NCBI GenBank assembly: GCA_963575745.1
Contig: CAUYUJ010000103.1
Location: forward strand, 248,001 to 312,000
Origin: Prorocentrum cordatum
Lineage: Eukaryota
Length of the DNA: 64,000 bases
Direction: 5' to 3'
Shown here: piece by piece, positions 1 through 64,000 of the stretch
How the letters are laid out: each line of letters starts with the position of its first letter
Numbering within the stretch: the stretch's first letter is position 1
Made by a program: the position numbers and the translations under genes
The notes under the pieces: generated by a model
What the model saw: only the letters and a program-made list of their open reading frames with translations
Told to the model about the DNA's origin: nothing
The model's database searches: none

Positions 1-1760
1 GCGCACGGCGACGCCATCCTCCGCAAGACACGGGACGAGGCCGAGCTGGGGCGCATCAGTTGCCCGGTGCCGCTCCGCGACGTGTGCCTGGACGGGGCCG
101 TCATCGCTCCGAGGTTTGTGGTTGAGCAGCTCCGTGAAGACGGGCCCTCGAAACTCCGGTTGGTCGACGACGTGACCAAGGCTAGGATTAACGAGGCGAC
201 GCGGCCTCAGGAGCGGCTCCACCACGATGCCGTGGACGCGCTTTTCGAAGCAGCTCGCATCTTCCAGGAAGTTGCGGGGCGGGCACCCGCCCTCTGGAAG
301 GCAGACATCGACGCTGCCCATTCGCGCTGAGCACCGCCGGTTCGCTTGGATCGTGTTCAGCGCCGCCGGGCAGGTCTGGGCGGCGCAGCACGCGGCAGCG
401 CCCTTCGGGGCCACGTCGTCGGTGCACAGCTGGGCGCGAGTGGGTGCCTTCATCGCGGAGGCGGCGCGCGTGCTCTTGCGGATCGCCGCGCTGCGATACC
501 TGGATGATTATTTTGGGCCGGATCACCCCGAAGTGGTGGAGCACGCAGCAGCGCAGCTGGCGGAGCTGATTCAGCTGATGCTCGGCCCAGGCGCGGTGGC
601 GCCGGACAAGATCGCCTGGGGGCCCCCGCTGGTCATCCTCGGCCTCGAAATCAAGGCGGGGCGGCCTTGGCGCGACGCGCCGGCCGGCCGGCTGTGCGCA
701 TCGCCAGGTGCTGCCACGCGCGTTCTGCGCGCGTCCCGCACCCGCGAAGACCGCCAAGTGGCAGCGTGTCATCGGCGAGGCGCTCGCGACGCGCGCCCTC
801 GCGCCAGGCGGCTCGCGCGCCCCCCCTAATGTGTCGGGACCTTGCGTTCGCTGTGCAGGCGCATCGTCCAAGCTGGCCGGGGGCTTGGCCTGGGCAGCGT
901 CGCATCTCTTCCGCCGCCTGGGGCGCGCCCTCCTCAGGCGCGGCGCTGCCCCCGCGCGCCCGGGGGGGCGGGGCGCTGCGCTTCGTGCTCGCAGGCCGTT
1001 GCACGCGCAATCGCATCGCGGGGAATCGAAGGCCCATGGGCCGTTGATGCTTGCCCTGCAGTGGTGGCGCGAGGTCTTGGCCATGGACTTGTGCCAAGCG
1101 CGGCCGTGGGCCGACAAGGCGCGGCCTCGCGCAACTCTCTTCGCGGACGCGTCGGGCCAACCACCGCGCGTGGCCGCGGTGCTCGTCACCGCCACGGGCG
1201 TCCGTTTCAATTCCATGGTCGTCCCGGATTCCTTGATGGCGTCGTCCCAGCGTCGCCGGGACAACCAGATTCAGGGGCTGGAGCTCCTGTCTATCGCGCT
1301 GGGCATGTGCACCTTTGCAGGCATTGCTTTCGCGTGCGACTGCCCGCGCCGGCGGGCAGGTCCGGCCCCTCGTCTTCGCTGCGCTCAGGGGAAGTGCAAG
1401 GTTGCGACTTGCATATTTACAGCGACAATACCGGCGCGGAGTCTTGCCTGCGGAAGGGCGCCGCGAAATCCTTCGACCACTCGTGCATCGTCCACTCCAT
1501 GTGGAGGCGCGCGGTGGAGCTCGACGTTGACCTCGCGGTTTTCCGCGTGCCCACGGCTGAGAATCTGGCCGATTTGCCTTCTCGGCGCGCCCGTGCGCGC
1601 CGCGCGGTGCTGCGGGCTGGCCGCGGGCGCAGCGTGTCGCAGGGGGGGCGACGAACTCCTGCTACGCATCGGCGCGGTGCGCACGCGCCCGTGGCTCGAC
1701 GAAGAATTCTGGCACGTGGGTGCCTGGGGCGCTCTCTCTGCGGCCCGCCTCTTCGGCTAA
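1..1760 (+). pseudogene. Spliced reverse transcriptase-RNase H (pol) of the YR retrotransposon; one frameshifting deletion near 314-320
   Basis: RT motifs: KLRLVDD, LWKADIDAA, PFGATSSV, YLDD (497-508), LVILGL. RNase H motifs: LFADASG, IQGLELLSI, IYSDNTGA, ENLADLPSR. Predicted exons 1-655, 708-807, 859-937, 995-1320, 1389-1584, 1643-1760(TAA), joined across GC..AG introns 656-707, 808-858, 938-994, 1321-1388, 1585-1642. Confidence 0.88.
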
Positions 1761-1953
1761 ACCGCGCGCCATGTCGCGCCCGGGCGCCATCTTGTGCGTC
1801 GGGGCGTCGCGATGCTTAAGTTTGGGCGCGGCAAAGCGTTCGGCGCGCCGCCGCGCTTGTCATCCTAGGGTCCCGCGTTTTGTCGCAAGCGGAGTGCACG
1901 CGGCCAGTGCCTCGGGCGCGTCGCTCGCATTGTCAGGCGCGCCGCGCGGCATC

Positions 1954-3516
1954 ATGTCGTTATTCCTTGAATTGTGTTCCTTGCGCCCGACAGCGCCCAG
2001 GACGGCCGTCGCCTGGGCTGCTGATTTCCTGGCTGAGAACGGCTTCGTACGAGCCTGCGAGCTCGCCAGTGCAGACGCCGCAGACCTGGAAGGTTGGCCG
2101 GTCACCGCGCAGGCCAATGTCGAAGTCCTGCACGAATTATTCAGAGCCGCGAAGATTGCTGCGCGCCGAGGCTCGGCTGCGCGAGGATTTTTGGCGCGCG
2201 CGGCCCCCCCCCCCGCCGCGCGTGCGCCTCGCAGGCGCGCCCGTCGCCGTGGGCTCGGCAGTTGGAGGGCGCGCGCCCGCCCGCAGCCGGTCGCCGGCGA
2301 GACGCGCGGCGCCGAGCGCCCCGGGGTCACCCCCTGGGCCGCCACAGGCGCGCGTCATCGGCCCCGCGCGCTTGCGCATGCCCGCGCGCCGTGGCTCGCG
2401 AGGCGCCCGCCCCGAGCGTCCTCGACCAGCTGGGCGCGCCGGTCGCGCTGCCAATAACGCGCGGGCCCCGGGCGGCGCTCGCCGAGGCCGCTGCTCGCCT
2501 CCGCAGTCCGGCGGACGCGGCCCGCTGGCGGGAGGAGGAACGCGTTCGCGCTATGCTGCAACCATGCGCACGGTCGCTCCCAAGCGTGAGAAGCGGCCTC
2601 AAATGCTGGGAGGCCTACTGCATCAGAATGTTGAAATACCCGTGCATGCAGCTCCCGCCAGCCTGCGCGGACCTGGTCGCCTGGAGCGCCCTCTTTCGCT
2701 GCGGGGAGACGTACGCAAATTACTGCAGCTACGTTAAGATCGGCTGCCTCCTGACTGGGGTCTGCGTCGCCGTGTTCGACCGCCCCGAGGTCAGGCGTGC
2801 GCGCGCCGCCGTCCGGGCGCGGGCCGATTGGACTCCGCGCCCGCGCTTGTTCATCCGTAAGAGCGCGGTCGCCGCGCTGGTCGAGTTGGGCGCGCGCCGC
2901 CCCGAGTGGCTCCGCGCGTCGATGCTTTTCCTTTTCGCCTACACGTTCTTGTTGCGTGTTCCCAGCGAGGCGTTGCCGGCCGTGCGCGTGGCCGACGCCG
3001 GCGACGCGCCGCCCTTTCAAGCGGCGCTAGTGCTGCGCAAATCGGAGCTCACGCTGCTGCTGCGGAGGCGGAAGAACCGGCCGCAGGGCAGTCGCCTGTC
3101 GCGGAAGTGCTGGTGCTCATCGTGCCGCGCCACGTGCCCCGTGCACACCCTGGGCCCCTGGGTGGCGCGTTGCGGGCTGGGCCGCGGGCTCTCCGGAGAC
3201 ATCTCGGCGGCTGCTGCGCTGCGGACCCTGCGCGGGATGCTCGCTGCCCTCGGTGTCCAGGGGGCGGGCCTGTTTCGGTTGCATGACCTCCGCAGGGGCC
3301 ACGCCAAGGACCTGCAGGAGGCTGGCGCGACGCTGGCCGAGATTCTCGCGGCCGGGGAGTGGCGGTCCTGCGCTTTCATGGCGTATCTCGACCGTGACGA
3401 TCTGGAAAGGGACGCGGTCGTGGAGGCGGGGCCACGCGCCCTCCGCCCGCGCCGCGGCGCGCTGCTCGCGCCAGGCGCACATGCTGGAGTCGGATTCGGA
3501 CGAGGGTGCCTGCTAG
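1954..3516 (+). CDS. Spliced tyrosine recombinase (DIRS-type)
   Basis: Catalytic set R (FLLRVPSE), K (RRKN), HxxR (HDLRRG), W (AGEWRS), Y (MAYLD). Predicted exons 1954-2170, 2235-2347, 2403-3425, 3475-3516 across GC..AG introns 2171-2234, 2348-2402, 3426-3474 give one open frame ending AHMLESDSDEGAC*. The first two exons are less certain than the catalytic exon. Confidence 0.85.
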
Positions 3517-3660
3517 GCGCCGGCGGCCAGCGCCGCCACGTTTCGCTTCTGTGCGTGGGCGGGCGCGCGCGACGGCGCCCGTGCTCTGCCCCCGCGCGTT
3601 CGGCAGCGGGTGGGCGCGCGTTGCCGGCCCGTGTCGCCTGCGTGCCGTGTGGCATTGGGT

Positions 3661-4343
3661 CTGCACGCAGGCGTGGCGCGAGGCCGCCCAAGCGGCGGCG
3701 CGTCGGGCCTGGGCCCGTCGCAGCCGCCCGCGGGGGGCAGCCTCGCGCCGCGCCGCTCCCACCGACGGCGGCAGCAGGCGGGGTCGAGGCCCTGCGCGCG
3801 CGGCTCGATTTGTGGTAGGCCCACGGCGGCAAGTCCGCTCGCAGACGCGGACGTTCACCGTTGTGGGCGGGCACGAATCGGCCACGGTTGCGCGTGGGTC
3901 GCGCGCGCGGCAGTGCGACGCGACCGTGGCCTCGCTGCGCAGGCGCGGGCCATCGCGCCGTCGCGCGCCAGGGCTGCGCGTCGCGGGGGGGGGGTCGCTG
4001 CCCCGCGGCGCGTGCGCTTCGCAAGTGATTTGCTAGCGCCGGGGTTGCGTCGCCGCGGGGGGGGGTCGCTGCCCCCGCGGCGCGTGCGCTTCGCAGGCGA
4101 TTTGCATTTGGAGGAGGCGCCGCGCGCGCGCCACGCGCGCGCGCGCGGCGGGTGCCTCCCTGGCGCGCGTTCTTTCTCCCACCCTCCGCCCTGTCTGCTG
4201 CGCGCAGGCGTGGCGCGAGGCCGCCCAAGCGGCGGTGCGTCGGGCCTGGGCCCGTCGCAGCCGCCCGCGGGGGGCAGCCTCGCGCCGCGCCGCTCCCACC
4301 GACGGCGGCAGCAGGCGGGGTCGAGGCCCTGCACGCGCGGCTC
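3661..4343 (+). repeat. 146-bp direct repeats (3661-3806 and 4198-4343) flanking a ~390-bp spacer; putative B1-A2-B2 split direct repeat end
   Basis: Two near-identical copies (ctgc[a/g]cgcaggcgtggcgcgagg...gcgcggctc) at offset 537, immediately 3' of the recombinase. Confidence 0.8.
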
Positions 4344-4351
4344 CTGGTCTC

Positions 4352-4624
4352 GGGCATGGCGCTGGCCCCAGGGCCATGTTTCGTGAGGGGGAGGGCGCAG
4401 GCCTTGGATCCCTGTGTTTTGGGTCGGGCGCTGGCCCCAGGACCCGATCGTGCGTGAGGGGGAGGGCGCATCCCGTTGATCCCTGTCTTGGGTAGGGCGC
4501 AGGCCCCAGGACCCGATGGTGCGAAGGGGGGAGGGCGCATCCCGTAGATCCCTGTCTTGGGTAGGGCGCAGGCCCCAAGGCCCAGTGGTGCGAAAGGGGG
4601 AGGGCGCATCCCGTTGATCCCTGT
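4352..4624. repeat. 69-bp minisatellite, about 4 units
   Basis: gatccctgt recurs at 4478, 4547 and 4616; the array is also present in the duplicate at ~15045-15312. Confidence 0.85.
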
Positions 4625-5827
4625 GTGTCGTATATCGTCGGGAACCTCGCGCGATCGTTCAGGAACAACGTGGACGGGTCTGCAATCTTGGGCTCGGGCT
4701 CCTTGGGCACGAGCGCCGTGTCGCCATGGGAGCTGGCAGCTGCCATCGCCGGGAGTAGCCTGGCGGAAGCAGGCGTTCGCAGGACAAAAGAAGGATTGGA
4801 TATGAGAGAGAATGTGGGCGACGATGGCAGGGGAGGAGAGGGGGATGAAGAAAGGAGCAGAGGATTTGGCAAAGGCAGGGGGATGGAGGGGGGAGGGTGG
4901 GAGGATAGGATAAGCGGACAAGAAACGGCTGACAGGGAACGTCATGGGAAGGCCACCACAGGCCACTCATCTCAGGGATTCCAGGGCCAGCGCTCGGAGG
5001 ACGAGGGCCAAGGTCGGAGAGGGCCGCGAAGGGCAGGTCGAGGGGCCGCGAAATGCTCCAACCAAGGGTCTCGCCACAATGGGGGGGGGGGGGGGGAATT
5101 GGCGCGGGGAGACGGCAAACATTTGCACTGAGAGCTCACCCCCTGCCGCGAACCACCGCCGCTGGCTGCCGCCCCCTGGCCCCCGCGGCCTCGGCGCCGC
5201 GGAGGCCCCGAGAGGCGGGGCGGACGAGGGGGGTGGGGCGGGGCGGGGGGGGGGGGGGCGTGGGGTCGGTAGGGGAGATTTTTTCGGAGCGCTTTCCCCC
5301 CACTCCCTCCTCCCTCCCTCTCCCCACATTCCCTCCCCCCCCCATCCCGCCCTTCCCCCCCCCCCCCCCCCCGCCCCTCCCCGCCCCCCCCCCCCCCGCC
5401 CCTCCCCCCCTTCCCCTTCCCGCTTCCCGCGCCCTCCCCGCCCCCCCGCCCCTGGCGCTTCGAATTTGTTCGGCCCGCACCCCCGCCGCACCCCCCTCTC
5501 GCTCTTCGAAATTGTTCTGCCCGCCCCCCCCCCCCCCCCTCCTTTTGGGCCCCTCTCCCCCCCTTCCCCCCTCTGGGCCCCCCTCCCTCCCCCGCCCGTC
5601 CCCGCGTTCTGGCGCTCCGAATCCCCCTCCCCCCCCCAGGGCCCCCATCCCCCCGGGATCGCGAGGTCGTCGAACCCCTCCGAACGGCCGCCCCGCAGCT
5701 CTCAGGGAGGGGTCGGCAGCGCTGCGCGGCGCCGCAGGGGGTCGGTCTAGAGCGGACCCAAGACTCACGAGACCTTGAAGCATCAAAGGTAGACATCAGA
5801 ATAATCAAACGCGAATCGAAGCGGATA

Positions 5828-5990
5828 TTAGAAAAATTCTGAGCGACCCGATGTGGAGTTTAGAAAAATGCTAAGGCCACTTGGCTGTACTAAGAAACAA
5901 TATATAAAGATCAAGCACCTTAGAACAATTCTAACATCCACCTCAAGTACCTTAGAAAAAAATCAAACATTCACCTCAAGACGCTTAGAA
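5828..5990. repeat. Degenerate ~31-bp AT-rich repeat with phased TTAGAA motifs
   Basis: TTAGAA at 5828, 5860, 5920, 5952 and 5985, plus a variant CTAAGAA near 5890; one unit is the imperfect palindrome ttagaacaattctaa. Confidence 0.6.
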
Positions 5991-6388
5991 TTTTCCCAAT
6001 ATCCTCTTCTGTGAGCTTGGTATTTTCAAGGGTCAGACTGCCGTTGCCTTTCTGATCTTACAGCGTTTGGGAGGCCCCCGTGACATGGAATTCACTGTTC
6101 GGGATGCCGTGCGCCCCCTCCCTCACTCCCTTCCCCTCCATCCACCCCGACCTTCTCCTCCTCGACTCTTCCTCTCATATCCCTCAACGAGCACTCTTGG
6201 GCGCAGCGTTTCCTCGTTCCATCGGCATCTTTTCCCCCCTCCCCGCCCCCCCTGTCCTCCCCCCGTCCTCCTCCCACGCTCCTCCCTCGCAGTCGCCACG
6301 TCGAGGCTTTCTTGCACCTGCGGCAGCGCCAACATATCCCCTGCGGCGCGCACCAATGGTTCAACCCTGACCCCACAGGGCAATGCAT

Positions 6389-9300
6389 TCACTCGTTCAG
6401 ACAAAAGGGGCAAACGAAAAGGCCCTCCTCTTCGAATGGAGACCCCATCCCAAAAGCACGTGCCACGTTCTCTGCGCACGCGCTGTGCCAGTACACAACG
6501 CACTCGGAACAAATGCACGAATCAAAGTGCTCTACGGGCTGCGCACCACCGCCGCCGACGACCCTGACATCCATGCCCATGGTGTCTGCGCACGCACAAA
6601 AAAAACGCAGGGGGCGTCGCAACTGAAGAGGCAGTCGCGAGCAATCGGACCAGAAAACAGTTCGGCCGCGAAGGCCTTCCTACTTAGCAAGCGCCAATCA
6701 GGCACACGCTCACGCAAGTCCTTGGGCCGCGTGATCCTGACAGGCACGTTCCCGATGATGATGTTGCAGTGGTCCCTGTCGCACTCCCTCTTGAGATGCT
6801 CAGTCGCAAGCGGCACGTTATACTTGAACCACAGGTGCTCGAGGCCCACCCTTGCTATTTTTGCAGACCTGCCAACGCCCTCCCAAACAACAAAGACAAC
6901 ATCGCAATGAACTTGACCATCTTCTGCAAATGATCGCAATTCAACCAACGATACCAAGCCCCGCTCTGGAGCATCTGAAATGTCAGCCCTGAAGCCGTAG
7001 TCCTCAGCGAAGTGCATCGCGTCCCGAGCAGATGCGCGGCTTGCCTCGCATGCGCCCCTCACGTTGCGGAGAAGCTCGGCTCGGTGGTCGCCAGAGATGG
7101 CGTCAACGGCGTCGCTTTTATCAGGCCCTGCATGGTTCTGTTGGTCAGGCTGTCGATCTCCAGCGTCGTCCTCAACGTCCGTATCCTTGCCGTCGCTCTC
7201 GAGGCCCTCGCTGGCGCCCTCGAGGTCCTCGCACTCCTCCTCCATGGCGTCCTGGGCAATCAATCGTTCAAGCTCCTCAGAAAAGCCGTCGTCGTCCTCA
7301 AGCATGTCAGGCAAACCGCCCTCGGCGTCGACTGTGTGTGCATTCTTTTTCTTGGGGCCATTGTAGGCCCGCTTGAACAGCGGCGTCACTTGGGCAGCGT
7401 CAGCGATCACCGAGGCGGCCTTCAACGACGTCCACGACAACTTGTACTGGACCAGATGCAAGCGAGGGCGCTGCTTCCGCCCAGCTGGAAGAGGGTGAAA
7501 TGCATGTAGGGCCTCACCAACCAGAGCACACGCGGTACGTTTGACAATTGGAACGTGCAAGTGAACATTGCATAGCTCGTCCACGTGGCCAGTTGCGCAA
7601 TGCATCGTCTTGTAGTGCGAAGTCCCCGCCAAGAATACAACGCTGCGATCTAAAGCAAGTGCGCGCGTATCAGGTGCGTCTGGGCCGACAATCACATACG
7701 CATACCTGGCTCCCAAGTCAGTCACATCAAATATGCTATAAGATATCGGAAGTGCTTCTCTGGCATTGTCGGGCAGGTCACCGACGAAGTGCGTGGCGGA
7801 CGTATTGCTCGATCCAATAAGAGGGGCAGCATCAGGATGAGGCCGTGCGCCGGCATCGCGCTCCTTGTTTGTGAGGGGGCTGAAGCGAAGCATGTTCGCA
7901 TCTGTCTTTGAGAACTCGACGACCTTCTTGTGCACTGCGACGGCCTCGTCGGTGGGGGTCCGTTCGCCAACTCTGTTCTTGAGGCGATCCGATGCCAGTC
8001 TCACTTTAGTGCGTGGAGCCCGTTCGCACATATTCTTCAACGCACTGTTCCAGCCTTCGATCTCCTGCGTCTCGCCATTGAATAACGCACGCCAGCCTGA
8101 AAGAAATATCCATGCCATTCTCGTGCACTCACCAGTGCCCTGCATGATGACGAAATCTTCATAGAACATGGCGCGTAACTTGAAGCTGAAGGAGTTGTAC
8201 ACGCCATCCCGCCACTCTAAGTTCTCCTTGGACGCAGTCATCAACCGATGGGCTAAGGCTTTGCGAGGGGCCGAGGCCTCCTCAGGGTCCGCCTCCAAGA
8301 CGTTGAGAAAGTCGAGTGGGAACCTCTGCGTGGGGTCGCACATCCGTCGCTCCCAATCAAGAGCGCCACGCACCACCAAGGCCACGATCAAGCACAATGC
8401 CTTCGAGGAGGTCCGAACGCCGAACGAAATCAGACCACCGAAAACGAACCGAAAACTCAAAACCAACTGGTGTATTTTCATTGTTGTGAAGTTTCTTTTG
8501 GCGTTGCGAACCTCCTCGACATGTTCTGGTACATCGCCAGCTCGAATCAGACTCCAGGTGCCGACCCAGTGCGTCAGCATGGCGTCGTCGTCCAGGAGGG
8601 CGCTGAACTCGTCTATGATAACCTTGGCCTTGCCCGACGCGAACTTAGAAACGAAGGTTGGACCCGTGTAGGCGGTCCCTTGCTTTGATGCTTCCGATCG
8701 GTGTTCTCGCTCAATCTTGCTCTCCTGCTGCGCCCAACGCTGGAAATGAGCAAGGGGCCCCTTCGCGACGAGGTCGATCTCAGCTGTCCCCAAAAACAAC
8801 TTGTCATTCAACAAGGCAACCGTGGTCTGGCGGTAGTTTCGGCGTTTCTCGTGCCACTCGGCGTCCTCACCGTCCAGCTTTTTCGTATTCTTCTTTGTCT
8901 TGTCTGCGTCTGTGTCGTCGAGCTTCGGCCACGTGCGTCTGACAGCGGGTCCAAGTACATGCCGACCATTCCTCAAGTACATCTCGATGTCGTCAACGGA
9001 GCCCCACCGCGTCGCGATAACCCGATGAATGGTGTTGCCAACAGATTATTTGACAACCTTGGGTGGGAACTTGAGCTCGGCAGCTGCTTCTCTGACTTTC
9101 CGTGGGACGCCTGTGCCTCTCAGAGTGTTCGCGATAACCTTCAAACCAGAAAGAAACGAAGAAGATCCCCAGGGCGTATGCCATTCCCAATTGTTCGTGA
9201 TATCAACCATGCTCTGCTGGATCAGCGCGTTCTGATGGAAGCGGCAAAAATAACTAGATATAATCACCCAACGGACGTTAGAAACAGCTGCGACTGCAGC

Positions 9301-10584
9301 TCGAACGAGGCCTACACAGTCAGGTCCGCTATCTAAGCAAAAATGATAACTCCGAAAGCTAGGTCCATCTCGGCATGCGGCCTCCATCCACGCCGGAAGC
9401 CCCGCATTGCGAAACTGTCGCGTCACCGAGTCTGCGGTTTCTTTTGCACCGCCCGTCCGAACTGTTTGCAAGTCCAGCACTTCCCGAAATAATGTCAGCT
9501 TGAGGTCGTCACTGTCGAAGTTGGTGTCGCTGCTGATGTCGCTCAACGCCTCTGGGCATGTTGCAATGTAACTGGCTTCACCTGTCCACACTTCTGCCTT
9601 GTCGACTGCCTCTTGGTTCGTGGCGTCGCCCCTGAACATGAAGAACTCGAAGCTGAACAACTTGCCCCCAATCAACGCCACCATATCCCCACTGTCCAGA
9701 GAAGCCGCCCTCGCGTAGTTGATGCATATCTCATTCGATGTCACGTGCAAGTGATTGACCGAGTCATAGAATGATTTGACGACCACGGTCCTGGCAATGG
9801 ACAGGTTATGCTCGAAGCGGATGACCATGTTCTTGGCGCCGTCTGTGAAGGACCCCTGCCACTCCTCGCCAGCACACATGGCCACGACAGATCGTGCGCT
9901 GCTGCAGCCGTAAGACCTCTTGTACGCCAAATGGTCGCCGCCCCATATGCTGACGCAGCGCTTGCCTGGTCTGAAGTTCGTTTTCTGCACAAGTGAACGG
10001 TGGGTGTCGTGTAGGATCCGAGATTTTTGCGTGTGTAGCCCCAGGCGCTGCTCCGTCGTCGCCAGCCGTCGTTTCACCTGCTTGAGTTCGGACTGCAAGA
10101 GTGTTAGTTCGTTGTCTCGCTCCACCATCTGCACTGCCAAATCGTACCTGGGCATCTCGTAGTAGACAGAGACGCTCGGGCGCTGGACCACGTCGAAGCC
10201 GCCTTGGATCTCCGCTGCGAGCGCCAGCGCATCCTTGACCTCGTTACCGTCGGGCGCCTGGATAACTGGGACGTCAATCGATTCTGCCAGCTTCTCAAAA
10301 ACTCCTACCAGCGTGGCCTCCGACACAACAGCGGCGCCCAGGAACGAGTTGACCAACAAGTGAAAGCATTCGAACCTGATGCCGTGATTATCCGCACGCA
10401 TGCCGAGGCCGGAGATAGTGTCCTATATCGTTTTGGGTTGCACGTCCAGACGCAAGGCACCCAACATATCTCTGATGGCTCGAGCGCTCACAGTACCTGT
10501 CGAAACAATCGTTCGGGTGACATGCTTTCTGGCACTCAGGTGCTGAAAAATCTGAGTGGCGATCGAACTCTCAGTCCGAAGCAT
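6389..10584 (-). pseudogene. hAT/Dada-like DDE transposase with a C-terminal PHD-type zinc finger
   Basis: One frame from ATG 10584 carries FRGDATN (D), FCLDSGPD (D), CRFHQ (CxxH), ATRWGS and TQEIEGWNS (E), then an acidic linker. After a homopolymer shift at 6598-6605 come CVF..C / CSEC-x4-HSAC / CPFC. In-frame stops lie near 10425 and at 9046-9048. A probable 111-nt GT-AG intron spans 8401-8511. Confidence 0.72.
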
Positions 10585-10601
10585 TGTCGTGCCGAAGCAA
10601 G

Positions 10602-10622
10602 CTTTGAGCCCAAATGGCTACG
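10602..10622 (-). other. Relic dinoflagellate spliced leader
   Basis: The minus strand reads CGTAGCCATTTGGGCTCAAAG versus DinoSL DCCGTAGCCATTTTGGCTCAAG; it lies 17 nt upstream of, and in sense with, the transposase ATG. Confidence 0.85.
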
Positions 10623-11279
10623 CGGACGACCTTTGGACCCTGGGACCCTTGCTGTTAAGCATTCCCTTATCGTCCCATTTTGGCGTTTTGGAGGCGCTGG
10701 GTAAGGATACCTTCGGGAATCCAGGGTCTCGCGACCGATCTGCAGCTTGAAAAAAAAAAAAAAAACTCATCCCCCTCCGCCCCCGTCTTCTCATCCACCT
10801 CCCCGCACTGTACTCCGAGGCGCTATGGCCAGAGGCCCCACAACTCAGGAACGGCGCTCTCGCCCGAGGCACCCCCGCAATTCTATCAAGCTGGCGATGC
10901 GCCCGTGGGCGCGTTAGCTCGCGTGACGGCCGCGGCGGCACGGTGCGCATTGGCTCTTGGGCCTTGGGGAGGGGACGTACGAGAACGATAAAGGAAAAGA
11001 AGGCGCCTTCAAGGCTTCCTCTTTTCCTTTATCGTTCTCGTACGTCGTCGTCATCATCGCCGTTCTCATCGTCGCCGTCGTCATCGTCGCCGCCGCCCCA
11101 GCCAGACAGGCGCCCCGCCTCGGGAGGGGGCCAGGGGGCCGCCCCGCGGCGGACGCGCGCGGCCGGCGCAAAGCGCTGCGGCCCGCGAAGGGGGGGGGGG
11201 AGGAGGATGTCAATGCGCAGCACACTTGTACATCCTGCAACATTCCTCACACTGCTCTGCCGCCTACCCTACATAATCT

Positions 11280-11754
11280 GTCACTCTCCTTCGTCCCCCT
11301 CCTCTTCCTCCTCCTCCCTCCTCCTCCCTCCTACTCCTCCTCCTACTCCTCCTCCCTCCTCCTCCTCCCTCCTCCTCCTCCTCCTCTTCCTCCCTCCTCC
11401 TCGTCCTTGTCCTCGTCCTCCACCTCCTCCACCGCCTCGCCCTCCTCCACCGCCTCCCCCACCACCTCTACCTGGCCGAAACATATGAGAACACATATAA
11501 AAAGGAACCTATTCATACGAAAGACGACGACCCGACTTTTTTTTGGATGCTGGAACCTACGAAACCTCTCGATGAAGACACCCCACGCCAAGGACGCGAA
11601 GTCGCGCGAGCGGCTGCCTTCTCAGATCAGCAGGCGCATGCAAGGGAGGGGTGGGTCGTGGGCGTGGAATTCACAGCGCCGAGGCAGCTGCACGCCCGCG
11701 GCCCCCCCGCGGCGCGCGGGGGCGGGGGCGAAGGGGGGGGGGGGGGGGGGGGGG

Positions 11755-11786
<32 letters not shown>

Positions 11787-11815
11787 TGGGGGGGGGGGGG
11801 GGGGGGGGGGGGGGG
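11280..11815. repeat. Low-complexity (CCT)n tract and poly-G run
   Basis: (cct)n at ~11290-11470; G-run at ~11733-11815. Confidence 0.85.
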
Positions 11816-13064
11816 CGAGAAGATGTCCTTGCGCGCGCCAGACGGGGGCGCCCCGAGGAAAGACGTCGGGCGCAGACATTTCCTCCGGGGCAAGCGCGGG
11901 CGCTCCCGGACCGAGCGCCGGCGCGGGCGCCCCAAGGGAGCGGGCCCGGCAGCCCCCGCGCTGCCGGGCGCCGCCCAAGGCGGCGAAGGCGGCTGGGGAT
12001 GAGAAAGATGACGGCGGGAAGGGGGGGCCGGAGCACAGCGGCGCCGATGGGGGGGGGGGATCGCTCGTTGCAAGATCATCGACCTGGGATGGGATAACCA
12101 GAGGAGTCCGGGCGTTCGCGGCGGCGAGCGCGGCGGCCACAAAAAGGGAGCAAGTTTTTGTTAAGGTGGGGCATGGCTGCCAGGGGTCGCGCGGCGGGTC
12201 ATTCGGCCGTTGTCTGGATCACTGGCAATCCTCACCATGTAGAGCACGCGGGGCACAGCATGAGTCATCGGCCCCCCCCCCGCCGCTTTTGAAGCGAGGG
12301 CGCGAGGGATTGGGGGGGATGAAGAGGGCGTGCGAAGGCGGTGATGAGGGTTATGATGGCAGGCGCCCCAGCCATTCACAGTCTGGCAAGTGCGCCCCAG
12401 GATGCGTTCGCTTCGAGTGGAACTCGCGCGCCAGAGCGGCAGCGCCCTGCGCGACCCGTCACCCGTTGCGTTGCGCAGCTGGTGCTTCCAGCGCAACAGG
12501 GGCGCAGGGCAATTGGGAAAGCTCCCTACTCATGCTCGTCGCGCCCCCCGCTCGCCCCCCCCCCCCGCCAGGCCCAATTATTTCGCGCGCAGCCCCCAGC
12601 GCCTCGGAGAGTCCGCAATATAGGTAGCGGCAGTGAAATCGCCCTCCGCACATGCCACCCCCGGCAAACAGGGGTCGCCAAATCCCGCTTCGCGCGCGGG
12701 GCGCTGGCGCCCAGGCGCCGCGGGCAATCCGAGCAGGCTTCGTCGTCCAAGCGCAGGCGGTCGCGGCCCAGGCGCAGCGGCCGCGAAACAGGGGCGATGT
12801 TTCTGTCGAGGACGGGCGCCGGCGATAGGGTTCGCGCGGGGGGGGGCGTTTGTTATTCATCGGCAACCCCCGCCGTGCAACGCGCGCGCTGGGCGCGGCG
12901 GGAGTCTTCGGCCCTTGACGGCGCCCTGGAACGCGCGACATTGCGCGTTCGTTTGGTTGAGGACGTGCGGGGGGTGCGGGGGCGGTGGGGATGGGGGGGA
13001 GGTGGGGTGGGGTGGGGTGGGGTGGGGCGGGGTGGGGTGGGGTGGTGTGTGCGTGTATGTGCGC

Positions 13065-13065
<1 letters not shown>

Positions 13066-13156
<91 letters not shown>
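13066..13156. repeat. (GT)n microsatellite
   Basis: Uninterrupted GT dinucleotides. Confidence 0.97.
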
Positions 13157-13163
<7 letters not shown>

Positions 13164-13861
13164 TGCGCGTGTGTGCGCGTGTATTGGGGGGGGAATTGTG
13201 AGAAGGGTGCTCGACGTCACGGCCGGGCCCCGTCGGGCAATCGCGCCGCGGCAAACGATCGTTTCGAGTGGACGGCGCGCGTCAAGGCGGCGACCCCCCG
13301 TGCATGTGGTAAACTGCTCATTGCGCCGCGTCCCTTGTCCAATGCAAATGGTTTGCGGGGCAATGGGGAAGCGTTTGCTCGCTCGAGCCGCATGTCTTGA
13401 CCCTCGCCCCCCGCCCCCCCCTCTTCCCCCCCCTCAGAAAACAAACGAAACTTCATGCTCATGGTCGTCGTGCGTTCGCCCCGGCTCGAATCATCATGTT
13501 CGCTGCTTCCAGTGCTTCAATGGGTCCGAAGGGGGGAGGGGGGCAGAGGGGGCGGCGGGTGGGGGCGGGGGGCGGGCGGGGGGGCCAGGGGGGGCGGGCG
13601 GGTAGGCGGGGCGGGCGGGTGGAAGGGGGGGATCACCCGTGAAATCAGGGGTCGCCGACTTCTGCCTCGCGCGCGGGGCGCGGGGCTCTGGCATGCGGGC
13701 GTCGCAGAACGCCCACGTGGACATGTTCAGTCTATGTCGGCGCCCGAGGCTCTTGTGGGTCGACTTGAAGTCGCCCATGACAGGTTTGGTCGCGCGCCGG
13801 CGTCGTGCGGCGCCCCCCCCTCCCCCTTTTCAGTGCCCAGCCGCATTTGTCGAAGTTTCGA

Positions 13862-15032
13862 TTGCGGGCTGGGCCGCGGGCTCTTCGGTGGCATCTCGGC
13901 GGCTGCTGCGCTGCGGACCCTGCGCGAGATGCTCGCTGCCCTCGGTGTCCAGGGGGCGAGCCTGTTTCGGTTGCATGACCTCCGCAGGGGCCACGCCAAG
14001 GACCTGCAGGAGGCTGGCGCGACGCTGGCCGAGATTCTCGCGGCCGGGGAGTGGCGGTCCTGCGCTTTCGTGGCGTATCTCGACCGTGACGATCTGGAAA
14101 GGGACGCGGTCGTGGAGGCGGGGCCACGCGCCCTCCGCCCGCGCCGCGGCGCGCTGCTCGCGCCAGGCGCACATGCTGGAGTCGGATTCGGACGAGGGTG
14201 CCTGCTAGGCGCCGGCGGCCAGCGCCGCCACGTTTCGCTTCTCTGCGTGGGCGGGTGCGCGCGACGGCGCCCGTGCTCTGCTCCCGCGCGTTCGGCAGCG
14301 GGTGGGCGCGCGTTGCTGGCCCGTGTCGCCTGCGCGCCGTGTGGCATTGGGTCTGCACGCAGGCGTGGCGCGAGGCCGCCCAAGCGGCGGTGCGTCGGGC
14401 CTGGGCCCGTCGCAGCCGCCCGCGGGGGGCAGCCACGCGCCGCGCCGCCCCCACCGACGGCGGCAGCAGGCGGGGTCGAGGCCCTGCACGCGCGGCTCGA
14501 TTTGTGGTAGGCCCACGGCGGCAAGTCCGCTCGCAGACGCGGACGTTCACCGTTGCGGGCGGGCACAAATCGGCCACGGTTGCGCGTAGGTCGCGCGCGC
14601 GGCAGTGCGACGCGACCGCGGCCTCGCTGCGCAGGCGCGGGCCATCGCGCCGTCGCGCGCCAGGGTTGCGCGTCGCGGGGGGGGGGGTCGCTGCCCCGCG
14701 GCGCGTGCGCTTCGCAGGTGATTTGCTAGCGCCGGGGTTGCGTCGCCGCGGGTGGGGGTCGCTGCCCCCGGCGCGTGCGCTTCGCAGACGATTTGCATTT
14801 GGAGGAGGCGCCGCGCGCGCGCCCCGCGCGCGCGCGGCGGGTGCCTCCCTGGCGCGCGTTCTTTCTCCCACCCTCCGCCCTGTCTGCTGCGCGCAGGCGT
14901 GGCGCGAGGCCGCCCAAGCGGCGGTGCGTCGGGCCTGGGCCCGTCGCAGCCGCCCGCGGGGGGCAGCCTCGCGCCGCGCCGCTCCCACCGACGGCGGCAG
15001 CAGGCGGGGTCGAGGCCCCGCGCGCGCGGCTC
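13862..15032 (+). mobile_element. 3' fragment of the YR retrotransposon (recombinase C-terminus, last intron, split repeats)
   Basis: HDLRRG...AGEWRS...AYLD; intron 14118-14166; stop at 14208; direct repeats 14353-14498 and 14887-15032. Confidence 0.88.
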
Positions 15033-17037
15033 CTGGTCTCGGGTAAGGCGCTGGCCCCAGGGCCATGTTTCGTGCGGGGGAGGGCGCAGGCCTTGGATCC
15101 CTGTGTTTTGGGTCGGGCGCTGGCCCCAGGACCCGATCGTGCGTAAGGGGGAGGGCGCATCCCGTTGATCCCTGTCTTGGGTAGGGCGCAGGCCCCAGGA
15201 CCCGATGGTGCGAAGGGGGGAGGGCGCACCCCGTAGATCCCTGTCTTGGGTAGGGCGCAGGCCCCAGGGCCCAGTGGTGCGAAAGGGGGAGGGCGCATCC
15301 CGTTGATCCCTGTGTGTCGTATATCGTCGGGAACCTCGCGCGATCGTTCAGGAACAACGTGGACGGGTCTGCAATCTTGGGCTCGGGCTCCTTGGGCACG
15401 AGCGCCATGTCGCCATGGGGGCTGGCAGCTGCCATCGCCGGGAGTAGCCTGGCGGAAGCAAGCGTTCGCAGGACAAAAGAAGGATTGGATATGAGAGAGA
15501 ATGTGGGCGACGATGGCAGGGGAGGAGAGGGGGATGAAGAAAGGGGCAGAGGACTTGGCAAAGGCAGGGGGATGGAGGGGGGAGGGTGGGAGGATAGGAT
15601 AAGCGGACAAGAAACGGCTGACAGGGAACGTCATGGGAAAGTCCACCAACAATGCCACGCATCTCAGGGAATTCCAGGGCCAGCGCTCGGAGGTCGAGGG
15701 CCCGGTCGAACAGGGCCGCGAACTGCCTCCAGGTCCTCGCCACAATGGGGGGGGGGGAATAATGGCGCGGGGAGACGGGCAAACATTTGCACTGAGAGCT
15801 CACCCCCTGCCGCGAACCACCGGCCGCTGGCTGCCGGCCCCCTGGTCCCCGCGGCCTCGGCGCCGGAGGGAGGGGGAGCGGGGGGGAGGCCCCGAGAGGC
15901 GGTGCGGACGAGGGGGGGGGGCGGGTGGGGGAGGCGGGGGGGGTGCGGGTGGAACTTGTCTGAGCGCTTCCCCCATCCTCCCTCCCCTCCCTCTCCCCAC
16001 CTTCCCCGCCCCCCGCCCCTCCCCCGGCGCCCCCCGCCCCGCCCCTCCCCGCCCCCCCCCCGCCCCTTCCCCCTTCCCGCTTCCCGCGCTCGCCGCCCCC
16101 CCCCCTGGCGCTTCGAATTTTGGTCGGCCGCCCCCCGCCCCGCCCCCACCTCTGGCGCTTCGAATTGTTCTGGCCGCCCCCCCCCGCCCCCCCTCCTTTG
16201 GCCCCTCTCCCCCTCCCCCCTCTGGGCCCCCCTCCCTCCCCCGCCCGTCCCCCGCTGTTCTGGCGCTCCGAATCCGCACCCCCCCCAGGGCCCCCATCCC
16301 CCCGGGATCGCGAGGTCGTCGAACCCCTCCGAACGGCCGCCCCGCAGCTCTCAGGGAGGGGTCGGCAGCGCTGCGCGGCGCCGCAGGGGGTCGGTCTAGA
16401 GCGGACCCAAGACTCACGAGACCTTGAAGCATCAAAGGTAGACATCAGAATAATCAAACGCGAATCGAAGCGGATATTAGAAAAATTCTGAGCGACCCGA
16501 TGTGGAGTTTAGAAAAATGCTAAGGCCACTTGGCTGTACTAAGAAACAATATATAAAGATCAAGCACCTTAGAACAATTCTAACATCCACCTCAAGTACC
16601 TTAGAAAAAAATCAAACATTCACCTCAAGACGCTTAGAATTTTCCCAATATCCTCTTCTGTGAGCTTGGTATTTTCAAGGGTCAGACTGCCGTTGCCTTT
16701 CTGATCTTACAGCGTTTGGGAGGCCCCCGTGACATGGAATTCACTGTTCGGGATGCCGTGCGCTCCCTCCCTCACTCCCTTCCCCTCCATCCACCCCGAC
16801 CTTCTCCTCCTCGACTCTTCCTCTCATATCCCTCAGCGAGCACTCTTGGGCGCAGCGCTTCCTCGTTCCATCGGCATCTTTTCCCCCCTCCCCGCCCCCC
16901 CTGTCCTCCCCCCAGCCTCCTCCCGCGCCCCTCCCTCGCAGTCGCCGCGTCGAGGCTTTCTTGCACCTGCGGCAGCGCCAACATATCCCCTGCGGCGTGC
17001 ACCAATGGTTCAACCCTGACCCCACAGGGCAATGCAT

Positions 17038-20000
17038 TCACCCGTTCAGACAAAAGGGGCAAACGAAAAGGCCCTCCTCTTCGAATGGAGACCCCATCCC
17101 AAAAGCACGTGCCACGTTCTCTGCGCACGCGCTGTGCCAGTGCACAACGCACTCGGAACAAATGCACGAATCAAAGTGCTCTACGGGCTGCGCACCACCG
17201 CCGCCGACGACCCTGACACCCATGCCCATGGTGTCTGCGCGCGCACAAAAAAAAACACGCAGGGGGCGTCGCAACTGAAGAGACAGTCGCGAGCAATCGG
17301 ACCAGAAAACATTTCGGCCGCGAAGGCCTTCCTACTTAGCAAGCGCCAATCAGGCACACGCTCACGCAAGTCCTTGGGCCGCGTGATCCTGACAGGCACG
17401 TTCCCGATGATGATGTTGCAGCGGTCCCTGTCGCACTCCCTCTTGAGATGCTCAGCCGCAAGCGGCGCGTTATACTTGAACCACAGGTGCTCGAGGCCCA
17501 CCCTTGCTATTTTTGCAGACCTGCCAACACCCTCCCAAGCAACAAAGACAACATCGCAATGAACTTGACCATCTTCTGCAAATGATCGCAATTCAACCAA
17601 CGATACCAAGCCCCGCTCTGGAGCATCTGAAATGTCAGCCCTGAAGCCGTAGTCCTCAGCGAAGTACATCGCGTCCCGAGCAGATGCGCGGCTTGCCTCG
17701 CATGCGCCCCTCACGTTGCGGAGAAGCTCAGCTCGGTGGTCGCCAGAGATGGCGTCAAAGACGTCGCTTTTATCAGGCCCTGCATGGTTATGTTGGTCAG
17801 GCTGTCGATCTCCAGCGTCGTCCTCAACGTCCGTATCCTTGCCGTCGCTGTCGAGGCCCTCGCTGGCGCCCTCGAGGTCCTCGCACTCCTCCTCCATGGC
17901 GTCCTGGGCAATCAATCGTTCAAGCTCCTCAGAAAAAAGAAAAAGCCCGTCGTCGTCCCTCAAAGAAGCAATGTCAGGCAAACCCCGCCCTCCAGGTCGG
18001 CGCTGGTGTGTGTAATTCTTTTCCCTGGTGCCATTGTATTCCCGGCATTGAACATAGCGGGCGTCACTTGGCAAGTCGTCAGCGATCACTCGATGAGGGG
18101 GCGTCCTTCAACGACGCCAACGACAACTTGTTAAACAGGACCAGATGCAATCGAAGGCCGCTGGCTTCCGCCCAGCTGGAAGAGGGTGAAAATTATTCAT
18201 GTAGGGCCACACCAAAAACAAACGTGGGGGCGGAGGAGGGGAGAGCGGGGGTGTGTGGGGGGAGGAGGGGGAGAGAAATGCATGTAGGGCCTCACCAACC
18301 AGAGCACACGCGGTACGTTTGACAATTGGAACGTGCAAGTGAACATTGCATAGCTCGTCCACGTGGCCAGTTGCGCAATACATCGTCTTGTAGCGCGAAG
18401 TCCCCGCCAAGAATACAACGCTGCGATCTAAAGCAAGTGCGCGCGTATCAGGTGCGTCTGGGCCGACAATCACATACGCATACCTGGGTCCCAAGTCAGT
18501 CACATCAAATATGCTATAAGATATCGGAAGTGCTTCTCTGGCATTGTCGGGCAGGTCACCGACGAAGTGCGTGGCGGACGTATTGCTCGATCCAATAAGA
18601 GGGACAGCATCAGGATGAGGCCGTGCGCCGGCATCGCGCTCCTTGTCTGTGAGGGGGCTGGAGCGAAACATGTTCGCATCTGCCTTTGAGAACCCGACGA
18701 CCTTCTTGCGCACTGCGACGGCCTCGTCGGGGGGAGTCCGTTCGCCAACTCTGTTCTTGAGGCGGTCCGATGCCAGTCTCACTTTAGTGCGTGGAGCCCG
18801 TTCGCACATGTTCTTCAACGTACTGTTCCAGCCTTCGATCTCCTGCGTCTCGCCATTGAATAACGCGCGCCAGCCTGAAATACATATCCATACCATTCTC
18901 GTGCACTTACCAGTGCCCTGCATGATGAAGAAATCTTCATAGAACATGGCACGTAACTTGAGGCTGAAGGAGTTGTACACGCCATCCTGCCACTCTAAGT
19001 TCTCCTTGGATGCAGTCATCAACCGATGGGCTAAGGCTTTGCGAGGAGCCGAGGCCTCCTCAGGGTCCGCCTCCAAGACGTTGAGAAAGTCGAGTGGGAA
19101 CCTCTGCGGGGGGCCGTACATCCGTCGCTCCCAATCAAGAGCGCCACGCACCACCAAGGTCACGATCAAGCGCAATGCCTTCGAGGAGGCCCGAACGCCA
19201 AACGAAATCAGACCACCGAAAACGAACCGAGCACTCAAAACCAACTGGTGTATTTTCATTGTTGTGAAGTTTCTTTTGGCGTTGCGAACCTCCTCGGCAT
19301 GTTCTGGTACATCGTCGGCTCGAATCAGACTCCAGGTGCCGACCCAGTGCGTCAGCATGGCGTCGTCGTCCAGGAGGGCGTTGAACCCGTCTAAGATAAC
19401 CTTGGCCTTGCCCGACGCGAACTTAGAAACGAAGGTTGGACCCGTGTAGGCGGTCCCTTGCTTTGGTGCTTCCGATCGGCGGTCTCGCCCAATCTTGCTC
19501 TCCTGCTGCGCCCAACGCTGGACATGAGCAAGGGGCCCCTTCGCGACGAGGTCGATCTCAGCTGTCCCCAAAAACGACTTGTCATTCAACAAGGCAACCG
19601 TGGTCTGGCGGTAGTTTCGGCGTTTCTCCTACCACTCAGCGTCCTCACCGTCCAGCTTTTTTCGTCTTCTTCTTTGTCTGCGTCTGTGTCGTCGAACTTC
19701 GGCCACGTGCGTCTGACAGCGGGTCCAAGTACATGCCGACCATTCCTCAAGTACATCTCGATGTCGTCAACGGAGCCCCACCGCGTCGCGATAACCCGAT
19801 GAATGGTGTTGCCAACAGATTATGTGGCAACCTTGGGCGGGAACTTGAGCTCGGCAGCTGCTTCTCTGACTTTCCGTGGGACGCCTGTGCCTCTCAGAGT
19901 GTTCGCGATAACCTTCAAACCAGAAAGAAACGAAGAAGATCCTCAGGGCGTATGCCATTCCCAATTGTTCGTGATATCAACCATGCTCTGCTGGATCAGC

Positions 20001-21379
20001 GCGTTCTGATGGAAGCGGCAAGAATAACTAGATATCACCACCCAACGGACGTTAGAAACAGCTGCGACGGAAGCTCGAACGAGGCCTACACAGTCAGGTC
20101 CGCTATCTAAGCAACAATGATAACTCCGAAAGCTAGGTCCATCTCGGCATGCGGCCTCCATCCACGTCGGAAGCCCCGCATTGCGAAACTGTCGCGTCAC
20201 CAAGTCTGTGGTTTCTTGTGCACCGCCCGCCCGAACTGTCTGCAAGTCCAGCACTTCCCGAAAGAATGTCAGCTTGAGGTCGCCACTGTCGAAGTTGGTG
20301 TCGCTGCTGGTGTCGCTCAACGCCTCTGGGCATGTTGCAATGTAACTGGCTTCACCTGTCCACACTTTTGCCTTGTCGACTGCCTCTTGGTTCGTGGCGT
20401 CGCCCCTGAACATGAAGAACTCGAAGCTGAACGACTTGCTCCCAATCAACGCCACCATATCCCCACTGTCCAGAGAAGCCGCCCTCGCGTAGTTGATGCA
20501 TATCTCATTCGATGTCGCGTGCAAGTGATTGACCGAGTCATATAATGTTTTGACGACCACGGTCCTGGCAATGGACAGGTTATGCTCGAAGCGGATGACC
20601 ATGTTCTTGGCGCCGTCTGTGAAGGACCCCTGCCACTCCTCCCAAGCAGCGATGGCCAACGACAGATCGTGCGCCGCGCAGCCGTGAGACCTCTTGTAAT
20701 TTTAACTCCAAAAGAATGCCCCCCATATGGCTGACCGCAAGCGCTTGCCTGGTCCTGAAGTTTCGTTTTTTCTGCAAATGAAACGTGGTGTCGTGTAGAT
20801 CCGAGATTTTTTGCGTGTGTAGCCCCAGGCGTGCTGCTCCGTCGTCGCCAGCGTCGTTCACCTGCTTTGATTCGACTGCAAGAGTGTTAGTTTCGTTGTC
20901 TCGCTCCACATCGTGCACTGCCAAAATCGTACTTTGGCATAACTCGTAAGTAGAACAGAGACGCTCGGGGCGCTGACCACACGTCGAAAATCCCGCCTTT
21001 GGATCTCCGCTGCGAGCGCCAGCGCATCCTTGACCTCGTTACCGTCGGGCGCCAGGATAACTGGGACGTCAATCGATTCTGCCAGCTTCTCAAACACTTC
21101 TACCAGCGTGGCCTCTGACACAACAGCGGCGCCCAGGAACGAGTTGACCAACAAGTGAAAGCCTTCGAACCTGATGCCGTGATTATCCGCACGCATGCCG
21201 AGGCTGGATATAGTGTCCTTTATCGTTTTGGGTTGCACGTCCAGACGCAAGGCACCCAACATATCTCTGATGGCTCGAGCGCTGAGAGCGCCTGTCGAAA
21301 CAATCGTTCTGGTGACATGCTTCCTGGTACTCAGGTGCTGAAAAATCTGAGTGGCGATCGAACTCTCAGTCCGAAGCAT
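17038..21379 (-). pseudogene. Second, more disrupted copy of the hAT-like transposase-PHD gene
   Basis: ORF pieces 20858-21379, 19943-20659, 18108-19592, 17181-18089 and 17038-17274 match copy 1. There is a short purine-rich insertion near 18185-18275. Confidence 0.72.
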
Positions 21380-21396
21380 TGTCGTGCCGAAGCAAA

Positions 21397-21417
21397 CTTT
21401 GAGCCCAAATGGCTACG
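21397..21417 (-). other. Relic dinoflagellate spliced leader (duplicate copy)
   Basis: Same motif as 10602-10622, 17 nt upstream of ATG 21379. Confidence 0.85.
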
Positions 21418-21821
21418 CGGACGACCCTTGGACCCTGGGACCCTTGCTGTTAAGCATTCCCTTATCGTCCCATCTTGGCGTTTTGGAAGCGTTGGGTAAG
21501 GATACCTTCGGGAATCCAGGGTCTCGCGACCGATCTGCAGCCTGAAAAAAAACTCATCCCCCTCCGCTCCCGTCTTCTCCTCCACCTCCCCACACTGTAC
21601 CCCGAGACGCTATGGCCAGAGGCCCCAAAACTCAGGAACGGCGCTCTCGCCCGAGGCGCCCTCACAATTCTTTCAAGCTGGCGACGTGCCCGTGCGCGCG
21701 TTAGCTCGCATGACGGCCGCGGCGGCACGGTGCGCATTGGCTCTTGGGCCTTGGGGAGGGGACGCACGAGAACACGAGAACGATAAAGGAAAAGAGGGCG
21801 CCTTCAAGGCTTCCTCTTTTC

Positions 21822-21921
21822 NNNNNNNNNNNNNNNNNNNNNNNNNNNNNNNNNNNNNNNNNNNNNNNNNNNNNNNNNNNNNNNNNNNNNNNNNNNNNNN
21901 NNNNNNNNNNNNNNNNNNNNN
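21822..21921. other. Assembly gap (100 N)
   Basis: Run of n. Confidence 1.
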
Positions 21922-22043
21922 CCCCAAACAACACCCGCACTTAGCACCGCGACCACGCGCGCGCGCCGCCGCCGCCCACCCGCGCACGCACGCGCACCAC
22001 GCACACGCACGCAAACACGCCACGCACACGCACGCAAACACGC

Positions 22044-22106
<63 letters not shown>

Positions 22107-22123
22107 GCACACACACACACACG

Positions 22124-22168
<45 letters not shown>

Positions 22169-25100
22169 CCCCCATCCCTCCCCCAACACACACGCACACC
22201 ACCGCCACGCAAACCGCTCCCACAACGCACACACACACACGCAGGGACGCGTGCACACCACCACAATACGCGCACGCACACACACGCACAGACACACGCG
22301 GACACACACACACACACACCCACGCACACACACACACGCACCTGCGCACCACCACCACCATCACCACACCGCCACCACCACGCACGCGCACACACGCACA
22401 CACACGCGCCCACCCACTCACCACACAGAGGCGCACGCGCGCACGCACCCGCACAAGCACGTATGCACCCACACACGCACGCACACGCACACACACACAT
22501 CAGGGACGCGCGCTGGCACATGCACGTTCGCACATACACGCGCAAACACGCACGCGCGCACACACACACTCACGCGCATGCGCGCACACGCGCGCCCCTC
22601 ACGCACACGCACACACACACGCGCACAACGCATGCACGCACGCGCGCACGCACGCACGCGCACCCCCCCCCCACCACCACCGCGCCCCCCCCATCACCAC
22701 GTCCCCCCCCCCCCACCACTACCACCCACTCTCATTATCCAGGGGGCCGCGAGATCTCGTCTGGTTGCGTGGCGTACAACTCCGCTGGATTGCCCAGGAG
22801 CTCACAGAAGTTGCGACAGTTGCGCCGTTGACAGCCCCCCCCCCCCCTCCCCCTCGCAATGCAAAGGCTCGTGGTCAAGTCTTGCCGGGCCCATGCTGCG
22901 TGTAACCCTGCCATGGTCTGAGCCATCCCTGCCTAGCTCAGCCGAGTCAGCCCAGTCTGAGCCAACTCGAATGCAATGGTCGTATAAGTGTGGGTGCCGA
23001 GTGTGCACGCAAAGGGCCCCACCGTTCGCTGTGCCTGAGGAAGATCTGTGGGCCAGTGTGTGTGTCCCGGGGTGGGGTGGGGAGGAGGGCGCTTGCGGGG
23101 CCCGAGTGATGTGTTCATTTGATTTTTTGTTTATTGGCTGGGCTCACGGTCCCAGCGCTGCAGGATTTCGGACGTCGGAGTCGCGCCCGGTCGCGCTTGA
23201 ATCGCATCGCCCCCCCCACCCCCCCCCACCCCCCCCCCCCCCCCCAGGGATGCGCGCGACGGGCCCTGCGCATCCAAGTCGCAGGCCACAGGCGGTCGCG
23301 AACTGGCCCAAGGGCCCCGCGTGGCACGCGCCAGGCGCGGCGTCGCAGGCCGCGAGGGCTCGCGTCTTACGCCCCGAGAGCTCGCGTCGGCGGGGCCACG
23401 CCTCGACCCCAAAGCGAAGAAACGTTCTAGACATCATCGTGGCATTCGTTTTCGCATACTTCCACGCGGTAGTCCTCGCAATCCCATCGCGGCGCCCTTC
23501 GTTCTTCCGTTCCCCTATCTGTTCCGCCCTGCCCCCGCTCGGCGATGGGCGCGTCGCCCAAAATTAATAATTTGCCGACGAAGAATTGTCAGGGATTTTC
23601 CAACATGGCCACTTGTGTTTTTCCATCCCAGGTCGCGGCAGAGCCAGGGGCGCGGCGCAGGCAGCGATCGCCAGTGGTCCCAGAGCATAGGGTCGAGCGC
23701 AACGTTCTCGAATAACGGACTGCGTGACGCCTCCGGCCGGGGGATGAGCGCACTGTCGCAAGATGGGCGGCCCCGAGAGCGTCGCAAAGCGACGGCCGAG
23801 GAAAAGCTCGCGCGCGACCAGTGGGGGGCCAAAATGGACAGGACAAGTGGGGGCGCCCGCGCAAACGGAGCGGCGGCCACATTTTCGCCGCCGCGCAGAA
23901 CATGAAGAAAAACGAAGCGCCTGGAGGACCCGGCGGTGGACAACGCGATGAATTCAAAGGGAAGGGGGAAGGAGGGGGAACCGAGTCAGTGCTGGAGGTT
24001 TGTTGCGACTGGCTCTCGCCGCCATGGAAGGGGTCGCCGGGGTGGCGGGGGGGGGGGCGGGCGGGGGGGGGGGCGCTCCTTGGCGCCCGCGGCGAGGGCA
24101 GCTGGCGCGCAGCGGCAGTCTCGATGGCGTCGGCGCCGCGGGCGGGGGCGGCGGTTTCGATGCCGCGCCTCCACGTGAGAGCGCATTTATAAACGCTTCC
24201 TCTGCGGCGGCTTACGCCCGCCCCTCGCGCGCGTTCCCATCGCGCCCCCCGGGGGAGGACACCGCGGGCAATGAGAATGTCGCCGGGCGACGCCTTCGCG
24301 TCTGACCCCAGGTGGGCAAGAGACAGAGAGCAGCGCGATGACGCGAATCGGGGCCTAGCTAACGACAAGGCTGCTAAAACGGAAGAAGACGCACGGCGTC
24401 TATGGACCAATTAGGAACGATGCTCAGACGGTGCCTTTTCCGACGCCTGCCGCGACTCGGAGGGCGATTGCGTCGCTGCGTCTGCGCGGAGAACCTTCGA
24501 CGCAACGTGCGTTAAACGAGCTGGCCCGGCTCGTCTGGGCCACGCGCGTTTTGTTATTCGCGCAGGGTGCGGATTTAATTTGATAGCTGCGCGCTTTCGA
24601 GAGCCCCGGCTAACAGACAGGATCAAGTCTTTGCGAACGCATATAACCCTCGACCCCGCTGGGGGGGCGAGCGCAGGCTCTCGGCGCCGTGAAAATCGCG
24701 AGCGATGAGCCGTGCGGGGGGAGCATTTGGGCCATTGTCATGCCGGACGCGGCGAGCGTGATATCGGTGGGTGAACTCTGCGTTGACCGCGACCACAGAT
24801 TCAACGCCGGCGGAGACCCGGCGGAGCCCCGCGCCTACTTCTACCAAGTGGAGGACGTCTTGACCTGACAGTGGATGGCAAGATCCCGTGCAGAACCATG
24901 GAAGGCAGAGGGGCCCTGGGTCAGGTAGACGAGGAATCTCCCGGGGGCCCGGCAGGGCTGGCGCGGTGGGCTTGCGTTGAGACTAGCGCGAAGATCTTCC
25001 TCGGCGATCCTGTGAAGGCGGGGGCCGTCCGCCCCAGGCGATCAGGCATCGCGCAACCTTTCAAATGCGCTCGCAAATGGCCATTGCCGAGGTCGCGCAT

Positions 25101-25435
25101 CCCGACGGAATGAAGGGAATGAGAAGCTCCGGCGCTGGGGGAAGCAGCGCCTCAACCGTGGCGGGGCCAAGCGGTTTTGACGCACTCGCTTATTTCTAAC
25201 ATTTATGTGCCCCAGCTGGCAATCGAACAGGGCTGGGGAGGATCCGGCACCTGCTGCGCCGGCAATACTTACTCGCAAGACGAATTCTCTGGAGACGGTG
25301 TCTCAGGAGATGTCAAAAGAGAAAGAACGGCGCGACGAGAGTGCCGCGTTCCACGGCCGTGCCTGCCCCGGGCGACGTCCATGTCGCCAAGGTAGTGCCT
25401 GGCGGAATAGCAATCGTCGACGTGGTCGACGACTT
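21922..25435 (+). repeat. Direct duplicate of 31524-34907: (CA)-rich tract plus the 5' part of a decayed Copia
   Basis: Both copies start ccccaaacaacacccgcacttagc and end gtggtcgacgactt; ~23600-25435 is nearly identical to ~33072-34907 (offset 9472). Confidence 0.93.
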
Positions 25436-25440
25436 GCACA

Positions 25441-25760
25441 ACGGAGCCAACACCGCACAAACGGAGCCAACGCCGCACAAACGGAGCCAACGCCGCACAA
25501 ACGGAGCCAACACCGCACAAACGGAGCCAACGCCGCACAAACGGAGACAGCACCGCACAAACGGAGCCAACACCGCACAGACGCAGCCACCACCGCACAA
25601 ACGGAGCCAACGCCGCACAAACGGAGCCAACACCGCACAAACGGAGCCAACACCGCACAGACGAAGCCAACGCCGCACAAATGGAGCCAACACCGCACAA
25701 ACGGAGCCAACACCGCACGACCGGAGCCAACACCGCACAAACGGAGCCAACGCCGATCAA
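25441..25760. repeat. 20-bp minisatellite ACGGAGCCAACRCCGCACAA, 16 units
   Basis: Head-to-tail units with no spacers. Confidence 0.97.
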
Positions 25761-26240
25761 ACGGAACCCCCCTTCTTTTTATGTTCTCTTCACGATGATT
25801 GCGCCGGGACAAAGAAGGCGCAGTGCTCGTAGGAGGGCCGCCACTTTCCATGAACACCCTCGTCTCCTCGGCCGCCTCGTCGCGCCACCGCCTTCCCCCG
25901 CGCCGCCAGCTTGAGCCGTGGGGGGCCTTGGCGACGGGTGCAAGTGCGATCGCAAATTGAGCGGCCCCGGGGGAGGCTTGAGACCCGGCTTCGTGTTGTC
26001 ACCGTGGGTAGCACGGTGCTCGCAGGCGGCCATCGTGGCCGACGCTCAAGGTCGGGGCAGTCGCTGGGCAGATCGAGGCCGAGCTCTGGGTGCTTCCCAG
26101 TGGCGCCGCTGGTTCACTCCGCACGCAATGCCCTGACTGTAATGGGAATGTTTGGGCTTGGACTGAGTTGGAACATGCGGCTTGGATCTCTGGGCAACTG
26201 GCTTGGAGTTCTTCCGACGCGGCGGAGGAGGGGGGGGGGG

Positions 26241-26727
26241 CGCGCTACAGACCCCCGACGCGCGCGTCGGAGTTCTGTGTTGTCCACAAAAGAAATGTCG
26301 ATATGCCACTCTAAAAACTGAATTCTAAATTTCTGCGGTTCTTTAAGGAGGCCGACGGGCGCGTCGACTTCTCTATTGTGGGCGCTACAGACCCCCGACG
26401 CGCGCGAGCGCGCGCGCCTCGGAGTTCTGCGTTGTCCACAACAGAGAAGCAGATATGCAAATATTAAAAATGAACTATAAAGTTCTATGGCTCTTTAAGG
26501 AGGCCGGCGCGCGCGTCGACTTCTCTATTGTGGGCATCAGAGACCCCCGACGCGCGCGCGCGACGGCGCTCTGTGTTGTCCACAAGAGAACAAACTGAAT
26601 TCTAGAATTCTGTTGCTCTGTAGGGAGGCCGACGGGCGCGTCGACTTCTTTATTGTGGGCGCTACAGACCACCCCCGCGCGCGCGCGTCGGATTTCTGCG
26701 TCGTCCACAAGAGAAATGTCTATGCAA
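26241..26727. repeat. ~140-bp tandem repeat (about 4 units); second cluster of the same family at ~29383-29780
   Basis: Recurring gcgctacagacccccgacgcgcgcgtcggagttct...ctttaaggaggccgacgggcgcgtcgacttctctattg. Confidence 0.88.
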
Positions 26728-26894
26728 ATCAGAGTGAGGGGGCCGAACGGTCATTCACTGTCCCTGGGTGCGTGGCTGAAGTGGAATTCCGCGGTGCGGA
26801 TTCTCGTTGTTGTTGTTGCGTGTTGTTGTTTGTTGTTGTTGTTTGTTGTTGTTTGTTGTTGTTTGTTGTCGTCGCCCCGCCCGCAACCCGCCCC

Positions 26895-27290
26895 GCGACC
26901 CGCCCGCGACCCAACCCGCGACCCACCTCGCGACCCACCCGCGACCCACCCGCGACCCACCCGCGACCCACCCCGCGACCCACCCCGCGACCCACCCCGC
27001 GACCCACCCGCGACCCACCCGCGACCCACCCCGCGGGAACCCCCACCCGCGAACCCACCCGCGACCCCACCGAGACCCGCCGCGCCCCAACCGCGAAACC
27101 CACCCCGCGACCCCCCCGCCGACCCACCCGCGACCCACCCGCGACCCACCCCGCGAACCACCCGCGACCCACACGACGAACACGAACCACCACGCGACCC
27201 GCCTGCGACCCGCCCGAGACCCAACCCGCGACCCACCCGCGACCCACCCGCGACCCACCCGCGACCTACCCCGCGACCCACCCGCGACCC
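26895..27290. repeat. 11-12-bp minisatellite (CCCGCGACCCA)n
   Basis: Tandem units; diverged extensions to ~27700. Confidence 0.92.
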
Positions 27291-28169
27291 ACTTTCGACC
27301 CAAACCACGTTGAAGGTACCAACCACAATTTTCGGCGCCTGTTTTTTTTTTTTTTTGTTTGTTCTTCCTTCTTTCCGCGTGGAGAGCCCGCGACCCACCC
27401 CGTGACCAACTCGCGACCAACCCGCGATCCAAACCACGTTCAGGGTACAAACCACATTTTTCGGCGCCTGCGGCGGGCATCTTTTGAATTCATTTCAGGT
27501 GGAGAGCCCGCGGGCCACCCGCGACCACGTTCAGGGTACAAACTCATTCGTTCCCGGTGGAGAACCCGCGGCGCACCCGCGACCCAAACCACGTTCAGTG
27601 TGCAAACCAATGTTTGTTGGCGCCTGCGGCGGGTTGCTTTTGCATTCCTTCCAGGTGCAGGCGAAGAGCTTGCGACCCACCCGCGACCTAAACCACGTTC
27701 ACTGAACAAACCAATGCCGCGCAAACGCGGCGGCGGATTTTCGCGCGCCGTCTGAGCCTGCAAGGACCTCTTCAAGCCCGGCGCATCCACGCCGGCCCGC
27801 CCAGCAACTCTGCCCCGGCGAGTTGCCTTGATCAGAGAAGGCGGGAAGCATAAAGTGGGAAAAAGGACTGCGTTGCAGTTATCCGCAAGGGCTTCGCCCC
27901 CTGCCGCCGGCCCCCTCTCTCGGAGAATGGGCCATGGAAGAGCTAAGTCATGAGGCCTTGGCGCTGTCGTGAAGCAGTATCGAAACTTCATGCGAAGCCG
28001 AGTCGCAATCAGAAAAACCAACTGATCACAAGAGGGGTTACCACACCTGGCGATTGGTAAGACGTGTATGGTTTAAGGGCTTGGTTACCACACCTTGCGA
28101 TGAAAGGGCCGAGGGAGTTCTCGCAGTTTGGGTTGCCGCGCCTTGCGATGGATGTGCGTGATGGGTTCG

Positions 28170-28639
28170 AATTTCAGAAATGTAGCAAATCCTTTTTTTT
28201 GACCCTGACCCCGCGGATCTGCGTAAGGGGTGGCACCGAATCTCAGAAATGTCGCAAATCCCTTGTTTTTGGACCCTGACCCCGCGGATCTGCGCGAGGG
28301 GTGGCACCGAAGTTCAGAAATGTGGCAAATCCATTGCGTGTTTGGACCCTAACCCCGCGGATCTGCGTGAGGGGTGGCACCACATTTCAGAAATGTGGCA
28401 AATCCCATGTGTTTTTGGACCCTGACCCCGCGGATCTGCGCGAGGGGTGGGACCGCATTTCAGAAATGTTGCAAATCCCTTGTGTTTTTTGGACCCTGGC
28501 ACCGCGGATCTGCGTGAGGGGTGGCACCGAATTTCAGAAATGTGGCAAATATTTTGTGTTTTTGGACCCTGACCCCGCGGAAATGTTGCAAATCCCTTGT
28601 GTTTTTTGACCCTGGCCCCGCGGATCTGCGCGAGGGGTG
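28170..28639. repeat. ~72-bp tandem repeat, 6-7 units
   Basis: The gaccctgaccccgcggatctgcg motif recurs at about 28201, 28272, 28345, 28418, 28492 and 28565. Confidence 0.9.
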
Positions 28640-29382
28640 TCGATTTCGAGCCCCCCCCCCAGCGATTCAGACAACGCGCCCAGGGGGCGCTAAAAATGCA
28701 GTTTGGGCTTCCCCCCCCTCGCGCGGTCAATCAACTAGTTGCAGTAACCAGCAAGAAGTCAACAAGTTACAGTAACCAGCAAGAGGCAGAACTGTAACAC
28801 TGGAAACTACAAACTACAACTGGCACAGGAAACTGCGAATCACGCGCCTCGCAGCCTGGTGGCCTCACGAGGGGGCCGGCGGATCTTGGGAAAGGAGGGG
28901 GAGGCAGGGGGAGTGCACAGGGGACGAGGAGAACGCGGCAGAAGAGAGGATGTACGGATACTGTGGAGAGAGAAAAGGAGGAGGAGCAGGAGGACGAGGA
29001 GGGGGAGGGGGGGGGAGGGGAAGGAGGAGGACGAGGAGGGGGGGGAGGGGGGGGATGACGATGATGGACGACAATGGGAGGACGACGATGGAGGCCGATG
29101 AGGGGGGGGGGCGACGATGGGAGGACGATGATGAAAGGACGAGGGGGGGAGAGGGAACGCGAGGAAGAACAGGGGGGGGAGGAGGAGGAGGAGGAGGACG
29201 ATGAGGATGAGGACGAGGACGAGGAAGATGAGGAGGAGGAGGAGGCGGAGGAGGAGGAGGAGGAGGAGGAGGAGGAGAAGATCGCCATCGACAGGGAAGG
29301 CGGGGGCCGCGAGGTCCGCCGGCTCGACGACCGTCGCGTCGCCCGCGCCCGCCCCCTCACTCTGAACCGCAATTGCGGGATG

Positions 29383-29780
29383 CTACGTCTCAAAACTGAA
29401 TTCTGCATTTCTGTGGCTCTTTAAGGAGGCCGACTGGCGCGTCGACTTCTCTATTGGGGGCGCTACAGACCCCCGACGCGCGCGCGTCGGAGTTCTTTGT
29501 TGTCCACAAGAGAAAAGTCGATATGCAAACATAAAAACTGAATTCTACATTTCCGTGGCTCTTTCAGGAGGCCGACGGGCGCGTCGACTTCTCTATTGCG
29601 GGCGCTACAGACCCCCGACGCGCGCGCACGCGCGTCGGAGTTCTGTGTTGTCCACAATAGAAAAGTCGACATGTAAGTTAAAAAACCGAATTCTAAATTT
29701 CTGTGGCTCTTTAAGGAGGCCGACGGGTGCGTCGACTTTTCTATTGTGGGCGCTGCAGAACTCGCGCGCGCGTGTCGGAG
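29383..29780. repeat. ~140-bp tandem repeat, second cluster
   Basis: Same unit as 26241-26727. Confidence 0.88.
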
Positions 29781-30282
29781 GTCCATAGCAGGCTGGGTCC
29801 ATCTGTCGGGCCGCCCTCCGTCGCCGTCGCGCCGCGCGCGAGGGGTGGGAAACAGGCTGTGTATCTGTCGCGGCCCCGCCGGTCGCTGTCGCGCCGTTGG
29901 CCAGGCCGACATGTGCAGCTATGTGCAATCCATGCGTCTGGCCACCCCCGCGTCGCCGTCGCGCTGCGCGGGGAGTTCTGGAAACGAGCGAACTGTCTAT
30001 CTGTCGCGGCCTTGGCGGCCGCTGTCGCACCGTCGGCGAACGTGCCTGGTTACGTGCTGTGCATCTGTCTGGCCACCCGCCGTCGCCGTCGCACCGAAAA
30101 TATTGCGCGCCACGCATGGTTGAACTTCACTGTCCACGGCTCGCCCATCGCACATCGCACAACTTTATACAGTCATTTCTCAATAGTTCCGCGCGGCGGA
30201 CAGATCGTTGTTGCGCATCCGTCCGCGACGGACCCGTCGCCGCCGCGTCGGGGAGATCAGATTGGAAGGCGCCCCCCCATCA

Positions 30283-31020
30283 AATCTCGCCCACGGGGGA
30301 TACTAAATCGCGCCCATGGAGAAGATGAATCTCGCCCGCTGCGAAAATCAATCGCGCCCGCGGAAATGAATCGCGGCCGCGGAAAAAAAACCCATCGCGC
30401 CCGCGGAAAAAATAAACCGCGCCCGCGGAGAAAATAAATCGCGCCCGCGGAGACAACATCGCGCGAGGGGAGAACGTAGATCTCACCCGCGGCGAAGAAA
30501 ACGCACTCGCGGAAAGTTGAAACGCGCCCGCGGAGAAAATCAATCGCGTCCACGGGGGAAATAAATCGCGCCCATGGAGAGAATATTTCGCGCACGCGGT
30601 TAAAAGCAACCGCGCCCACGGAGAAAATAAACCGCGCCCGCGGATTAACAAAAAATAACACCCAGGGAAGATGAATTCGCGCCCGCGGAAAAATCGCGCC
30701 CGCGGAGAAAAAAACAATCGCGCCTTCGGCGGAAAAATCGCGCGCGCGAAGAAAATAAATCGCGCCCGCGGGGAGAAGAAACCGCGCCCGCGGAGCAAAT
30801 GAACCACGGCCACGGAGAAACTGATTCGCAGCCACGGAGAAAATAAATTGCGCCCGCGGAGAAAATCAATCGCGCCCACGGAGAGAACGCACCCCTGGGG
30901 AAAAGGCATCGCGCCCGCGGGGGAAGTACATCGCGCCCATGGAGAGAATAAATCGCTCCCATGGGGGAAATAAATCGCGCGCGCAGAGAAAATAAATCGC
31001 ACCCGCGGAGAGAATTTTCC
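30283..31020. repeat. Degenerate ~22-bp minisatellite (AAATAAATCGCGCCCGCGGAGA)n
   Basis: Roughly 30 diverged units alternating an A-tract with cgcgcccgcgg. Confidence 0.88.
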
Positions 31021-33399
31021 CAAACGCAACCTCCCCTTCCCGCGAGACGGGCGCCAGAGATGGACATCTGCCCGATGCAATCGCGCCCGCACTTGGCGCC
31101 GCGCGCAAGCGCGAGCGAACGGGGCGGAATCTGCGACCGCCGCGTTGGTAAGCGCCGCCCCGCGCGCACGACAAACGCCAAGTACAATCCCGACCCATCC
31201 TATAGCAATGACTGCTGCAACAAGGACCGGCCAACTCGAGATGACACATGGCGCGGTGGCAGCCCCCCCCCCGCCCCCCCCTCCCCACTCCGCCACCGCC
31301 CCACCGCGCGCGCGCGCACGCGCGCAAACCGCGCGCCCCCGCCGCCCCCCCCGCCACCACTTCGAGTGCGTACGTGCGCACACACATACAAACACCCACA
31401 CATGCGTGCATGCGCATGCATGCATGCTTGCATGCACGTACAATTATATATATATATATATACACGAATGTGTGTGTGCGCGTGTATATACACATGTACG
31501 TCTGTGTATAAAACTACGTATCTCCCCAAACAACACCCGCACTTAGCACCGCGACCACGCATGCACACCGCCACCGCCCACCCACGCACGCGCGCGCACC
31601 ACGCGCGCGCACGCAAACACGCCACGCGCACACACACACGCACGCGCGCACACACACGAACGCACGCGCACACACACGCGCCCCCCCATCCCTCCCCCAA
31701 CGCACACGCACACCACCGCCACGCAAACCGCTCCCACAACGCACACACACACACGCAGGGACGCGTGCACACCACCACAATACGCGCACGCACACACACG
31801 CACATACACACGCAGACACACACACCCACACACACACACCTGCGCACCACCGCCACCATCACCACGCCGCCACCACCACGCACGCGCACACACGCACACA
31901 CACACACACGCCCACCCACTCACCACACAGAGGCGCACGCGCGCACGCACCCGCGCAAGCACGCATGCACACACGCACGCACACGCACCCACACGCACAC
32001 ACACACACACATCAGGGACGCGCACTGGCACATGCACGCTCGCACATACACGCGCAAACACGCACGCACACACGCGCGCGCACACACGCGCGCGCACGCG
32101 CACGCGCATGCACGCACACGCACGCCCCTCACGCACACGCACATACACACACACACACACACGCGCACAACGCATGCACGCACGCGCGCACGCACGCACG
32201 CGCACTCCTCCCCACCACCACCGCGCCCCCTCCCATCACCACGTCCCCCCCCCACCACTACCACCCACTTTCATTATCCAGGGAACCGCGAGATCTCGTC
32301 TTGCTCGCGTGGCGTACAACTCCGCTGGACTACCCGGGAGCTTACAGAAGTTGCGACAGTTGCGCCGTTGACAGCCCCCCCCCGCCCCCCTCGCAATGCA
32401 AAGGCTCGTGGTCAAGTCTTACCAGGCCCATGCTGCGTGTAACCCTGTCATGGTCTAGGCCATCCCTGCCTAGCTCAGCCGAGTCAGCCCAGTCTGAGCC
32501 AACTCGAATGCAATGGCAAATTTGGGCCCGATGCCCCAAGGGCCCCCGTCGCATGCTTGAGAAGACGGCCCCGTGAGCCCCGGGGTGGGGTGGGGTGGAG
32601 GGCGCTTCGCGGGGCCCAGGAACTCGCGCCGCGGGCTTCGGTCCCTGGCGATTTCGGCCGTCGGAGTCGCGCGGCGCGCTTGGAATTCGCATCGCCCCCC
32701 CCCACCCCCCCCGCCCCAGGGATGCGCGTGAAGGGCCCTGAGCATCCAAGTCGCAGGCCACAGGTGGTCGCGAACTGGCCCCAGGGCCCCGCGTGGCAGG
32801 CCCCAGGCGCGGCGTCGCAGGCCGCGAGGGCTCGCGTCTTAAGCCCCGAGAGCTCGCGTCGGCGGGGTCATGCCTCGACCCCAAAGCGAAGAAACGTTCT
32901 AGACATCATCGTGGCATTCGTTTTCGCGTATTCCACGCGGTAGTCCTCGCAATCACATCGCGGCGCCCTTCGTTCTTCCGTTCCCCTATCTGTTCCGCCC
33001 CGCCCCCGCTCGGCGATGGGCGCGCCGCCCAAAATTAATAATTTGCCGACGAAGTATTGTTAAGGATCTTCCAACATGGCCACTTGTGTTTTTTCCATCC
33101 CAGGTCGCGGCAGAGCCAGGGGCGCGGCGCAGGCAGCGATCGCCAGTGGTCCCAGAGCATAGGGTCGAGCGCAACGTTCTCGAATAACGGACTGCGTGAC
33201 GCCTCCGGCCGGGGGATGAGCGCACTGTCGCAAGATGGGCGGCCCCGAGAGCGTCGCAAAGCGACGGCCGAGGAAAAGCTCGCGCGCGACCAGTGGGGGG
33301 CCAAAATGGACAGGACAAGTGGGGGCGCCCGCGCAAACGGAGCGGCGGCCACATTTTCGCCGCCGCGCAGAACATGAAGAAAAACGAAGCGCCTGGAGG

Positions 33400-36300
33400 A
33401 CCCGGCGGTGGACAACGCGATGAATTCAAAGGGAAGGGGGAAGGAGGGGGAACCGAGTCAGTGCTGGAGGTTTGTTGCGACTGGCTCTCGCCGCCATGGA
33501 AGGGGTCGCCGGGGTGGCGGGGGGGGGGGCGGGCGGGGGGGGGGGCGCTCCTTGGCGCCCGCGGCGAGGGCAGCTGGCGCGCAGCGGCAGTCTCGATGGC
33601 GTCGGCGCCGCGGGCGGGGGCGGCGGTTTCGATGCCGCGCCTCCACGTGAGAGCGCATTTATAAACGCTTCCTCTGCGGCGGCTTACGCCCGCCCCTCGC
33701 GCGCGTTCCCATCGCGCCCCCCGGGGGAGGACACCGCGGGCAATGAGAATGTCGCCGGGCGACGCCTTCGCGTCTGACCCCAGGTGGGCAAGAGACAGAG
33801 AGCAGCGCGATGACGCGAATCGGGGCCTAGCTAACGACAAGGCTGCTAAAACGGAAGAAGACGCACGGCGTCTATGGACCAATTAGGAACGATGCTCAGA
33901 CGGTGCCTTTTCCGACGCCTGCCGCGACTCGGAGGGCGATTGCGTCGCTGCGTCTGCGCGGAGAACCTTCGACGCAACGTGCGTTAAACGAGCTGGCCCG
34001 GCTCGTCTGGGCCACGCGCGTTTTGTTATTCGCGCAGGGTGCGGATTTAATTTGATAGCTGCGCGCTTTCGAGAGCCCCGGCTAACAGACAGGATCAAGT
34101 CTTTGCGAACGCATATAACCCTCGACCCCGCTGGGGGGGCGAGCGCAGGCTCTCGGCGCCGTGAAAATCGCGAGCGATGAGCCGTGCGGGGGGAGCATTT
34201 GGGCCATTGTCATGCCGGACGCGGCGAGCGTGATATCGGTGGGTGAACTCTGCGTTGACCGCGACCACAGATTCAACGCCGGCGGAGACCCGGCGGAGCC
34301 CCGCGCCTACTTCTACCAAGTGGAGGACGTCTTGACCTGACAGTGGATGGCAAGATCCCGTGCAGAACCATGGAAGGCAGAGGGGCCCTGGGTCAGGTAG
34401 ACGAGGAATCTCCCGGGGGCCCGGCAGGGCTGGCGCGGTGGGCTTGCGTTGAGACTAGCGCGAAGATCTTCCTCGGCGATCCTGTGAAGGCGGGGGCCGT
34501 CCGCCCCAGGCGATCAGGCATCGCGCAACCTTTCAAATGCGCTCGCAAATGGCCATTGCCGAGGTCGCGCATCCCGACGGAATGAAGGGAATGAGAAGCT
34601 CCGGCGCTGGGGGAAGCAGCGCCTCAACCGTGGCGGGGCCAAGCGGTTTTGACGCGCTCGCTTATTTCTAACATTTATGTGCCCCAGCTGGCAATCGAAC
34701 AGGGCTGGGGAGGATCCGGCACCTGCTGCGCCGGCAATACTTACTCGCAAGACGAATTCTCTGGAGACGGTGTCTCAGGAGATGTCAAAAGAGAAAGAAC
34801 GGCGCGACGAGAGTGCCGCGTTCCACGGCCGTGCCTGCCCCGGGCGACGTCGATGTCGCCAAGGTAGTGCCTGGCGGAATAGCAATCGTCGACGTGGTCG
34901 ACGACTTCGGCGAAAATTGCCCAGAAGATGAGGATGGCGCCGATTCTGGGGGGTGCGACATCATCTGATGAGTTGAGGTTGGAAGCGATCTCCCGCCGGC
35001 ATCTGCTTGCGCATTCGCGGAGACATCCGCGCCGCCCCGCGCGGCGGCGGGCGCAGACGTCGCGGGCGCAACGGCGGCAAAAGTATAACGAGAACGGGAT
35101 CGGCGAAGTTCGGGGGATTGCGCACCGCGGGCCACTGGTTCGCGGCCGACGCATTCTCGAGGGGGCTCTGCGGAGGAACCTCGCGCGCGACGCTGCGCGA
35201 CCGGTTTGCGGCGGGTTTCCTGGCGAGCCAGGGTGCCCGCGGTGAGTCGGACGAGCACGTTGTCGAATTGTTGACGCTTCGCGTATCCCCACCAGCCCAT
35301 CCAGAAACGATGCTCAGGGGAGTTGAGGTGATCAGGGAAGTCGGGGAGCATGCAGAATAACAAAGGGCGGGGGAAGCTGTCACAGACCCCGAGAGGGGGA
35401 GGATGGAAGAGGAGTCGTCGTCGTCGTCGTCGTCGTCGTCGGAGGAGGAGGAGGAGGAGGGGGAAGAGGAGGAGGAGGAGGAGGAGGAGGAGGACGGAGA
35501 AGGAGGAAGAATCGGAGGAGGAGGAGGAGGAGGGGAAGGAGCTTCTTGGGGGTCTTTTGAGGGCCTCTTGGAGGGCTTTTTGGGCGCCTTGGGGCATCTT
35601 GGGCGCCTCTTGGGACCCTCTTGAGGCGCTCTGGGGAGCCTTCGGGGCGCTTTTGGGGCCATCTTGGAGGGAGTCGATCAAACAAGAGGGGGGGTTTAAT
35701 TAGCGCCCCCCCTCGGAAGCCCCTAAAATCGCCTCTTGGACCCCTCTTGGAACGCTCTTGGAGTGCTCTTGGGCGCTCTTGGGGCCGTCTTGGGGCTCTT
35801 TTGGGGCTCTCTTGGGGCCCTCTTGGGCCATCTTGGAGCCATCTCCAGGCCTCGGATGGCCATCGGAAGCGAAAAGGCGAGAAAGCAAAAATCATTGATT
35901 TTCCTTAGGTTTTGGGACGATTTTGGCCTCTTCGGGGCCTCCTTGGGGAGCTGTTTGGCCACTTGGAGTTATCTTGGGGCCGTCTTTGGGCTTCTTGGAA
36001 CCATCTTAGGAGCCATCGTGAGCGATCTTGCGCTATCTTGAGCCATCTTGGAGCTCATCTTGGGTTCTCTGAGGCGCTCTTGGAGCCGTCTTGGGCCATC
36101 TTGGACGCTCTAACTACCCGCGGCCCCCCCCGTCCAGGTCCAGGGGAGGGGGTAGGGGGAGGGGTAAACCCCTCCCCAAGGGGGAAGAGGGAGGGGTGGA
36201 AGAGGATCTGTTCTAGACCACCTACGCCCAGAGGGCTGGTGGGATTCCTGGCCGATCTGTGCGCGCCGCGTGAGCACTTCTCGTTTATTCGCGCAGATGC

Positions 36301-38890
36301 GGCGACTGAGCTCAGGAAGGCGCGTGAGTTATTCGACGTGCACCCCTTGGGCGAGTCAATGACCGCTCGCGATTCGATCCAACCGGCCAGCGAGAAACAG
36401 GGCTTCGTAGGGGGCGGGGCCAATGGGATTGTGCAGGACGGGGCCAGAACGCTTCTGATGACCGCAGGGCTACCTGCCCCATGCCGAGCGCATGCTGCGC
36501 TATTCTTCTGCTTGTGCCATTGCGCGCGGCAGCGGGGCGCAGGCGAGTCGCCGTGGAAGAAGATTCGGGGCCCCCTTCGACCCCCACTTCGCGCCCTTCG
36601 GGTCGGCGGCGAAGTCCTCGCTGCCGCCCGATGCCCGCCGCCTGGGATTTACTCGCGGCGGGGGGCGGGCGCGGCCCGACCGGCGTGCCTCATGATCAGC
36701 TGGGGGGCTTGACTTTCAAGACAGCCATGAGAACGGACGGGGAACGGCCCGTCGTCGATAGGTCCGAACAAATATGGACTGACGCCAGCGCCGAAGCAGG
36801 CGTAGACACAAACGCTCGTGGGATTGCGGACAACAGGCCGGCAGGTGCGATTTTTCTTCCTTTTCCAAAAGGCATGCGATGAAGCGTCTGTGGCGGCTCC
36901 ATCGATCAACTCGGGGGATCTCCTCGCCGGCGACCGCGTCGCCTGTGGAGGACTTGCCGAGATCCCGGGCGGTGCGCAGCTGTCTCGGGGGCGTTTCGCT
37001 CCGTCGAGCGAGGCGACCGCGCGCGGCGGATCTCGGCCGCCTCCTGCCCGCGACGACGGCGCGGGAGAGGTGGCGAAGCACCGGGCGGATAGGGGCCAGG
37101 CTGATGACGAGGGCTCATCAGCGCCGCCCCCCCCCCCTGCGGGGGCCCGCCAGGCAGCGCGTCGTAGCCAACTGAGCGCCTTGGCGGGTGCGCTGGCTCA
37201 ACGAAAAGTCATTCTCGCTGGACAAACGCACTTCCTCCTGGCGTCGGATCGCGGGGAACCGAAAGCAGAGCTGAGAATGGCTCGTTCGACCCAGAACTTG
37301 GCGACAGGAGAGCACTTCGAACATAATGCCGCGGCGGTGGGAATGACGCCGGAAGAACAAACGCAACAGCATCCCCTCGCTGGAAAAGACAACGGGGCGC
37401 AAATACGCGACGCGTCGATGTCCAGCGGCGTCGATGCATTCGACCCTGTATGCGGCGACGCGACGTTGAGGGCGTGCGCGGAAGGACTCTGCCAACCCAG
37501 ATGTGCACGCTAACCGGCGGTGGAATCAGCTGCGGGCTTGCCCGAGGTTTGCAGACGAGGCCTGGCATTTATCGTGCTGGGTGCTCACAATCTCATAGGA
37601 ACGAAACGGCTGAACATGCTGATGTTGAGCACCGCGAAGGAGCCAGTGGCTCTGGGCCGGACAGAGGTTCCTCGACTTACAGCGAGACCGCCGAGGAGCG
37701 CGCAGGCTTGACCTGTTCGGCTGCGACTGGAAGGCGCAGCGTTCCACGCAGGCCCTCGCGGGCGCGAGATGCACGCTGCCTCGTTCTTAGAGAGAAGGAA
37801 CCGAGTCTACGACCACGTTGCGGCCCCTTCACGGACAATGCCTGTCAATGTGCGGCTTCCAGCGTCTGTGGGATTCGGCCCGAATTAGTTGCCGACCGGT
37901 CGGCGGGCGCATGCGTGGCAAGGCCAGCGACAAAGCAGAAACTGCCAGCCACGCGGGCGCAGTGGCCGCCTTGGGCAGGGAGTGGGATCGCCTGCGCGAA
38001 ATCAACACGTGGGAAGAAGACGAGGTCATGGAACTGAGGGGGGCACGTAGAAATATGAAAGGACAGACCTTTCACGCGGGGCGACTATCCGCCAGTCTTG
38101 TCGAGAAGAACGCGGCGCTTCACGGTGAACACACGGGGGGTAAATTCAAGGGGCGCTTCGTTTTCGACGGCTCTGATGTAATTTATCAACGCAAAGATGT
38201 AGCATTATTCCAGGATTCCAGGAGTTGTCTCCCTGCCATGCCACGATGCAGGCTCGCGGGGCTGCCGACTCCTACGGGCTGTTTCCGGCTCGCGACGCCC
38301 AGCAGACGGATGCGCGACAGGCGCGCGCGCGCAATTGGCATTAGGAGGGGCCCTAACTTGGGCGAGACTTCCCAGGGATGCCTGGCCACCACGTTGGCAG
38401 GGGATGCGCGGCCCCGTGCGCCCGCTGAGGATAGCTCTGCGCAGGCGCCTGGACGCTGGTTGGCACTGGGGGCAACTGTGTGAAACGCGCGCGCTACCGA
38501 CAGGATCCGCGCCGAGGCAATCTTGACGAAGCTGCCATTGCCACCCGCATCTTAAGTTATTCCTGATAGTACTCGCTGGCGACTGCAAGCTTGCAGGTCC
38601 AGCCGACAAAATTCAGGATGGGGTCTCATCCTAGGCCCATCCGAGTCGGCGCCGAATGGCGTCGAGATGGGAGATCCGACCGACTTGGGGGGATATCTTT
38701 GATGCGAACATCGCGCGTCTGATCGTTGGATCGATTGGCTGGGGGGGGATCTGACAGCGAAGGGTCCTCTTCCTGAATCGGAAAAGAAGACGCCGCGGCC
38801 GCGGTCGAGTTTGGTTATGAGGATCACTCCTACCTGGTGCCAATTGGCCAGCAAGTTCGGGCCAGGTACGACGCGCGCGCTCGACGTTGC
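33400..38890 (+). mobile_element. Heavily decayed Ty1/Copia internal region (gag Zn finger, PR, IN, RT remnants); ends not found
   Basis: QCWRFVATGS (gag finger remnant, ~33460); RFVIRAGCGFNLI and ASVISVGELC (protease remnant, ~34018-34280); EAISRRHLLAH (IN HHCC remnant, ~34980); DGARTLLMTAGLP (IN core, ~36440); EWDRLREINTWEE, KFKGRFVFDG, WARLPRDAWP, LKLFLIVLAGDCKLAGP (RT, ~37980-38600). The order PR-IN-RT is the Copia order. Confidence 0.75.
35268..36246. mobile_element. Non-autonomous Helentron/Helitron2-like element inserted in the decayed integrase
   Basis: Subterminal atccccaccagccc (35285-35298) is inverted to terminal gggctggtgggat (36233-36245). There is a hairpin ggggaggggt-aa-acccctcccc (36156-36177). 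Removing the element restores gtcgaattcctggccgat (VEFLAD), implying insertion at TT with no long TSD. Confidence 0.65.
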
Positions 38891-39872
38891 AAGTTGTTTG
38901 TGTATATATATATAAATACATATGTATGCACATCTATATATGTATATACATACACATATACACATTCCAACCCCTGAAAGATTCTGCTGGTGACGGAGGC
39001 GGCGACGCCAGCAGGCCCTCTCACCAGGAACGCGCGCGGACCGTAGATGACCAGCGCGCTCCCGACTCCCATGTATTGTTGGAGGGTTTGCATGATTATA
39101 TTTTCATTGGCGGAACGTGTTCCTTGCCCGAAGGGCTCGTGAGCGAAGTGCAGATCCATATCCAAGACGTCCTCCACGACTGCGCAGACATGGCGCGTCT
39201 GGCGGCCGGGGTTCTGGCGCCGCATGGTTTGCGGTCTTGCGATGGCGACGGCGAGCTTCGCAGAGCACGCATGCATCACTACGGCGGCTTGTTCTGCTCA
39301 TCTGCGTTCCTGTTCGAGGGTCGGAGGATGGCGTTGAGGACTTCGCGTCGTTTTCAGGTATCGCCCGTGCCCTTTTTTTGCTGCCCTCTCGGCTGTGCGT
39401 TTTGTTTTCGTTTTCTCGTGGGCAGCTTGCTTTCTCTTTTTCGCTTTCCGGATTGCCTTTACTGTTCTGTCGATGTTATACGAAACAGCTGTAGTATTCC
39501 CACATGTATGATGCTCTGATGGTCATGTCTGCTTTTATATGTAATCGGATCAGCGTGCCTCTAACGGCGGGTTTCTTCCTCCTTCTCCTACTCTTCCTCT
39601 TCCTCCTGCTCCTTCTCGGCCCCCCCGGCCCCCCCCCTGCTCGCCCCCCCTCTTTCTTCGTCTACATGTAGGAAGAGGAGGGGGAAGAAGAGGGGGGCGA
39701 GGAGGAGGGGCGCAGACGATATGAATGGTGACAGGGATGCTACTAATAATGGTGGTATTATTTCCTGTTGTAACTAAGAAGAAGACTTATGCGAACACGA
39801 CGAATAATAGTTTTACGAACAAGACGACCGATGGGACACATAACGCGAATACTCACGCTACTAGTATTGTTC

Positions 39873-39959
39873 GTAGTAGTAGTAGTAGTAGTCGTAGTAG
39901 TCGTAGTAGTCGTAGTAGTCGTAGTAGTGTTAGTGTTAGTAGTAGTAGTAGTAGTAGTC

Positions 39960-40008
<49 letters not shown>

Positions 40009-40019
40009 TAGTAGTAGTA
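39873..40019. repeat. (AGT)n microsatellite
   Basis: Direct inspection. Confidence 0.95.
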
Positions 40020-40382
40020 CGATACATAGAAACACCAGCAAGCATCGTGGTCGCCATACTAAGAGTACTCACGCTCGTATTGCTTATCCGAGGGGTGCGG
40101 TCATAACGTATGGTACTACCTCCCATGTTAAGAACCGCCCTACCAGTAATACCACTGACAAGAACAGTATTGTCATCGCATGCGAATGCTATTGCCGATG
40201 CTGCGGCTGATGATATTGATGGAAATATTTGCAATCAGCTAACCACAACAACTGAATACCACTTCTAATGCTGCGCGTGCCGCAATGAATATGGCTAGTG
40301 AGAAGAACCCGGCTACTGGGAACATTTTGAATGCGAAATATACGATCATTTTTAAGCATGTGGGGAGGATGCCGCAAACAAC

Positions 40383-40820
40383 AGGAGGAGGGAGGGAGGG
40401 GAAGGGCGACGAGGAGGAGGGGGGGGGGAGGAGGAGGAAGAGGAGAGAGAGGATGAGGAGGAGGAGGAGGAGGAGGAGGAGGAGGAGGGGGCGGAGGAGG
40501 AGGAGGCGGAGGAGGAGGAGGAGAAGAGGGGGGGGAGGGGCAGGAGGAGGAGGAGGAGGAGGTGGAGGAGGATGAGGAGGAGGAGGAGGAGGAGAAGGAG
40601 GGGGGGGCAGGAGGAGGGGAGGACGGGGAGAAGGAGGAGGAGAAGGAGGAAGAGAAGGAGGAGGAAAAGGAGGAGGGGGGGGGAGGAGGGGGGGGGGAGG
40701 GGGCGGGAGGAAGAGGGGGGGGGAGGAGGAGGAAGAGGGGGGGGAGGAGGAGGATGTGAGGAGGAGGATGTAGAGGAGGAGGGCGAGGACGGGGAAGAGG
40801 AGGAGGAGGGGGGGCAGAGG
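40383..40820. repeat. (GGA)n/purine-rich low-complexity tract, the target of the LTR element; continues at 50814-50985
   Basis: The same composition is seen on both sides of the LTR element. Confidence 0.85.
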
Positions 40821-40825
40821 GCGAG

Positions 40826-41001
40826 TGTGAATGCGTGCCATATTTTCACCGACAGGTTTAGCTAGTGGACGTATATCCTTGATTTGCGGTAGTGTGTGTA
40901 CTATCGTTCGTACTGTTGCATGCGCAGGACAGTGCGAGTGCACCGTGGTTCGCACGTTGGCTCAAGTCTAAAAACCTTTGACTGCCGCTGCTGCTGCCGC
41001 A
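40826..41001 (+). repeat. 5' LTR
   Basis: tgtgaatgcg...gctgccgca; 10 substitutions versus the 3' LTR by manual count. Confidence 0.96.
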
Positions 41002-41003
41002 GT

Positions 41004-41020
41004 TGGTAGCGGAGCGGTGG
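41004..41020 (+). promoter_or_regulatory. Primer-binding site, probably initiator Met tRNA
   Basis: TGGTAGCGGAG starts 2 nt after the LTR and resembles the TGGTAGCAGAG complement of eukaryotic tRNA-iMet 3' ends. Confidence 0.8.
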
Positions 41021-41135
41021 AAGCCTCGGGGCCAGGGGTTCCCTGACTGCGCGCCAGCATGGCGAGCGGCACGGGAGCTCGGCGGCTCTGAGGCGACCTC
41101 CGCGCCGAGCAGGCCGATTGGCGCGGTTCCACGGC

Positions 41136-44100
41136 ATGACAGGGGAAGAGGACAAGAGCGGCGAGGGGTTCGCCGGGGCGGTGATCACTGGGCCAGAGGG
41201 ACAGCCGAGTGCAGCCACCGCGGGCTTGACGACCGAGCAGCTGAAGGAGATGATCGCCGGAGTAGTCAGGGAGACTATGCAGTCGGCGACCGCTTCGAGA
41301 GCAGCCGCGCCATGCCAACCAGGGGAAGGAACTCGGGATCCTCGGTCAGCAGCAGCGGGCAACATCAAGAAGGATCCCAACGACAAGAACGAGAAGGACG
41401 GCAACATGAAGGACAACGAGCTCGACCAGGATCAGGTCGACGCCAACTGGGCCAGCGACGGCTGGAGCCGCGATGACGGCTGGGGCTGGCACAACTCCTC
41501 GGGCTCATCAGGCAGAGGAGACTTCTCCGACCCGCCAGCATGGCCAGGCTGGAGTCACTACAGGCAGCGGCGCGAAGCTCTGACGCGCTGGGACACAAAC
41601 ACCGACGTACAAGTGTGGCGCAGAGCAGAGAAGTTCCTCAAGTTATTCGATTGGGGCATGCAAGCCAAGTTCGAGGATATCCCAGAGGCAACCCTCAGCA
41701 GCAACAAGTGGCTCGAGACGGTGATTGGTCGCATGGACATGATGATTGGAGAACGAGAAGGGGGCCATCTCCGTCGCACAGGACGCAACGCACTGTTCGA
41801 AGCTAGTCGTGATCCAAAAGAGACTCTCATCCAGTTCGTCAGTCGAAGGGAGGCTCAACTTCAAGAAGCCGAGGGTCACGACATGTGGTTATCATCCAAG
41901 CTGAAGGGACTTCTACTCGAGGAGGGGGCTGGGCTCACGCCTCAAGGCCTCCAAAACTTGCGCGCTCTCACGCGGGGGCAGCTCGACTATGAGAGCGTTT
42001 CGTGGGCGCTGAGGCAGATGGGCTCCACTGGCGCTGAGCGCCTGTTGCCTGGCCGAGTTTCTCTAGGCACAATGCACGTTGCCGGCGGCGCTGAGGACGA
42101 AGAGCCCAGTGCCGACGGCATGCATAAGCATCAGCCCTACTCCTCCACTCCCTCCGGTGGTTTCAACGGTGCTGCCGACGAGGACTTGGAGGATCTCGAT
42201 GAAGAGACTGACGACGAGGAAGAAGAATATGATCAGATGGATGAGGCAGCTATCATGGCAGAACTGGAGGATCTCGACCTCTACGAGGATCAGGTCGACG
42301 AGGCGCTAGCAGCCATCGCCACGCGCCCAGTCAACAGGACCTGGAAGCAGAACAAAGACATCAAGCGTGCAGCAAAGAAGGACCGCGAATACTTTGGAGG
42401 TCGTGCTCGAGCATCCGAGGCCAACGTCCCGCCACCACCTCGGCTCTCACCTCAGGCCCGTCGAGACGATCGCGGGCGAGGACGTGGGGGCCGGGGCAGA
42501 GGGCGTGACCGGGACCAGAGGCCAAGGAGGTTTACCAAGCTGACTTTGGAGCAGCGCATGAAGGTTACCAAGTGCAAGCTTTGCCACCATAAGGGCCACT
42601 GGGCTCGAGAGTGTCCTACCAACAACGGCGGCAGCAGGACAGACAGGCAGAAGCTCTCGGCCTACACCTTCACCGGAGGAGTGTTTCTCGAGGGCAAGTC
42701 GGTCACCCAGGAGGCGATCGAGGACTGGGAGGAGATCGAGGAAGAGCTCAACCAGGACGATGCCTTCATTGTCACGCGCCCGGTGCAGGGCCTGGTCGAC
42801 CCCGGGGCGGGCAGCGACCTGGTGGGGGTGAATGCTCTCAACCGGGAAGCTCGTGCCCTAGCAGAGGTCGGGCTCAGGTACGTGGAGGTGCCAGCCGACC
42901 TCCGTCGACCACGTGCCGCTCGCGGAGTCGGGGGGGCTGCAAGAGTAGCGAGCGCTGTTCTTTTTCCCATCTGCGTGGCAGGAGTGCTTGGGATCGTCGA
43001 GACAACAGTGCTCGCCGAAGAAGTTCCACATATTCTCAGCGTGAATCTTCTGGATTTCCTGGGCTGCGTGATAGATTTGCCGAGCAATGTCACGCAGTCG
43101 TCTCGGTTGGGCGCAGAGATCCCGGTGACGAAGCTGGGGTCCGGCCACAGGATGGTAGATATCATCCAGAAGTTGTCGGATTCAGTCGTGCCCCAGTCCG
43201 CTCTCGAGAGTTCTCCGTATCTGACTCCAGATGCTATTCAATACAAGAAGGGACCTGTGCAGGTGATGTCTGTCAAGGGGCAGATCAAGAGTTACATGGT
43301 CACCTCCCTCATCCTAGCCCTTATCACGATCAGCATCATCCAGGCCCTAAGGGGCCACAACAACACCATCAAGGGTAAGAACAGGTCCGTGAGGGCCATG
43401 CACAAGCGGATCAACTGCAACGGGCATCTCGGGAAGATCAGGCAGGGCGTCGTCATAGGGGCCCTGATCGGCCTCATCGGGAAGTACGAGTCTAGGGCTC
43501 AGCAGGCCTCGATCGCTAGATCACATCAGTCAACTAAGGACATCGTCAGGCTCCACAAGAGACCAAGGACCAACCGGGGGGCCAGGAGCAGTCAGCATAA
43601 CCAAACCAACAACAGCAGCAGAGTCTTGGGGCTGGTAGCATCCGTAGCCACTTTTGGCTCGAGCCTTTTCAACTCTCAGCGATCTCCGAGACGTGCCGCA
43701 CACCGAGTGGCAAGACAATTCGCATTCAGCAGCAATCGAGACGATGCACCTAGTCGTTGCTGCAGCGGTGCTGGCTGTTGTTATGACAGCAGAGGCGGGT
43801 CCCAAGAAGAAGCCAGCGGCTCAGGAGCTGAACGAGGAGAGGCTCAGACAATTACGTGGAGCAGCTCAGACCGAGACTGGACCCGGTGGCGGGGGCGCTC
43901 CCGACACGTCCGCAGACGAGAGCGCAGTTGGAGCCGCTATCCAGGCGGGACTGCTACCCACCATGCACGAGGCGACGGCAGCTACGTTGCCGGGGACGGC
44001 CACTGCCCAGGCGGCTGCGGCGGCAGCGACGACTCTTCCGACCGTGCCCGGTCCGCCCATGTCATTCGGACCAGGCGGGGCCGCAGCGGCAGCGGCCGCT

Positions 44101-44789
44101 CACACAGCTGCCCCAGGTCAGCCCGGGGCTTTCAGTCCCTACGGTTGGGCGCCCATCAAGCCACCACCGAAGCCAGCAGTAAAGCCTCCTCCGAAGCCAT
44201 TTCCATATCCACAGACGACGGGCTGTCCCGGTGCTTCCGAGTCGGAGGAGGATCCAACGATTCAAGTACCAGACGGGCCATGCAGCTGTCCTCAGGGCCC
44301 AACTCTGAAGTACTACGGAAACCAGTACGGATGGGGATCCAAGTGTCGGAGGTGCAACCGCCGCCCTCAGTGGATCCCGCGCGGCGAAGTCCACCCTCCG
44401 GGAGACCGTCCCGAGTCAGCGGCCGAGGCAGCCAGGCGGGCAGCCGAGTCAGCGGGCCGCGCAGTGGAGATGCTGCAGAACAGTCCGCAGTTCATCGAGG
44501 GCTCGGCAGCACTGAACACGGTGAATGGGCTATACTCGCTACTTCAAACCCTACAATGGCAGCTACACGACCTGCCGGAGGGTGTCAAGGCCATGAAGGG
44601 GATACAGTCGGTGGTGGACCAGATGATCGAGTACGCTACTCAACAGCAGCCCCTCATGACCAGCCAGGTCGAGGGGCCTGCAGCAGATCTACCAGAGCGT
44701 CACTCACATCCGCCGAAGCCTGGGAACCTTCGAGGTGCTGGGGGACACTGTCGACTCAATCCATGAGAGCGTCGGGCGCATCCAGGTAG
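41136..44789 (+). CDS. gag: Gag-protease polyprotein frame
   Basis: DPPAWPG gag N-terminal motif, CCHC knuckle CKLCHHKGHWAREC (42573-42614), aspartic protease LVDPGAG (D at 42798) and PHILSVNLLDFLG; the frame stays open through the overlapped region. Confidence 0.88.
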   Translation: MTGEEDKSGEGFAGAVITGPEGQPSAATAGLTTEQLKEMIAGVVRETMQSATASRAAAPCQPGEGTRDPRSAAAGNIKKDPNDKNEKDGNMKDNELDQDQVDANWASDGWSRDDGWGWHNSSGSSGRGDFSDPPAWPGWSHYRQRREALTRWDTNTDVQVWRRAEKFLKLFDWGMQAKFEDIPEATLSSNKWLETVIGRMDMMIGEREGGHLRRTGRNALFEASRDPKETLIQFVSRREAQLQEAEGHDMWLSSKLKGLLLEEGAGLTPQGLQNLRALTRGQLDYESVSWALRQMGSTGAERLLPGRVSLGTMHVAGGAEDEEPSADGMHKHQPYSSTPSGGFNGAADEDLEDLDEETDDEEEEYDQMDEAAIMAELEDLDLYEDQVDEALAAIATRPVNRTWKQNKDIKRAAKKDREYFGGRARASEANVPPPPRLSPQARRDDRGRGRGGRGRGRDRDQRPRRFTKLTLEQRMKVTKCKLCHHKGHWARECPTNNGGSRTDRQKLSAYTFTGGVFLEGKSVTQEAIEDWEEIEEELNQDDAFIVTRPVQGLVDPGAGSDLVGVNALNREARALAEVGLRYVEVPADLRRPRAARGVGGAARVASAVLFPICVAGVLGIVETTVLAEEVPHILSVNLLDFLGCVIDLPSNVTQSSRLGAEIPVTKLGSGHRMVDIIQKLSDSVVPQSALESSPYLTPDAIQYKKGPVQVMSVKGQIKSYMVTSLILALITISIIQALRGHNNTIKGKNRSVRAMHKRINCNGHLGKIRQGVVIGALIGLIGKYESRAQQASIARSHQSTKDIVRLHKRPRTNRGARSSQHNQTNNSSRVLGLVASVATFGSSLFNSQRSPRRAAHRVARQFAFSSNRDDAPSRCCSGAGCCYDSRGGSQEEASGSGAERGEAQTITWSSSDRDWTRWRGRSRHVRRRERSWSRYPGGTATHHARGDGSYVAGDGHCPGGCGGSDDSSDRARSAHVIRTRRGRSGSGRSHSCPRSARGFQSLRLGAHQATTEASSKASSEAISISTDDGLSRCFRVGGGSNDSSTRRAMQLSSGPNSEVLRKPVRMGIQVSEVQPPPSVDPARRSPPSGRPSRVSGRGSQAGSRVSGPRSGDAAEQSAVHRGLGSTEHGEWAILATSNPTMAATRPAGGCQGHEGDTVGGGPDDRVRYSTAAPHDQPGRGACSRSTRASLTSAEAWEPSRCWGTLSTQSMRASGASR

Positions 44790-45136
44790 AGGTGTCCAAC
44801 ACCAACCAAGCGATCAACCAGCTGGTCCAGATGACTGTTCAGATCGGGACAGCAGTGCAGGGCATTGTGAACTACCTCAACATGAACATCCAGAGTCAGG
44901 GCCAGGCGCTGATGAACACCACAGGGTCTCCAGGAGCGAGTGGGAGCGGACTTCCACCGCCGCCCTCGCCGGAGCACTCTCCGCCCAACTCGGACCTGCG
45001 CAGCCAGGACACCACGACGGCGGGCGAGGACTCGAGCCCGCAGACTACGACGCCACCGCCGCCCCAGGAGATGGACCACCAGGCGGGCGCCGAGACGTCC
45101 ACGACTCCGGGGGCGAGCTTGTGGGAGCTAGTGTGA
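43744..45136 (+). pseudogene. Overlapping extra ORF nested in pol: signal-peptide-like start, Ala/Pro linker, Cys motif, long coiled coil; one +1 G frameshift at ~44673-44676
   Basis: MHLVVAAAVLAVVMTAEA, CSCPQG...GNQYGWGSKCRRC, a heptad-like stretch, and the C-terminus SLWELV*; joins track ORFs 43654-44766 and 44735-45136. Confidence 0.65.
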
Positions 45137-45580
45137 GCAGCCAGCTCTGCCTTGCATGTCCGGGCCTCGAGGGAGGCTCGACAGTTTTCCGAGCTGGGCC
45201 TAGTAGCCAGCTACTCGAGCAGTGCCCACTTAACAGTTCGAGAGAGAACCTCGGGTTCCTCTCACTTCCATGCCTTTCCGTCATGTTGCTATTCAGTCGG
45301 GCCTCAGAGAGACCGAGCTGCCCTCGTGGCCACGGCCGGATCTAAAGGGTTGCAGGAGAAGACCGACCCTCCTCCCAGGTCGTCGGCGATACCAGACAGT
45401 TGTAGAGTACTCTGGAATGATGGGGATTGCACTAACGACGACCACGAAGTGGCGTGGACGAGCACCGTCAGGGCGGCTATCGAGCGAGGAGCAGCTGCTG
45501 GGTCCCTCAGTCGAGGGGGAGACTGGACTCAGTCGAGGCCAGCCGGGGCGATCAGGGCCAAGGCCAAGGGTCGCGCGTCG

Positions 45581-46210
45581 TTCTTGGAGATCTTTTCCCC
45601 CCCAAGGATTGCCCCTGAAATCGAACGCAAGGGGGGCGCCCTCGGCGAGAGACCAAGTCTCGACCGACTGACTGGATGGGACTCGTCGAGGCCGAGTCAC
45701 GTGAGGGATCTCTGGACGCAGATCGAACAGGAAGAACCGGAGACGATCTGGATGTCATCGGAGTGTCGGGTCTTTTCCGCGATCAATCGAATCAATTGCG
45801 ATTGTCGAGACCCCGATCGATGGCATTGCGAGGTGATGGAGGGCCTTAGGGACCTTGTCTTATGTATGGGGGTGGCGCAGCACCAACAAGCTAAGGGACA
45901 GTACTTCGCCTTCGAGCACCCTCTGTATGCTAGCTCGTGGGGTTCCCACGTGGTTCAACATGTCATGGATCTCCCAGGGGTCAAGCGTCTGCGGGTGGAT
46001 ATGTGTAGGTTTGGGCTCCAAGTGGACTCCAGAGGCCTAAATAAGAAACCAACCGGCATCCTCACCAACCATCCCCATCTGCAGAAGCTTCTCAGTGGGC
46101 ATCTGCGTGTTGGAGACCACAGACATGCCGCGCTGGAGGGGAGCCATCAGACTTCGAGGGCCGCCCGATACACCCCTAGATTCGTTAAGCTGGTTGCCCG
46201 AGCGGTGACC
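45581..46210 (+). CDS. Cytosine-5 DNA methyltransferase-like domain within pol
   Basis: FLEIFS (motif I-like), LDRLTGWD, WMSSEC (motif IV Cys at 45764), FEHP (motif VI), VDMCRFG, KKPT, AARYTPRF (motif X-like). Confidence 0.8.
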
Positions 46211-46432
46211 GAGCATTGGAGCGGCGCGTCAGCTGGCGCTAGGCCCACCTGGGCTGAGTTCGGCGAGGACTCCTTTCCGGCGGAAGCGGAGGAAGGCAGC
46301 GGCCCACGCTTGGAGCCGACTGCGGAAGCCGAAGAAGGAAGCGACGCCGACAGCGGAGATGAGCCAGAGACCCGGGTTCCCCAGGATGCCAAGGGCACCC
46401 CTCAGGACGAGATGGACCCGTCGGAGGAAGAC

Positions 46433-48392
46433 GAGGCTTTTGTGCAAAGTCCATGTCAATATGGGCCATCCCGAGACCCGTCGTTTCTGTCGAGTTCCGA
46501 GAGCCGGGGGGGTCAAGCGCCACCTGATAAGATGGGCCAGGAACAGTTTCCGCTGTGCCGAGTGCGAGGAGCATCGACGAGCGGGCAACCACCGCCGGGT
46601 GGCTCTTCCTAGGACCTTTCGTTTCAACCACATTGTGGGCATCGACCTGTTCTATTTGGATTTCCAAGGGGTCTCGCATCCGTCCATCAACGTGGTCGAC
46701 CACGGATCCAATCTTCAGGTCTGTTGCAGGGTCGCGAATGCTAGGGCCGCCACTGTCTGGGCTGGTTTTGCGCAATGCTGGTTGAGGCCACTAGGCGCTC
46801 CTCATTTTATGATTTCCGACGGAGGTTCTGAGTTCGGAGAACGTTTCGCTCGAGGGTTAGAGCAATGGGGGGTGAAGCACCATGTGTGCGACGCGGACTC
46901 ACCCTGGCAAAACGGGAAGGTTGAACGCCATGGGGGTTGGATCAAAGACCGTGTGAAGGCTGAGCTCGACGCCGGAGCTCATCCGCCAGGGGATCTGGAA
47001 GAGCTGGACACGCTCGTTCACGAGCTCACCGCCCATAAGAATCGATATTGGCACAGAGGAGGGTTCTCGCCACTTCAGCTCGTGTTCGGAGAAAACCCAA
47101 GACTCCCACACGACCTTTTAAGCGACGATTCTTACGGTCTCCCAGGCTGGGAAGACACCCTCCGACCTTCCTCCGAGCAGGATGCGGCCGGTGCTGAGTT
47201 CGCCAGGGCCCAGCAGATCAGGGCCTCTGCTCGCGACCTAGCTATGCGAGCCATGGCCCACGAGAAGATAAGCCGTGCCTCGAGGGCCCGGGGCCCCGCT
47301 CCCAGGGAGTTCTTGCCAGGACAATGGGTCTACGTGTGGAGACACATGACTAGGTCCTCGTCTCGAGCGGATGCTCTTGGCCGGCGTCGTGACGGATGGT
47401 GTGGTCCCGGGGCCGTGGTGCTTGCTCAGGGCGGGACTGTCTGGGTGGCGGTGCGAGCGCGTTTGTGGAAGTGCTCGGCCGAGCAGCTGCGTCTCGCATG
47501 TGCTGATGAGGAGCTGGGGGTGCAGTTGACACAGAGTCCTCAATGGCGGGAACTGCTAAGACAGTCGGCCACCCGTCGAGCCACCGCTGTGGATGTGCAG
47601 CGAGAGGGCCCACCACCAGAGGATGCGTGGGACGACCAGGTCAGGGGGGATATGGATCCAGCCCCTCAGGTGCCAGGTCAACCCGAGCTATCGCCAGAGG
47701 CTAGTCGTCCCGCCCCAGCGGTCCCAGTTCCTTCGTTTTCCCCAGGGGCTTCGATTCCCGACTCCGGGGTTCGCCGCGTTCCCGAGGGTCCCAGGGCCGA
47801 GGAGCGAGGGCCAAATTCCGAGGCCGGATCGGCAGAAGCCCAAGCCGGGTCGGAGAGGACCAGGTTCCCATCTAACGACCTCTCCCGTCAGTCCTCGGAA
47901 GCTCATGGTTCCAGGGAAGGAGTAGAGAGAGTTGAGCCTCCGATCCCTGCCCCGGATCCCTCCGCCTCTCCTTCTCCGGTTGCTGCTACTCCTCCTTCCG
48001 TTTCTGTGCCTCCCGCTCCTCCTCCCCCTTCTCATCCTCCTCTTCTTCCTCGTTTTCAAGAGGAACCGATGTCAGAAGGGGCGGCTGGGGGATCTCGGAT
48101 GACCAGCGTTCCTCCCAGACCCAGGGCGCGCCTGGCGCAGCCCGAGGACGTGCCGGCATGCATCCGACGTGCCAGGTTTGAGGCCCCACCGGAAGTGAAA
48201 AGACCAAGGATTGGGTCCCCACCTCCTGGCCTTGCGACTGCCCCTCCCGTCTCGTCTGGTCCTTCCTCCTCTTCCCACCCCTTGCCTTCCTCTTCCGAAG
48301 CTGGAGCGTCGCCCGTCGTGAGAGAGGAGGAGCCGGCCAGACAGGTGCAGTCGGGCCGGCTGGAACCTCGAAGACCAGTCAGCCAGGCCTAG
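46433..48392 (+). CDS. Integrase (HHCC + DDE) and Pro-rich linker
   Basis: HVNMGHP...CAEC, GIDLF, ISDGGSEF, SPWQNGKVERHGG. There is a frameshift relative to the DNMT frame near 46432, and a stop inside a 31-bp duplication (48383-48413 / 48414-48444). Confidence 0.92.
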
Positions 48393-48413
48393 CGCGACCA
48401 CCCGCTAGAGGCA

Positions 48414-50520
48414 CCAGGCCTAGCGCGACCACCCGCTAGAGGCAGGAGTCGTTCGCCCGCAGGAGAAGCCGCTGACTTTCTCATCTTCCCAGGGGAGGTT
48501 GGCGACGGTGTCCAGGCCAGGCTCCTGGACCCAGGAGTTTTCGAGGATTCCGAGGTTTTTGCCACCGGTAGGGGAGGGGGGGGTTCTCTGAAAAATCTGT
48601 CACCAGCCGAGAGGGAGAAGTTCGCCGCCTCCGACTCCAAGGAGTGGGAAGCGATGCTAGGCACGGGAGCCGTCGAGATCATTTCCCCGGCGAAGGCGGA
48701 AGTTGTGCGGAAGCTGCACTCAGATCGGATCATTTCTAGCAGAATGGTCCGACGATGGAAGCCGGTGGAAGGAACGTTCAAGGACCCCGATGCTCAATCA
48801 CGATGGTGTGTTCATGGGCACAGGGACCCCGATTCAGGAGCTTTGGCGGTCTATGCCCCAACACCGCAAACGTCGAGTATCATGATGTTTCTGCAGGTGG
48901 TCATGAACCTGGGTTTATTCGCCGACATTGCCGATGTTAAAAATGCGTTCTGTCAGTCCGACCCCATGTCCCGCACCCAGGGCCAAATCTTCGTGGAACC
49001 CTGCGAAGGAAACAGACTTCCCCCAGGTTCCTTGATTCTCTTAAAGGTGAATGTTTACGGACTTGACGACGCTTTCATGGCCTGGAGAAAGACGGTCGTC
49101 AGCTTCTTGGAGCGTCACGGTTTTACGCGTTCCCTGTTGGAACCCTGCTGGTGGATACGATATGGACCAAACGGCAGTGTTCGGAACATGATGCTTCTAG
49201 AAGTTGACGACTTCTTTATTGGGAGTGCTACGACCGAGGACCGCGAGCGAGTGTCTCAGGGACCGACTGGAATCGAGATTCAAGTTCGGGAAATACCGCG
49301 ACTGTGGCGCCGGACCGGTGGACTTTGCAGGACGTCGAATCACCGTCGGGCCCAAACGTGCTGCAGTAGATATGGGAAAGTATATGTTGGAGGAGATTCG
49401 ACCGTTGTCCGTGGCACGAGGTAGGTTGTCGCACAAAGATGCTCCACTTGAACCCTCTGAGTTCCGTGCTTTGAGATCTCTAGTGTATAAGTTCAACTGG
49501 CTCGGGCGCGAGGTTCGTCCAGAGGCAGCCGGAGTGGCGAGTATTTTGACAAGTCGCCTGAAGGCGGCAACCACCAGAGACATCATCATCGCCAATAAGC
49601 TCGTTCGCCATCTGCGATCATCAGCATTCAGGGGCATTACTGTATGTAAGCTGGACCCAGATAAACTGGCTTTTGTATCATTTTCAGATGCAGGGGGCGC
49701 GGGCGCTTTCGGGGATATGATGGGCGAGAAGGGCCTCCCCGAGGATCCTTCCCGAGGGGCGTGGATGGTTCTCGCTTGTGACCAAGCTATTCTAGATAAC
49801 AAGGCTGTTAAGGCGTCTATCCTCGGCTGGAGGAGCTCAAAGCTCCGTAGGAAGGTGCCCTCTACGTTAGCAGGGGAAACACAAGCCCTGTCTGCCGCTG
49901 TAGCAGAAATAGAACTTCTTCAGATTTTATATCGAGATGTTGTTTTTAATGATGTCCATGTTCGAGACCATCATAGGGGATCTGGGCCGTTCACTACTGT
50001 TTTACGCCGGGACTGCCGTCTGGGATCTAGAGAGAAGCAGGTGCACGTTGTAGATGCCAAGTCTATTTATGACACGATGATGAAGGAAGGAAATGCTAGC
50101 GCAAAAGATAGAAGGACGGCCATCGACCTAGCTATAATCTGCGAGGCTCTAGAACGTGCTAGAGGTAGAGTTCGTTGGATACCACGCGGCAGGATGCCAG
50201 TTGACTCGTTGACCAAGGATGACGTTACCAAGTGTAACGCAGCACTGTTCGACCTCATGGCCAGCGGGAGATTGATCCTCATAGACGAAGGGTCAGAAGT
50301 CGAGTGGAGACGAGAGCAGCCAGGCCTGAAGAATCGTTCCCAAGCCGCCTCCCGGAAGGAGTTGAATCAGGCCGAGATGATTTCTTGGAGTGAGTTCTTC
50401 TCGAGCTTCTCCGAGGACTCGATCGGCAGCGGTGGTGGTGGTTGTCTCTCTCCCCTCCTTTTCCCTTCTTGTCCTCAACCTCCTGCCCCGGTGCCGGACA
50501 CCACAGAGGTGTTCCAGTGA
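48414..50520 (+). pseudogene. pol: Copia reverse transcriptase and RNase H
   Basis: ADVKNAFCQ, VYGLDDA, LEVDDFF; FSDAG, STLAGETQAL, VVDAKSIYD, MPVDSLTK. A 4-nt duplication causes a frameshift near 49245-49251. Confidence 0.93.
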
Positions 50521-50621
50521 GATCAAGGAGAACATCTCACTTGTTTTGCACCAGCGCGCGAAGGCGCCAGTGCACTGACGATTAGGATCTTGCAACGTCC
50601 ACAGGGGACCTCTAAACCTGC

Positions 50622-50637
50622 AAGAAAGTTTAGGGCA
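50622..50637 (+). promoter_or_regulatory. Polypurine tract
   Basis: aagaaagtttagggca directly precedes the 3' LTR. Confidence 0.65.
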
Positions 50638-50813
50638 TGTGAATGCGTGCCACATTTTCACCGGCAGGTTTAGCTAGTGGACGTATATCCTTGATTTGCT
50701 GTAGTGTGTGTACTATCCTTTGTACTGTTGCATACGCAGGACAGTGTGAGTGCACCGTGGTTCGCACGTTGGTTCAAGTCTAAAAACCTGTGACTGCCGC
50801 TGCTGCTGCCACA
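50638..50813 (+). repeat. 3' LTR
   Basis: tgtgaatgcg...gctgccaca, 176 bp. Confidence 0.96.
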
Positions 50814-51211
50814 CGAGGAGGGGGAGGACGAGGTTGAGGAGGGCGAGGGGCAGGAGCAGGGGGGCCAGGAGGAGGAGGAGGAAGGAGGGATGAAAGGAAG
50901 GAGAAGGGGGGGAGGGGGGAGAAGGAGGGAGGGGGGGAAGGATGGAGGGAAGGCGCGGGAGGACCAGGAGGAGGAGGTGGAGGATTAATAATCAGGACAA
51001 TATCAACGAGGCGACGCATCATAATTTTAATCGTCGTAACAAGAACATATATAGTAATGCGAATTGTAAGAATACGACGAAGGCGAATGCTAATGAACAG
51101 TGTGCTACTGATAAAAACAAAACTAATAATAAGACGAGACGAACGATGAGATTACGACTGGTAATAGTATTGGCACTTATACAACCAGAAGAAACGTCAC
51201 ACTAAAACGAA

Positions 51212-52256
51212 TTCTAGACGCTTCGCGTATCCCCACCAGCCCGTCCAGAAACGACGCCCAGGCGAGTAGAGGGTCGTCCGGAGGGGCTTTTCGGCGTCTT
51301 GGGTGCCTCGGGGGGGCCTCTGTGGGCCGTTCGGGATCCTCTTTGGGGCCTCCTGGGGGCCTCTTGGGGCTTCTTGGGGCCATCTTGGGGCCTTTGGGGG
51401 CCTCCGGGGCGCTTCTTGGGGCCATCTTTGCCCCCGAGGCCAAAATGAGCCAAAATCTCAGTAAAATCAATGATTTTGGCTTCCTCGCCGAGGCCGTTTT
51501 GGACGCTCTGACCGCTCGCGGCCCCCCCCGTCCAGGTTCTCGGGGAGGGGGTATGGGGGAGGGGTAAACCCCTCCCCGAAGGGAAAGAGGGAGGGGTGGA
51601 AGAGGAAACGCCTTAAACCACCGACGCCCAGAGGGCTGGTGGGATTGCCTCGATCAGGGAAGTGGACAGCACACAGAGGAAGCCAGTATGAGACATCTTG
51701 GGATTTCTTGAGCCATCTTGGAGGTCATTTGGGGCTCTCCGAGGCGCTCTTGGAGTCATCTTAATCAGTGCCCCCCCCCCCAAGAGGCCAACATGTGGCT
51801 AAAACCTCAGTGCAAACAATGGTTTGACATTATCGCCGATGCCTCTGGGAGCACCTTGGGTGCCTCTGGGGGGTCTCTTGGGGCCTCTTGGGGGTCTCTT
51901 GGGGGCCTCCTGGGGGCCTCTTGGGGGGCCTCTTGGGGCCATCTTGGGGCCATCCTGCGGCCTCTTGGGGCATCCTGGGGGCCTCTTGCGGCTATCGTAG
52001 AGGAAATCGATCAAACAAGAGGGGAGCGTTAATTAGCGTTGCCCCCTCAGAAGGCCAAAATGGGGCCCAAACCATAGCAACATCAATGATTTTGGCTTCC
52101 TCGCCGAGGCCGTTTTGGACGCTCTGACCGCTCCCCGCCCCTCCTGTCCAGGTCAGTGGGGAGGGGGGGAGGGGTAAACCCCTCCCCGAAGGGAAAGAGG
52201 GAGGGGTGGAAGAGGAAACGCCCTAAACCACCGACGCCCAGAGGGCTGGTGGGATT
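51212..52256. mobile_element. Helentron-like element(s) of the same family as 35268-36246: one left end and two right ends (51646, 52256)
   Basis: gacgcttcgcgtatccccaccagccc at ~51217-51242; hairpin plus cgcccagagggctggtgggatt at ~51557-51646 and ~52167-52256; internal (ctcttggggc)-like repeats. Confidence 0.65.
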
Positions 52257-55200
52257 ACTATACTCAGACCATATGAGTATTAAGAACCATGAGGAATCAT
52301 CCCGACTAATATCACAATACTACACAGCATAATATCATGAACAATGAGAGACATCGCACGGCAAATAATAACAATCAACATAAAACATCAGAAGAGGAGG
52401 ACGAGGATGAGGAGGATGGGGGAGGAGGAGGAGGAGGAGGAGGAAGGAGGAGGGAGGAGGGGAGGAGGAGGAGGGGATCGGGGGGGCGAGGGGGGTGAGG
52501 GGGTGGAGGGGGGGGAGGGGGGGGGGGCAGGAGGAGGAGGAAGCGGAGGGGTAGGAGGAAGAGGAGGAGGAGGATGATGAGGAGGAGGAGTGGGAGGAGG
52601 AAGGGCGGAGGGAGAGGGGGTGGAGGGGTGGAAGAGGAGGGGTAAGAAGAGTAGATGGCGCCCCCCGATCCGTAGTCCGTCTCCCCACGCCAGGAGAGCT
52701 GCACCTGCCTGGTTATCACGCATCGCAGGGCGTCGGCGGCGCGCGCACCCTCCGCCTCCTCCTTCTCCTCCTCCTCCTCAATCCTTCTCCCTAGTGCAAA
52801 AACTTCCCCCCCTCGCGCCGCCCGAGCGCGTCGGTGGGGCGGGCCAGTCGTTTCGCTTGGGACTCCCCAGTCATTCGAGATCCCGAATCTGGAACTTTGC
52901 AACAGTTTCATGGGCGGAGGGCGGGTCGTTTTCAAAATGCTGTTTTAGCATTAGCGTTGCACTCATTCATTTTATCACATGTGCAGCAGTTTCGCGGATG
53001 GAGGGCAGGAGGGTCTCAAAACATTTTCGCTTGGAAAGCTTGCAACAACTCCACGGATGTAGGGCGGGTGGTTTTCAACGTGTGATTCTAGCCTTGGTGC
53101 CGCGCGTATTCGTTTTGCAAGTTTTGCGACAGTTTCGCGGATGGAGCGCAGTGATTTTCCGACGCGTGGTTCTCGCCTTATCGCCGCGCCCATTCGCCTT
53201 GAAGGTGTGCATTCGCTTCGAGGATTTGAATGGCCGAAGTCCCAGGAATGGCGTTTTCGCAAGGTTGTTGATTAGACGCAACAGTCGCGATGATTTGCAG
53301 CGCTACAGTTCCAGGTATCGTTCTGGCGCGATTCAGAACTGTCAGAGCGCAACAGTCGCATTGATCTATGGCGTTGAAGTGTCCGGAATGTTGTGGCGCG
53401 ACTGAAGATTATCAATGGATTGTCTTCAATAGGTTTCTCAATCATTTGTCTTCTAATGGGCCACTTCCTGCAATGATGGTCATTTTCAGGGGCCTATGAA
53501 GTTGGGGCTCGGAGGGGGGGTTGTTTGCAACATCGTTGCTGCATCTTGGGTTTAACCTGGTCCTCCTCCTCCCCCCCCCTCCCTCCTGCCCTAAACTTGC
53601 CCCGCGCGGGAGGGCCCGGGGACATCTTGGGGCCGGGGCGCGCGCCCTGTCGACGCCCCGGCCGTCGGCTCTCCGCGCCGCGGCGGGCCGACCGCGTCGC
53701 CGTGGTCGGCGGCGGACGCGTCGCGCAGCGCGGGCCGCGGGGCGAGGCCGGCGGTGGTCCCGCCGCCCTGCGTCGTTCTACGCTTCCCCGCCTCTTCGCC
53801 CTCCTGTCACCCCCCCTCCTCGCCTTTCCTCCTCTCGCCCTTCCTCCTCCTCCTCCTCCTCCTCCTCCTCCTCATCCTCCTCCTCCTCCTCCTCCTCCTC
53901 CTCCTCCTCCTCCTCCTCCTCCTCTCGCGATTATGGAGGGAGAGTGGGGGCGAGGATGGCGGTGGGGAGGATGATTGGGACGAGTATGACAATGGGGGGG
54001 GGGCGTTGGATGAAGAAGGGGGGCAAGAGAGGCTGAAGTGAGTGCCACTGGGGGGAGGCGTTTGGGAAACGCCCCTCCCCCTCCCCATGCCCCTGTCTCC
54101 CCAGGATTTAGGTGAGGGAATTATGGATAGGTTGGCAAGAAAGACAGGATGAGTCACGCGGTTGCCAGAATCTCTGGGCCGTGCCCTGACCCGTCCATGC
54201 TTTATTTGGCCAACTCTCTCGCCCTGCCCATTGGATTGGCGGAGCCACCGCCATCGCGGGGCGAGGTGATGTCCAGCCCTGGGCCGGCGTCCAGGTTTGA
54301 GTGCGTCAGCAAATCTACAGTGCACAGCGGTCGTCACCTGGGGGACTTCAACGTGGGTTTTCCTCGGGGCGTAAAGTGCGAAGGGACGACGACCGCGAAC
54401 TGCAGAGTACGCAGTCGCTCACTCGCAGCGAGCGTGGCGAGGCCCCTTCCAGGCCCGCGCCGGGCGCTGGAGCCCTCCCGCCCTCGGCAGCCCTGTGCGC
54501 TGGAGGGCGGGTAGTCGCGCGCGTGGCCGCGGGGCCTCGCAGTCCCTGGCGCCGGTGCTCGGCCGGCATCCTCCCGCGAAGGCTCATCCTGCAGCGGGGC
54601 CGCGACCCCGCGGGTGCCCCGTAGCGGCGGCTCCAGCGGCCTATGTCGGAGTTCCTTCTCCTCGAGGCCTCGCCCGATGGTCGGCGGCGCGCGCGAGGGG
54701 GCGGGGGCGCTCGGGAGCTGGGGGGCCAGGCAATATCGAGAGGGTCGAGCATTGCAGGAAAGTGGCCCTACATAAACGGCCTCTGCAATGCCACCGCGGT
54801 CCCAAACTGCGCTATGGAAAAGTGCGCACTTCTTTAGTCCCCGCTTACTCCCCCCGTTGACGAGCGCCCGAGGGGTGGGGGCGATGGGGGTTCTCCCTGA
54901 AGGAGCGGGGTTCAGAGGTGAACGTGTCCTCGAGTTTTTTCTGTCGCAAGTGTCGGCCTCCAGGGGCCGCCCCCGGGCTCTCGGGCCTTGCAAATCGGCA
55001 GAGGTGTTCTTGAGAAAAGGCCCCTGGGTCTGGGATCTGTTTCCATCTGGGCCCGTTCGCTTCATGTCAAGAAGGGGGCGGTCTGCTGAGGATGCAGGGT
55101 GCTGCCTGTGGGGTCTTGTAGTGTAGTCTCGATTGGGGATGTGTTTTGCGCAATCTGTGCTGCGCAACCAATGTGGTGATGGTACCTGCGTGCGTGGTGG

Positions 55201-57586
55201 TGCTGACCTCCAGGCACGCCCCAGCGGGCACTTCTCTACGAGTCGGTGACTTGGGCGGGCGCGGTATCATGGCAACGTCGACGACGGCAGACACGAGGAT
55301 GATCGGAGCGACGTTTGTGGCGATGATGACGACGGCGACGGCGCGGCCACCGACGGCACCGATGCTGATTATGCCGGCGATGATGACGGCGTCGTCGCGT
55401 CGGCGATGAAGCTTGCGGAAGAAGTTCGACTCGCGCGCGCGGCCGACGCGCGAGAGCGGCTCGCATGGTGCTATTTGACGCGGATCGCGCCCCCCCCAGC
55501 GCGCGCGCGCGCAAAGGCGTTCGAATGATGTCGGCATGCGGCGCGACGGGCCTGCTTGGCCGAATGTGATGGACATGTCGAGGAACCGATGGTTCATTGG
55601 AGAATTCGCAAGAGCGCGAGCGCAGCGTTCGATTCTGAAATATCTATGGGATCTGAGAGGTATTTGAAGAATTCCGGCATGCGCGCGCGACGACGCGAGC
55701 GCAAAGGATTTTTGGGACAGCGCACGCAGGGGCGTTCAAACGATTTCGACGCGCGCGCGGTAGGGCCATTTCGTTAGATTTTACCAAGATGTTGGATTTT
55801 TTGTGGGCATCCAAAATTGCAAGAGCGCGAGCGCCACTGTTTTTCAACATTCTTCTTGCGAAACCATGCGTTGTCCGTGTTTCGGGGCACCTGATTTTGA
55901 CAGTTCTGCGGGACCTAAGGTTTTTGAAGGGTTTCGGCATGCGCGTGCGACGACGTGCGCGCGTGCACTTCGTGTTGTTATTTGTTGCAAAGGGCTTTTG
56001 GACAGTTTAGGAGTTATGATAAACGAGTGCGCGCGCATAGTATTTTCGCCAGAGGGTGAGAGGGGAACCGCTGCCGGTTTGGATGGGATGGTACGAGTTC
56101 ACAGTTATGATTGGTGAGGGGCAAGATCATCTGTAAATCGTAATGCGGAAAAAAAGGGGGCGGTTAAATCGGGGGGGGGGGGGGCATGCCTTTCCAAAGT
56201 GGATAAGTAATTATGAACAAGACTTTCGGTCTACCTTGCTCGCGCAGTCATCCGACCCACCTACCCGCAATTATGTTTGCAAAACTCATGCGGCGGCGAT
56301 TGCGGTGAATGCTTGGTGTTGGCGGGTGCCTCTTTGCAGCCGCGCGAGCCCGCGCGTGCTCGTGCGCGCACCGGCCAGCTACTTTGGCGCGACCGACGCG
56401 GCCGCGGTTGCGCTGGCCGCTGGGCGCTTCCAGCGCGCCTCGCAGTCCGCGCTGACGCGCGGGGAGTTCAGTGCGATTGCGAGTCGGTAACTTGGGCGGG
56501 CGCGATCATATGGCGACGCCGGCAACGGTAAACATGATAATACCCGTAGCGATGAAGCCGACGATGATGACGTTTACGACGGCAAGGCCAAGCAAACCGC
56601 CGATGATCCTCACGCCGATGGCGATGCGGATGCCTTCGCATCGATGATGCAGATTTGGGAAAGATTTTGAAATTTGCGCCTTCACGGCAGATGCGCGCTA
56701 GTGGCCCGGGATCGTGCCTCCCCCCCAGAACGCGCGCAAGGGCGTTCGAATGTTTTCAACATGCGCGCGCGAAGGGCTCGTTATTAGCAATAACGGTTCG
56801 GGTCAGTCGGGAAATTGCGGCATGCGTGCGCGACGATTCGCGCGTGTGCCTGTCGTCTCATATTTCCCATATTTCGCGTGCGCTTGTCGTCCCATATATG
56901 AACGAATGTGTGCGCATATTGTTCTGTGCGGAGGATGGTGGGGTCGGGGGCGGTATCAATTTGGTTGGATTGATATGAGTTCGTGTTTATGATTCGCACA
57001 GGAACATGCTCATATGTAGGTTGCAGATCCCCTTGGACGGGAGATACACCTTGGGTGTGGGGGGCGGTTGATCCGAATCCCTTTTTCCTGGGACGAAAAA
57101 TTCGCGGGCGTCCCCATCGCGTATGACCACCTCCGACACCGTCAAGTTATTATTTGGCCGCAAACTGACATTTGGCGAAGGTGCCGCGCCAAAATGCCTT
57201 GCACACACATCTCATGTTGGCATCTTTTTGTTTGGCGGGGGCGCTGAGCGTTTTTACCCCCGCTAGCGAAAACAACACTGGTTGTTTATGTTGGCACTGG
57301 CGTGGTCGGAAATTGCCCAGCAACGAAAACGCAGCATCGGATTGTCCGCGCGCCCGCATCAGTGCGCACGCTTGTTTCTGGCGTTATGGATGTCATTCGG
57401 GCCCACTTTACTTGCAGTCGCATGTATGTAAACTTGCCAGGGTTCAAGGACATCCCCTGGTTGGGCTCTACGGCTGGTGCCCTATTGTGGGCGCCCTATG
57501 GCGTGTGCCCTAACATGTCCGTCGGTTGGTGCCTGATGGTCGGAGGTGCGGGGCTGCTGCCATGCAGTTGTATTCGTTTTAGCGTC

Positions 57587-57589
<3 letters not shown>

Positions 57590-57634
<45 letters not shown>

Positions 57635-57819
57635 CGTAGTCGTAGTCGTAGTCGTAGTCGTAGTCGTAGTCGTAGTCGTAGTCGTAGTCGTAGTCGTAGT
57701 CGTAGTCGTAGTCGTAGTCGTAGTCGTAGTCGTAGTCGTAGTCGTAGTCGTAGTAGTCGTAGTCGTAGTCGTAGTAGTCGTAGTCGTAGTCGTGTCGTAG
57801 TCGTAGTAGTCGTAGTCGT

Positions 57820-57851
<32 letters not shown>

Positions 57852-57995
57852 TAGTAGTAGTAGTAGTAGTCGTCGTAGTCGTCGTAGTAGTAGTAGTAGT
57901 AGTAGTAGTGTAGTCGTAGTCGTCGTAGTAGTCGTAGTAGTCGTAGTAATAGTAGTAGTGGTAGTAGTAGTAGTAGTAGTCGTAGTGGTAGTAGC

Positions 57996-58030
<35 letters not shown>

Positions 58031-58089
58031 TAGTCGTAGTCGTAGTCGTAGTCGTAGTCGTAATTGTAGAAGAAGTAGTACTAGTAGTC

Positions 58090-58123
<34 letters not shown>

Positions 58124-58215
58124 CAGTAGTAGTAGTAGTAGTCGTAGTAGTGGTCGTCGTAGTAGTAGTAGTAGTAGTAGTAGTTGTTGTAGTATTAGTA
58201 GTAGTAGTCGTCGTC

Positions 58216-58246
<31 letters not shown>

Positions 58247-58273
58247 TCGTAGTACTAGTACTAGTACTAGTAC

Positions 58274-58304
<31 letters not shown>

Positions 58305-58423
58305 CGTCGCAGTCGTAGTATTATGATTAGTAGTAGTTGTAATGGTGGTATTAGTAGTCGTGGTAGTAGTACTAGGCGTAGTAGTGGTACTGGTGGTCGT
58401 AGTGGTAGTAGTAGCAGTGGTAC

Positions 58424-58457
<34 letters not shown>

Positions 58458-58541
58458 CGTAGTAGTAGTGGTAGTAGTAGGAGTCGTAGTGGTCTAGTCG
58501 TAGTAGTTGTGGTAGTGGTAGTAGCAGTAGCAGTATTAGTC

Positions 58542-58574
<33 letters not shown>

Positions 58575-59316
58575 ATAATAGTAGTAGTAGTAGTAGTGGT
58601 AGTAGTGGTGGTAGTAGTCGTAGTAGTAGTAGTGGCCGTATTAGCAGTTGTGATAGTAGTACTACTAGTAGTAGTAATAGTAGTAGCCGTAGTAGTAGTA
58701 GTCGTAGTAATAGTCGTAGTAGCAGTCGTCGTAGTAGTAGTAGTAGTAGTAGCCGTTGTCGTAATAGTTATGTTATTAGTCGTAAGGGTAGTAGCTTCAC
58801 CAAGTGAAGTAGTAGTGGCCGTAGTAGTAGTAGTTCACGTAATAGTTGTATAGGTTGTGGTAGTCGTATCGATAGTAGCCGCAGATGTATTTGGAGTAGT
58901 AGTGGTAGTGATATTGGCAAGTGTAGTGGTAGTGGTGGTAGTAGTGGTGGTAGTAGTAGTAGTCGTAGATGTAGGCGTGGTAGTCGTAGTAGTGGTCATT
59001 ATCGTAGAAGTCGTAGTAGTAGTGGTAGTAGTAGTAGCCGTAGTAGTAGTAGTGGTAGTAGTAGTAGTAGTAGTAGTAGTCGTCGCAGTAGTAGTCGTAG
59101 TAGTAGTAGTAGTAGGAGTAGTAGTAGTAGTAGTAGTAGTCGTAGTAGTGGTAGTGGTATTAGTAGTAGTAGTAGTAGCAGCAGTAGTAGTAATGCAGTA
59201 GTAGCAGTAGTAGTGGTAATAGTAGTAATTGTAGAAGAAGTAGTAGTAGTAGTCGTAGTAGTAGTAGTAGTAGTAGTAGTAGCAGGAGTAGGAGTAGTAC
59301 TAGTAGTACTAGTAGT

Positions 59317-59376
<60 letters not shown>

Positions 59377-59383
59377 TGTAGCC

Positions 59384-59414
<31 letters not shown>

Positions 59415-59530
59415 AGTCGTAACGGTCGTGGAATTTTGCAGTAGTAGTAGTAGTAGTAGTAGTAGCAGTAGGAGTTGTCGTTGCCGCAGGTGTCGTAATA
59501 GGAGTACTAGTTGTAGTAGTAGTAGTGGTC

Positions 59531-59591
<61 letters not shown>

Positions 59592-59848
59592 TAGTAAAAG
59601 TGGTAGTGGTAGTAGTAGTAGTAGTAGTAGCAGTAGTAGTAGTAGTAGTAGCGTTAGTAGTAGTAGAAGCAGTAGTCGTAGTAGTAGTCGTAGTAGTAGT
59701 AGTAGTAGCAGTAGTAGTAATGTTGGCAGTAGTCTTTGTAGTAGTAGTTGTAGTACCCGTAATAGTGGTAGTAGCGGTAGTAGTAGTAGTCGTAGTAGTA
59801 GTCGTAGTAGTAGTAGTAGTAGCAGTAGTAGTCGTAGTAGTAGTGGTC

Positions 59849-59902
<54 letters not shown>

Positions 59903-60113
59903 ACTAGTAGTAGTAGTAGTAGCAGTAGTAGTAGTAGTAGTAGTAGTTGTTGTAGTAGTAGTAAAAGTAGTAAAAGTAGTAGTAGTAGTAGTAGTAGTAG
60001 TCGTAGGAGTAGTTGTAGTGGTTCCAGTATTATTATTATTATTAGTAGTAGTAGTAGTATTTGTAGTAGTCGTTGAAGCGAAAGTAATAGTAGTAGTACT
60101 ACTATTTGTAGGC

Positions 60114-60148
<35 letters not shown>

Positions 60149-60191
60149 CGTTGAAGCGAAAGTAATAGTAGTAGTACTACTATTTGTAGGC

Positions 60192-60235
<44 letters not shown>

Positions 60236-60281
60236 TGTCGTAGTCGTAGTACTAAGAGTATGAGCTGTACGAGTAGCAGTC

Positions 60282-60319
<38 letters not shown>

Positions 60320-60451
60320 CGTAGTCGTAGTAGTAGTAGTTGTAGTAGTAGTAGTAGCAGTAGCAGTAGTAGTCACAGTAGTAGTAGTAGTAGTTATAGT
60401 AGTAGTAATAGTACTAGTGGTAGTAGTGGTAGTAGTAGTAGTAGTAGTCGC

Positions 60452-60506
<55 letters not shown>

Positions 60507-60618
60507 ATCGCAGTAGTGCCTGTAGTAAAAAGAGTTGTAGCAATCGTACTAGTAGTTGTCGTAGTAGTGGTAGTCGTGGTAGTAGTAAGTAGTAGTAGTA
60601 GTCGTAGTAGTGGTAGTC

Positions 60619-60651
<33 letters not shown>

Positions 60652-60675
60652 ATAGTAGTAGTAGTAGAAGTAGCC

Positions 60676-60712
<37 letters not shown>

Positions 60713-60845
60713 CAGCAGTAGTAATAGTGGTAGTAGTAGTTGTAGTTGTAGTTGTAGTTGTAGTTGTAGTAGTAGTCTTACTAGTAGTAGGTAGTGGTAG
60801 TAGTAGTAGTAGAAGCAGAAGTATACGAAAAGGAAGAAGTAGTAG
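57590..60845. repeat. Long degenerate (AGT)n/(AGTCGT)n microsatellite field
   Basis: Direct inspection; includes a 75-bp internal duplication near 60063-60210. Confidence 0.97.
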
Positions 60846-61429
60846 TGGCACAATTCGTGGCATTTGGGATGGCGAAGGCGCCATGCTGACCCCGCGACCT
60901 TTCGAGGACGGCCCTTGGACACTCCCCTGGCCCTGAGGAAACCCCAAACGAGCAGAGCAATTGCCAATAATGATACACTGGAGATACCGAACAAGCTCGA
61001 ACAGCCTCGCAAGGGACGCTTTTGGTGTAGTCAAGTTGCGCGGCATTTTATCCAACCGTCGAAGTTCTTCTTTTTGGATCTACAACTGTCCCATTGTCCC
61101 CGCTGGGCGAATCGAGAAGCGTGGCATGATTGAATTCGTCGGGGTGCGGTCGCATAATTTCATGCAAATGAAGTTTCCAACGCCGCACTTCTCAATTCCG
61201 GCAGGGGCTTTGGCCAAAAGTGCCGGACGGAAAAGAACAAGCATAATTTAAAACATTGACAGTTCGTGTCGTCAATTCCCATGCTCGAGTTAACAATCTA
61301 CCCATCCACTCGCAATTTTCTGGCGCAACTCAACCGGCGTAGTGACGCGAGGGCCCTCTCGGGCGGACGATTGATGATTTTGATGGTGGTGGTGCCGATC
61401 ACGAGGGCGGCGACAACGACGATATTGAT

Positions 61430-61750
61430 TACGATGGTAGTGATGAAGAGGAAGATGATGGTGGTGGTGATGATCATGGTGATGATGGTGGCGATGCTGA
61501 TGATGACCAGGGTGATGATCATGATTGTGGTGGTGGTGGTGAAATTGATGACGATGACGATTATGAAGATAATTCAGATGATGATGCTGATGATGATGGT
61601 GACGGTGATGATGATTCGATGGAAATGCTGTTGTTGCTGCTGGATATGATGTTGATGATGATGGCTCGAATGATGAGGACGATAGTGGTGATGATGTTGG
61701 TGTTGTTGATGATGATAATGATGCTGACGGAGAAGGTGATGGTGATGAAG
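61430..61750. repeat. Degenerate (GAT)n tract
   Basis: Direct inspection. Confidence 0.85.
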
Positions 61751-61886
61751 GCGCTTCATAGCGCTGGTGCTTATGAGGGCGATGAGGAAGTTCGCTCGGA
61801 TAAGTTCACACTTCTGGACACAATCTGTGATGATAAACCACTCGGTTTTCATATGCCGTGGAATGCTTTTGTGCAGAAGTGCTCAG
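61751..61886 (+). CDS. Possible isolated host exon (ALHSAGAYEGDEEVRSDKFTLLDTICDDKPLGFHMPWNAFVQKCS)
   Basis: Complex-sequence island bounded by AAG|G and CAG|GA; PLGFHMPW loosely recalls the DUF5672 C-terminal PxGFHxPW motif. Not verified. Confidence 0.3.
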
Positions 61887-64000
61887 GACATTCTGATTTT
61901 GGACGGATTTAGTCGTTGGCGCGCGTGTGGCCATCATGGCAATATTAGACAGAGGTGGCGGGTGCGCGATGATTGCCAAATGTTTACGACCCGCGCGCGT
62001 GTGTTCCAGATGGTCACAGTCGACATGACGGCAAACCACCTCTTGCTTCTCTGTCGTTGAAAGATTTCAGCGTCTGCTGAACAAGAAAATCCAACACTGT
62101 CTTGGCTCCCTTGTGAGCACACATGTATGTCCTGATACGGCAATATCACAACGTTGTTGAATGGTTAAGGATCTGAACGACACGCTCTTGTTGGATCGTC
62201 ACGTGTGCACCGCATGGTATTGTTTAGCAAGGATCAAGGATGGGGAGACGCGTCGGCATGACGTGGTTGGTGCAACTATCTTGTACTACGAACTTGTACA
62301 GCGCAATACGCGGAGGCCAGGCGATTAATCCGGTCCCCGGCACGGACATATGCTCTCATTCTGTTCAGGTGCAGGAGCGTAAGCGAATTGCTGCCATGTG
62401 GTGCCACATATGGAGTACAACTTATGTGGTGCAACATGTGTTTGGTGCAGCCAAGGTGGTTCAAAATGTGCGGTGCATGTGGTGCAATATGTGTGTAATT
62501 CAATCCTGCGTGGACGCCCGCCGGTGGCAAGTCCAGGAACGACAGCCAGGGCACGTGTGCGCCTCCGAGGTGCCCACTGGCGCCCACTGGCTGAACTTCG
62601 GAAATGCCAACGAGCGCACGTGGGCTCCCACGAGGCGCCCACGGTGCTCACCAGCCGAATGTCCGGAACAACCAGCCAGCGCACGTGGGCGCCCGGGGCG
62701 ACCACGGGCGCCACTCGCAGTATAAACTGGCCGCGCCAGCCGATTCCTCGGCAAGCGACTGAGGCCCACGCTCTCTGTGCAAGGTCTGCTTGGGTAACTA
62801 AGTCTCGTTAGAAGGCAGCAGGGCTTCCAATAAGTCTTCTGTTTTTTTGAAGACCCCCCCGTTCTTCCTCGCCCCACCCGTGCGCGCGCCGCCAAGATGA
62901 GGTTCTCTCTGCCGCCTCCGGAGCCCCTGGGCAGCGTGTGCGCGCGTCACAAACAAGGCCCTCGCACCCGTCGGAAGAGGCCAGAGGTGCCGTGCAGGCC
63001 TTTTCGGCGCAGCGAGTGCGCGTGAGGAACGATCGACGTCCAATCCGAGTGTGGGTTCGAGAGCTTCTTTGCAGAGGCAGACCAAACAATCGCCAGAGTC
63101 AGCGTAAGGTGCCGTTGCTCTAGAGTCACCAGAGGGGTTAGTCTCTTCCTGCGGCCCTGGGGTGAACGTGGGACGTCAAGACAGACATTCTTTTACAAGC
63201 CAGGGTGGGTTCAATTACCCAGGGAAGAGACCGTCGGCTCAGTATTGATTATGAGCTAGAGGAATTCAGTATCACGTGCAACCGCAAACATTGCAACAGT
63301 ACAGGAGGTCCAGCGAGACGCGAGGGCATGGATAGAGTGAGGAGGGTCGCAACGCAAGTGGGGAGTGGGGGAGGGGTGGGGGAGAGGGAGGGTCTGGGGG
63401 AAGGGCGGGCTTGAGGAGGAGATGGGACTGGGTATTGTGAGAGTGGGTGGAGGAGGAGGTGAGGAGGGGTAGGAGGTCCAACTCAACGGTACAAAGCATT
63501 GAGAAGACAAAGCATGCGAACATTCAAGTGTCACTGCATTGTTGCCAGGAGCTCTCCAGCCGCCTCCCTCCCCAGGGTCTCCCTCTGCTTCTCCTTCCCC
63601 CTCCCCCCGCCATATATTCCATCCCCCATCCCTCCTCTTGCCTCGCCTTCCGCTTCACCCCTCCTTCCCGCCCGCACCCCGTGCCCCTCCTCCCGCTCGT
63701 CCCGCCTCTCGCCCCGCAGCCCCCGCCCCCCCCCGCGTGGCCGGGCCCGCCGGCGGGGGGCGAATGAGCGGCAGCGGCTGCGCCGCCGCCGTGCTCCCCG
63801 AGGCCCGCCAGGGGGCGGCGGCCCCTGCCCGGTGCCGTGCGGCCGAGCTCCTGGTGCTGGCGCGTGCTCAGCATGCCGACGCCAGAGGGCTCGGGGGTGG
63901 ACAGAACCCCCCGCTGACACGCCGATGACTGAACTGTCCGTTTTCGGTTCTCGAGAGGGCGCCGCGGCCGTCATTTTGCAGGCTTGCGCCCGCCAGGTTT

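What the first reader, a model, noticed from the sequence alone, without database searches (positions are those of the whole stretch)
656..3474. Retrotransposon whose RT, RNase H and recombinase genes carry eight tiny GC-AG introns
Seen: eight segments of 49-68 nt (656-707, 808-858, 938-994, 1321-1388, 1585-1642, 2171-2234, 2348-2402, 3426-3474). All begin GC after an exonic G and all end AG|G. Six change the reading frame, and removing all eight gives continuous RT-RH and YR frames with contiguous motifs (GLEIK|VLP, LAPG|ASSKLAG, GRALLR|PLHAQ, CTFAG|EVQG..YSDN, NLADLPSR|GG, AVVE|AHM). Established: GC donors are common in dinoflagellates; copying spliced mRNA purges introns; intron retention is known mainly for Penelope-like elements and for DNA-mobile Cryptons, and is to my knowledge only sporadic in DIRS-order elements. 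Inference: this family may separate a spliced mRNA (protein) from an unspliced or antisense genomic RNA (template), may move partly as DNA through its recombinase, or may have been colonised by introns after immobilisation.
Basis: partly seen in the sequence, partly recalled or inferred. Interest (0 to 1): 0.9.

Follow-up and report, generated by a model that had tools for sequence, protein, structure and literature searches.

The report
Intron-carrying tyrosine-recombinase retrotransposon in a dinoflagellate-like genome
A jumping gene that copies itself through RNA carries eight tiny introns inside its own enzyme genes, and its relatives in marine plankton do too, which is odd because copying from spliced RNA should erase introns.

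Summary
Eight segments of 49-68 nt lie at the stated coordinates, and all read G|GC...AG|G. Removing them gives one RT/RNase H frame and one tyrosine-recombinase (YR) frame.

Intron-free homologues independently fix the extra DNA at 52, 51, 57, 68 and 58 nt for segments 1-5. They give the exact junction for segment 8. Segments 6 and 7 are supported less precisely. Chance gives about 6e-7.

The segments evolve faster than the exons and collect indels. Close relatives (81-96 % identity) and at least two other loci keep them. No contig that skips a segment was found in four DNA runs. No RNA run was available, so splicing itself is not shown.

The window copy is cut by the window start and carries a 14-nt deletion.

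New here: 37 of 80 related marine-metagenome loci carry 90 similar tiny G|GY...AG|G introns. Some positions are shared, including the window's segment 5, and one position follows the YR tree.

The closest named relative is a Prorocentrum cordatum gene model. Dinoflagellate splice signals fit.

The best reading is a DIRS-order retroelement lineage that inherits its introns. The likely route is copying of unspliced RNA, but this is inferred. Introns in the DIRS-order element kangaroo-1 are a sporadic precedent.

The parts
1..1760 (+). 3' part of the pol ORF (RT, then RNase H). It is cut by the window start, has a frame break at 314/315 and contains introns 1-5. Stop codon TAA at 1758-1760.
   Evidence: Pfam RVT_1 matched 7 of 12 homologues and RT_RNaseH matched 2 of 12. 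A model of homologue P0078 matches CaMV, foamy virus, Ty3 and HIV RT.
314..315 (+). Site of a 14-nt deletion in this copy. It breaks the motif ..KADIDAAFRRVPIRAEH.. seen in relatives.
   Evidence: 14 nt are put in behind 314 in X1, X3 and X10, and not in X6. P0057-P0061 read through intact.
656..707 (+). Intron 1, 52 nt, phase 0 (LGLEIK|VLP).
   Evidence: Read through in P0057-P0061, with three different lengths among copies that are about 92 % identical. Metagenome locus L074 has an intron at what looks like the same site and phase.
808..858 (+). Intron 2, 51 nt, phase 1, in frame.
   Evidence: Homologues are 17 aa shorter here. Read-through identity to P0060 is 9 of 17 residues, against 30 of 33 in the neighbouring exon.
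938..994 (+). Intron 3, 57 nt, phase 2, in frame.
   Evidence: Homologues are 19 aa shorter here. GC..AG at 938-994 is the best-scoring placement for 4 of 4 queries.
1321..1388 (+). Intron 4, 68 nt, phase 1 (CTFA(G)EVQG).
   Evidence: A Prorocentrum cordatum gene model (P0216) joins exactly this junction. P0064 reads through a 69-nt in-frame version.
1585..1642 (+). Intron 5, 58 nt, phase 2 in the Arg codon of ..ADLPS(R)...
   Evidence: Same site and phase in metagenome loci L046, L072, L075, L077 and L078/L080.
1954..3516 (+). Tyrosine-recombinase ORF, from ATG 1954 to TAG 3514-3516, containing introns 6-8.
   Evidence: The profile of 27 sequences matches Cre recombinase (E 0.0012) over the catalytic C-terminus. 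Invariant residues include R, K, R, H, W and Y.
2171..2234 (+). Intron 6, 64 nt, phase 1. The boundaries are less certain than for introns 1-5 and 8.
   Evidence: The frame shifts 0 to 1. The ..AARRG end and the RSRSP motif are conserved in P0004-P0010. P0216 uses the same donor. Read-through identity to P0214 is 9 of 22 residues, against 61 of 72 in the exon.
2348..2402 (+). Intron 7, 55 nt, phase 0. The boundaries are less certain.
   Evidence: The frame shifts 1 to 2. The ORFs of P0001, P0002 and P0216 begin inside its 3' end (..VAREAP..).
3426..3474 (+). Intron 8, 49 nt, phase 0 (AVVE|AHM).
   Evidence: P0003 (84 %) and about 30 more distant homologues have the contiguous junction. P0001, P0002 and P0216 read through it. 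It is 49 of 49 identical in the duplicate at 14118-14166.
3661..3806 (+). Direct repeat B1 (146 nt).
   Evidence: 98 % identical to 4198-4343.
4198..4343 (+). Direct repeat B2 (146 nt).
   Evidence: The pair fits the B..A..B part of split direct repeats. The 5' repeat lies outside the window.
3965..4105 (+). Two copies of a 71-nt tandem unit between B1 and B2. Its end resembles the 3' end of intron 6.
4347..4624 (+). Tandem repeat of 69 nt, four copies, just after B2.
13862..15389 (+). Second, 5'-cut copy of the element's 3' end (equal to 3170-4700). It is part of a 7.9-kb segmental duplication.

Best explanation
The eight segments are genuine spliceosomal introns with dinoflagellate-type signals (G|GC donor, AG|G acceptor). 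They lie inside the pol (RT/RNase H) and tyrosine-recombinase genes of a DIRS-order retroelement. Full-length enzymes can only be translated from RNA in which all eight are removed. The lineage nevertheless passes its introns on to new copies and to daughter subfamilies. Inferred, not shown: the copied template is most likely the unspliced full-length transcript, while a spliced fraction serves as mRNA and supplies the proteins in trans. Occasional copying of spliced or partly spliced RNA would then produce the intron-poor relatives.
For: Introns are real:
- About 30 YR homologues carry the exact junction 8.
- Chance gives about 6e-7.
- Exon identity to read-through relatives is 818 of 965 residues, against 60 of 112 in the segments.
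- Intron 1 has three lengths among copies whose 443 upstream residues are the same.
- P. cordatum uses GC donors in 51.4 % of introns and AGG acceptors in 79.7 % (PMC10666404, Table 2, passages seen).
- A P. cordatum gene model joins junction 4 exactly.

The element is a retroelement:
- RT/RH and YR identity.
- The RT/RH match lies upstream of the YR in all but one of the 38 loci that have one.
- 146-nt direct repeats, 98 % alike.

Introns are inherited:
- Relatives at 81-96 % identity keep the segments wherever they can be seen.
- Two other loci with different flanks keep them.
- No skipping joint appeared in 4 DNA runs.
- 90 G|GY..AG|G introns were found in 37 of 80 related loci.
- Intron 5's site and phase are shared with 6 loci.
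- One YR intron is present in 16 of 79 loci, 14 of them in one clade with support 99. It needs 4 changes on the tree, against at least 11 in 200 shuffles.
Against: - No RNA data were available, so splicing is unproven.
- The window copy is defective, and its neighbour copy arose by segmental duplication, so recent transposition is not shown here.
- Copy number is unknown.
- 50 of 140 refined breaks in relatives had no GY..AG placement.
- Near-duplicate loci inflate the clustering on the tree.
- Shared sites could be parallel gains at AG|G proto-splice sites.
- The gene models P0062, P0217 and P0216 draw other introns around segments 1, 5, 6 and 7.
- Whether the source-withheld models come from the window's own assembly is assumed, not known.
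Confidence: 0.55

Rival explanations
1. The introns are real, but intron-bearing copies spread only as DNA. Routes would be segmental duplication, tandem arrays, or recombinase-mediated excision and integration of double-stranded circles, as in Cryptons. Reverse transcription would not make the new copies.
For: The second copy in the window is part of a 7.9-kb segmental duplication. Relatives occur head-to-tail: L017 has a 6444-nt period at 100 % identity, and L031 joins the end of L009 to its start. DNA-level movement keeps introns without any special rule. Cryptons with introns are known (PMC13465315, passages seen).
Against: RT and RNase H motifs stay intact and conserved across the whole family, including intron-rich members. 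This suggests selection for reverse transcription. Intron-poor members nested among intron-rich ones look like copies made from spliced RNA. Head-to-tail arrays are also expected from integration of circular cDNA.
Confidence: 0.2
2. The intron-bearing members are immobilised or domesticated host genes. They gained introns after they stopped moving and now multiply only by ordinary gene duplication.
For: Long-term retention of intron positions along the tree is what a host gene family shows. Host annotation pipelines call gene models across these copies. The window copy is decaying. P. cordatum introns are reported as enriched in introner elements, so intron gain is active in such hosts (PMC10666404).
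Against: The RT/RH-then-YR two-ORF layout and the direct repeats are kept. There are many diverged subfamilies: 255 relatives in one metagenome collection, 491 representatives at E <= 0.001, and several close variants of this one family. The eight introns show no introner features.
Confidence: 0.15
3. The segments are not introns. They are chance GC..AG strings around insertions in a dead pseudogene, or lineage-specific coding insertions.
For: The sequence is 70-82 % G+C, so GC and AG|G are common. Two segments are in frame without stops. Pfam finds nothing significant in the exon pieces.
Against: Six segments shift the frame, yet every exon stays open and conserved. 8 of 8 have GY..AG at the homologue-fixed length, about 6e-7 by chance. 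The same segments persist in relatives at 81-96 % identity while diverging faster than the exons. Relatives show 90 introns with the same signals.
Confidence: 0.04

Closest known systems
DIRS-like retrotransposons of Symbiodinium (de Mendoza et al. 2018, PMC5890265; passages seen)
   Same: The host is a dinoflagellate. A Pol ORF with RT/RNase H is followed by a separate YR ORF. The repeat layout is A-coding-B-A-B. The RT is too divergent for the Pfam seed models. All of this fits what is seen here.
   Different: Those elements were annotated as intron-free ORFs and many carry a DNMT domain. Here there are eight introns, and no room for a methyltransferase between RNase H and YR (a 193-nt spacer). 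Relatedness to those sequences was not tested because no reference sequences were on hand.
kangaroo-1 of Volvox carteri (Duncan et al. 2002; cited in PMC1636488, passage seen; the paper itself is not held)
   Same: A DIRS-order element with split direct repeats, listed among retroelements whose transcripts contain introns.
   Different: It is a green-algal element. The number and place of its introns are not known to me from any call. Here there are 8-13 introns inside RT, RNase H and YR, and some positions are shared across a deep clade.
Penelope-like elements (Arkhipova et al. 2003; Craig et al. 2021, PMC8557442, passage seen)
   Same: They are retroelements that keep introns through retrotransposition. 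The cited passage calls this 'highly unusual among retroelements'.
   Different: PLEs have a telomerase-like RT and a GIY-YIG endonuclease, and most of their ORFs are uninterrupted. Here the RT folds like LTR-type and retroviral RTs and the integrase is a tyrosine recombinase.
Cryptons, for example Glomhopper (PMC13465315; passages seen)
   Same: They are YR-encoding mobile elements that often carry introns.
   Different: Cryptons move as DNA and have no RT. Their intron positions were reported as not shared between copies. Here the YR has an RT/RH ORF upstream of it in all but one of the 38 loci with an RT/RH match, and some intron positions are shared.

Membership tests
DIRS-order (tyrosine-recombinase) retrotransposons | Reverse transcriptase of the LTR/retroviral type | tested here: met
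   RVT_1 matched 7 of 12 homologues, best E 6.2e-7; the close relative P0057 scores only E 0.015. The AF2 model of homologue P0078 has pLDDT 88.3. Its top Foldseek PDB hits are the RTs of CaMV, foamy virus, Ty3 and HIV, E 2e-12 to 1e-9. The window's own exon pieces alone gave no Pfam hit.
DIRS-order (tyrosine-recombinase) retrotransposons | RNase H domain after the RT | tested here: met
   RT_RNaseH matched 2 of 12 homologues, best E 1e-4. Columns ..DA(S/R)G....E(L/I)L....SDN.. and ..N(I/L)AD.PSR.. are conserved. Naming these as the catalytic D-E-D-D set is from recall.
DIRS-order (tyrosine-recombinase) retrotransposons | Tyrosine recombinase in place of a DDE integrase | tested here: met
   The profile of 27 sequences matches Cre recombinase, E 0.0012, over Cre residues 286-336. 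R, K, R, H, W and Y columns are invariant. An Atlas neighbour cluster is named 'Recombinase cre'. Pfam Phage_integrase scores only E 0.1.
DIRS-order (tyrosine-recombinase) retrotransposons | Terminal repeats of DIRS type (inverted repeats plus an internal complement, or split direct repeats A1..B1-A2-B2) | tested here: inconclusive
   The B1/B2 pair of 146 nt at 98 % identity is present. The 5' end, and with it A1, lies outside the window.
DIRS1/PAT groups, as opposed to the Ngaro or VIPER groups | Methyltransferase-like domain between RNase H and YR (feature recalled, not from a call) | tested here: not met
   The RH ORF stops at 1760 and the YR ORF starts at 1954. No Pfam family was found in any piece. 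No tree with DIRS, PAT, Ngaro or VIPER references was built, so the subgroup is left open.
Spliceosomal introns of dinoflagellate type | GT, GC or GA donor and AG acceptor, mostly followed by G | tested here: met
   8 of 8 read G|GC..AG|G. The host-type figures are GC 51.4 % and AGG 79.7 % in P. cordatum (PMC10666404).
Spliceosomal introns of dinoflagellate type | Removal restores frame and homology, and the segment is absent from homologues | tested here: met
   Exact for segments 1-5 and 8, approximate for 6 and 7.
Spliceosomal introns of dinoflagellate type | Spliced transcripts across the junctions | not testable with these tools
   No RNA holder was listed and all four runs laid were DNA-type contigs. 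The only indirect hint is that the P. cordatum gene model P0216 joins junction 4.
Introner elements | Many similar copies, with inverted repeats at the intron ends | tested here: not met
   There is no significant similarity between the 8 segments or to the rest of the window, apart from the duplicate of segment 8 and a 25-nt match of segment 6. Fold z-scores range from -1.9 to +1.3. The whole genome was not searched.
Penelope-like elements | Telomerase-like RT with a GIY-YIG endonuclease | tested here: not met
   The RT folds like LTR-type and retroviral RTs, and the downstream enzyme is a tyrosine recombinase.

The most novel reading that the evidence does not exclude
A whole clade of tyrosine-recombinase retroelements in dinoflagellate-like plankton has a gene-like exon-intron structure, with up to 13 tiny introns in RT, RNase H and YR. 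This structure is inherited through retrotransposition. That means template choice is uncoupled from splicing: unspliced RNA is copied and spliced RNA is translated. Introns would be a stable, perhaps selected, part of a retrotransposon.
Probability: 0.4. Interest if true: 0.85.

Novelty: new variant of a known kind. Interest (0 to 1): 0.72.

Why it matters
Copying from mature mRNA erases introns, which is why retrotransposons are expected to be intron-free. Penelope-like elements are the textbook exception. Here a retroelement lineage needs 8-13 splicing events to make its own enzymes, yet keeps those introns over deep divergence. This bears directly on two points: which RNA DIRS-order elements copy, and where in the cell that happens. 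It also matters for intron gain and loss in dinoflagellates, whose genomes are full of retroposed genes.

There is a practical side too. Intron-blind searches miss or fragment these elements, and Pfam found nothing in the exon pieces. Gene predictors fuse them to host genes, as in P0062, P0217 and P0216.

The question can be tested now with existing transcript and long-read data from a cultured host.

Tried and rejected
- **RNA evidence.** No RNA holder was listed among 24 runs. The four runs laid (X1, X3, X6, X10) are contigs of DNA or unknown kind. They say nothing on expression.
- **Own genome.** None is held, so there is no genome-wide copy census.
- **Pfam on the window's exon pieces.** Nothing significant was found.
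- **Earlier notes of this scan.** Three look-ups found nothing.
- **Atlas.** The window's YR is not held. The stored homologue P0010 gave only 'Recombinase cre' and unnamed clusters.
- **RT/RH profile against PDB sequences.** No meaningful hit. The fold search was needed instead.
- **Introner idea.** There is no similarity among the segments and no fold beyond composition.
- **Host introns inside the window.** 38 long ORFs gave only a Copia-like element and no host gene with a family. Whether that Copia-like element also carries introns was left open.
- **Flanks of intron-bearing metagenome relatives.** Near-identical pairs run to their contig ends, so they give no evidence on insertion sites.
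- **Haptophyte host.** I considered this because E. huxleyi has 56-60 % GC donors (PMC4028052). I dropped it in favour of a dinoflagellate after the P. cordatum match.
- **Literature.** Ten full-text searches found no report of intron-rich DIRS-order elements. The library lacks most subscription journals. Duncan 2002 and the Goodwin/Poulter papers were not readable, and supplements were not opened.
Full report
**What is there**

Window 1-4700 holds the 3' part of a mobile element on the + strand. It consists of:
- the end of a pol ORF (RT, then RNase H; stop at 1758-1760);
- a 193-nt spacer;
- a tyrosine-recombinase (YR) ORF (ATG 1954, TAG 3514-3516);
- a non-coding tail with a 146-nt direct repeat pair (3661-3806 and 4198-4343, 98 % alike), a 71-nt tandem pair, and four copies of a 69-nt unit.

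The window start cuts the element inside the RT. Close relatives show about 230 more residues of pol upstream (P0057). One gene model shows a further upstream ORF1-like part (P0217).

**Identity of the genes**

- Pfam finds nothing significant in the window's exon pieces. A published note says that dinoflagellate DIRS RTs are too divergent for Pfam seed models (PMC5890265, passages).
- Among 12 homologues, RVT_1 matched 7 (best E 6.2e-7) and RT_RNaseH matched 2.
- An AlphaFold model of the intron-free homologue P0078 (pLDDT 88.3) matches the RTs of cauliflower mosaic virus, foamy virus, Ty3 and HIV, with Foldseek E from 2e-12.
- A profile of 27 YR sequences matches Cre recombinase (E 0.0012) over its catalytic C-terminus. 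R, K, R, H, W and Y columns are invariant.
- In all but one of the 38 related metagenome loci with an RT/RH match, that match lies upstream of the YR on the same strand.

This is the layout of DIRS-order retroelements. There is no room for a methyltransferase domain, and the subgroup was not resolved.

**The eight segments**

Removing them gives continuous frames.

- tblastn of long intron-free homologues switches frame exactly at segments 1, 4 and 5. It opens gaps of 17 and 19 residues at segments 2 and 3.
- The extra DNA between colinear matches is 52, 51, 57, 68 and 58 nt (one chain gave 54 for segment 2).
The other 6 had no GY..AG within that margin.
- The spliced RT/RH aligns with 13 homologues without a gap at any junction.
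- For segment 8, P0003 (84 %) and about 30 more distant YR homologues carry the contiguous ..VVEAH..ESDSE.. tail.
- Segments 6 and 7 rest on weaker evidence: two frame changes, the conserved ..AARRG end, and the RSRSP motif in the middle exon.
- A GY..AG pair of the fixed length within +-9 nt occurs at 0.167 of random sites here, so 8 of 8 gives about 6e-7.

**The segments behave as non-coding**

- With relatives that read through them, exon identity is 818 of 965 residues and segment identity is 60 of 112.
- P0058, P0059 and P0060 share the same 443 upstream residues but leave intron 1 in three different frames. Indels therefore collect in the intron.
- The segments are 82 % G+C, against 70 % for the rest.
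- They are not alike, and they fold no better than shuffles (z -1.9 to +1.3). They therefore show no introner features.

**Host type**

The closest named relative is an NCBI gene model of Prorocentrum cordatum (P0216, 83 % over the YR N-terminus). The P. cordatum genome paper reports 59.7 % G+C, donors GT 24.7 / GC 51.4 / GA 23.8 %, AGG acceptors 79.7 % and a mean intron length of 4709 bp (PMC10666404, Table 2, passages).

The signals therefore fit a dinoflagellate host. The size of 49-68 nt is far below that host's mean. P0216 joins junction 4 exactly (..CTFAG|ELQG..), uses the donor of intron 6, and reads through intron 8. That is a prediction, not a transcript.

**This copy and its kin**

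- The window copy has a 14-nt deletion at 314. Contigs of X1, X3 and X10 carry the missing 14 nt and those of X6 do not.
- The second copy in the window (13862-15389) belongs to a 7.9-kb segmental duplication (3170-11026 = 13862-21821, about 94 %). It keeps intron 8 unchanged.
- Two gene models whose source the tool withholds (P0062 and P0217, on contigs of 987,180 and 183,608 nt) are further copies with different neighbours. P0062's last 261 residues match nothing in the window. Both keep letters of introns 1 (P0062 only), 4 and 5.
- Metagenome ORFs at 81-96 % identity read through introns 1-3 (P0057-61), 4-5 (P0064, P0065), 5-6 (P0213-15) and 7-8 (P0001, P0002).
- In four runs laid at 90 % likeness or more, contigs span all eight segments unspliced and no joint skips one.
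- Against this: P0003 lacks intron 8, and I cannot say whether that record is DNA or RNA.

A scan with the YR alignment found 255 relatives, of which 80 loci were kept (32-56 % identity). My tblastn-chain script found the following.
- There were 152 places with 30-600 nt of extra DNA, in 43 of 80 loci. Of these, 140 could be refined.
- GT..AG was among the near-best placements in 66 and GC..AG in 24. Every other pair reached 16 or fewer, except pairs that are GT..AG or GC..AG shifted by a base or two (for example GG..CA 68, TG..GG 32, AG..GC 31, TA..GG 26). GA..AG was not among the 40 commonest pairs.
- The other 50 refined places had no GY..AG placement.
- The 90 introns lie in 37 loci. Their median length is 57 nt and 86 are between 49 and 71 nt. 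In 85 the donor follows a G and in 80 a G follows the acceptor. 63 shift the frame or contain a stop.
- Counts per locus reach 13 breaks (L078, L080).
- Sites are partly shared. The window's intron 5 (phase 2 in the Arg of ..PS(R)..) recurs in L046, L072, L075, L077 and L078/L080. Intron 1 probably recurs in L074.
- A YR intron in ..DLQLS(G)APLW.. is present in 16 of 79 loci. Fourteen of these sit in one clade of 25 rows (support 99), which also holds intron-poor members. It needs 4 changes on the tree, against at least 11 in 200 shuffles.
- Caveats: this is a FastTree tree, near-duplicate loci are included, one locus with a short row was dropped, and the root is unknown.

**How it most likely works**

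Shown:
- the enzymes cannot be made without removing the segments;
- the segments are older than the split of subfamilies at 81 % identity;
- the B1/B2 repeats of this copy are still 98 % alike.

Inferred:
- the lineage multiplies with its introns in place;
- for an element whose RT and RNase H stay conserved, the simplest route is copying of unspliced full-length RNA, while spliced RNA is translated;
- occasional copying of spliced RNA would give intron-poor branches.

The rivals are DNA-only spread, domestication and chance. They are set out with odds in their own sections.

**Known or new**

- Introns in transcripts of the DIRS-order element kangaroo-1 are mentioned in PMC1636488 (passage). 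The original paper is not held.
- Penelope-like elements are described as 'highly unusual among retroelements' for keeping introns (PMC8557442, passage).
- Symbiodinium DIRS elements were annotated as intron-free (PMC5890265).
- Ten searches found no report of intron-rich DIRS-order elements with shared intron sites. The library is incomplete.

I rate this as a new variant of a known kind.

Noticed in passing
window 314-327: This copy lacks 14 nt that contigs of three of four runs carry. The loss breaks the RT frame just before the ..RRVPI.. motif. Run X6 shares the deletion.
   Followed up: yes
window 3170-11026 and 13862-21821: A segmental duplication of about 7.9 kb (94 % alike, offset about 10.7 kb). 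It carries the element's 3' end plus 6 kb of flank. A second duplicated block lies at 22094-25435 and 31610-34907 (86-98 %).
   Followed up: partly
window 41010-50517 (+): A Copia-like retroelement with a zinc knuckle, an rve integrase core and RVT_2. It is spread over ORFs in three frames. Whether its frame changes are introns or decay was not resolved.
   Followed up: partly
window 2210-2234 versus 4001-4023 and 4072-4096: The last 25 nt of intron 6, including its acceptor, resemble the end of the 71-nt tandem unit in the element's tail (91-92 %, E 2e-4 to 3e-3 within the window). This may be chance in G+C-rich DNA, or an acceptor-like motif in the repeat.
   Followed up: no
P0062, P0217, P0216 (gene models of other copies): Three gene models join the pol ORF to the YR ORF by a predicted intron that removes the pol stop codon and the YR start codon. 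Two of them run on into unrelated downstream genes. These are likely predictor artefacts, but a pol-YR fusion transcript is not excluded.
   Followed up: no
L017 1-2882 and 6445-9326; L009 and L031: Relatives occur head-to-tail. L017 repeats itself with a 6444-nt period at 100 % identity, which could be a tandem array or a circular molecule. L031 joins the 3' end of L009's element to its 5' start.
   Followed up: partly
window 57591-60823; 40383-40809; 5050-5650: A 3.2-kb degenerate (GTA)n array with strong G-over-C skew and low G+C, an (AGG)n array, and long poly-G/poly-C tracts just after the element.
   Followed up: no
window 3769-4239, run X6: In run X6 the tail between the B repeats reaches word depths of about 600-1200, against about 34 for the coding part. 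X1 and X3 show little excess. This part is therefore far more abundant than the element body in that organism, perhaps as solo repeats or as a tail shared with other families.
   Followed up: no

What the first reader, a model, noticed from the sequence alone, without database searches (positions are those of the whole stretch)
43744..45136. 1.4-kb dual-coding region: hidden signal-peptide/zinc/coiled-coil protein overlapping pol
Seen: two frames stay open together. Correcting one extra G at ~44673-44676 joins the nested ORF into ~460 aa, and the same correction carries the pol frame on to ~45345 with a single TGA (44764) that is synonymous in the nested frame. The nested protein starts MHLVVAAAVLAVVMTAEA (signal-like, AxA site), has a C..GNQYG..KCxxC motif, ~150 aa of heptad-like helix and ends WELV (fits the W-x-x-L/I/V Atg8-binding core). 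Established: env-like ORFs of LTR elements normally lie after pol, not inside it. Inference: an undescribed accessory protein (env-like, movement or anti-silencing/autophagy-interacting) overprinted between PR and DNMT.
Basis: partly seen in the sequence, partly recalled or inferred. Interest (0 to 1): 0.75.

Follow-up and report, generated by a model that had tools for sequence, protein, structure and literature searches.

The report
Conserved gene nested inside retrotransposon pol
A copia-type jumping gene of a dinoflagellate-like alga carries a second, conserved protein gene written in a shifted reading frame inside its long polyprotein gene, just behind a worn copy of the host's spliced leader, an arrangement that resembles the envelope gene nested inside the polymerase gene of hepatitis B viruses.

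Summary
The two-frame observation is real. The window holds a damaged copia-type LTR retrotransposon (LTRs 40826-41001 and 50638-50813). The nested frame (ATG 43744 to TGA 45134-45136) encodes a real protein. An exhaustive search found 11 homologs, the best at E 1.3e-29 and 52% identity, and they read straight across the break near 44673.

The window lacks two bases (GA) after 44673; it does not carry an extra G. The TGA at 44764 is GGA in sister contigs, which is His to Gln in the nested frame and so not synonymous. A second two-base gap after 45145 carries the pol frame into the next domain. In sister copies gag-PR, a Gly/Ser/Arg-rich spacer, an unclassified domain and integrase therefore form one ORF, with the whole 464-codon gene in its +1 frame.

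A relict dinoflagellate spliced leader lies at 43642-43663, 81 nt upstream of the nested ATG, which is the next ATG. I read this as a record of a trans-spliced subgenomic mRNA.

The stop-avoidance statistics are suggestive only, because a control region over the protease shows the same signal. The protein's function, including the env-like and Atg8-binding ideas, and the "DNMT" label of the neighbouring domain are unverified.

The parts
40826..41001 (+). 5' LTR (176 nt, TG...CA), with CGAG at 40822-40825 repeated at 50814-50817 as a likely 4-nt target-site duplication
   Evidence: blastn self-match at 94% identity; alignment; coordinates
41004..41015 (+). primer-binding-site-like TGGTAGCGGAGC, 2 nt after the LTR. 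The likeness to initiator-tRNA primer sites of copia elements is recalled and was not tested.
41010..44673 (+). pol frame, first piece (window frame 0). It holds gag (first Met 41136, CCHC knuckle 42573-42614), protease (DPGAGS 42798-42815), a post-protease stretch, then a low-complexity spacer over the nested gene. No stop codon.
   Evidence: (zf-CCHC_2, 19.4 bits, below the cut-off of 27)
43642..43663 (+). relict dinoflagellate spliced leader (DinoSL). It has one extra C and one A>G against the canonical 21 nt and ends in AG. The pol frame translates it as part of the spacer.
   Evidence: one of only 3 SL-like sites of score 17 in 64 kb; no shuffle matched; canonical sequence read in PMC5585692
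43744..44673 (+). nested gene X, first piece (window frame 1, 310 codons): hydrophobic N-terminus, Ala/Pro/Gly-rich disordered stretch, C-x-C/H...C-x-x-C motif, and the start of the heptad helices
44673..44674 (+). break in this copy: two bases (GA) present in sister contigs are missing. The break shifts both X and pol by +1.
   Evidence: table 4 (X1 depth 11.2 of 11.2; X2 4 of 6.38); homologs read across it
44675..45136 (+). nested gene X, second piece (window frame 2, 153 codons plus TGA): the rest of the heptad helices, a Ser/Thr/Pro/acidic tail, and the ending LWELV
   Evidence: The stop is unchanged in the sister contigs X1 record 5 and X3 record 23.
44674..45145 (+). pol frame, second piece (window frame 1). 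Its only stop is TGA at 44764-44766, which is GGA in sister contigs.
45145..45146 (+). second break in this copy: two bases (AG) present in sister contigs are missing
   Evidence: table 4 (X1 11.2 of 11.2; X3 3.54 of 3.54)
45146..46432 (+). pol frame, third piece (window frame 2): linker, then a conserved unclassified domain at about 45560-46130 (SFLEIFSPPRIAPE ... ECRVFSAINRIN ... YFAFEHPLYASSWGS ... NKKPTG)
   Evidence: no stop; one relative, 61% identity over 56% of the query; family not established
46434..48389 (+). pol frame, fourth piece (window frame 0): integrase (rve core about 46629-46904) and a long tail. Sister contigs carry 'AA' behind 46432, which joins it to the piece before.
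   Evidence: (rve E 6.5e-05, 23.6 bits, below the cut-off of 32.6)
48393..50520 (+). reverse transcriptase (RVT_2) and the presumed RNase H part. It is separated from integrase by an in-frame TAG at 48390-48392 and broken by a further +1 shift between 49201 and 49424.
   Evidence: (RVT_2 E 2.7e-10, 40.7 bits, above the cut-off of 31.6)
50638..50813 (+). 3' LTR

Best explanation
This is a dead copy of a Ty1/copia-type LTR retrotransposon, and its family carries a true nested gene. In intact copies one long ORF encodes gag, protease, a spacer of about 600 codons, an unclassified domain and integrase, with reverse transcriptase and RNase H following. A 464-codon gene (X) lies entirely within the spacer, in its +1 frame.

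Shown: X is a conserved protein. It has a hydrophobic N-terminus, a long disordered Ala/Pro/Gly stretch, a small Cys/His motif that probably binds zinc, about 170 residues of heptad helices, and a disordered tail.

Shown: over the same DNA the pol frame is open and reads as Gly/Ser/Arg-rich filler.

Inferred: ribosomes that make integrase and reverse transcriptase translate that filler as a flexible tether. [quoted passage not shown] The relict spliced leader 81 nt before the X start codon is a copy of such an RNA that reverse transcription wrote back into the element, and X's ATG is the first ATG after it.

Guess, at about one in three: X acts as an oligomeric, zinc-knuckle adaptor of the element's particles or RNA, possibly tethered to a membrane by its N-terminus.
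For: 1. X frame is coding.
- 11 of 1.84 billion representative proteins match at E <= 0.001, and 5 at E <= 1e-10. The best is E 1.3e-29 at 52% identity.
- 6 of the 7 homologs that reach the break read across it without interruption.
- Of the 8 homologs looked up (8 of 11), 6 come from a EukProt set labelled Pyramimonas sp. CCMP1952 and 2 are Prorocentrum cordatum gene models.
- GC by codon position in X is 0.70/0.58/0.66, matching the element's other genes in having the lowest GC at codon position 2. The pol frame over X is 0.62/0.71/0.59.
- Codon-usage log-odds favour the X frame from 43680 to 44850.

2. Pol is continuous.
- Sister contigs (99% alike) carry GA behind 44673, G at 44764, AG behind 45145 and AA behind 46432.
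- With those changes the piecewise frames have no stop from 41010 to 48389.
- X keeps its own TGA in those contigs.
- None of the 7 listed sister differences inside X makes a stop in either frame.

3. Stops in the pol frame are avoided specifically. The count is 1 of 83 against 23 of 195 (Fisher p = 0.0016). The third frame has 17 stops.

4. Relict DinoSL at 43642-43663.
- The canonical sequence was read in PMC5585692.
- That paper reports relict leaders as the hallmark of retroposed mRNAs, best conserved 50-100 bp upstream of start codons.
- No ATG occurs in any frame between 43398 and 43744.

5. The spacer composition is G15 S14 R12 A10 P8 percent.

6. Leads, not evidence: earlier notes e1-7695294 and e1-7694707 describe the same architecture in other copia elements of this genome.
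Against: - The protease region, where nothing suggests a second gene (its +2 frame has no Met), shows equally strong stop avoidance: 0 of 48 against 12 of 84, p = 0.003, and 0 against 6.3-7.8 expected. The statistic is therefore not specific.
- The sister contigs are 95-99% identical to the window and may include the same locus. They do not test long-term conservation of the pol frame over X.
- No diverged DNA copy could be obtained.
- The pol-frame spacer found no relative among proteins of 671-2137 residues.
- In X's tail (44850-45120) the pol frame scores slightly better than the X frame.
- The relict leader could equally mark a captured host mRNA rather than the element's own subgenomic RNA.
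- The hydrophobic N-terminus is not shared by the only full-length relative, P0012.
- All Pfam matches of X and its relatives lie below their cut-offs and scatter over unrelated coiled-coil families.
Confidence: 0.6

Rival explanations
1. Only the X frame is translated here. The cassette (leader, X and flanks, about 43640-45250) is removed from the pol mRNA by cis-splicing, or pol is made some other way. On this view the open pol frame across X is an accident of G+C-rich sequence.
For: Long open off-frames occur elsewhere in the element without a gene: 42593-43378 is 261 codons, and the protease control is. The pol frame over X has no coding-type composition. Earlier notes report intron-bearing retrotransposons in this genome (a lead only).
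Against: In sister copies the upstream and downstream pol domains sit in exactly the frame that is open through the cassette. That needs both the right phase (1 in 3) and no stop in about 464 codons. Depending on the null, 5 to 14 stops would be expected, and the third frame has 17.
Confidence: 0.15
2. X is a passenger. A host (or other element's) spliced-leader-bearing mRNA was copied into pol of one lineage by template switching and is carried along without serving the element.
For: The relict DinoSL is the published hallmark of retroposed mRNAs (PMC5585692). The X frame, not the pol frame, has gene-like composition. The coding signal of pol stops about 50 nt before the leader and resumes about 150 nt after X's stop.
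Against: No poly(A) remnant follows X in the sequence. X relatives are few (11) and none is a named cellular protein. X stays open and 40-59% identical across relatives. The pol frame had to be, or become, stop-free over the insert. Origin by capture would not exclude present use by the element.
Confidence: 0.15
3. X is reached by +1 ribosomal frameshifting from the pol frame. That would give a Gag-PR-X fusion ending at X's stop, which would also lower the amount of integrase and RT made.
For: X is in the +1 frame of pol and is open from 43648, 32 codons before its ATG. +1 frameshifting is used by Ty1-type elements (recalled, not checked here).
Against: I recognised no shift site in 43648-43760 (read by eye). 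X has its own ATG in a good position behind the relict leader. No Rfam family matched the element.
Confidence: 0.07
4. There is no second gene: the nested frame is a chance ORF.
For: High G+C gives long spurious ORFs throughout.
Against: There are homologs at E 1.3e-29 that read across the window's frameshift, conserved Cys and helix motifs, and heptad periodicity.
Confidence: 0.02

Closest known systems
Envelope (PreS/S) ORF nested within the polymerase ORF of hepadnaviruses (PMC5604429; abstract start seen in the listing)
   Same: A gene of about 1.1-1.4 kb lies fully inside the ORF of a reverse-transcribing element's replicase, in another frame. It sits over a tolerant spacer between enzyme domains. 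That it is expressed from its own shorter mRNA is recalled for HBV and inferred here.
   Different: This host element is an LTR retrotransposon of a protist, not a virus. X has no transmembrane set like S. Here the nested frame looks like the better-constrained, gene-like frame and pol looks like filler. X lies between protease and integrase.
Relict DinoSL of retroposed dinoflagellate genes, 'mRNA recycling' (PMC5585692, passages read; Slamovits and Keeling 2008 as cited there)
   Same: A near-complete leader sits 81-102 nt upstream of a start codon, ending in AG. It falls within about the distance range the paper reports as best conserved.
   Different: The relict lies inside the coding sequence of a retrotransposon's polyprotein and is itself translated in the pol frame. 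It does not lie upstream of a free-standing gene.
Extra ORFs of LTR retrotransposons (env-like ORFs after pol in some copia- and gypsy-type elements). Recalled; not read here.
   Same: An accessory protein with a hydrophobic N-terminus and coiled coil, carried by an LTR element.
   Different: Those ORFs lie after pol and do not overlap it. X is inside pol, in another frame, and has no C-terminal anchor.
Earlier notes of this scan: e1-7695294 (nested gene behind a spliced-leader mimic in a copia pol) and e1-7694707 (+1-frame SAP-like gene between protease and integrase)
   Same: Same genome, same class of element, same position and frame relation. One of them also has a leader-like sequence in front.
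   Different: The proteins differ: no look-alike of X was found among earlier windows. These are unchecked AI notes.

Membership tests
Ty1/copia-type LTR retrotransposon | Direct long terminal repeats with TG...CA ends and a target-site duplication | tested here: met
   176-nt repeats at 40826-41001 and 50638-50813, 94% identical, TG...CA, flanked by CGAG on both sides
Ty1/copia-type LTR retrotransposon | Integrase upstream of reverse transcriptase, with RT of the RVT_2 type | tested here: met
   rve at 46629-46904 (23.6 bits, below the cut-off of 32.6) lies before RVT_2 at 48705-49232 (40.7 bits, above the cut-off of 31.6)
Ty1/copia-type LTR retrotransposon | Gag with a zinc knuckle, and an aspartic protease | tested here: inconclusive
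   zf-CCHC_2 scores 19.4 bits, below the cut-off of 27. The D-x-G-A motif DPGAGS was read in the translation. No protease family hit.
Overlapping (nested) protein-coding genes | Two frames open over the same DNA in intact copies | tested here: met
   X runs from 43744 to 45136. The pol frame has no stop across it once the sister-contig differences are taken into account.
Overlapping (nested) protein-coding genes | Selection on each frame | tested here: inconclusive
   X frame: homologs at 40-59% identity. Pol frame: stop avoidance p = 0.0016, but a control region gives p = 0.003. No diverged DNA copies were available.
Overlapping (nested) protein-coding genes | Both products expressed | not testable with these tools
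   No RNA or protein data could be laid on the stretch
DinoSL-marked retroposed sequence | A relict of the 22-nt spliced leader within 500 nt upstream of the ORF | tested here: met
   43642-43663 matches 20 of the 21 searched leader bases with one inserted base. Criterion read in PMC5585692.
DinoSL-marked retroposed sequence | A leaderless parent gene or RNA from which it was copied | not tested
   No genome is held for this window
C5 DNA cytosine methyltransferase (PF00145), for the domain after X | Match to the family profile or fold | tested here: inconclusive
   No Pfam hit at E <= 0.01. No PDB sequence hit at E <= 10. In the ESM Atlas the nearest Pfam-bearing cluster is PF00145 at 0.85 with 162 shared features, a lead only. 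Model pLDDT is 40.6. The resemblance of 'ECRVFS' and 'FEHP' to the PCQ and ENV motifs is my reading from recalled motifs.
Retroviral or retroelement Env-like fusion protein | Signal peptide, heptad repeats and a C-terminal membrane anchor | tested here: not met
   Heptads are present and there is an N-terminal hydrophobic helix. There is no second hydrophobic segment: the five most hydrophobic 15-residue windows all start at residues 1-5. No signal-peptide predictor was available.
Atg8-interacting (LIR/AIM) protein | [W/F/Y]-x-x-[L/I/V] core that binds Atg8 | not testable with these tools
   The core WELV is present at the very C-terminus. P0013 has WEIL and P0012 has VEML at the aligned place. 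Binding was not tested. The motif definition is recalled.

The most novel reading that the evidence does not exclude
Dinoflagellate copia elements routinely house accessory genes in the +1 frame of a disposable pol spacer and express them by spliced-leader trans-splicing of their own transcript. The leader relict shows that the subgenomic mRNA was recycled into the element by its own reverse transcriptase. That would be a retrotransposon counterpart of the hepadnaviral envelope-in-polymerase overlap. X would be a new kind of oligomeric, possibly membrane-tethered or autophagy-engaging factor of the element.
Probability: 0.35. Interest if true: 0.8.

Novelty: new variant of a known kind. Interest (0 to 1): 0.66.

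Why it matters
Nested genes are textbook features of compact viruses, but they are not expected in retrotransposons of genomes with no shortage of space. A conserved gene inside pol, preceded by a relict spliced leader, would show two things. It would show how a dinoflagellate mobile element uses the host's trans-splicing to make a subgenomic mRNA. It would also show that the element's reverse transcriptase copies such RNAs back into itself. That gives a concrete, testable link between copia elements and the massive mRNA retroposition of dinoflagellate genomes. PMC5585692 says direct evidence for that link is still lacking. It also adds an unknown protein family to the accessory repertoire of LTR elements.

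Tried and rejected
- **Whole-genome search.** No genome is held for this window, so sister copies could not be collected directly.
- **The search for homologous proteins.**
  - X at 'near' lengths found nothing. The relatives are shorter or share too few words; the exhaustive search found them.
  - The pol-frame spacer (residues 913-1221 of the frame-0 ORF) found nothing among proteins of 671-2137 residues. Other lengths were not searched.
- **The search for related loci in metagenome contigs.**
  - With A2, 598 pattern matches gave no relative.
  - With A3 (the domain after X), 294 pattern matches gave no relative.
- **Sequencing runs.** No RNA holder was listed. All four laid runs are contigs of unrecorded library type, so nothing can be said on expression, RNA ends or leader junctions. 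The joints table 5 are single contigs with short sides and were not used.
- **Structure of X.**
  - AlphaFold2 on 12 sequences gave mean pLDDT 58.4.
  - Foldseek against the PDB gave no match at E <= 0.001.
  - VIA-align wide gave a best Z of 6.5, generic helical hairpins.
  - A PDB profile search gave only coiled coils, best E 4e-4.
  - The ESM Atlas gave no usable hit.
  - All Pfam matches lie below their cut-offs.
- **Trimer test of X's helical region with complex prediction.** It was never run. The queue was full at every try.
- **Domain after X.** The fold model was too poor to search with.
- **GNRA-hairpin arrays.** Earlier notes reported them for other copia families of this genome. This element has none with stems of 5 or more pairs.
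- **Rfam.** No match at E <= 0.1.
- **Synonymous-codon permutation nulls**. I rejected them as the main argument because they over-predict off-frame stops across the whole element.
- **Literature.** No paper describing a gene nested in another frame inside the pol of an LTR retrotransposon, or a relict leader inside a copia pol, turned up in the listings or in PMC5776459. This is not an exhaustive search.

Full report
**The element.** The window is G+C-rich (0.55-0.74 over most of its length). Two 176-nt direct repeats lie at 40826-41001 and 50638-50813. They are 94% identical, begin with TG and end with CA, and are flanked on both sides by CGAG. Between them, on the + strand, the features run in this order:
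- a primer-binding-site-like sequence at 41004-41015;
- a gag-like ORF with a CCHC knuckle at 42573-42614 (zf-CCHC_2, below its cut-off);
- a protease-like DPGAGS at 42798-42815;
- the region of the finding;
- a conserved domain of no recognised family;
- an integrase core (rve, below its cut-off);
- an RVT_2 reverse transcriptase (40.7 bits, above its cut-off of 31.6), followed by a further ORF.

Integrase lies before RVT_2, which is the Ty1/copia order. In the window these parts sit in frames 0, 1, 2, 2, 0, 0 and 1. There is an in-frame TAG at 48390-48392. Given also the 6% divergence between the LTRs, this copy is dead.

**The nested frame encodes a real protein.** The frame from ATG 43744 gives 310 residues up to 44673. 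The next frame gives 153 more residues and a stop at 45134-45136.
- An exhaustive HMMER search of 1.84 billion representative proteins with the first piece found 11 proteins at E <= 0.001 and 5 at E <= 1e-10. The best is E 1.3e-29 at 52% identity.
- Of the 8 I looked up (8 of 11), 6 are peptides of a EukProt data set labelled Pyramimonas sp. CCMP1952. The other 2 are Prorocentrum cordatum gene models of 420 and 168 residues.
- Six of the 7 relatives that reach the break near 44673 read straight across it (Q-V/L-E/Q-E-G-L/M...). The window's second piece aligns to their continuation.
- Conserved features are a C-x-C/H-P...YYGNxxGxGSxCxxC...W-x-P-R-G motif and a helical block, AAEAAR...AALNTVN...LQWQL...PEG. 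The Cys motif is present in the window, P0003 and P0005, and has lost its CxxC in P0012.
- AlphaFold2 (12 sequences, mean pLDDT 58.4) predicts an N-terminal helix at residues 2-16, disorder at about residues 40-175, and helices at 226-309 with pLDDT 71-86.
- A simple a/d-position test finds heptad periodicity in both halves of the helical region. Zero of 200 and 1 of 200 shuffles reach the observed value, and the flanking regions show none.
- No family could be assigned. All Pfam hits lie below their cut-offs and scatter over unrelated coiled-coil families. PDB profile hits are coiled coils. Foldseek and VIA-align give only generic helical matches.

**What sister copies show.** One public run holds 63% of the sampled words of 43200-45400, and three metagenome runs hold 5-14%. 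I laid their contigs on 41000-47500 at 80% likeness or more, with these results:
- 'GA' put in behind 44673 (X1 depth 11.2 of 11.2; X2 4 of 6.38);
- T>G at 44764 (X1, X2);
- 'AG' put in behind 45145 (X1, X3);
- 'AA' put in behind 46432 (X1).

The long contigs over X are 95-99% identical to the window and have no other gaps (table 8). Three consequences follow.
1. The window's break in X is a 2-base deletion. It removes one Glu codon's worth of sequence that the homologs have, so it is not an extra G.
2. The TGA at 44764 is private to this copy, and the alternative base changes His to Gln in X.
3. With these differences the frame of gag-protease continues into window frame 1 after 44673, into frame 2 after 45145 and into frame 0 after 46432. 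Those are exactly the frames of the following domain and of integrase.

Read piecewise, without building any joined sequence, 41010-44673, 44674-45145 and 45146-46432 contain only the one stop at 44764. Frame 0 is then open from 46209 to 48392. X keeps its own stop in the sister contigs. Intact copies therefore have one ORF from gag to at least the end of integrase, with the entire 464-codon X gene in its +1 frame.

**Which frame is constrained?**
- GC by codon position in X is 0.70/0.58/0.66, matching the element's other genes in having the lowest GC at codon position 2. The pol frame over X gives 0.62/0.71/0.59.
- Codon-usage log-odds trained on the other domains favour frame 0 up to about 43590 and the X frame from 43680 to 44850. 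They favour the frame of the next domain from about 45300. In X's low-complexity tail the pol frame is marginally better.
- The pol-frame product over X is 59% Gly, Ser, Arg, Ala and Pro. It found no relative among proteins of 671-2137 residues.

I read the pol frame here as a spacer that only has to stay open.

**Is its openness more than chance?**
- The third frame over X has 17 stops. The pol frame has 1, and 0 in the sister copies.
- Synonymous-codon permutation expects 7.9 + 1.9 stops. A context-dependent model expects 10.0 + 4.2.
- Both nulls also over-predict elsewhere, notably in gag (13 against 22.7-26.9) and in protease (0 against 6.3-7.8).
- An internal control for dinucleotide bias compares T-ending codons before stop-forming next codons (AA, AG, GA) with those before other next codons that start with A or G.
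  - X: 1 of 83 against 23 of 195, p = 0.0016.
  - Pooled downstream domains: 65 of 447 against 120 of 639, p = 0.04.
  - Protease region: 0 of 48 against 12 of 84, p = 0.003.

The protease region's +2 frame (42593-43378, 261 codons) has no Met and no sign of being a gene. The statistic is therefore suggestive and not specific. The stronger argument is topological. The domains on both sides are in phase with the one frame that is open through 1.4 kb of another gene.

**A relict spliced leader.** Positions 43642-43663 match the canonical leader with one inserted C and one A>G. The canonical sequence, DCCGTAGCCATTTTGGCTCAAG, was read in PMC5585692.
- The window has only two other sites of equal score, both on the minus strand, at 10604-10622 and 21399-21417.
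- No shuffle gave a match.
- The relict ends in AG, lies 81 nt before X's ATG, and no ATG in any frame lies between 43398 and 43744.
- PMC5585692 reports relict leaders as the hallmark of reverse-transcribed mRNAs. It finds them best conserved 50-100 bp upstream of start codons, and notes that AG within them can serve as a new trans-splice acceptor (passages).

At some time an RNA that began with the leader at this spot was copied into the element. The simplest reading is that the element's transcript is trans-spliced here to give a subgenomic mRNA whose first AUG is X's. Template switching between that RNA and the full-length RNA then wrote the leader into the element. No poly(A) remnant follows X, which fits this reading better than capture of a complete foreign mRNA. 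Capture is not excluded. No RNA data were available to test the junction.

**Function of X.** Nothing here shows it. Two points count against an Env-like fusion protein: there is no second hydrophobic segment, and a cytosol-type Cys/His knuckle sits behind a putative signal peptide. The hydrophobic N-terminus is followed by KKK. It is shared by a close relative (P0004, 87% identity) and not by the full-length P0012. The C-terminal WELV has a counterpart WEIL in P0013 and VEML in P0012. That is a lead for an Atg8-binding motif and nothing more. My working guess is an oligomeric adaptor that binds nucleic acid or particle proteins through the knuckle and assembles through the heptad region.

**The neighbouring 'DNMT'.** The domain at about 45560-46130 is conserved; one relative is 61% identical over 56% of the query. 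It has no Pfam or PDB sequence match. In the ESM Atlas, the nearest Pfam-bearing cluster is DNA_methylase at 0.85 with 162 shared features, below the tool's own guide values. Its model has pLDDT 40.6. De Mendoza et al. 2018 place DNMT domains in LINE- and DIRS-type elements of Symbiodinium and state that the abundant Copia superfamily there lacks any DNMT domain (PMC5890265, passages). The label therefore stays open.

**Comparison and novelty.** The arrangement works like the hepadnaviral envelope ORF, which is fully nested within the polymerase ORF (PMC5604429, abstract start in the listing). It combines that with the dinoflagellate-specific relict-leader mark of retroposition. My searches (PMC5776459) found no description of a gene nested in another frame inside the pol of an LTR retrotransposon, or of a relict leader inside a copia pol. 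Two earlier notes of this scan report the same architecture with other proteins elsewhere in this genome. They are unchecked leads, but they suggest a recurring design. I rate this a new variant of a known kind.

Noticed in passing
window 42593-43378 (+, frame 2): A 261-codon open frame with no Met overlaps the protease in its +2 frame. Stop-forming codon junctions are avoided there as strongly as over the nested gene (0 of 48 against 12 of 84, p = 0.003). Unexplained. It served as the cautionary control.
   Followed up: partly
window 45560-46130 (+, frame 2): A conserved domain between the nested gene and integrase has no recognised family. Some of its motifs faintly recall C5 DNA methyltransferases, and the nearest Pfam-bearing ESM Atlas cluster is PF00145 at 0.85. 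Earlier notes report DNMT-like domains at this position in other copia elements of this genome.
   Followed up: partly
window 10604-10622 and 21399-21417 (- strand): Two identical relict spliced-leader-like sequences (score 17 of 21) lie about 10.8 kb apart on the minus strand. They sit inside the large tandem duplication of the window's left half, which suggests retroposed genes there.
   Followed up: no
window 48390-48392: A single in-frame TAG separates the integrase tail from the reverse transcriptase in the same frame. This part was not covered by the laid reads.
   Followed up: no
window 44673, 45145, 46432: All three frame breaks that sister contigs repair are 2-base gaps in the window (GA, AG, AA). 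Three deletions of the same size in 1.8 kb look odd for random decay and could be an assembly or polishing artefact.
   Followed up: no
window 39770-40860 and 57490-58300: Long triplet-type low-complexity arrays flank the element, G/A-rich on one strand and giving poly-Pro, Ser and Glu frames.
   Followed up: no
window 3586-8000 vs 14278-18574; 23618-23917 vs 33090-33389: Segmental tandem duplications of about 9.5-10.8 kb, with blocks 97-100% identical.
   Followed up: no
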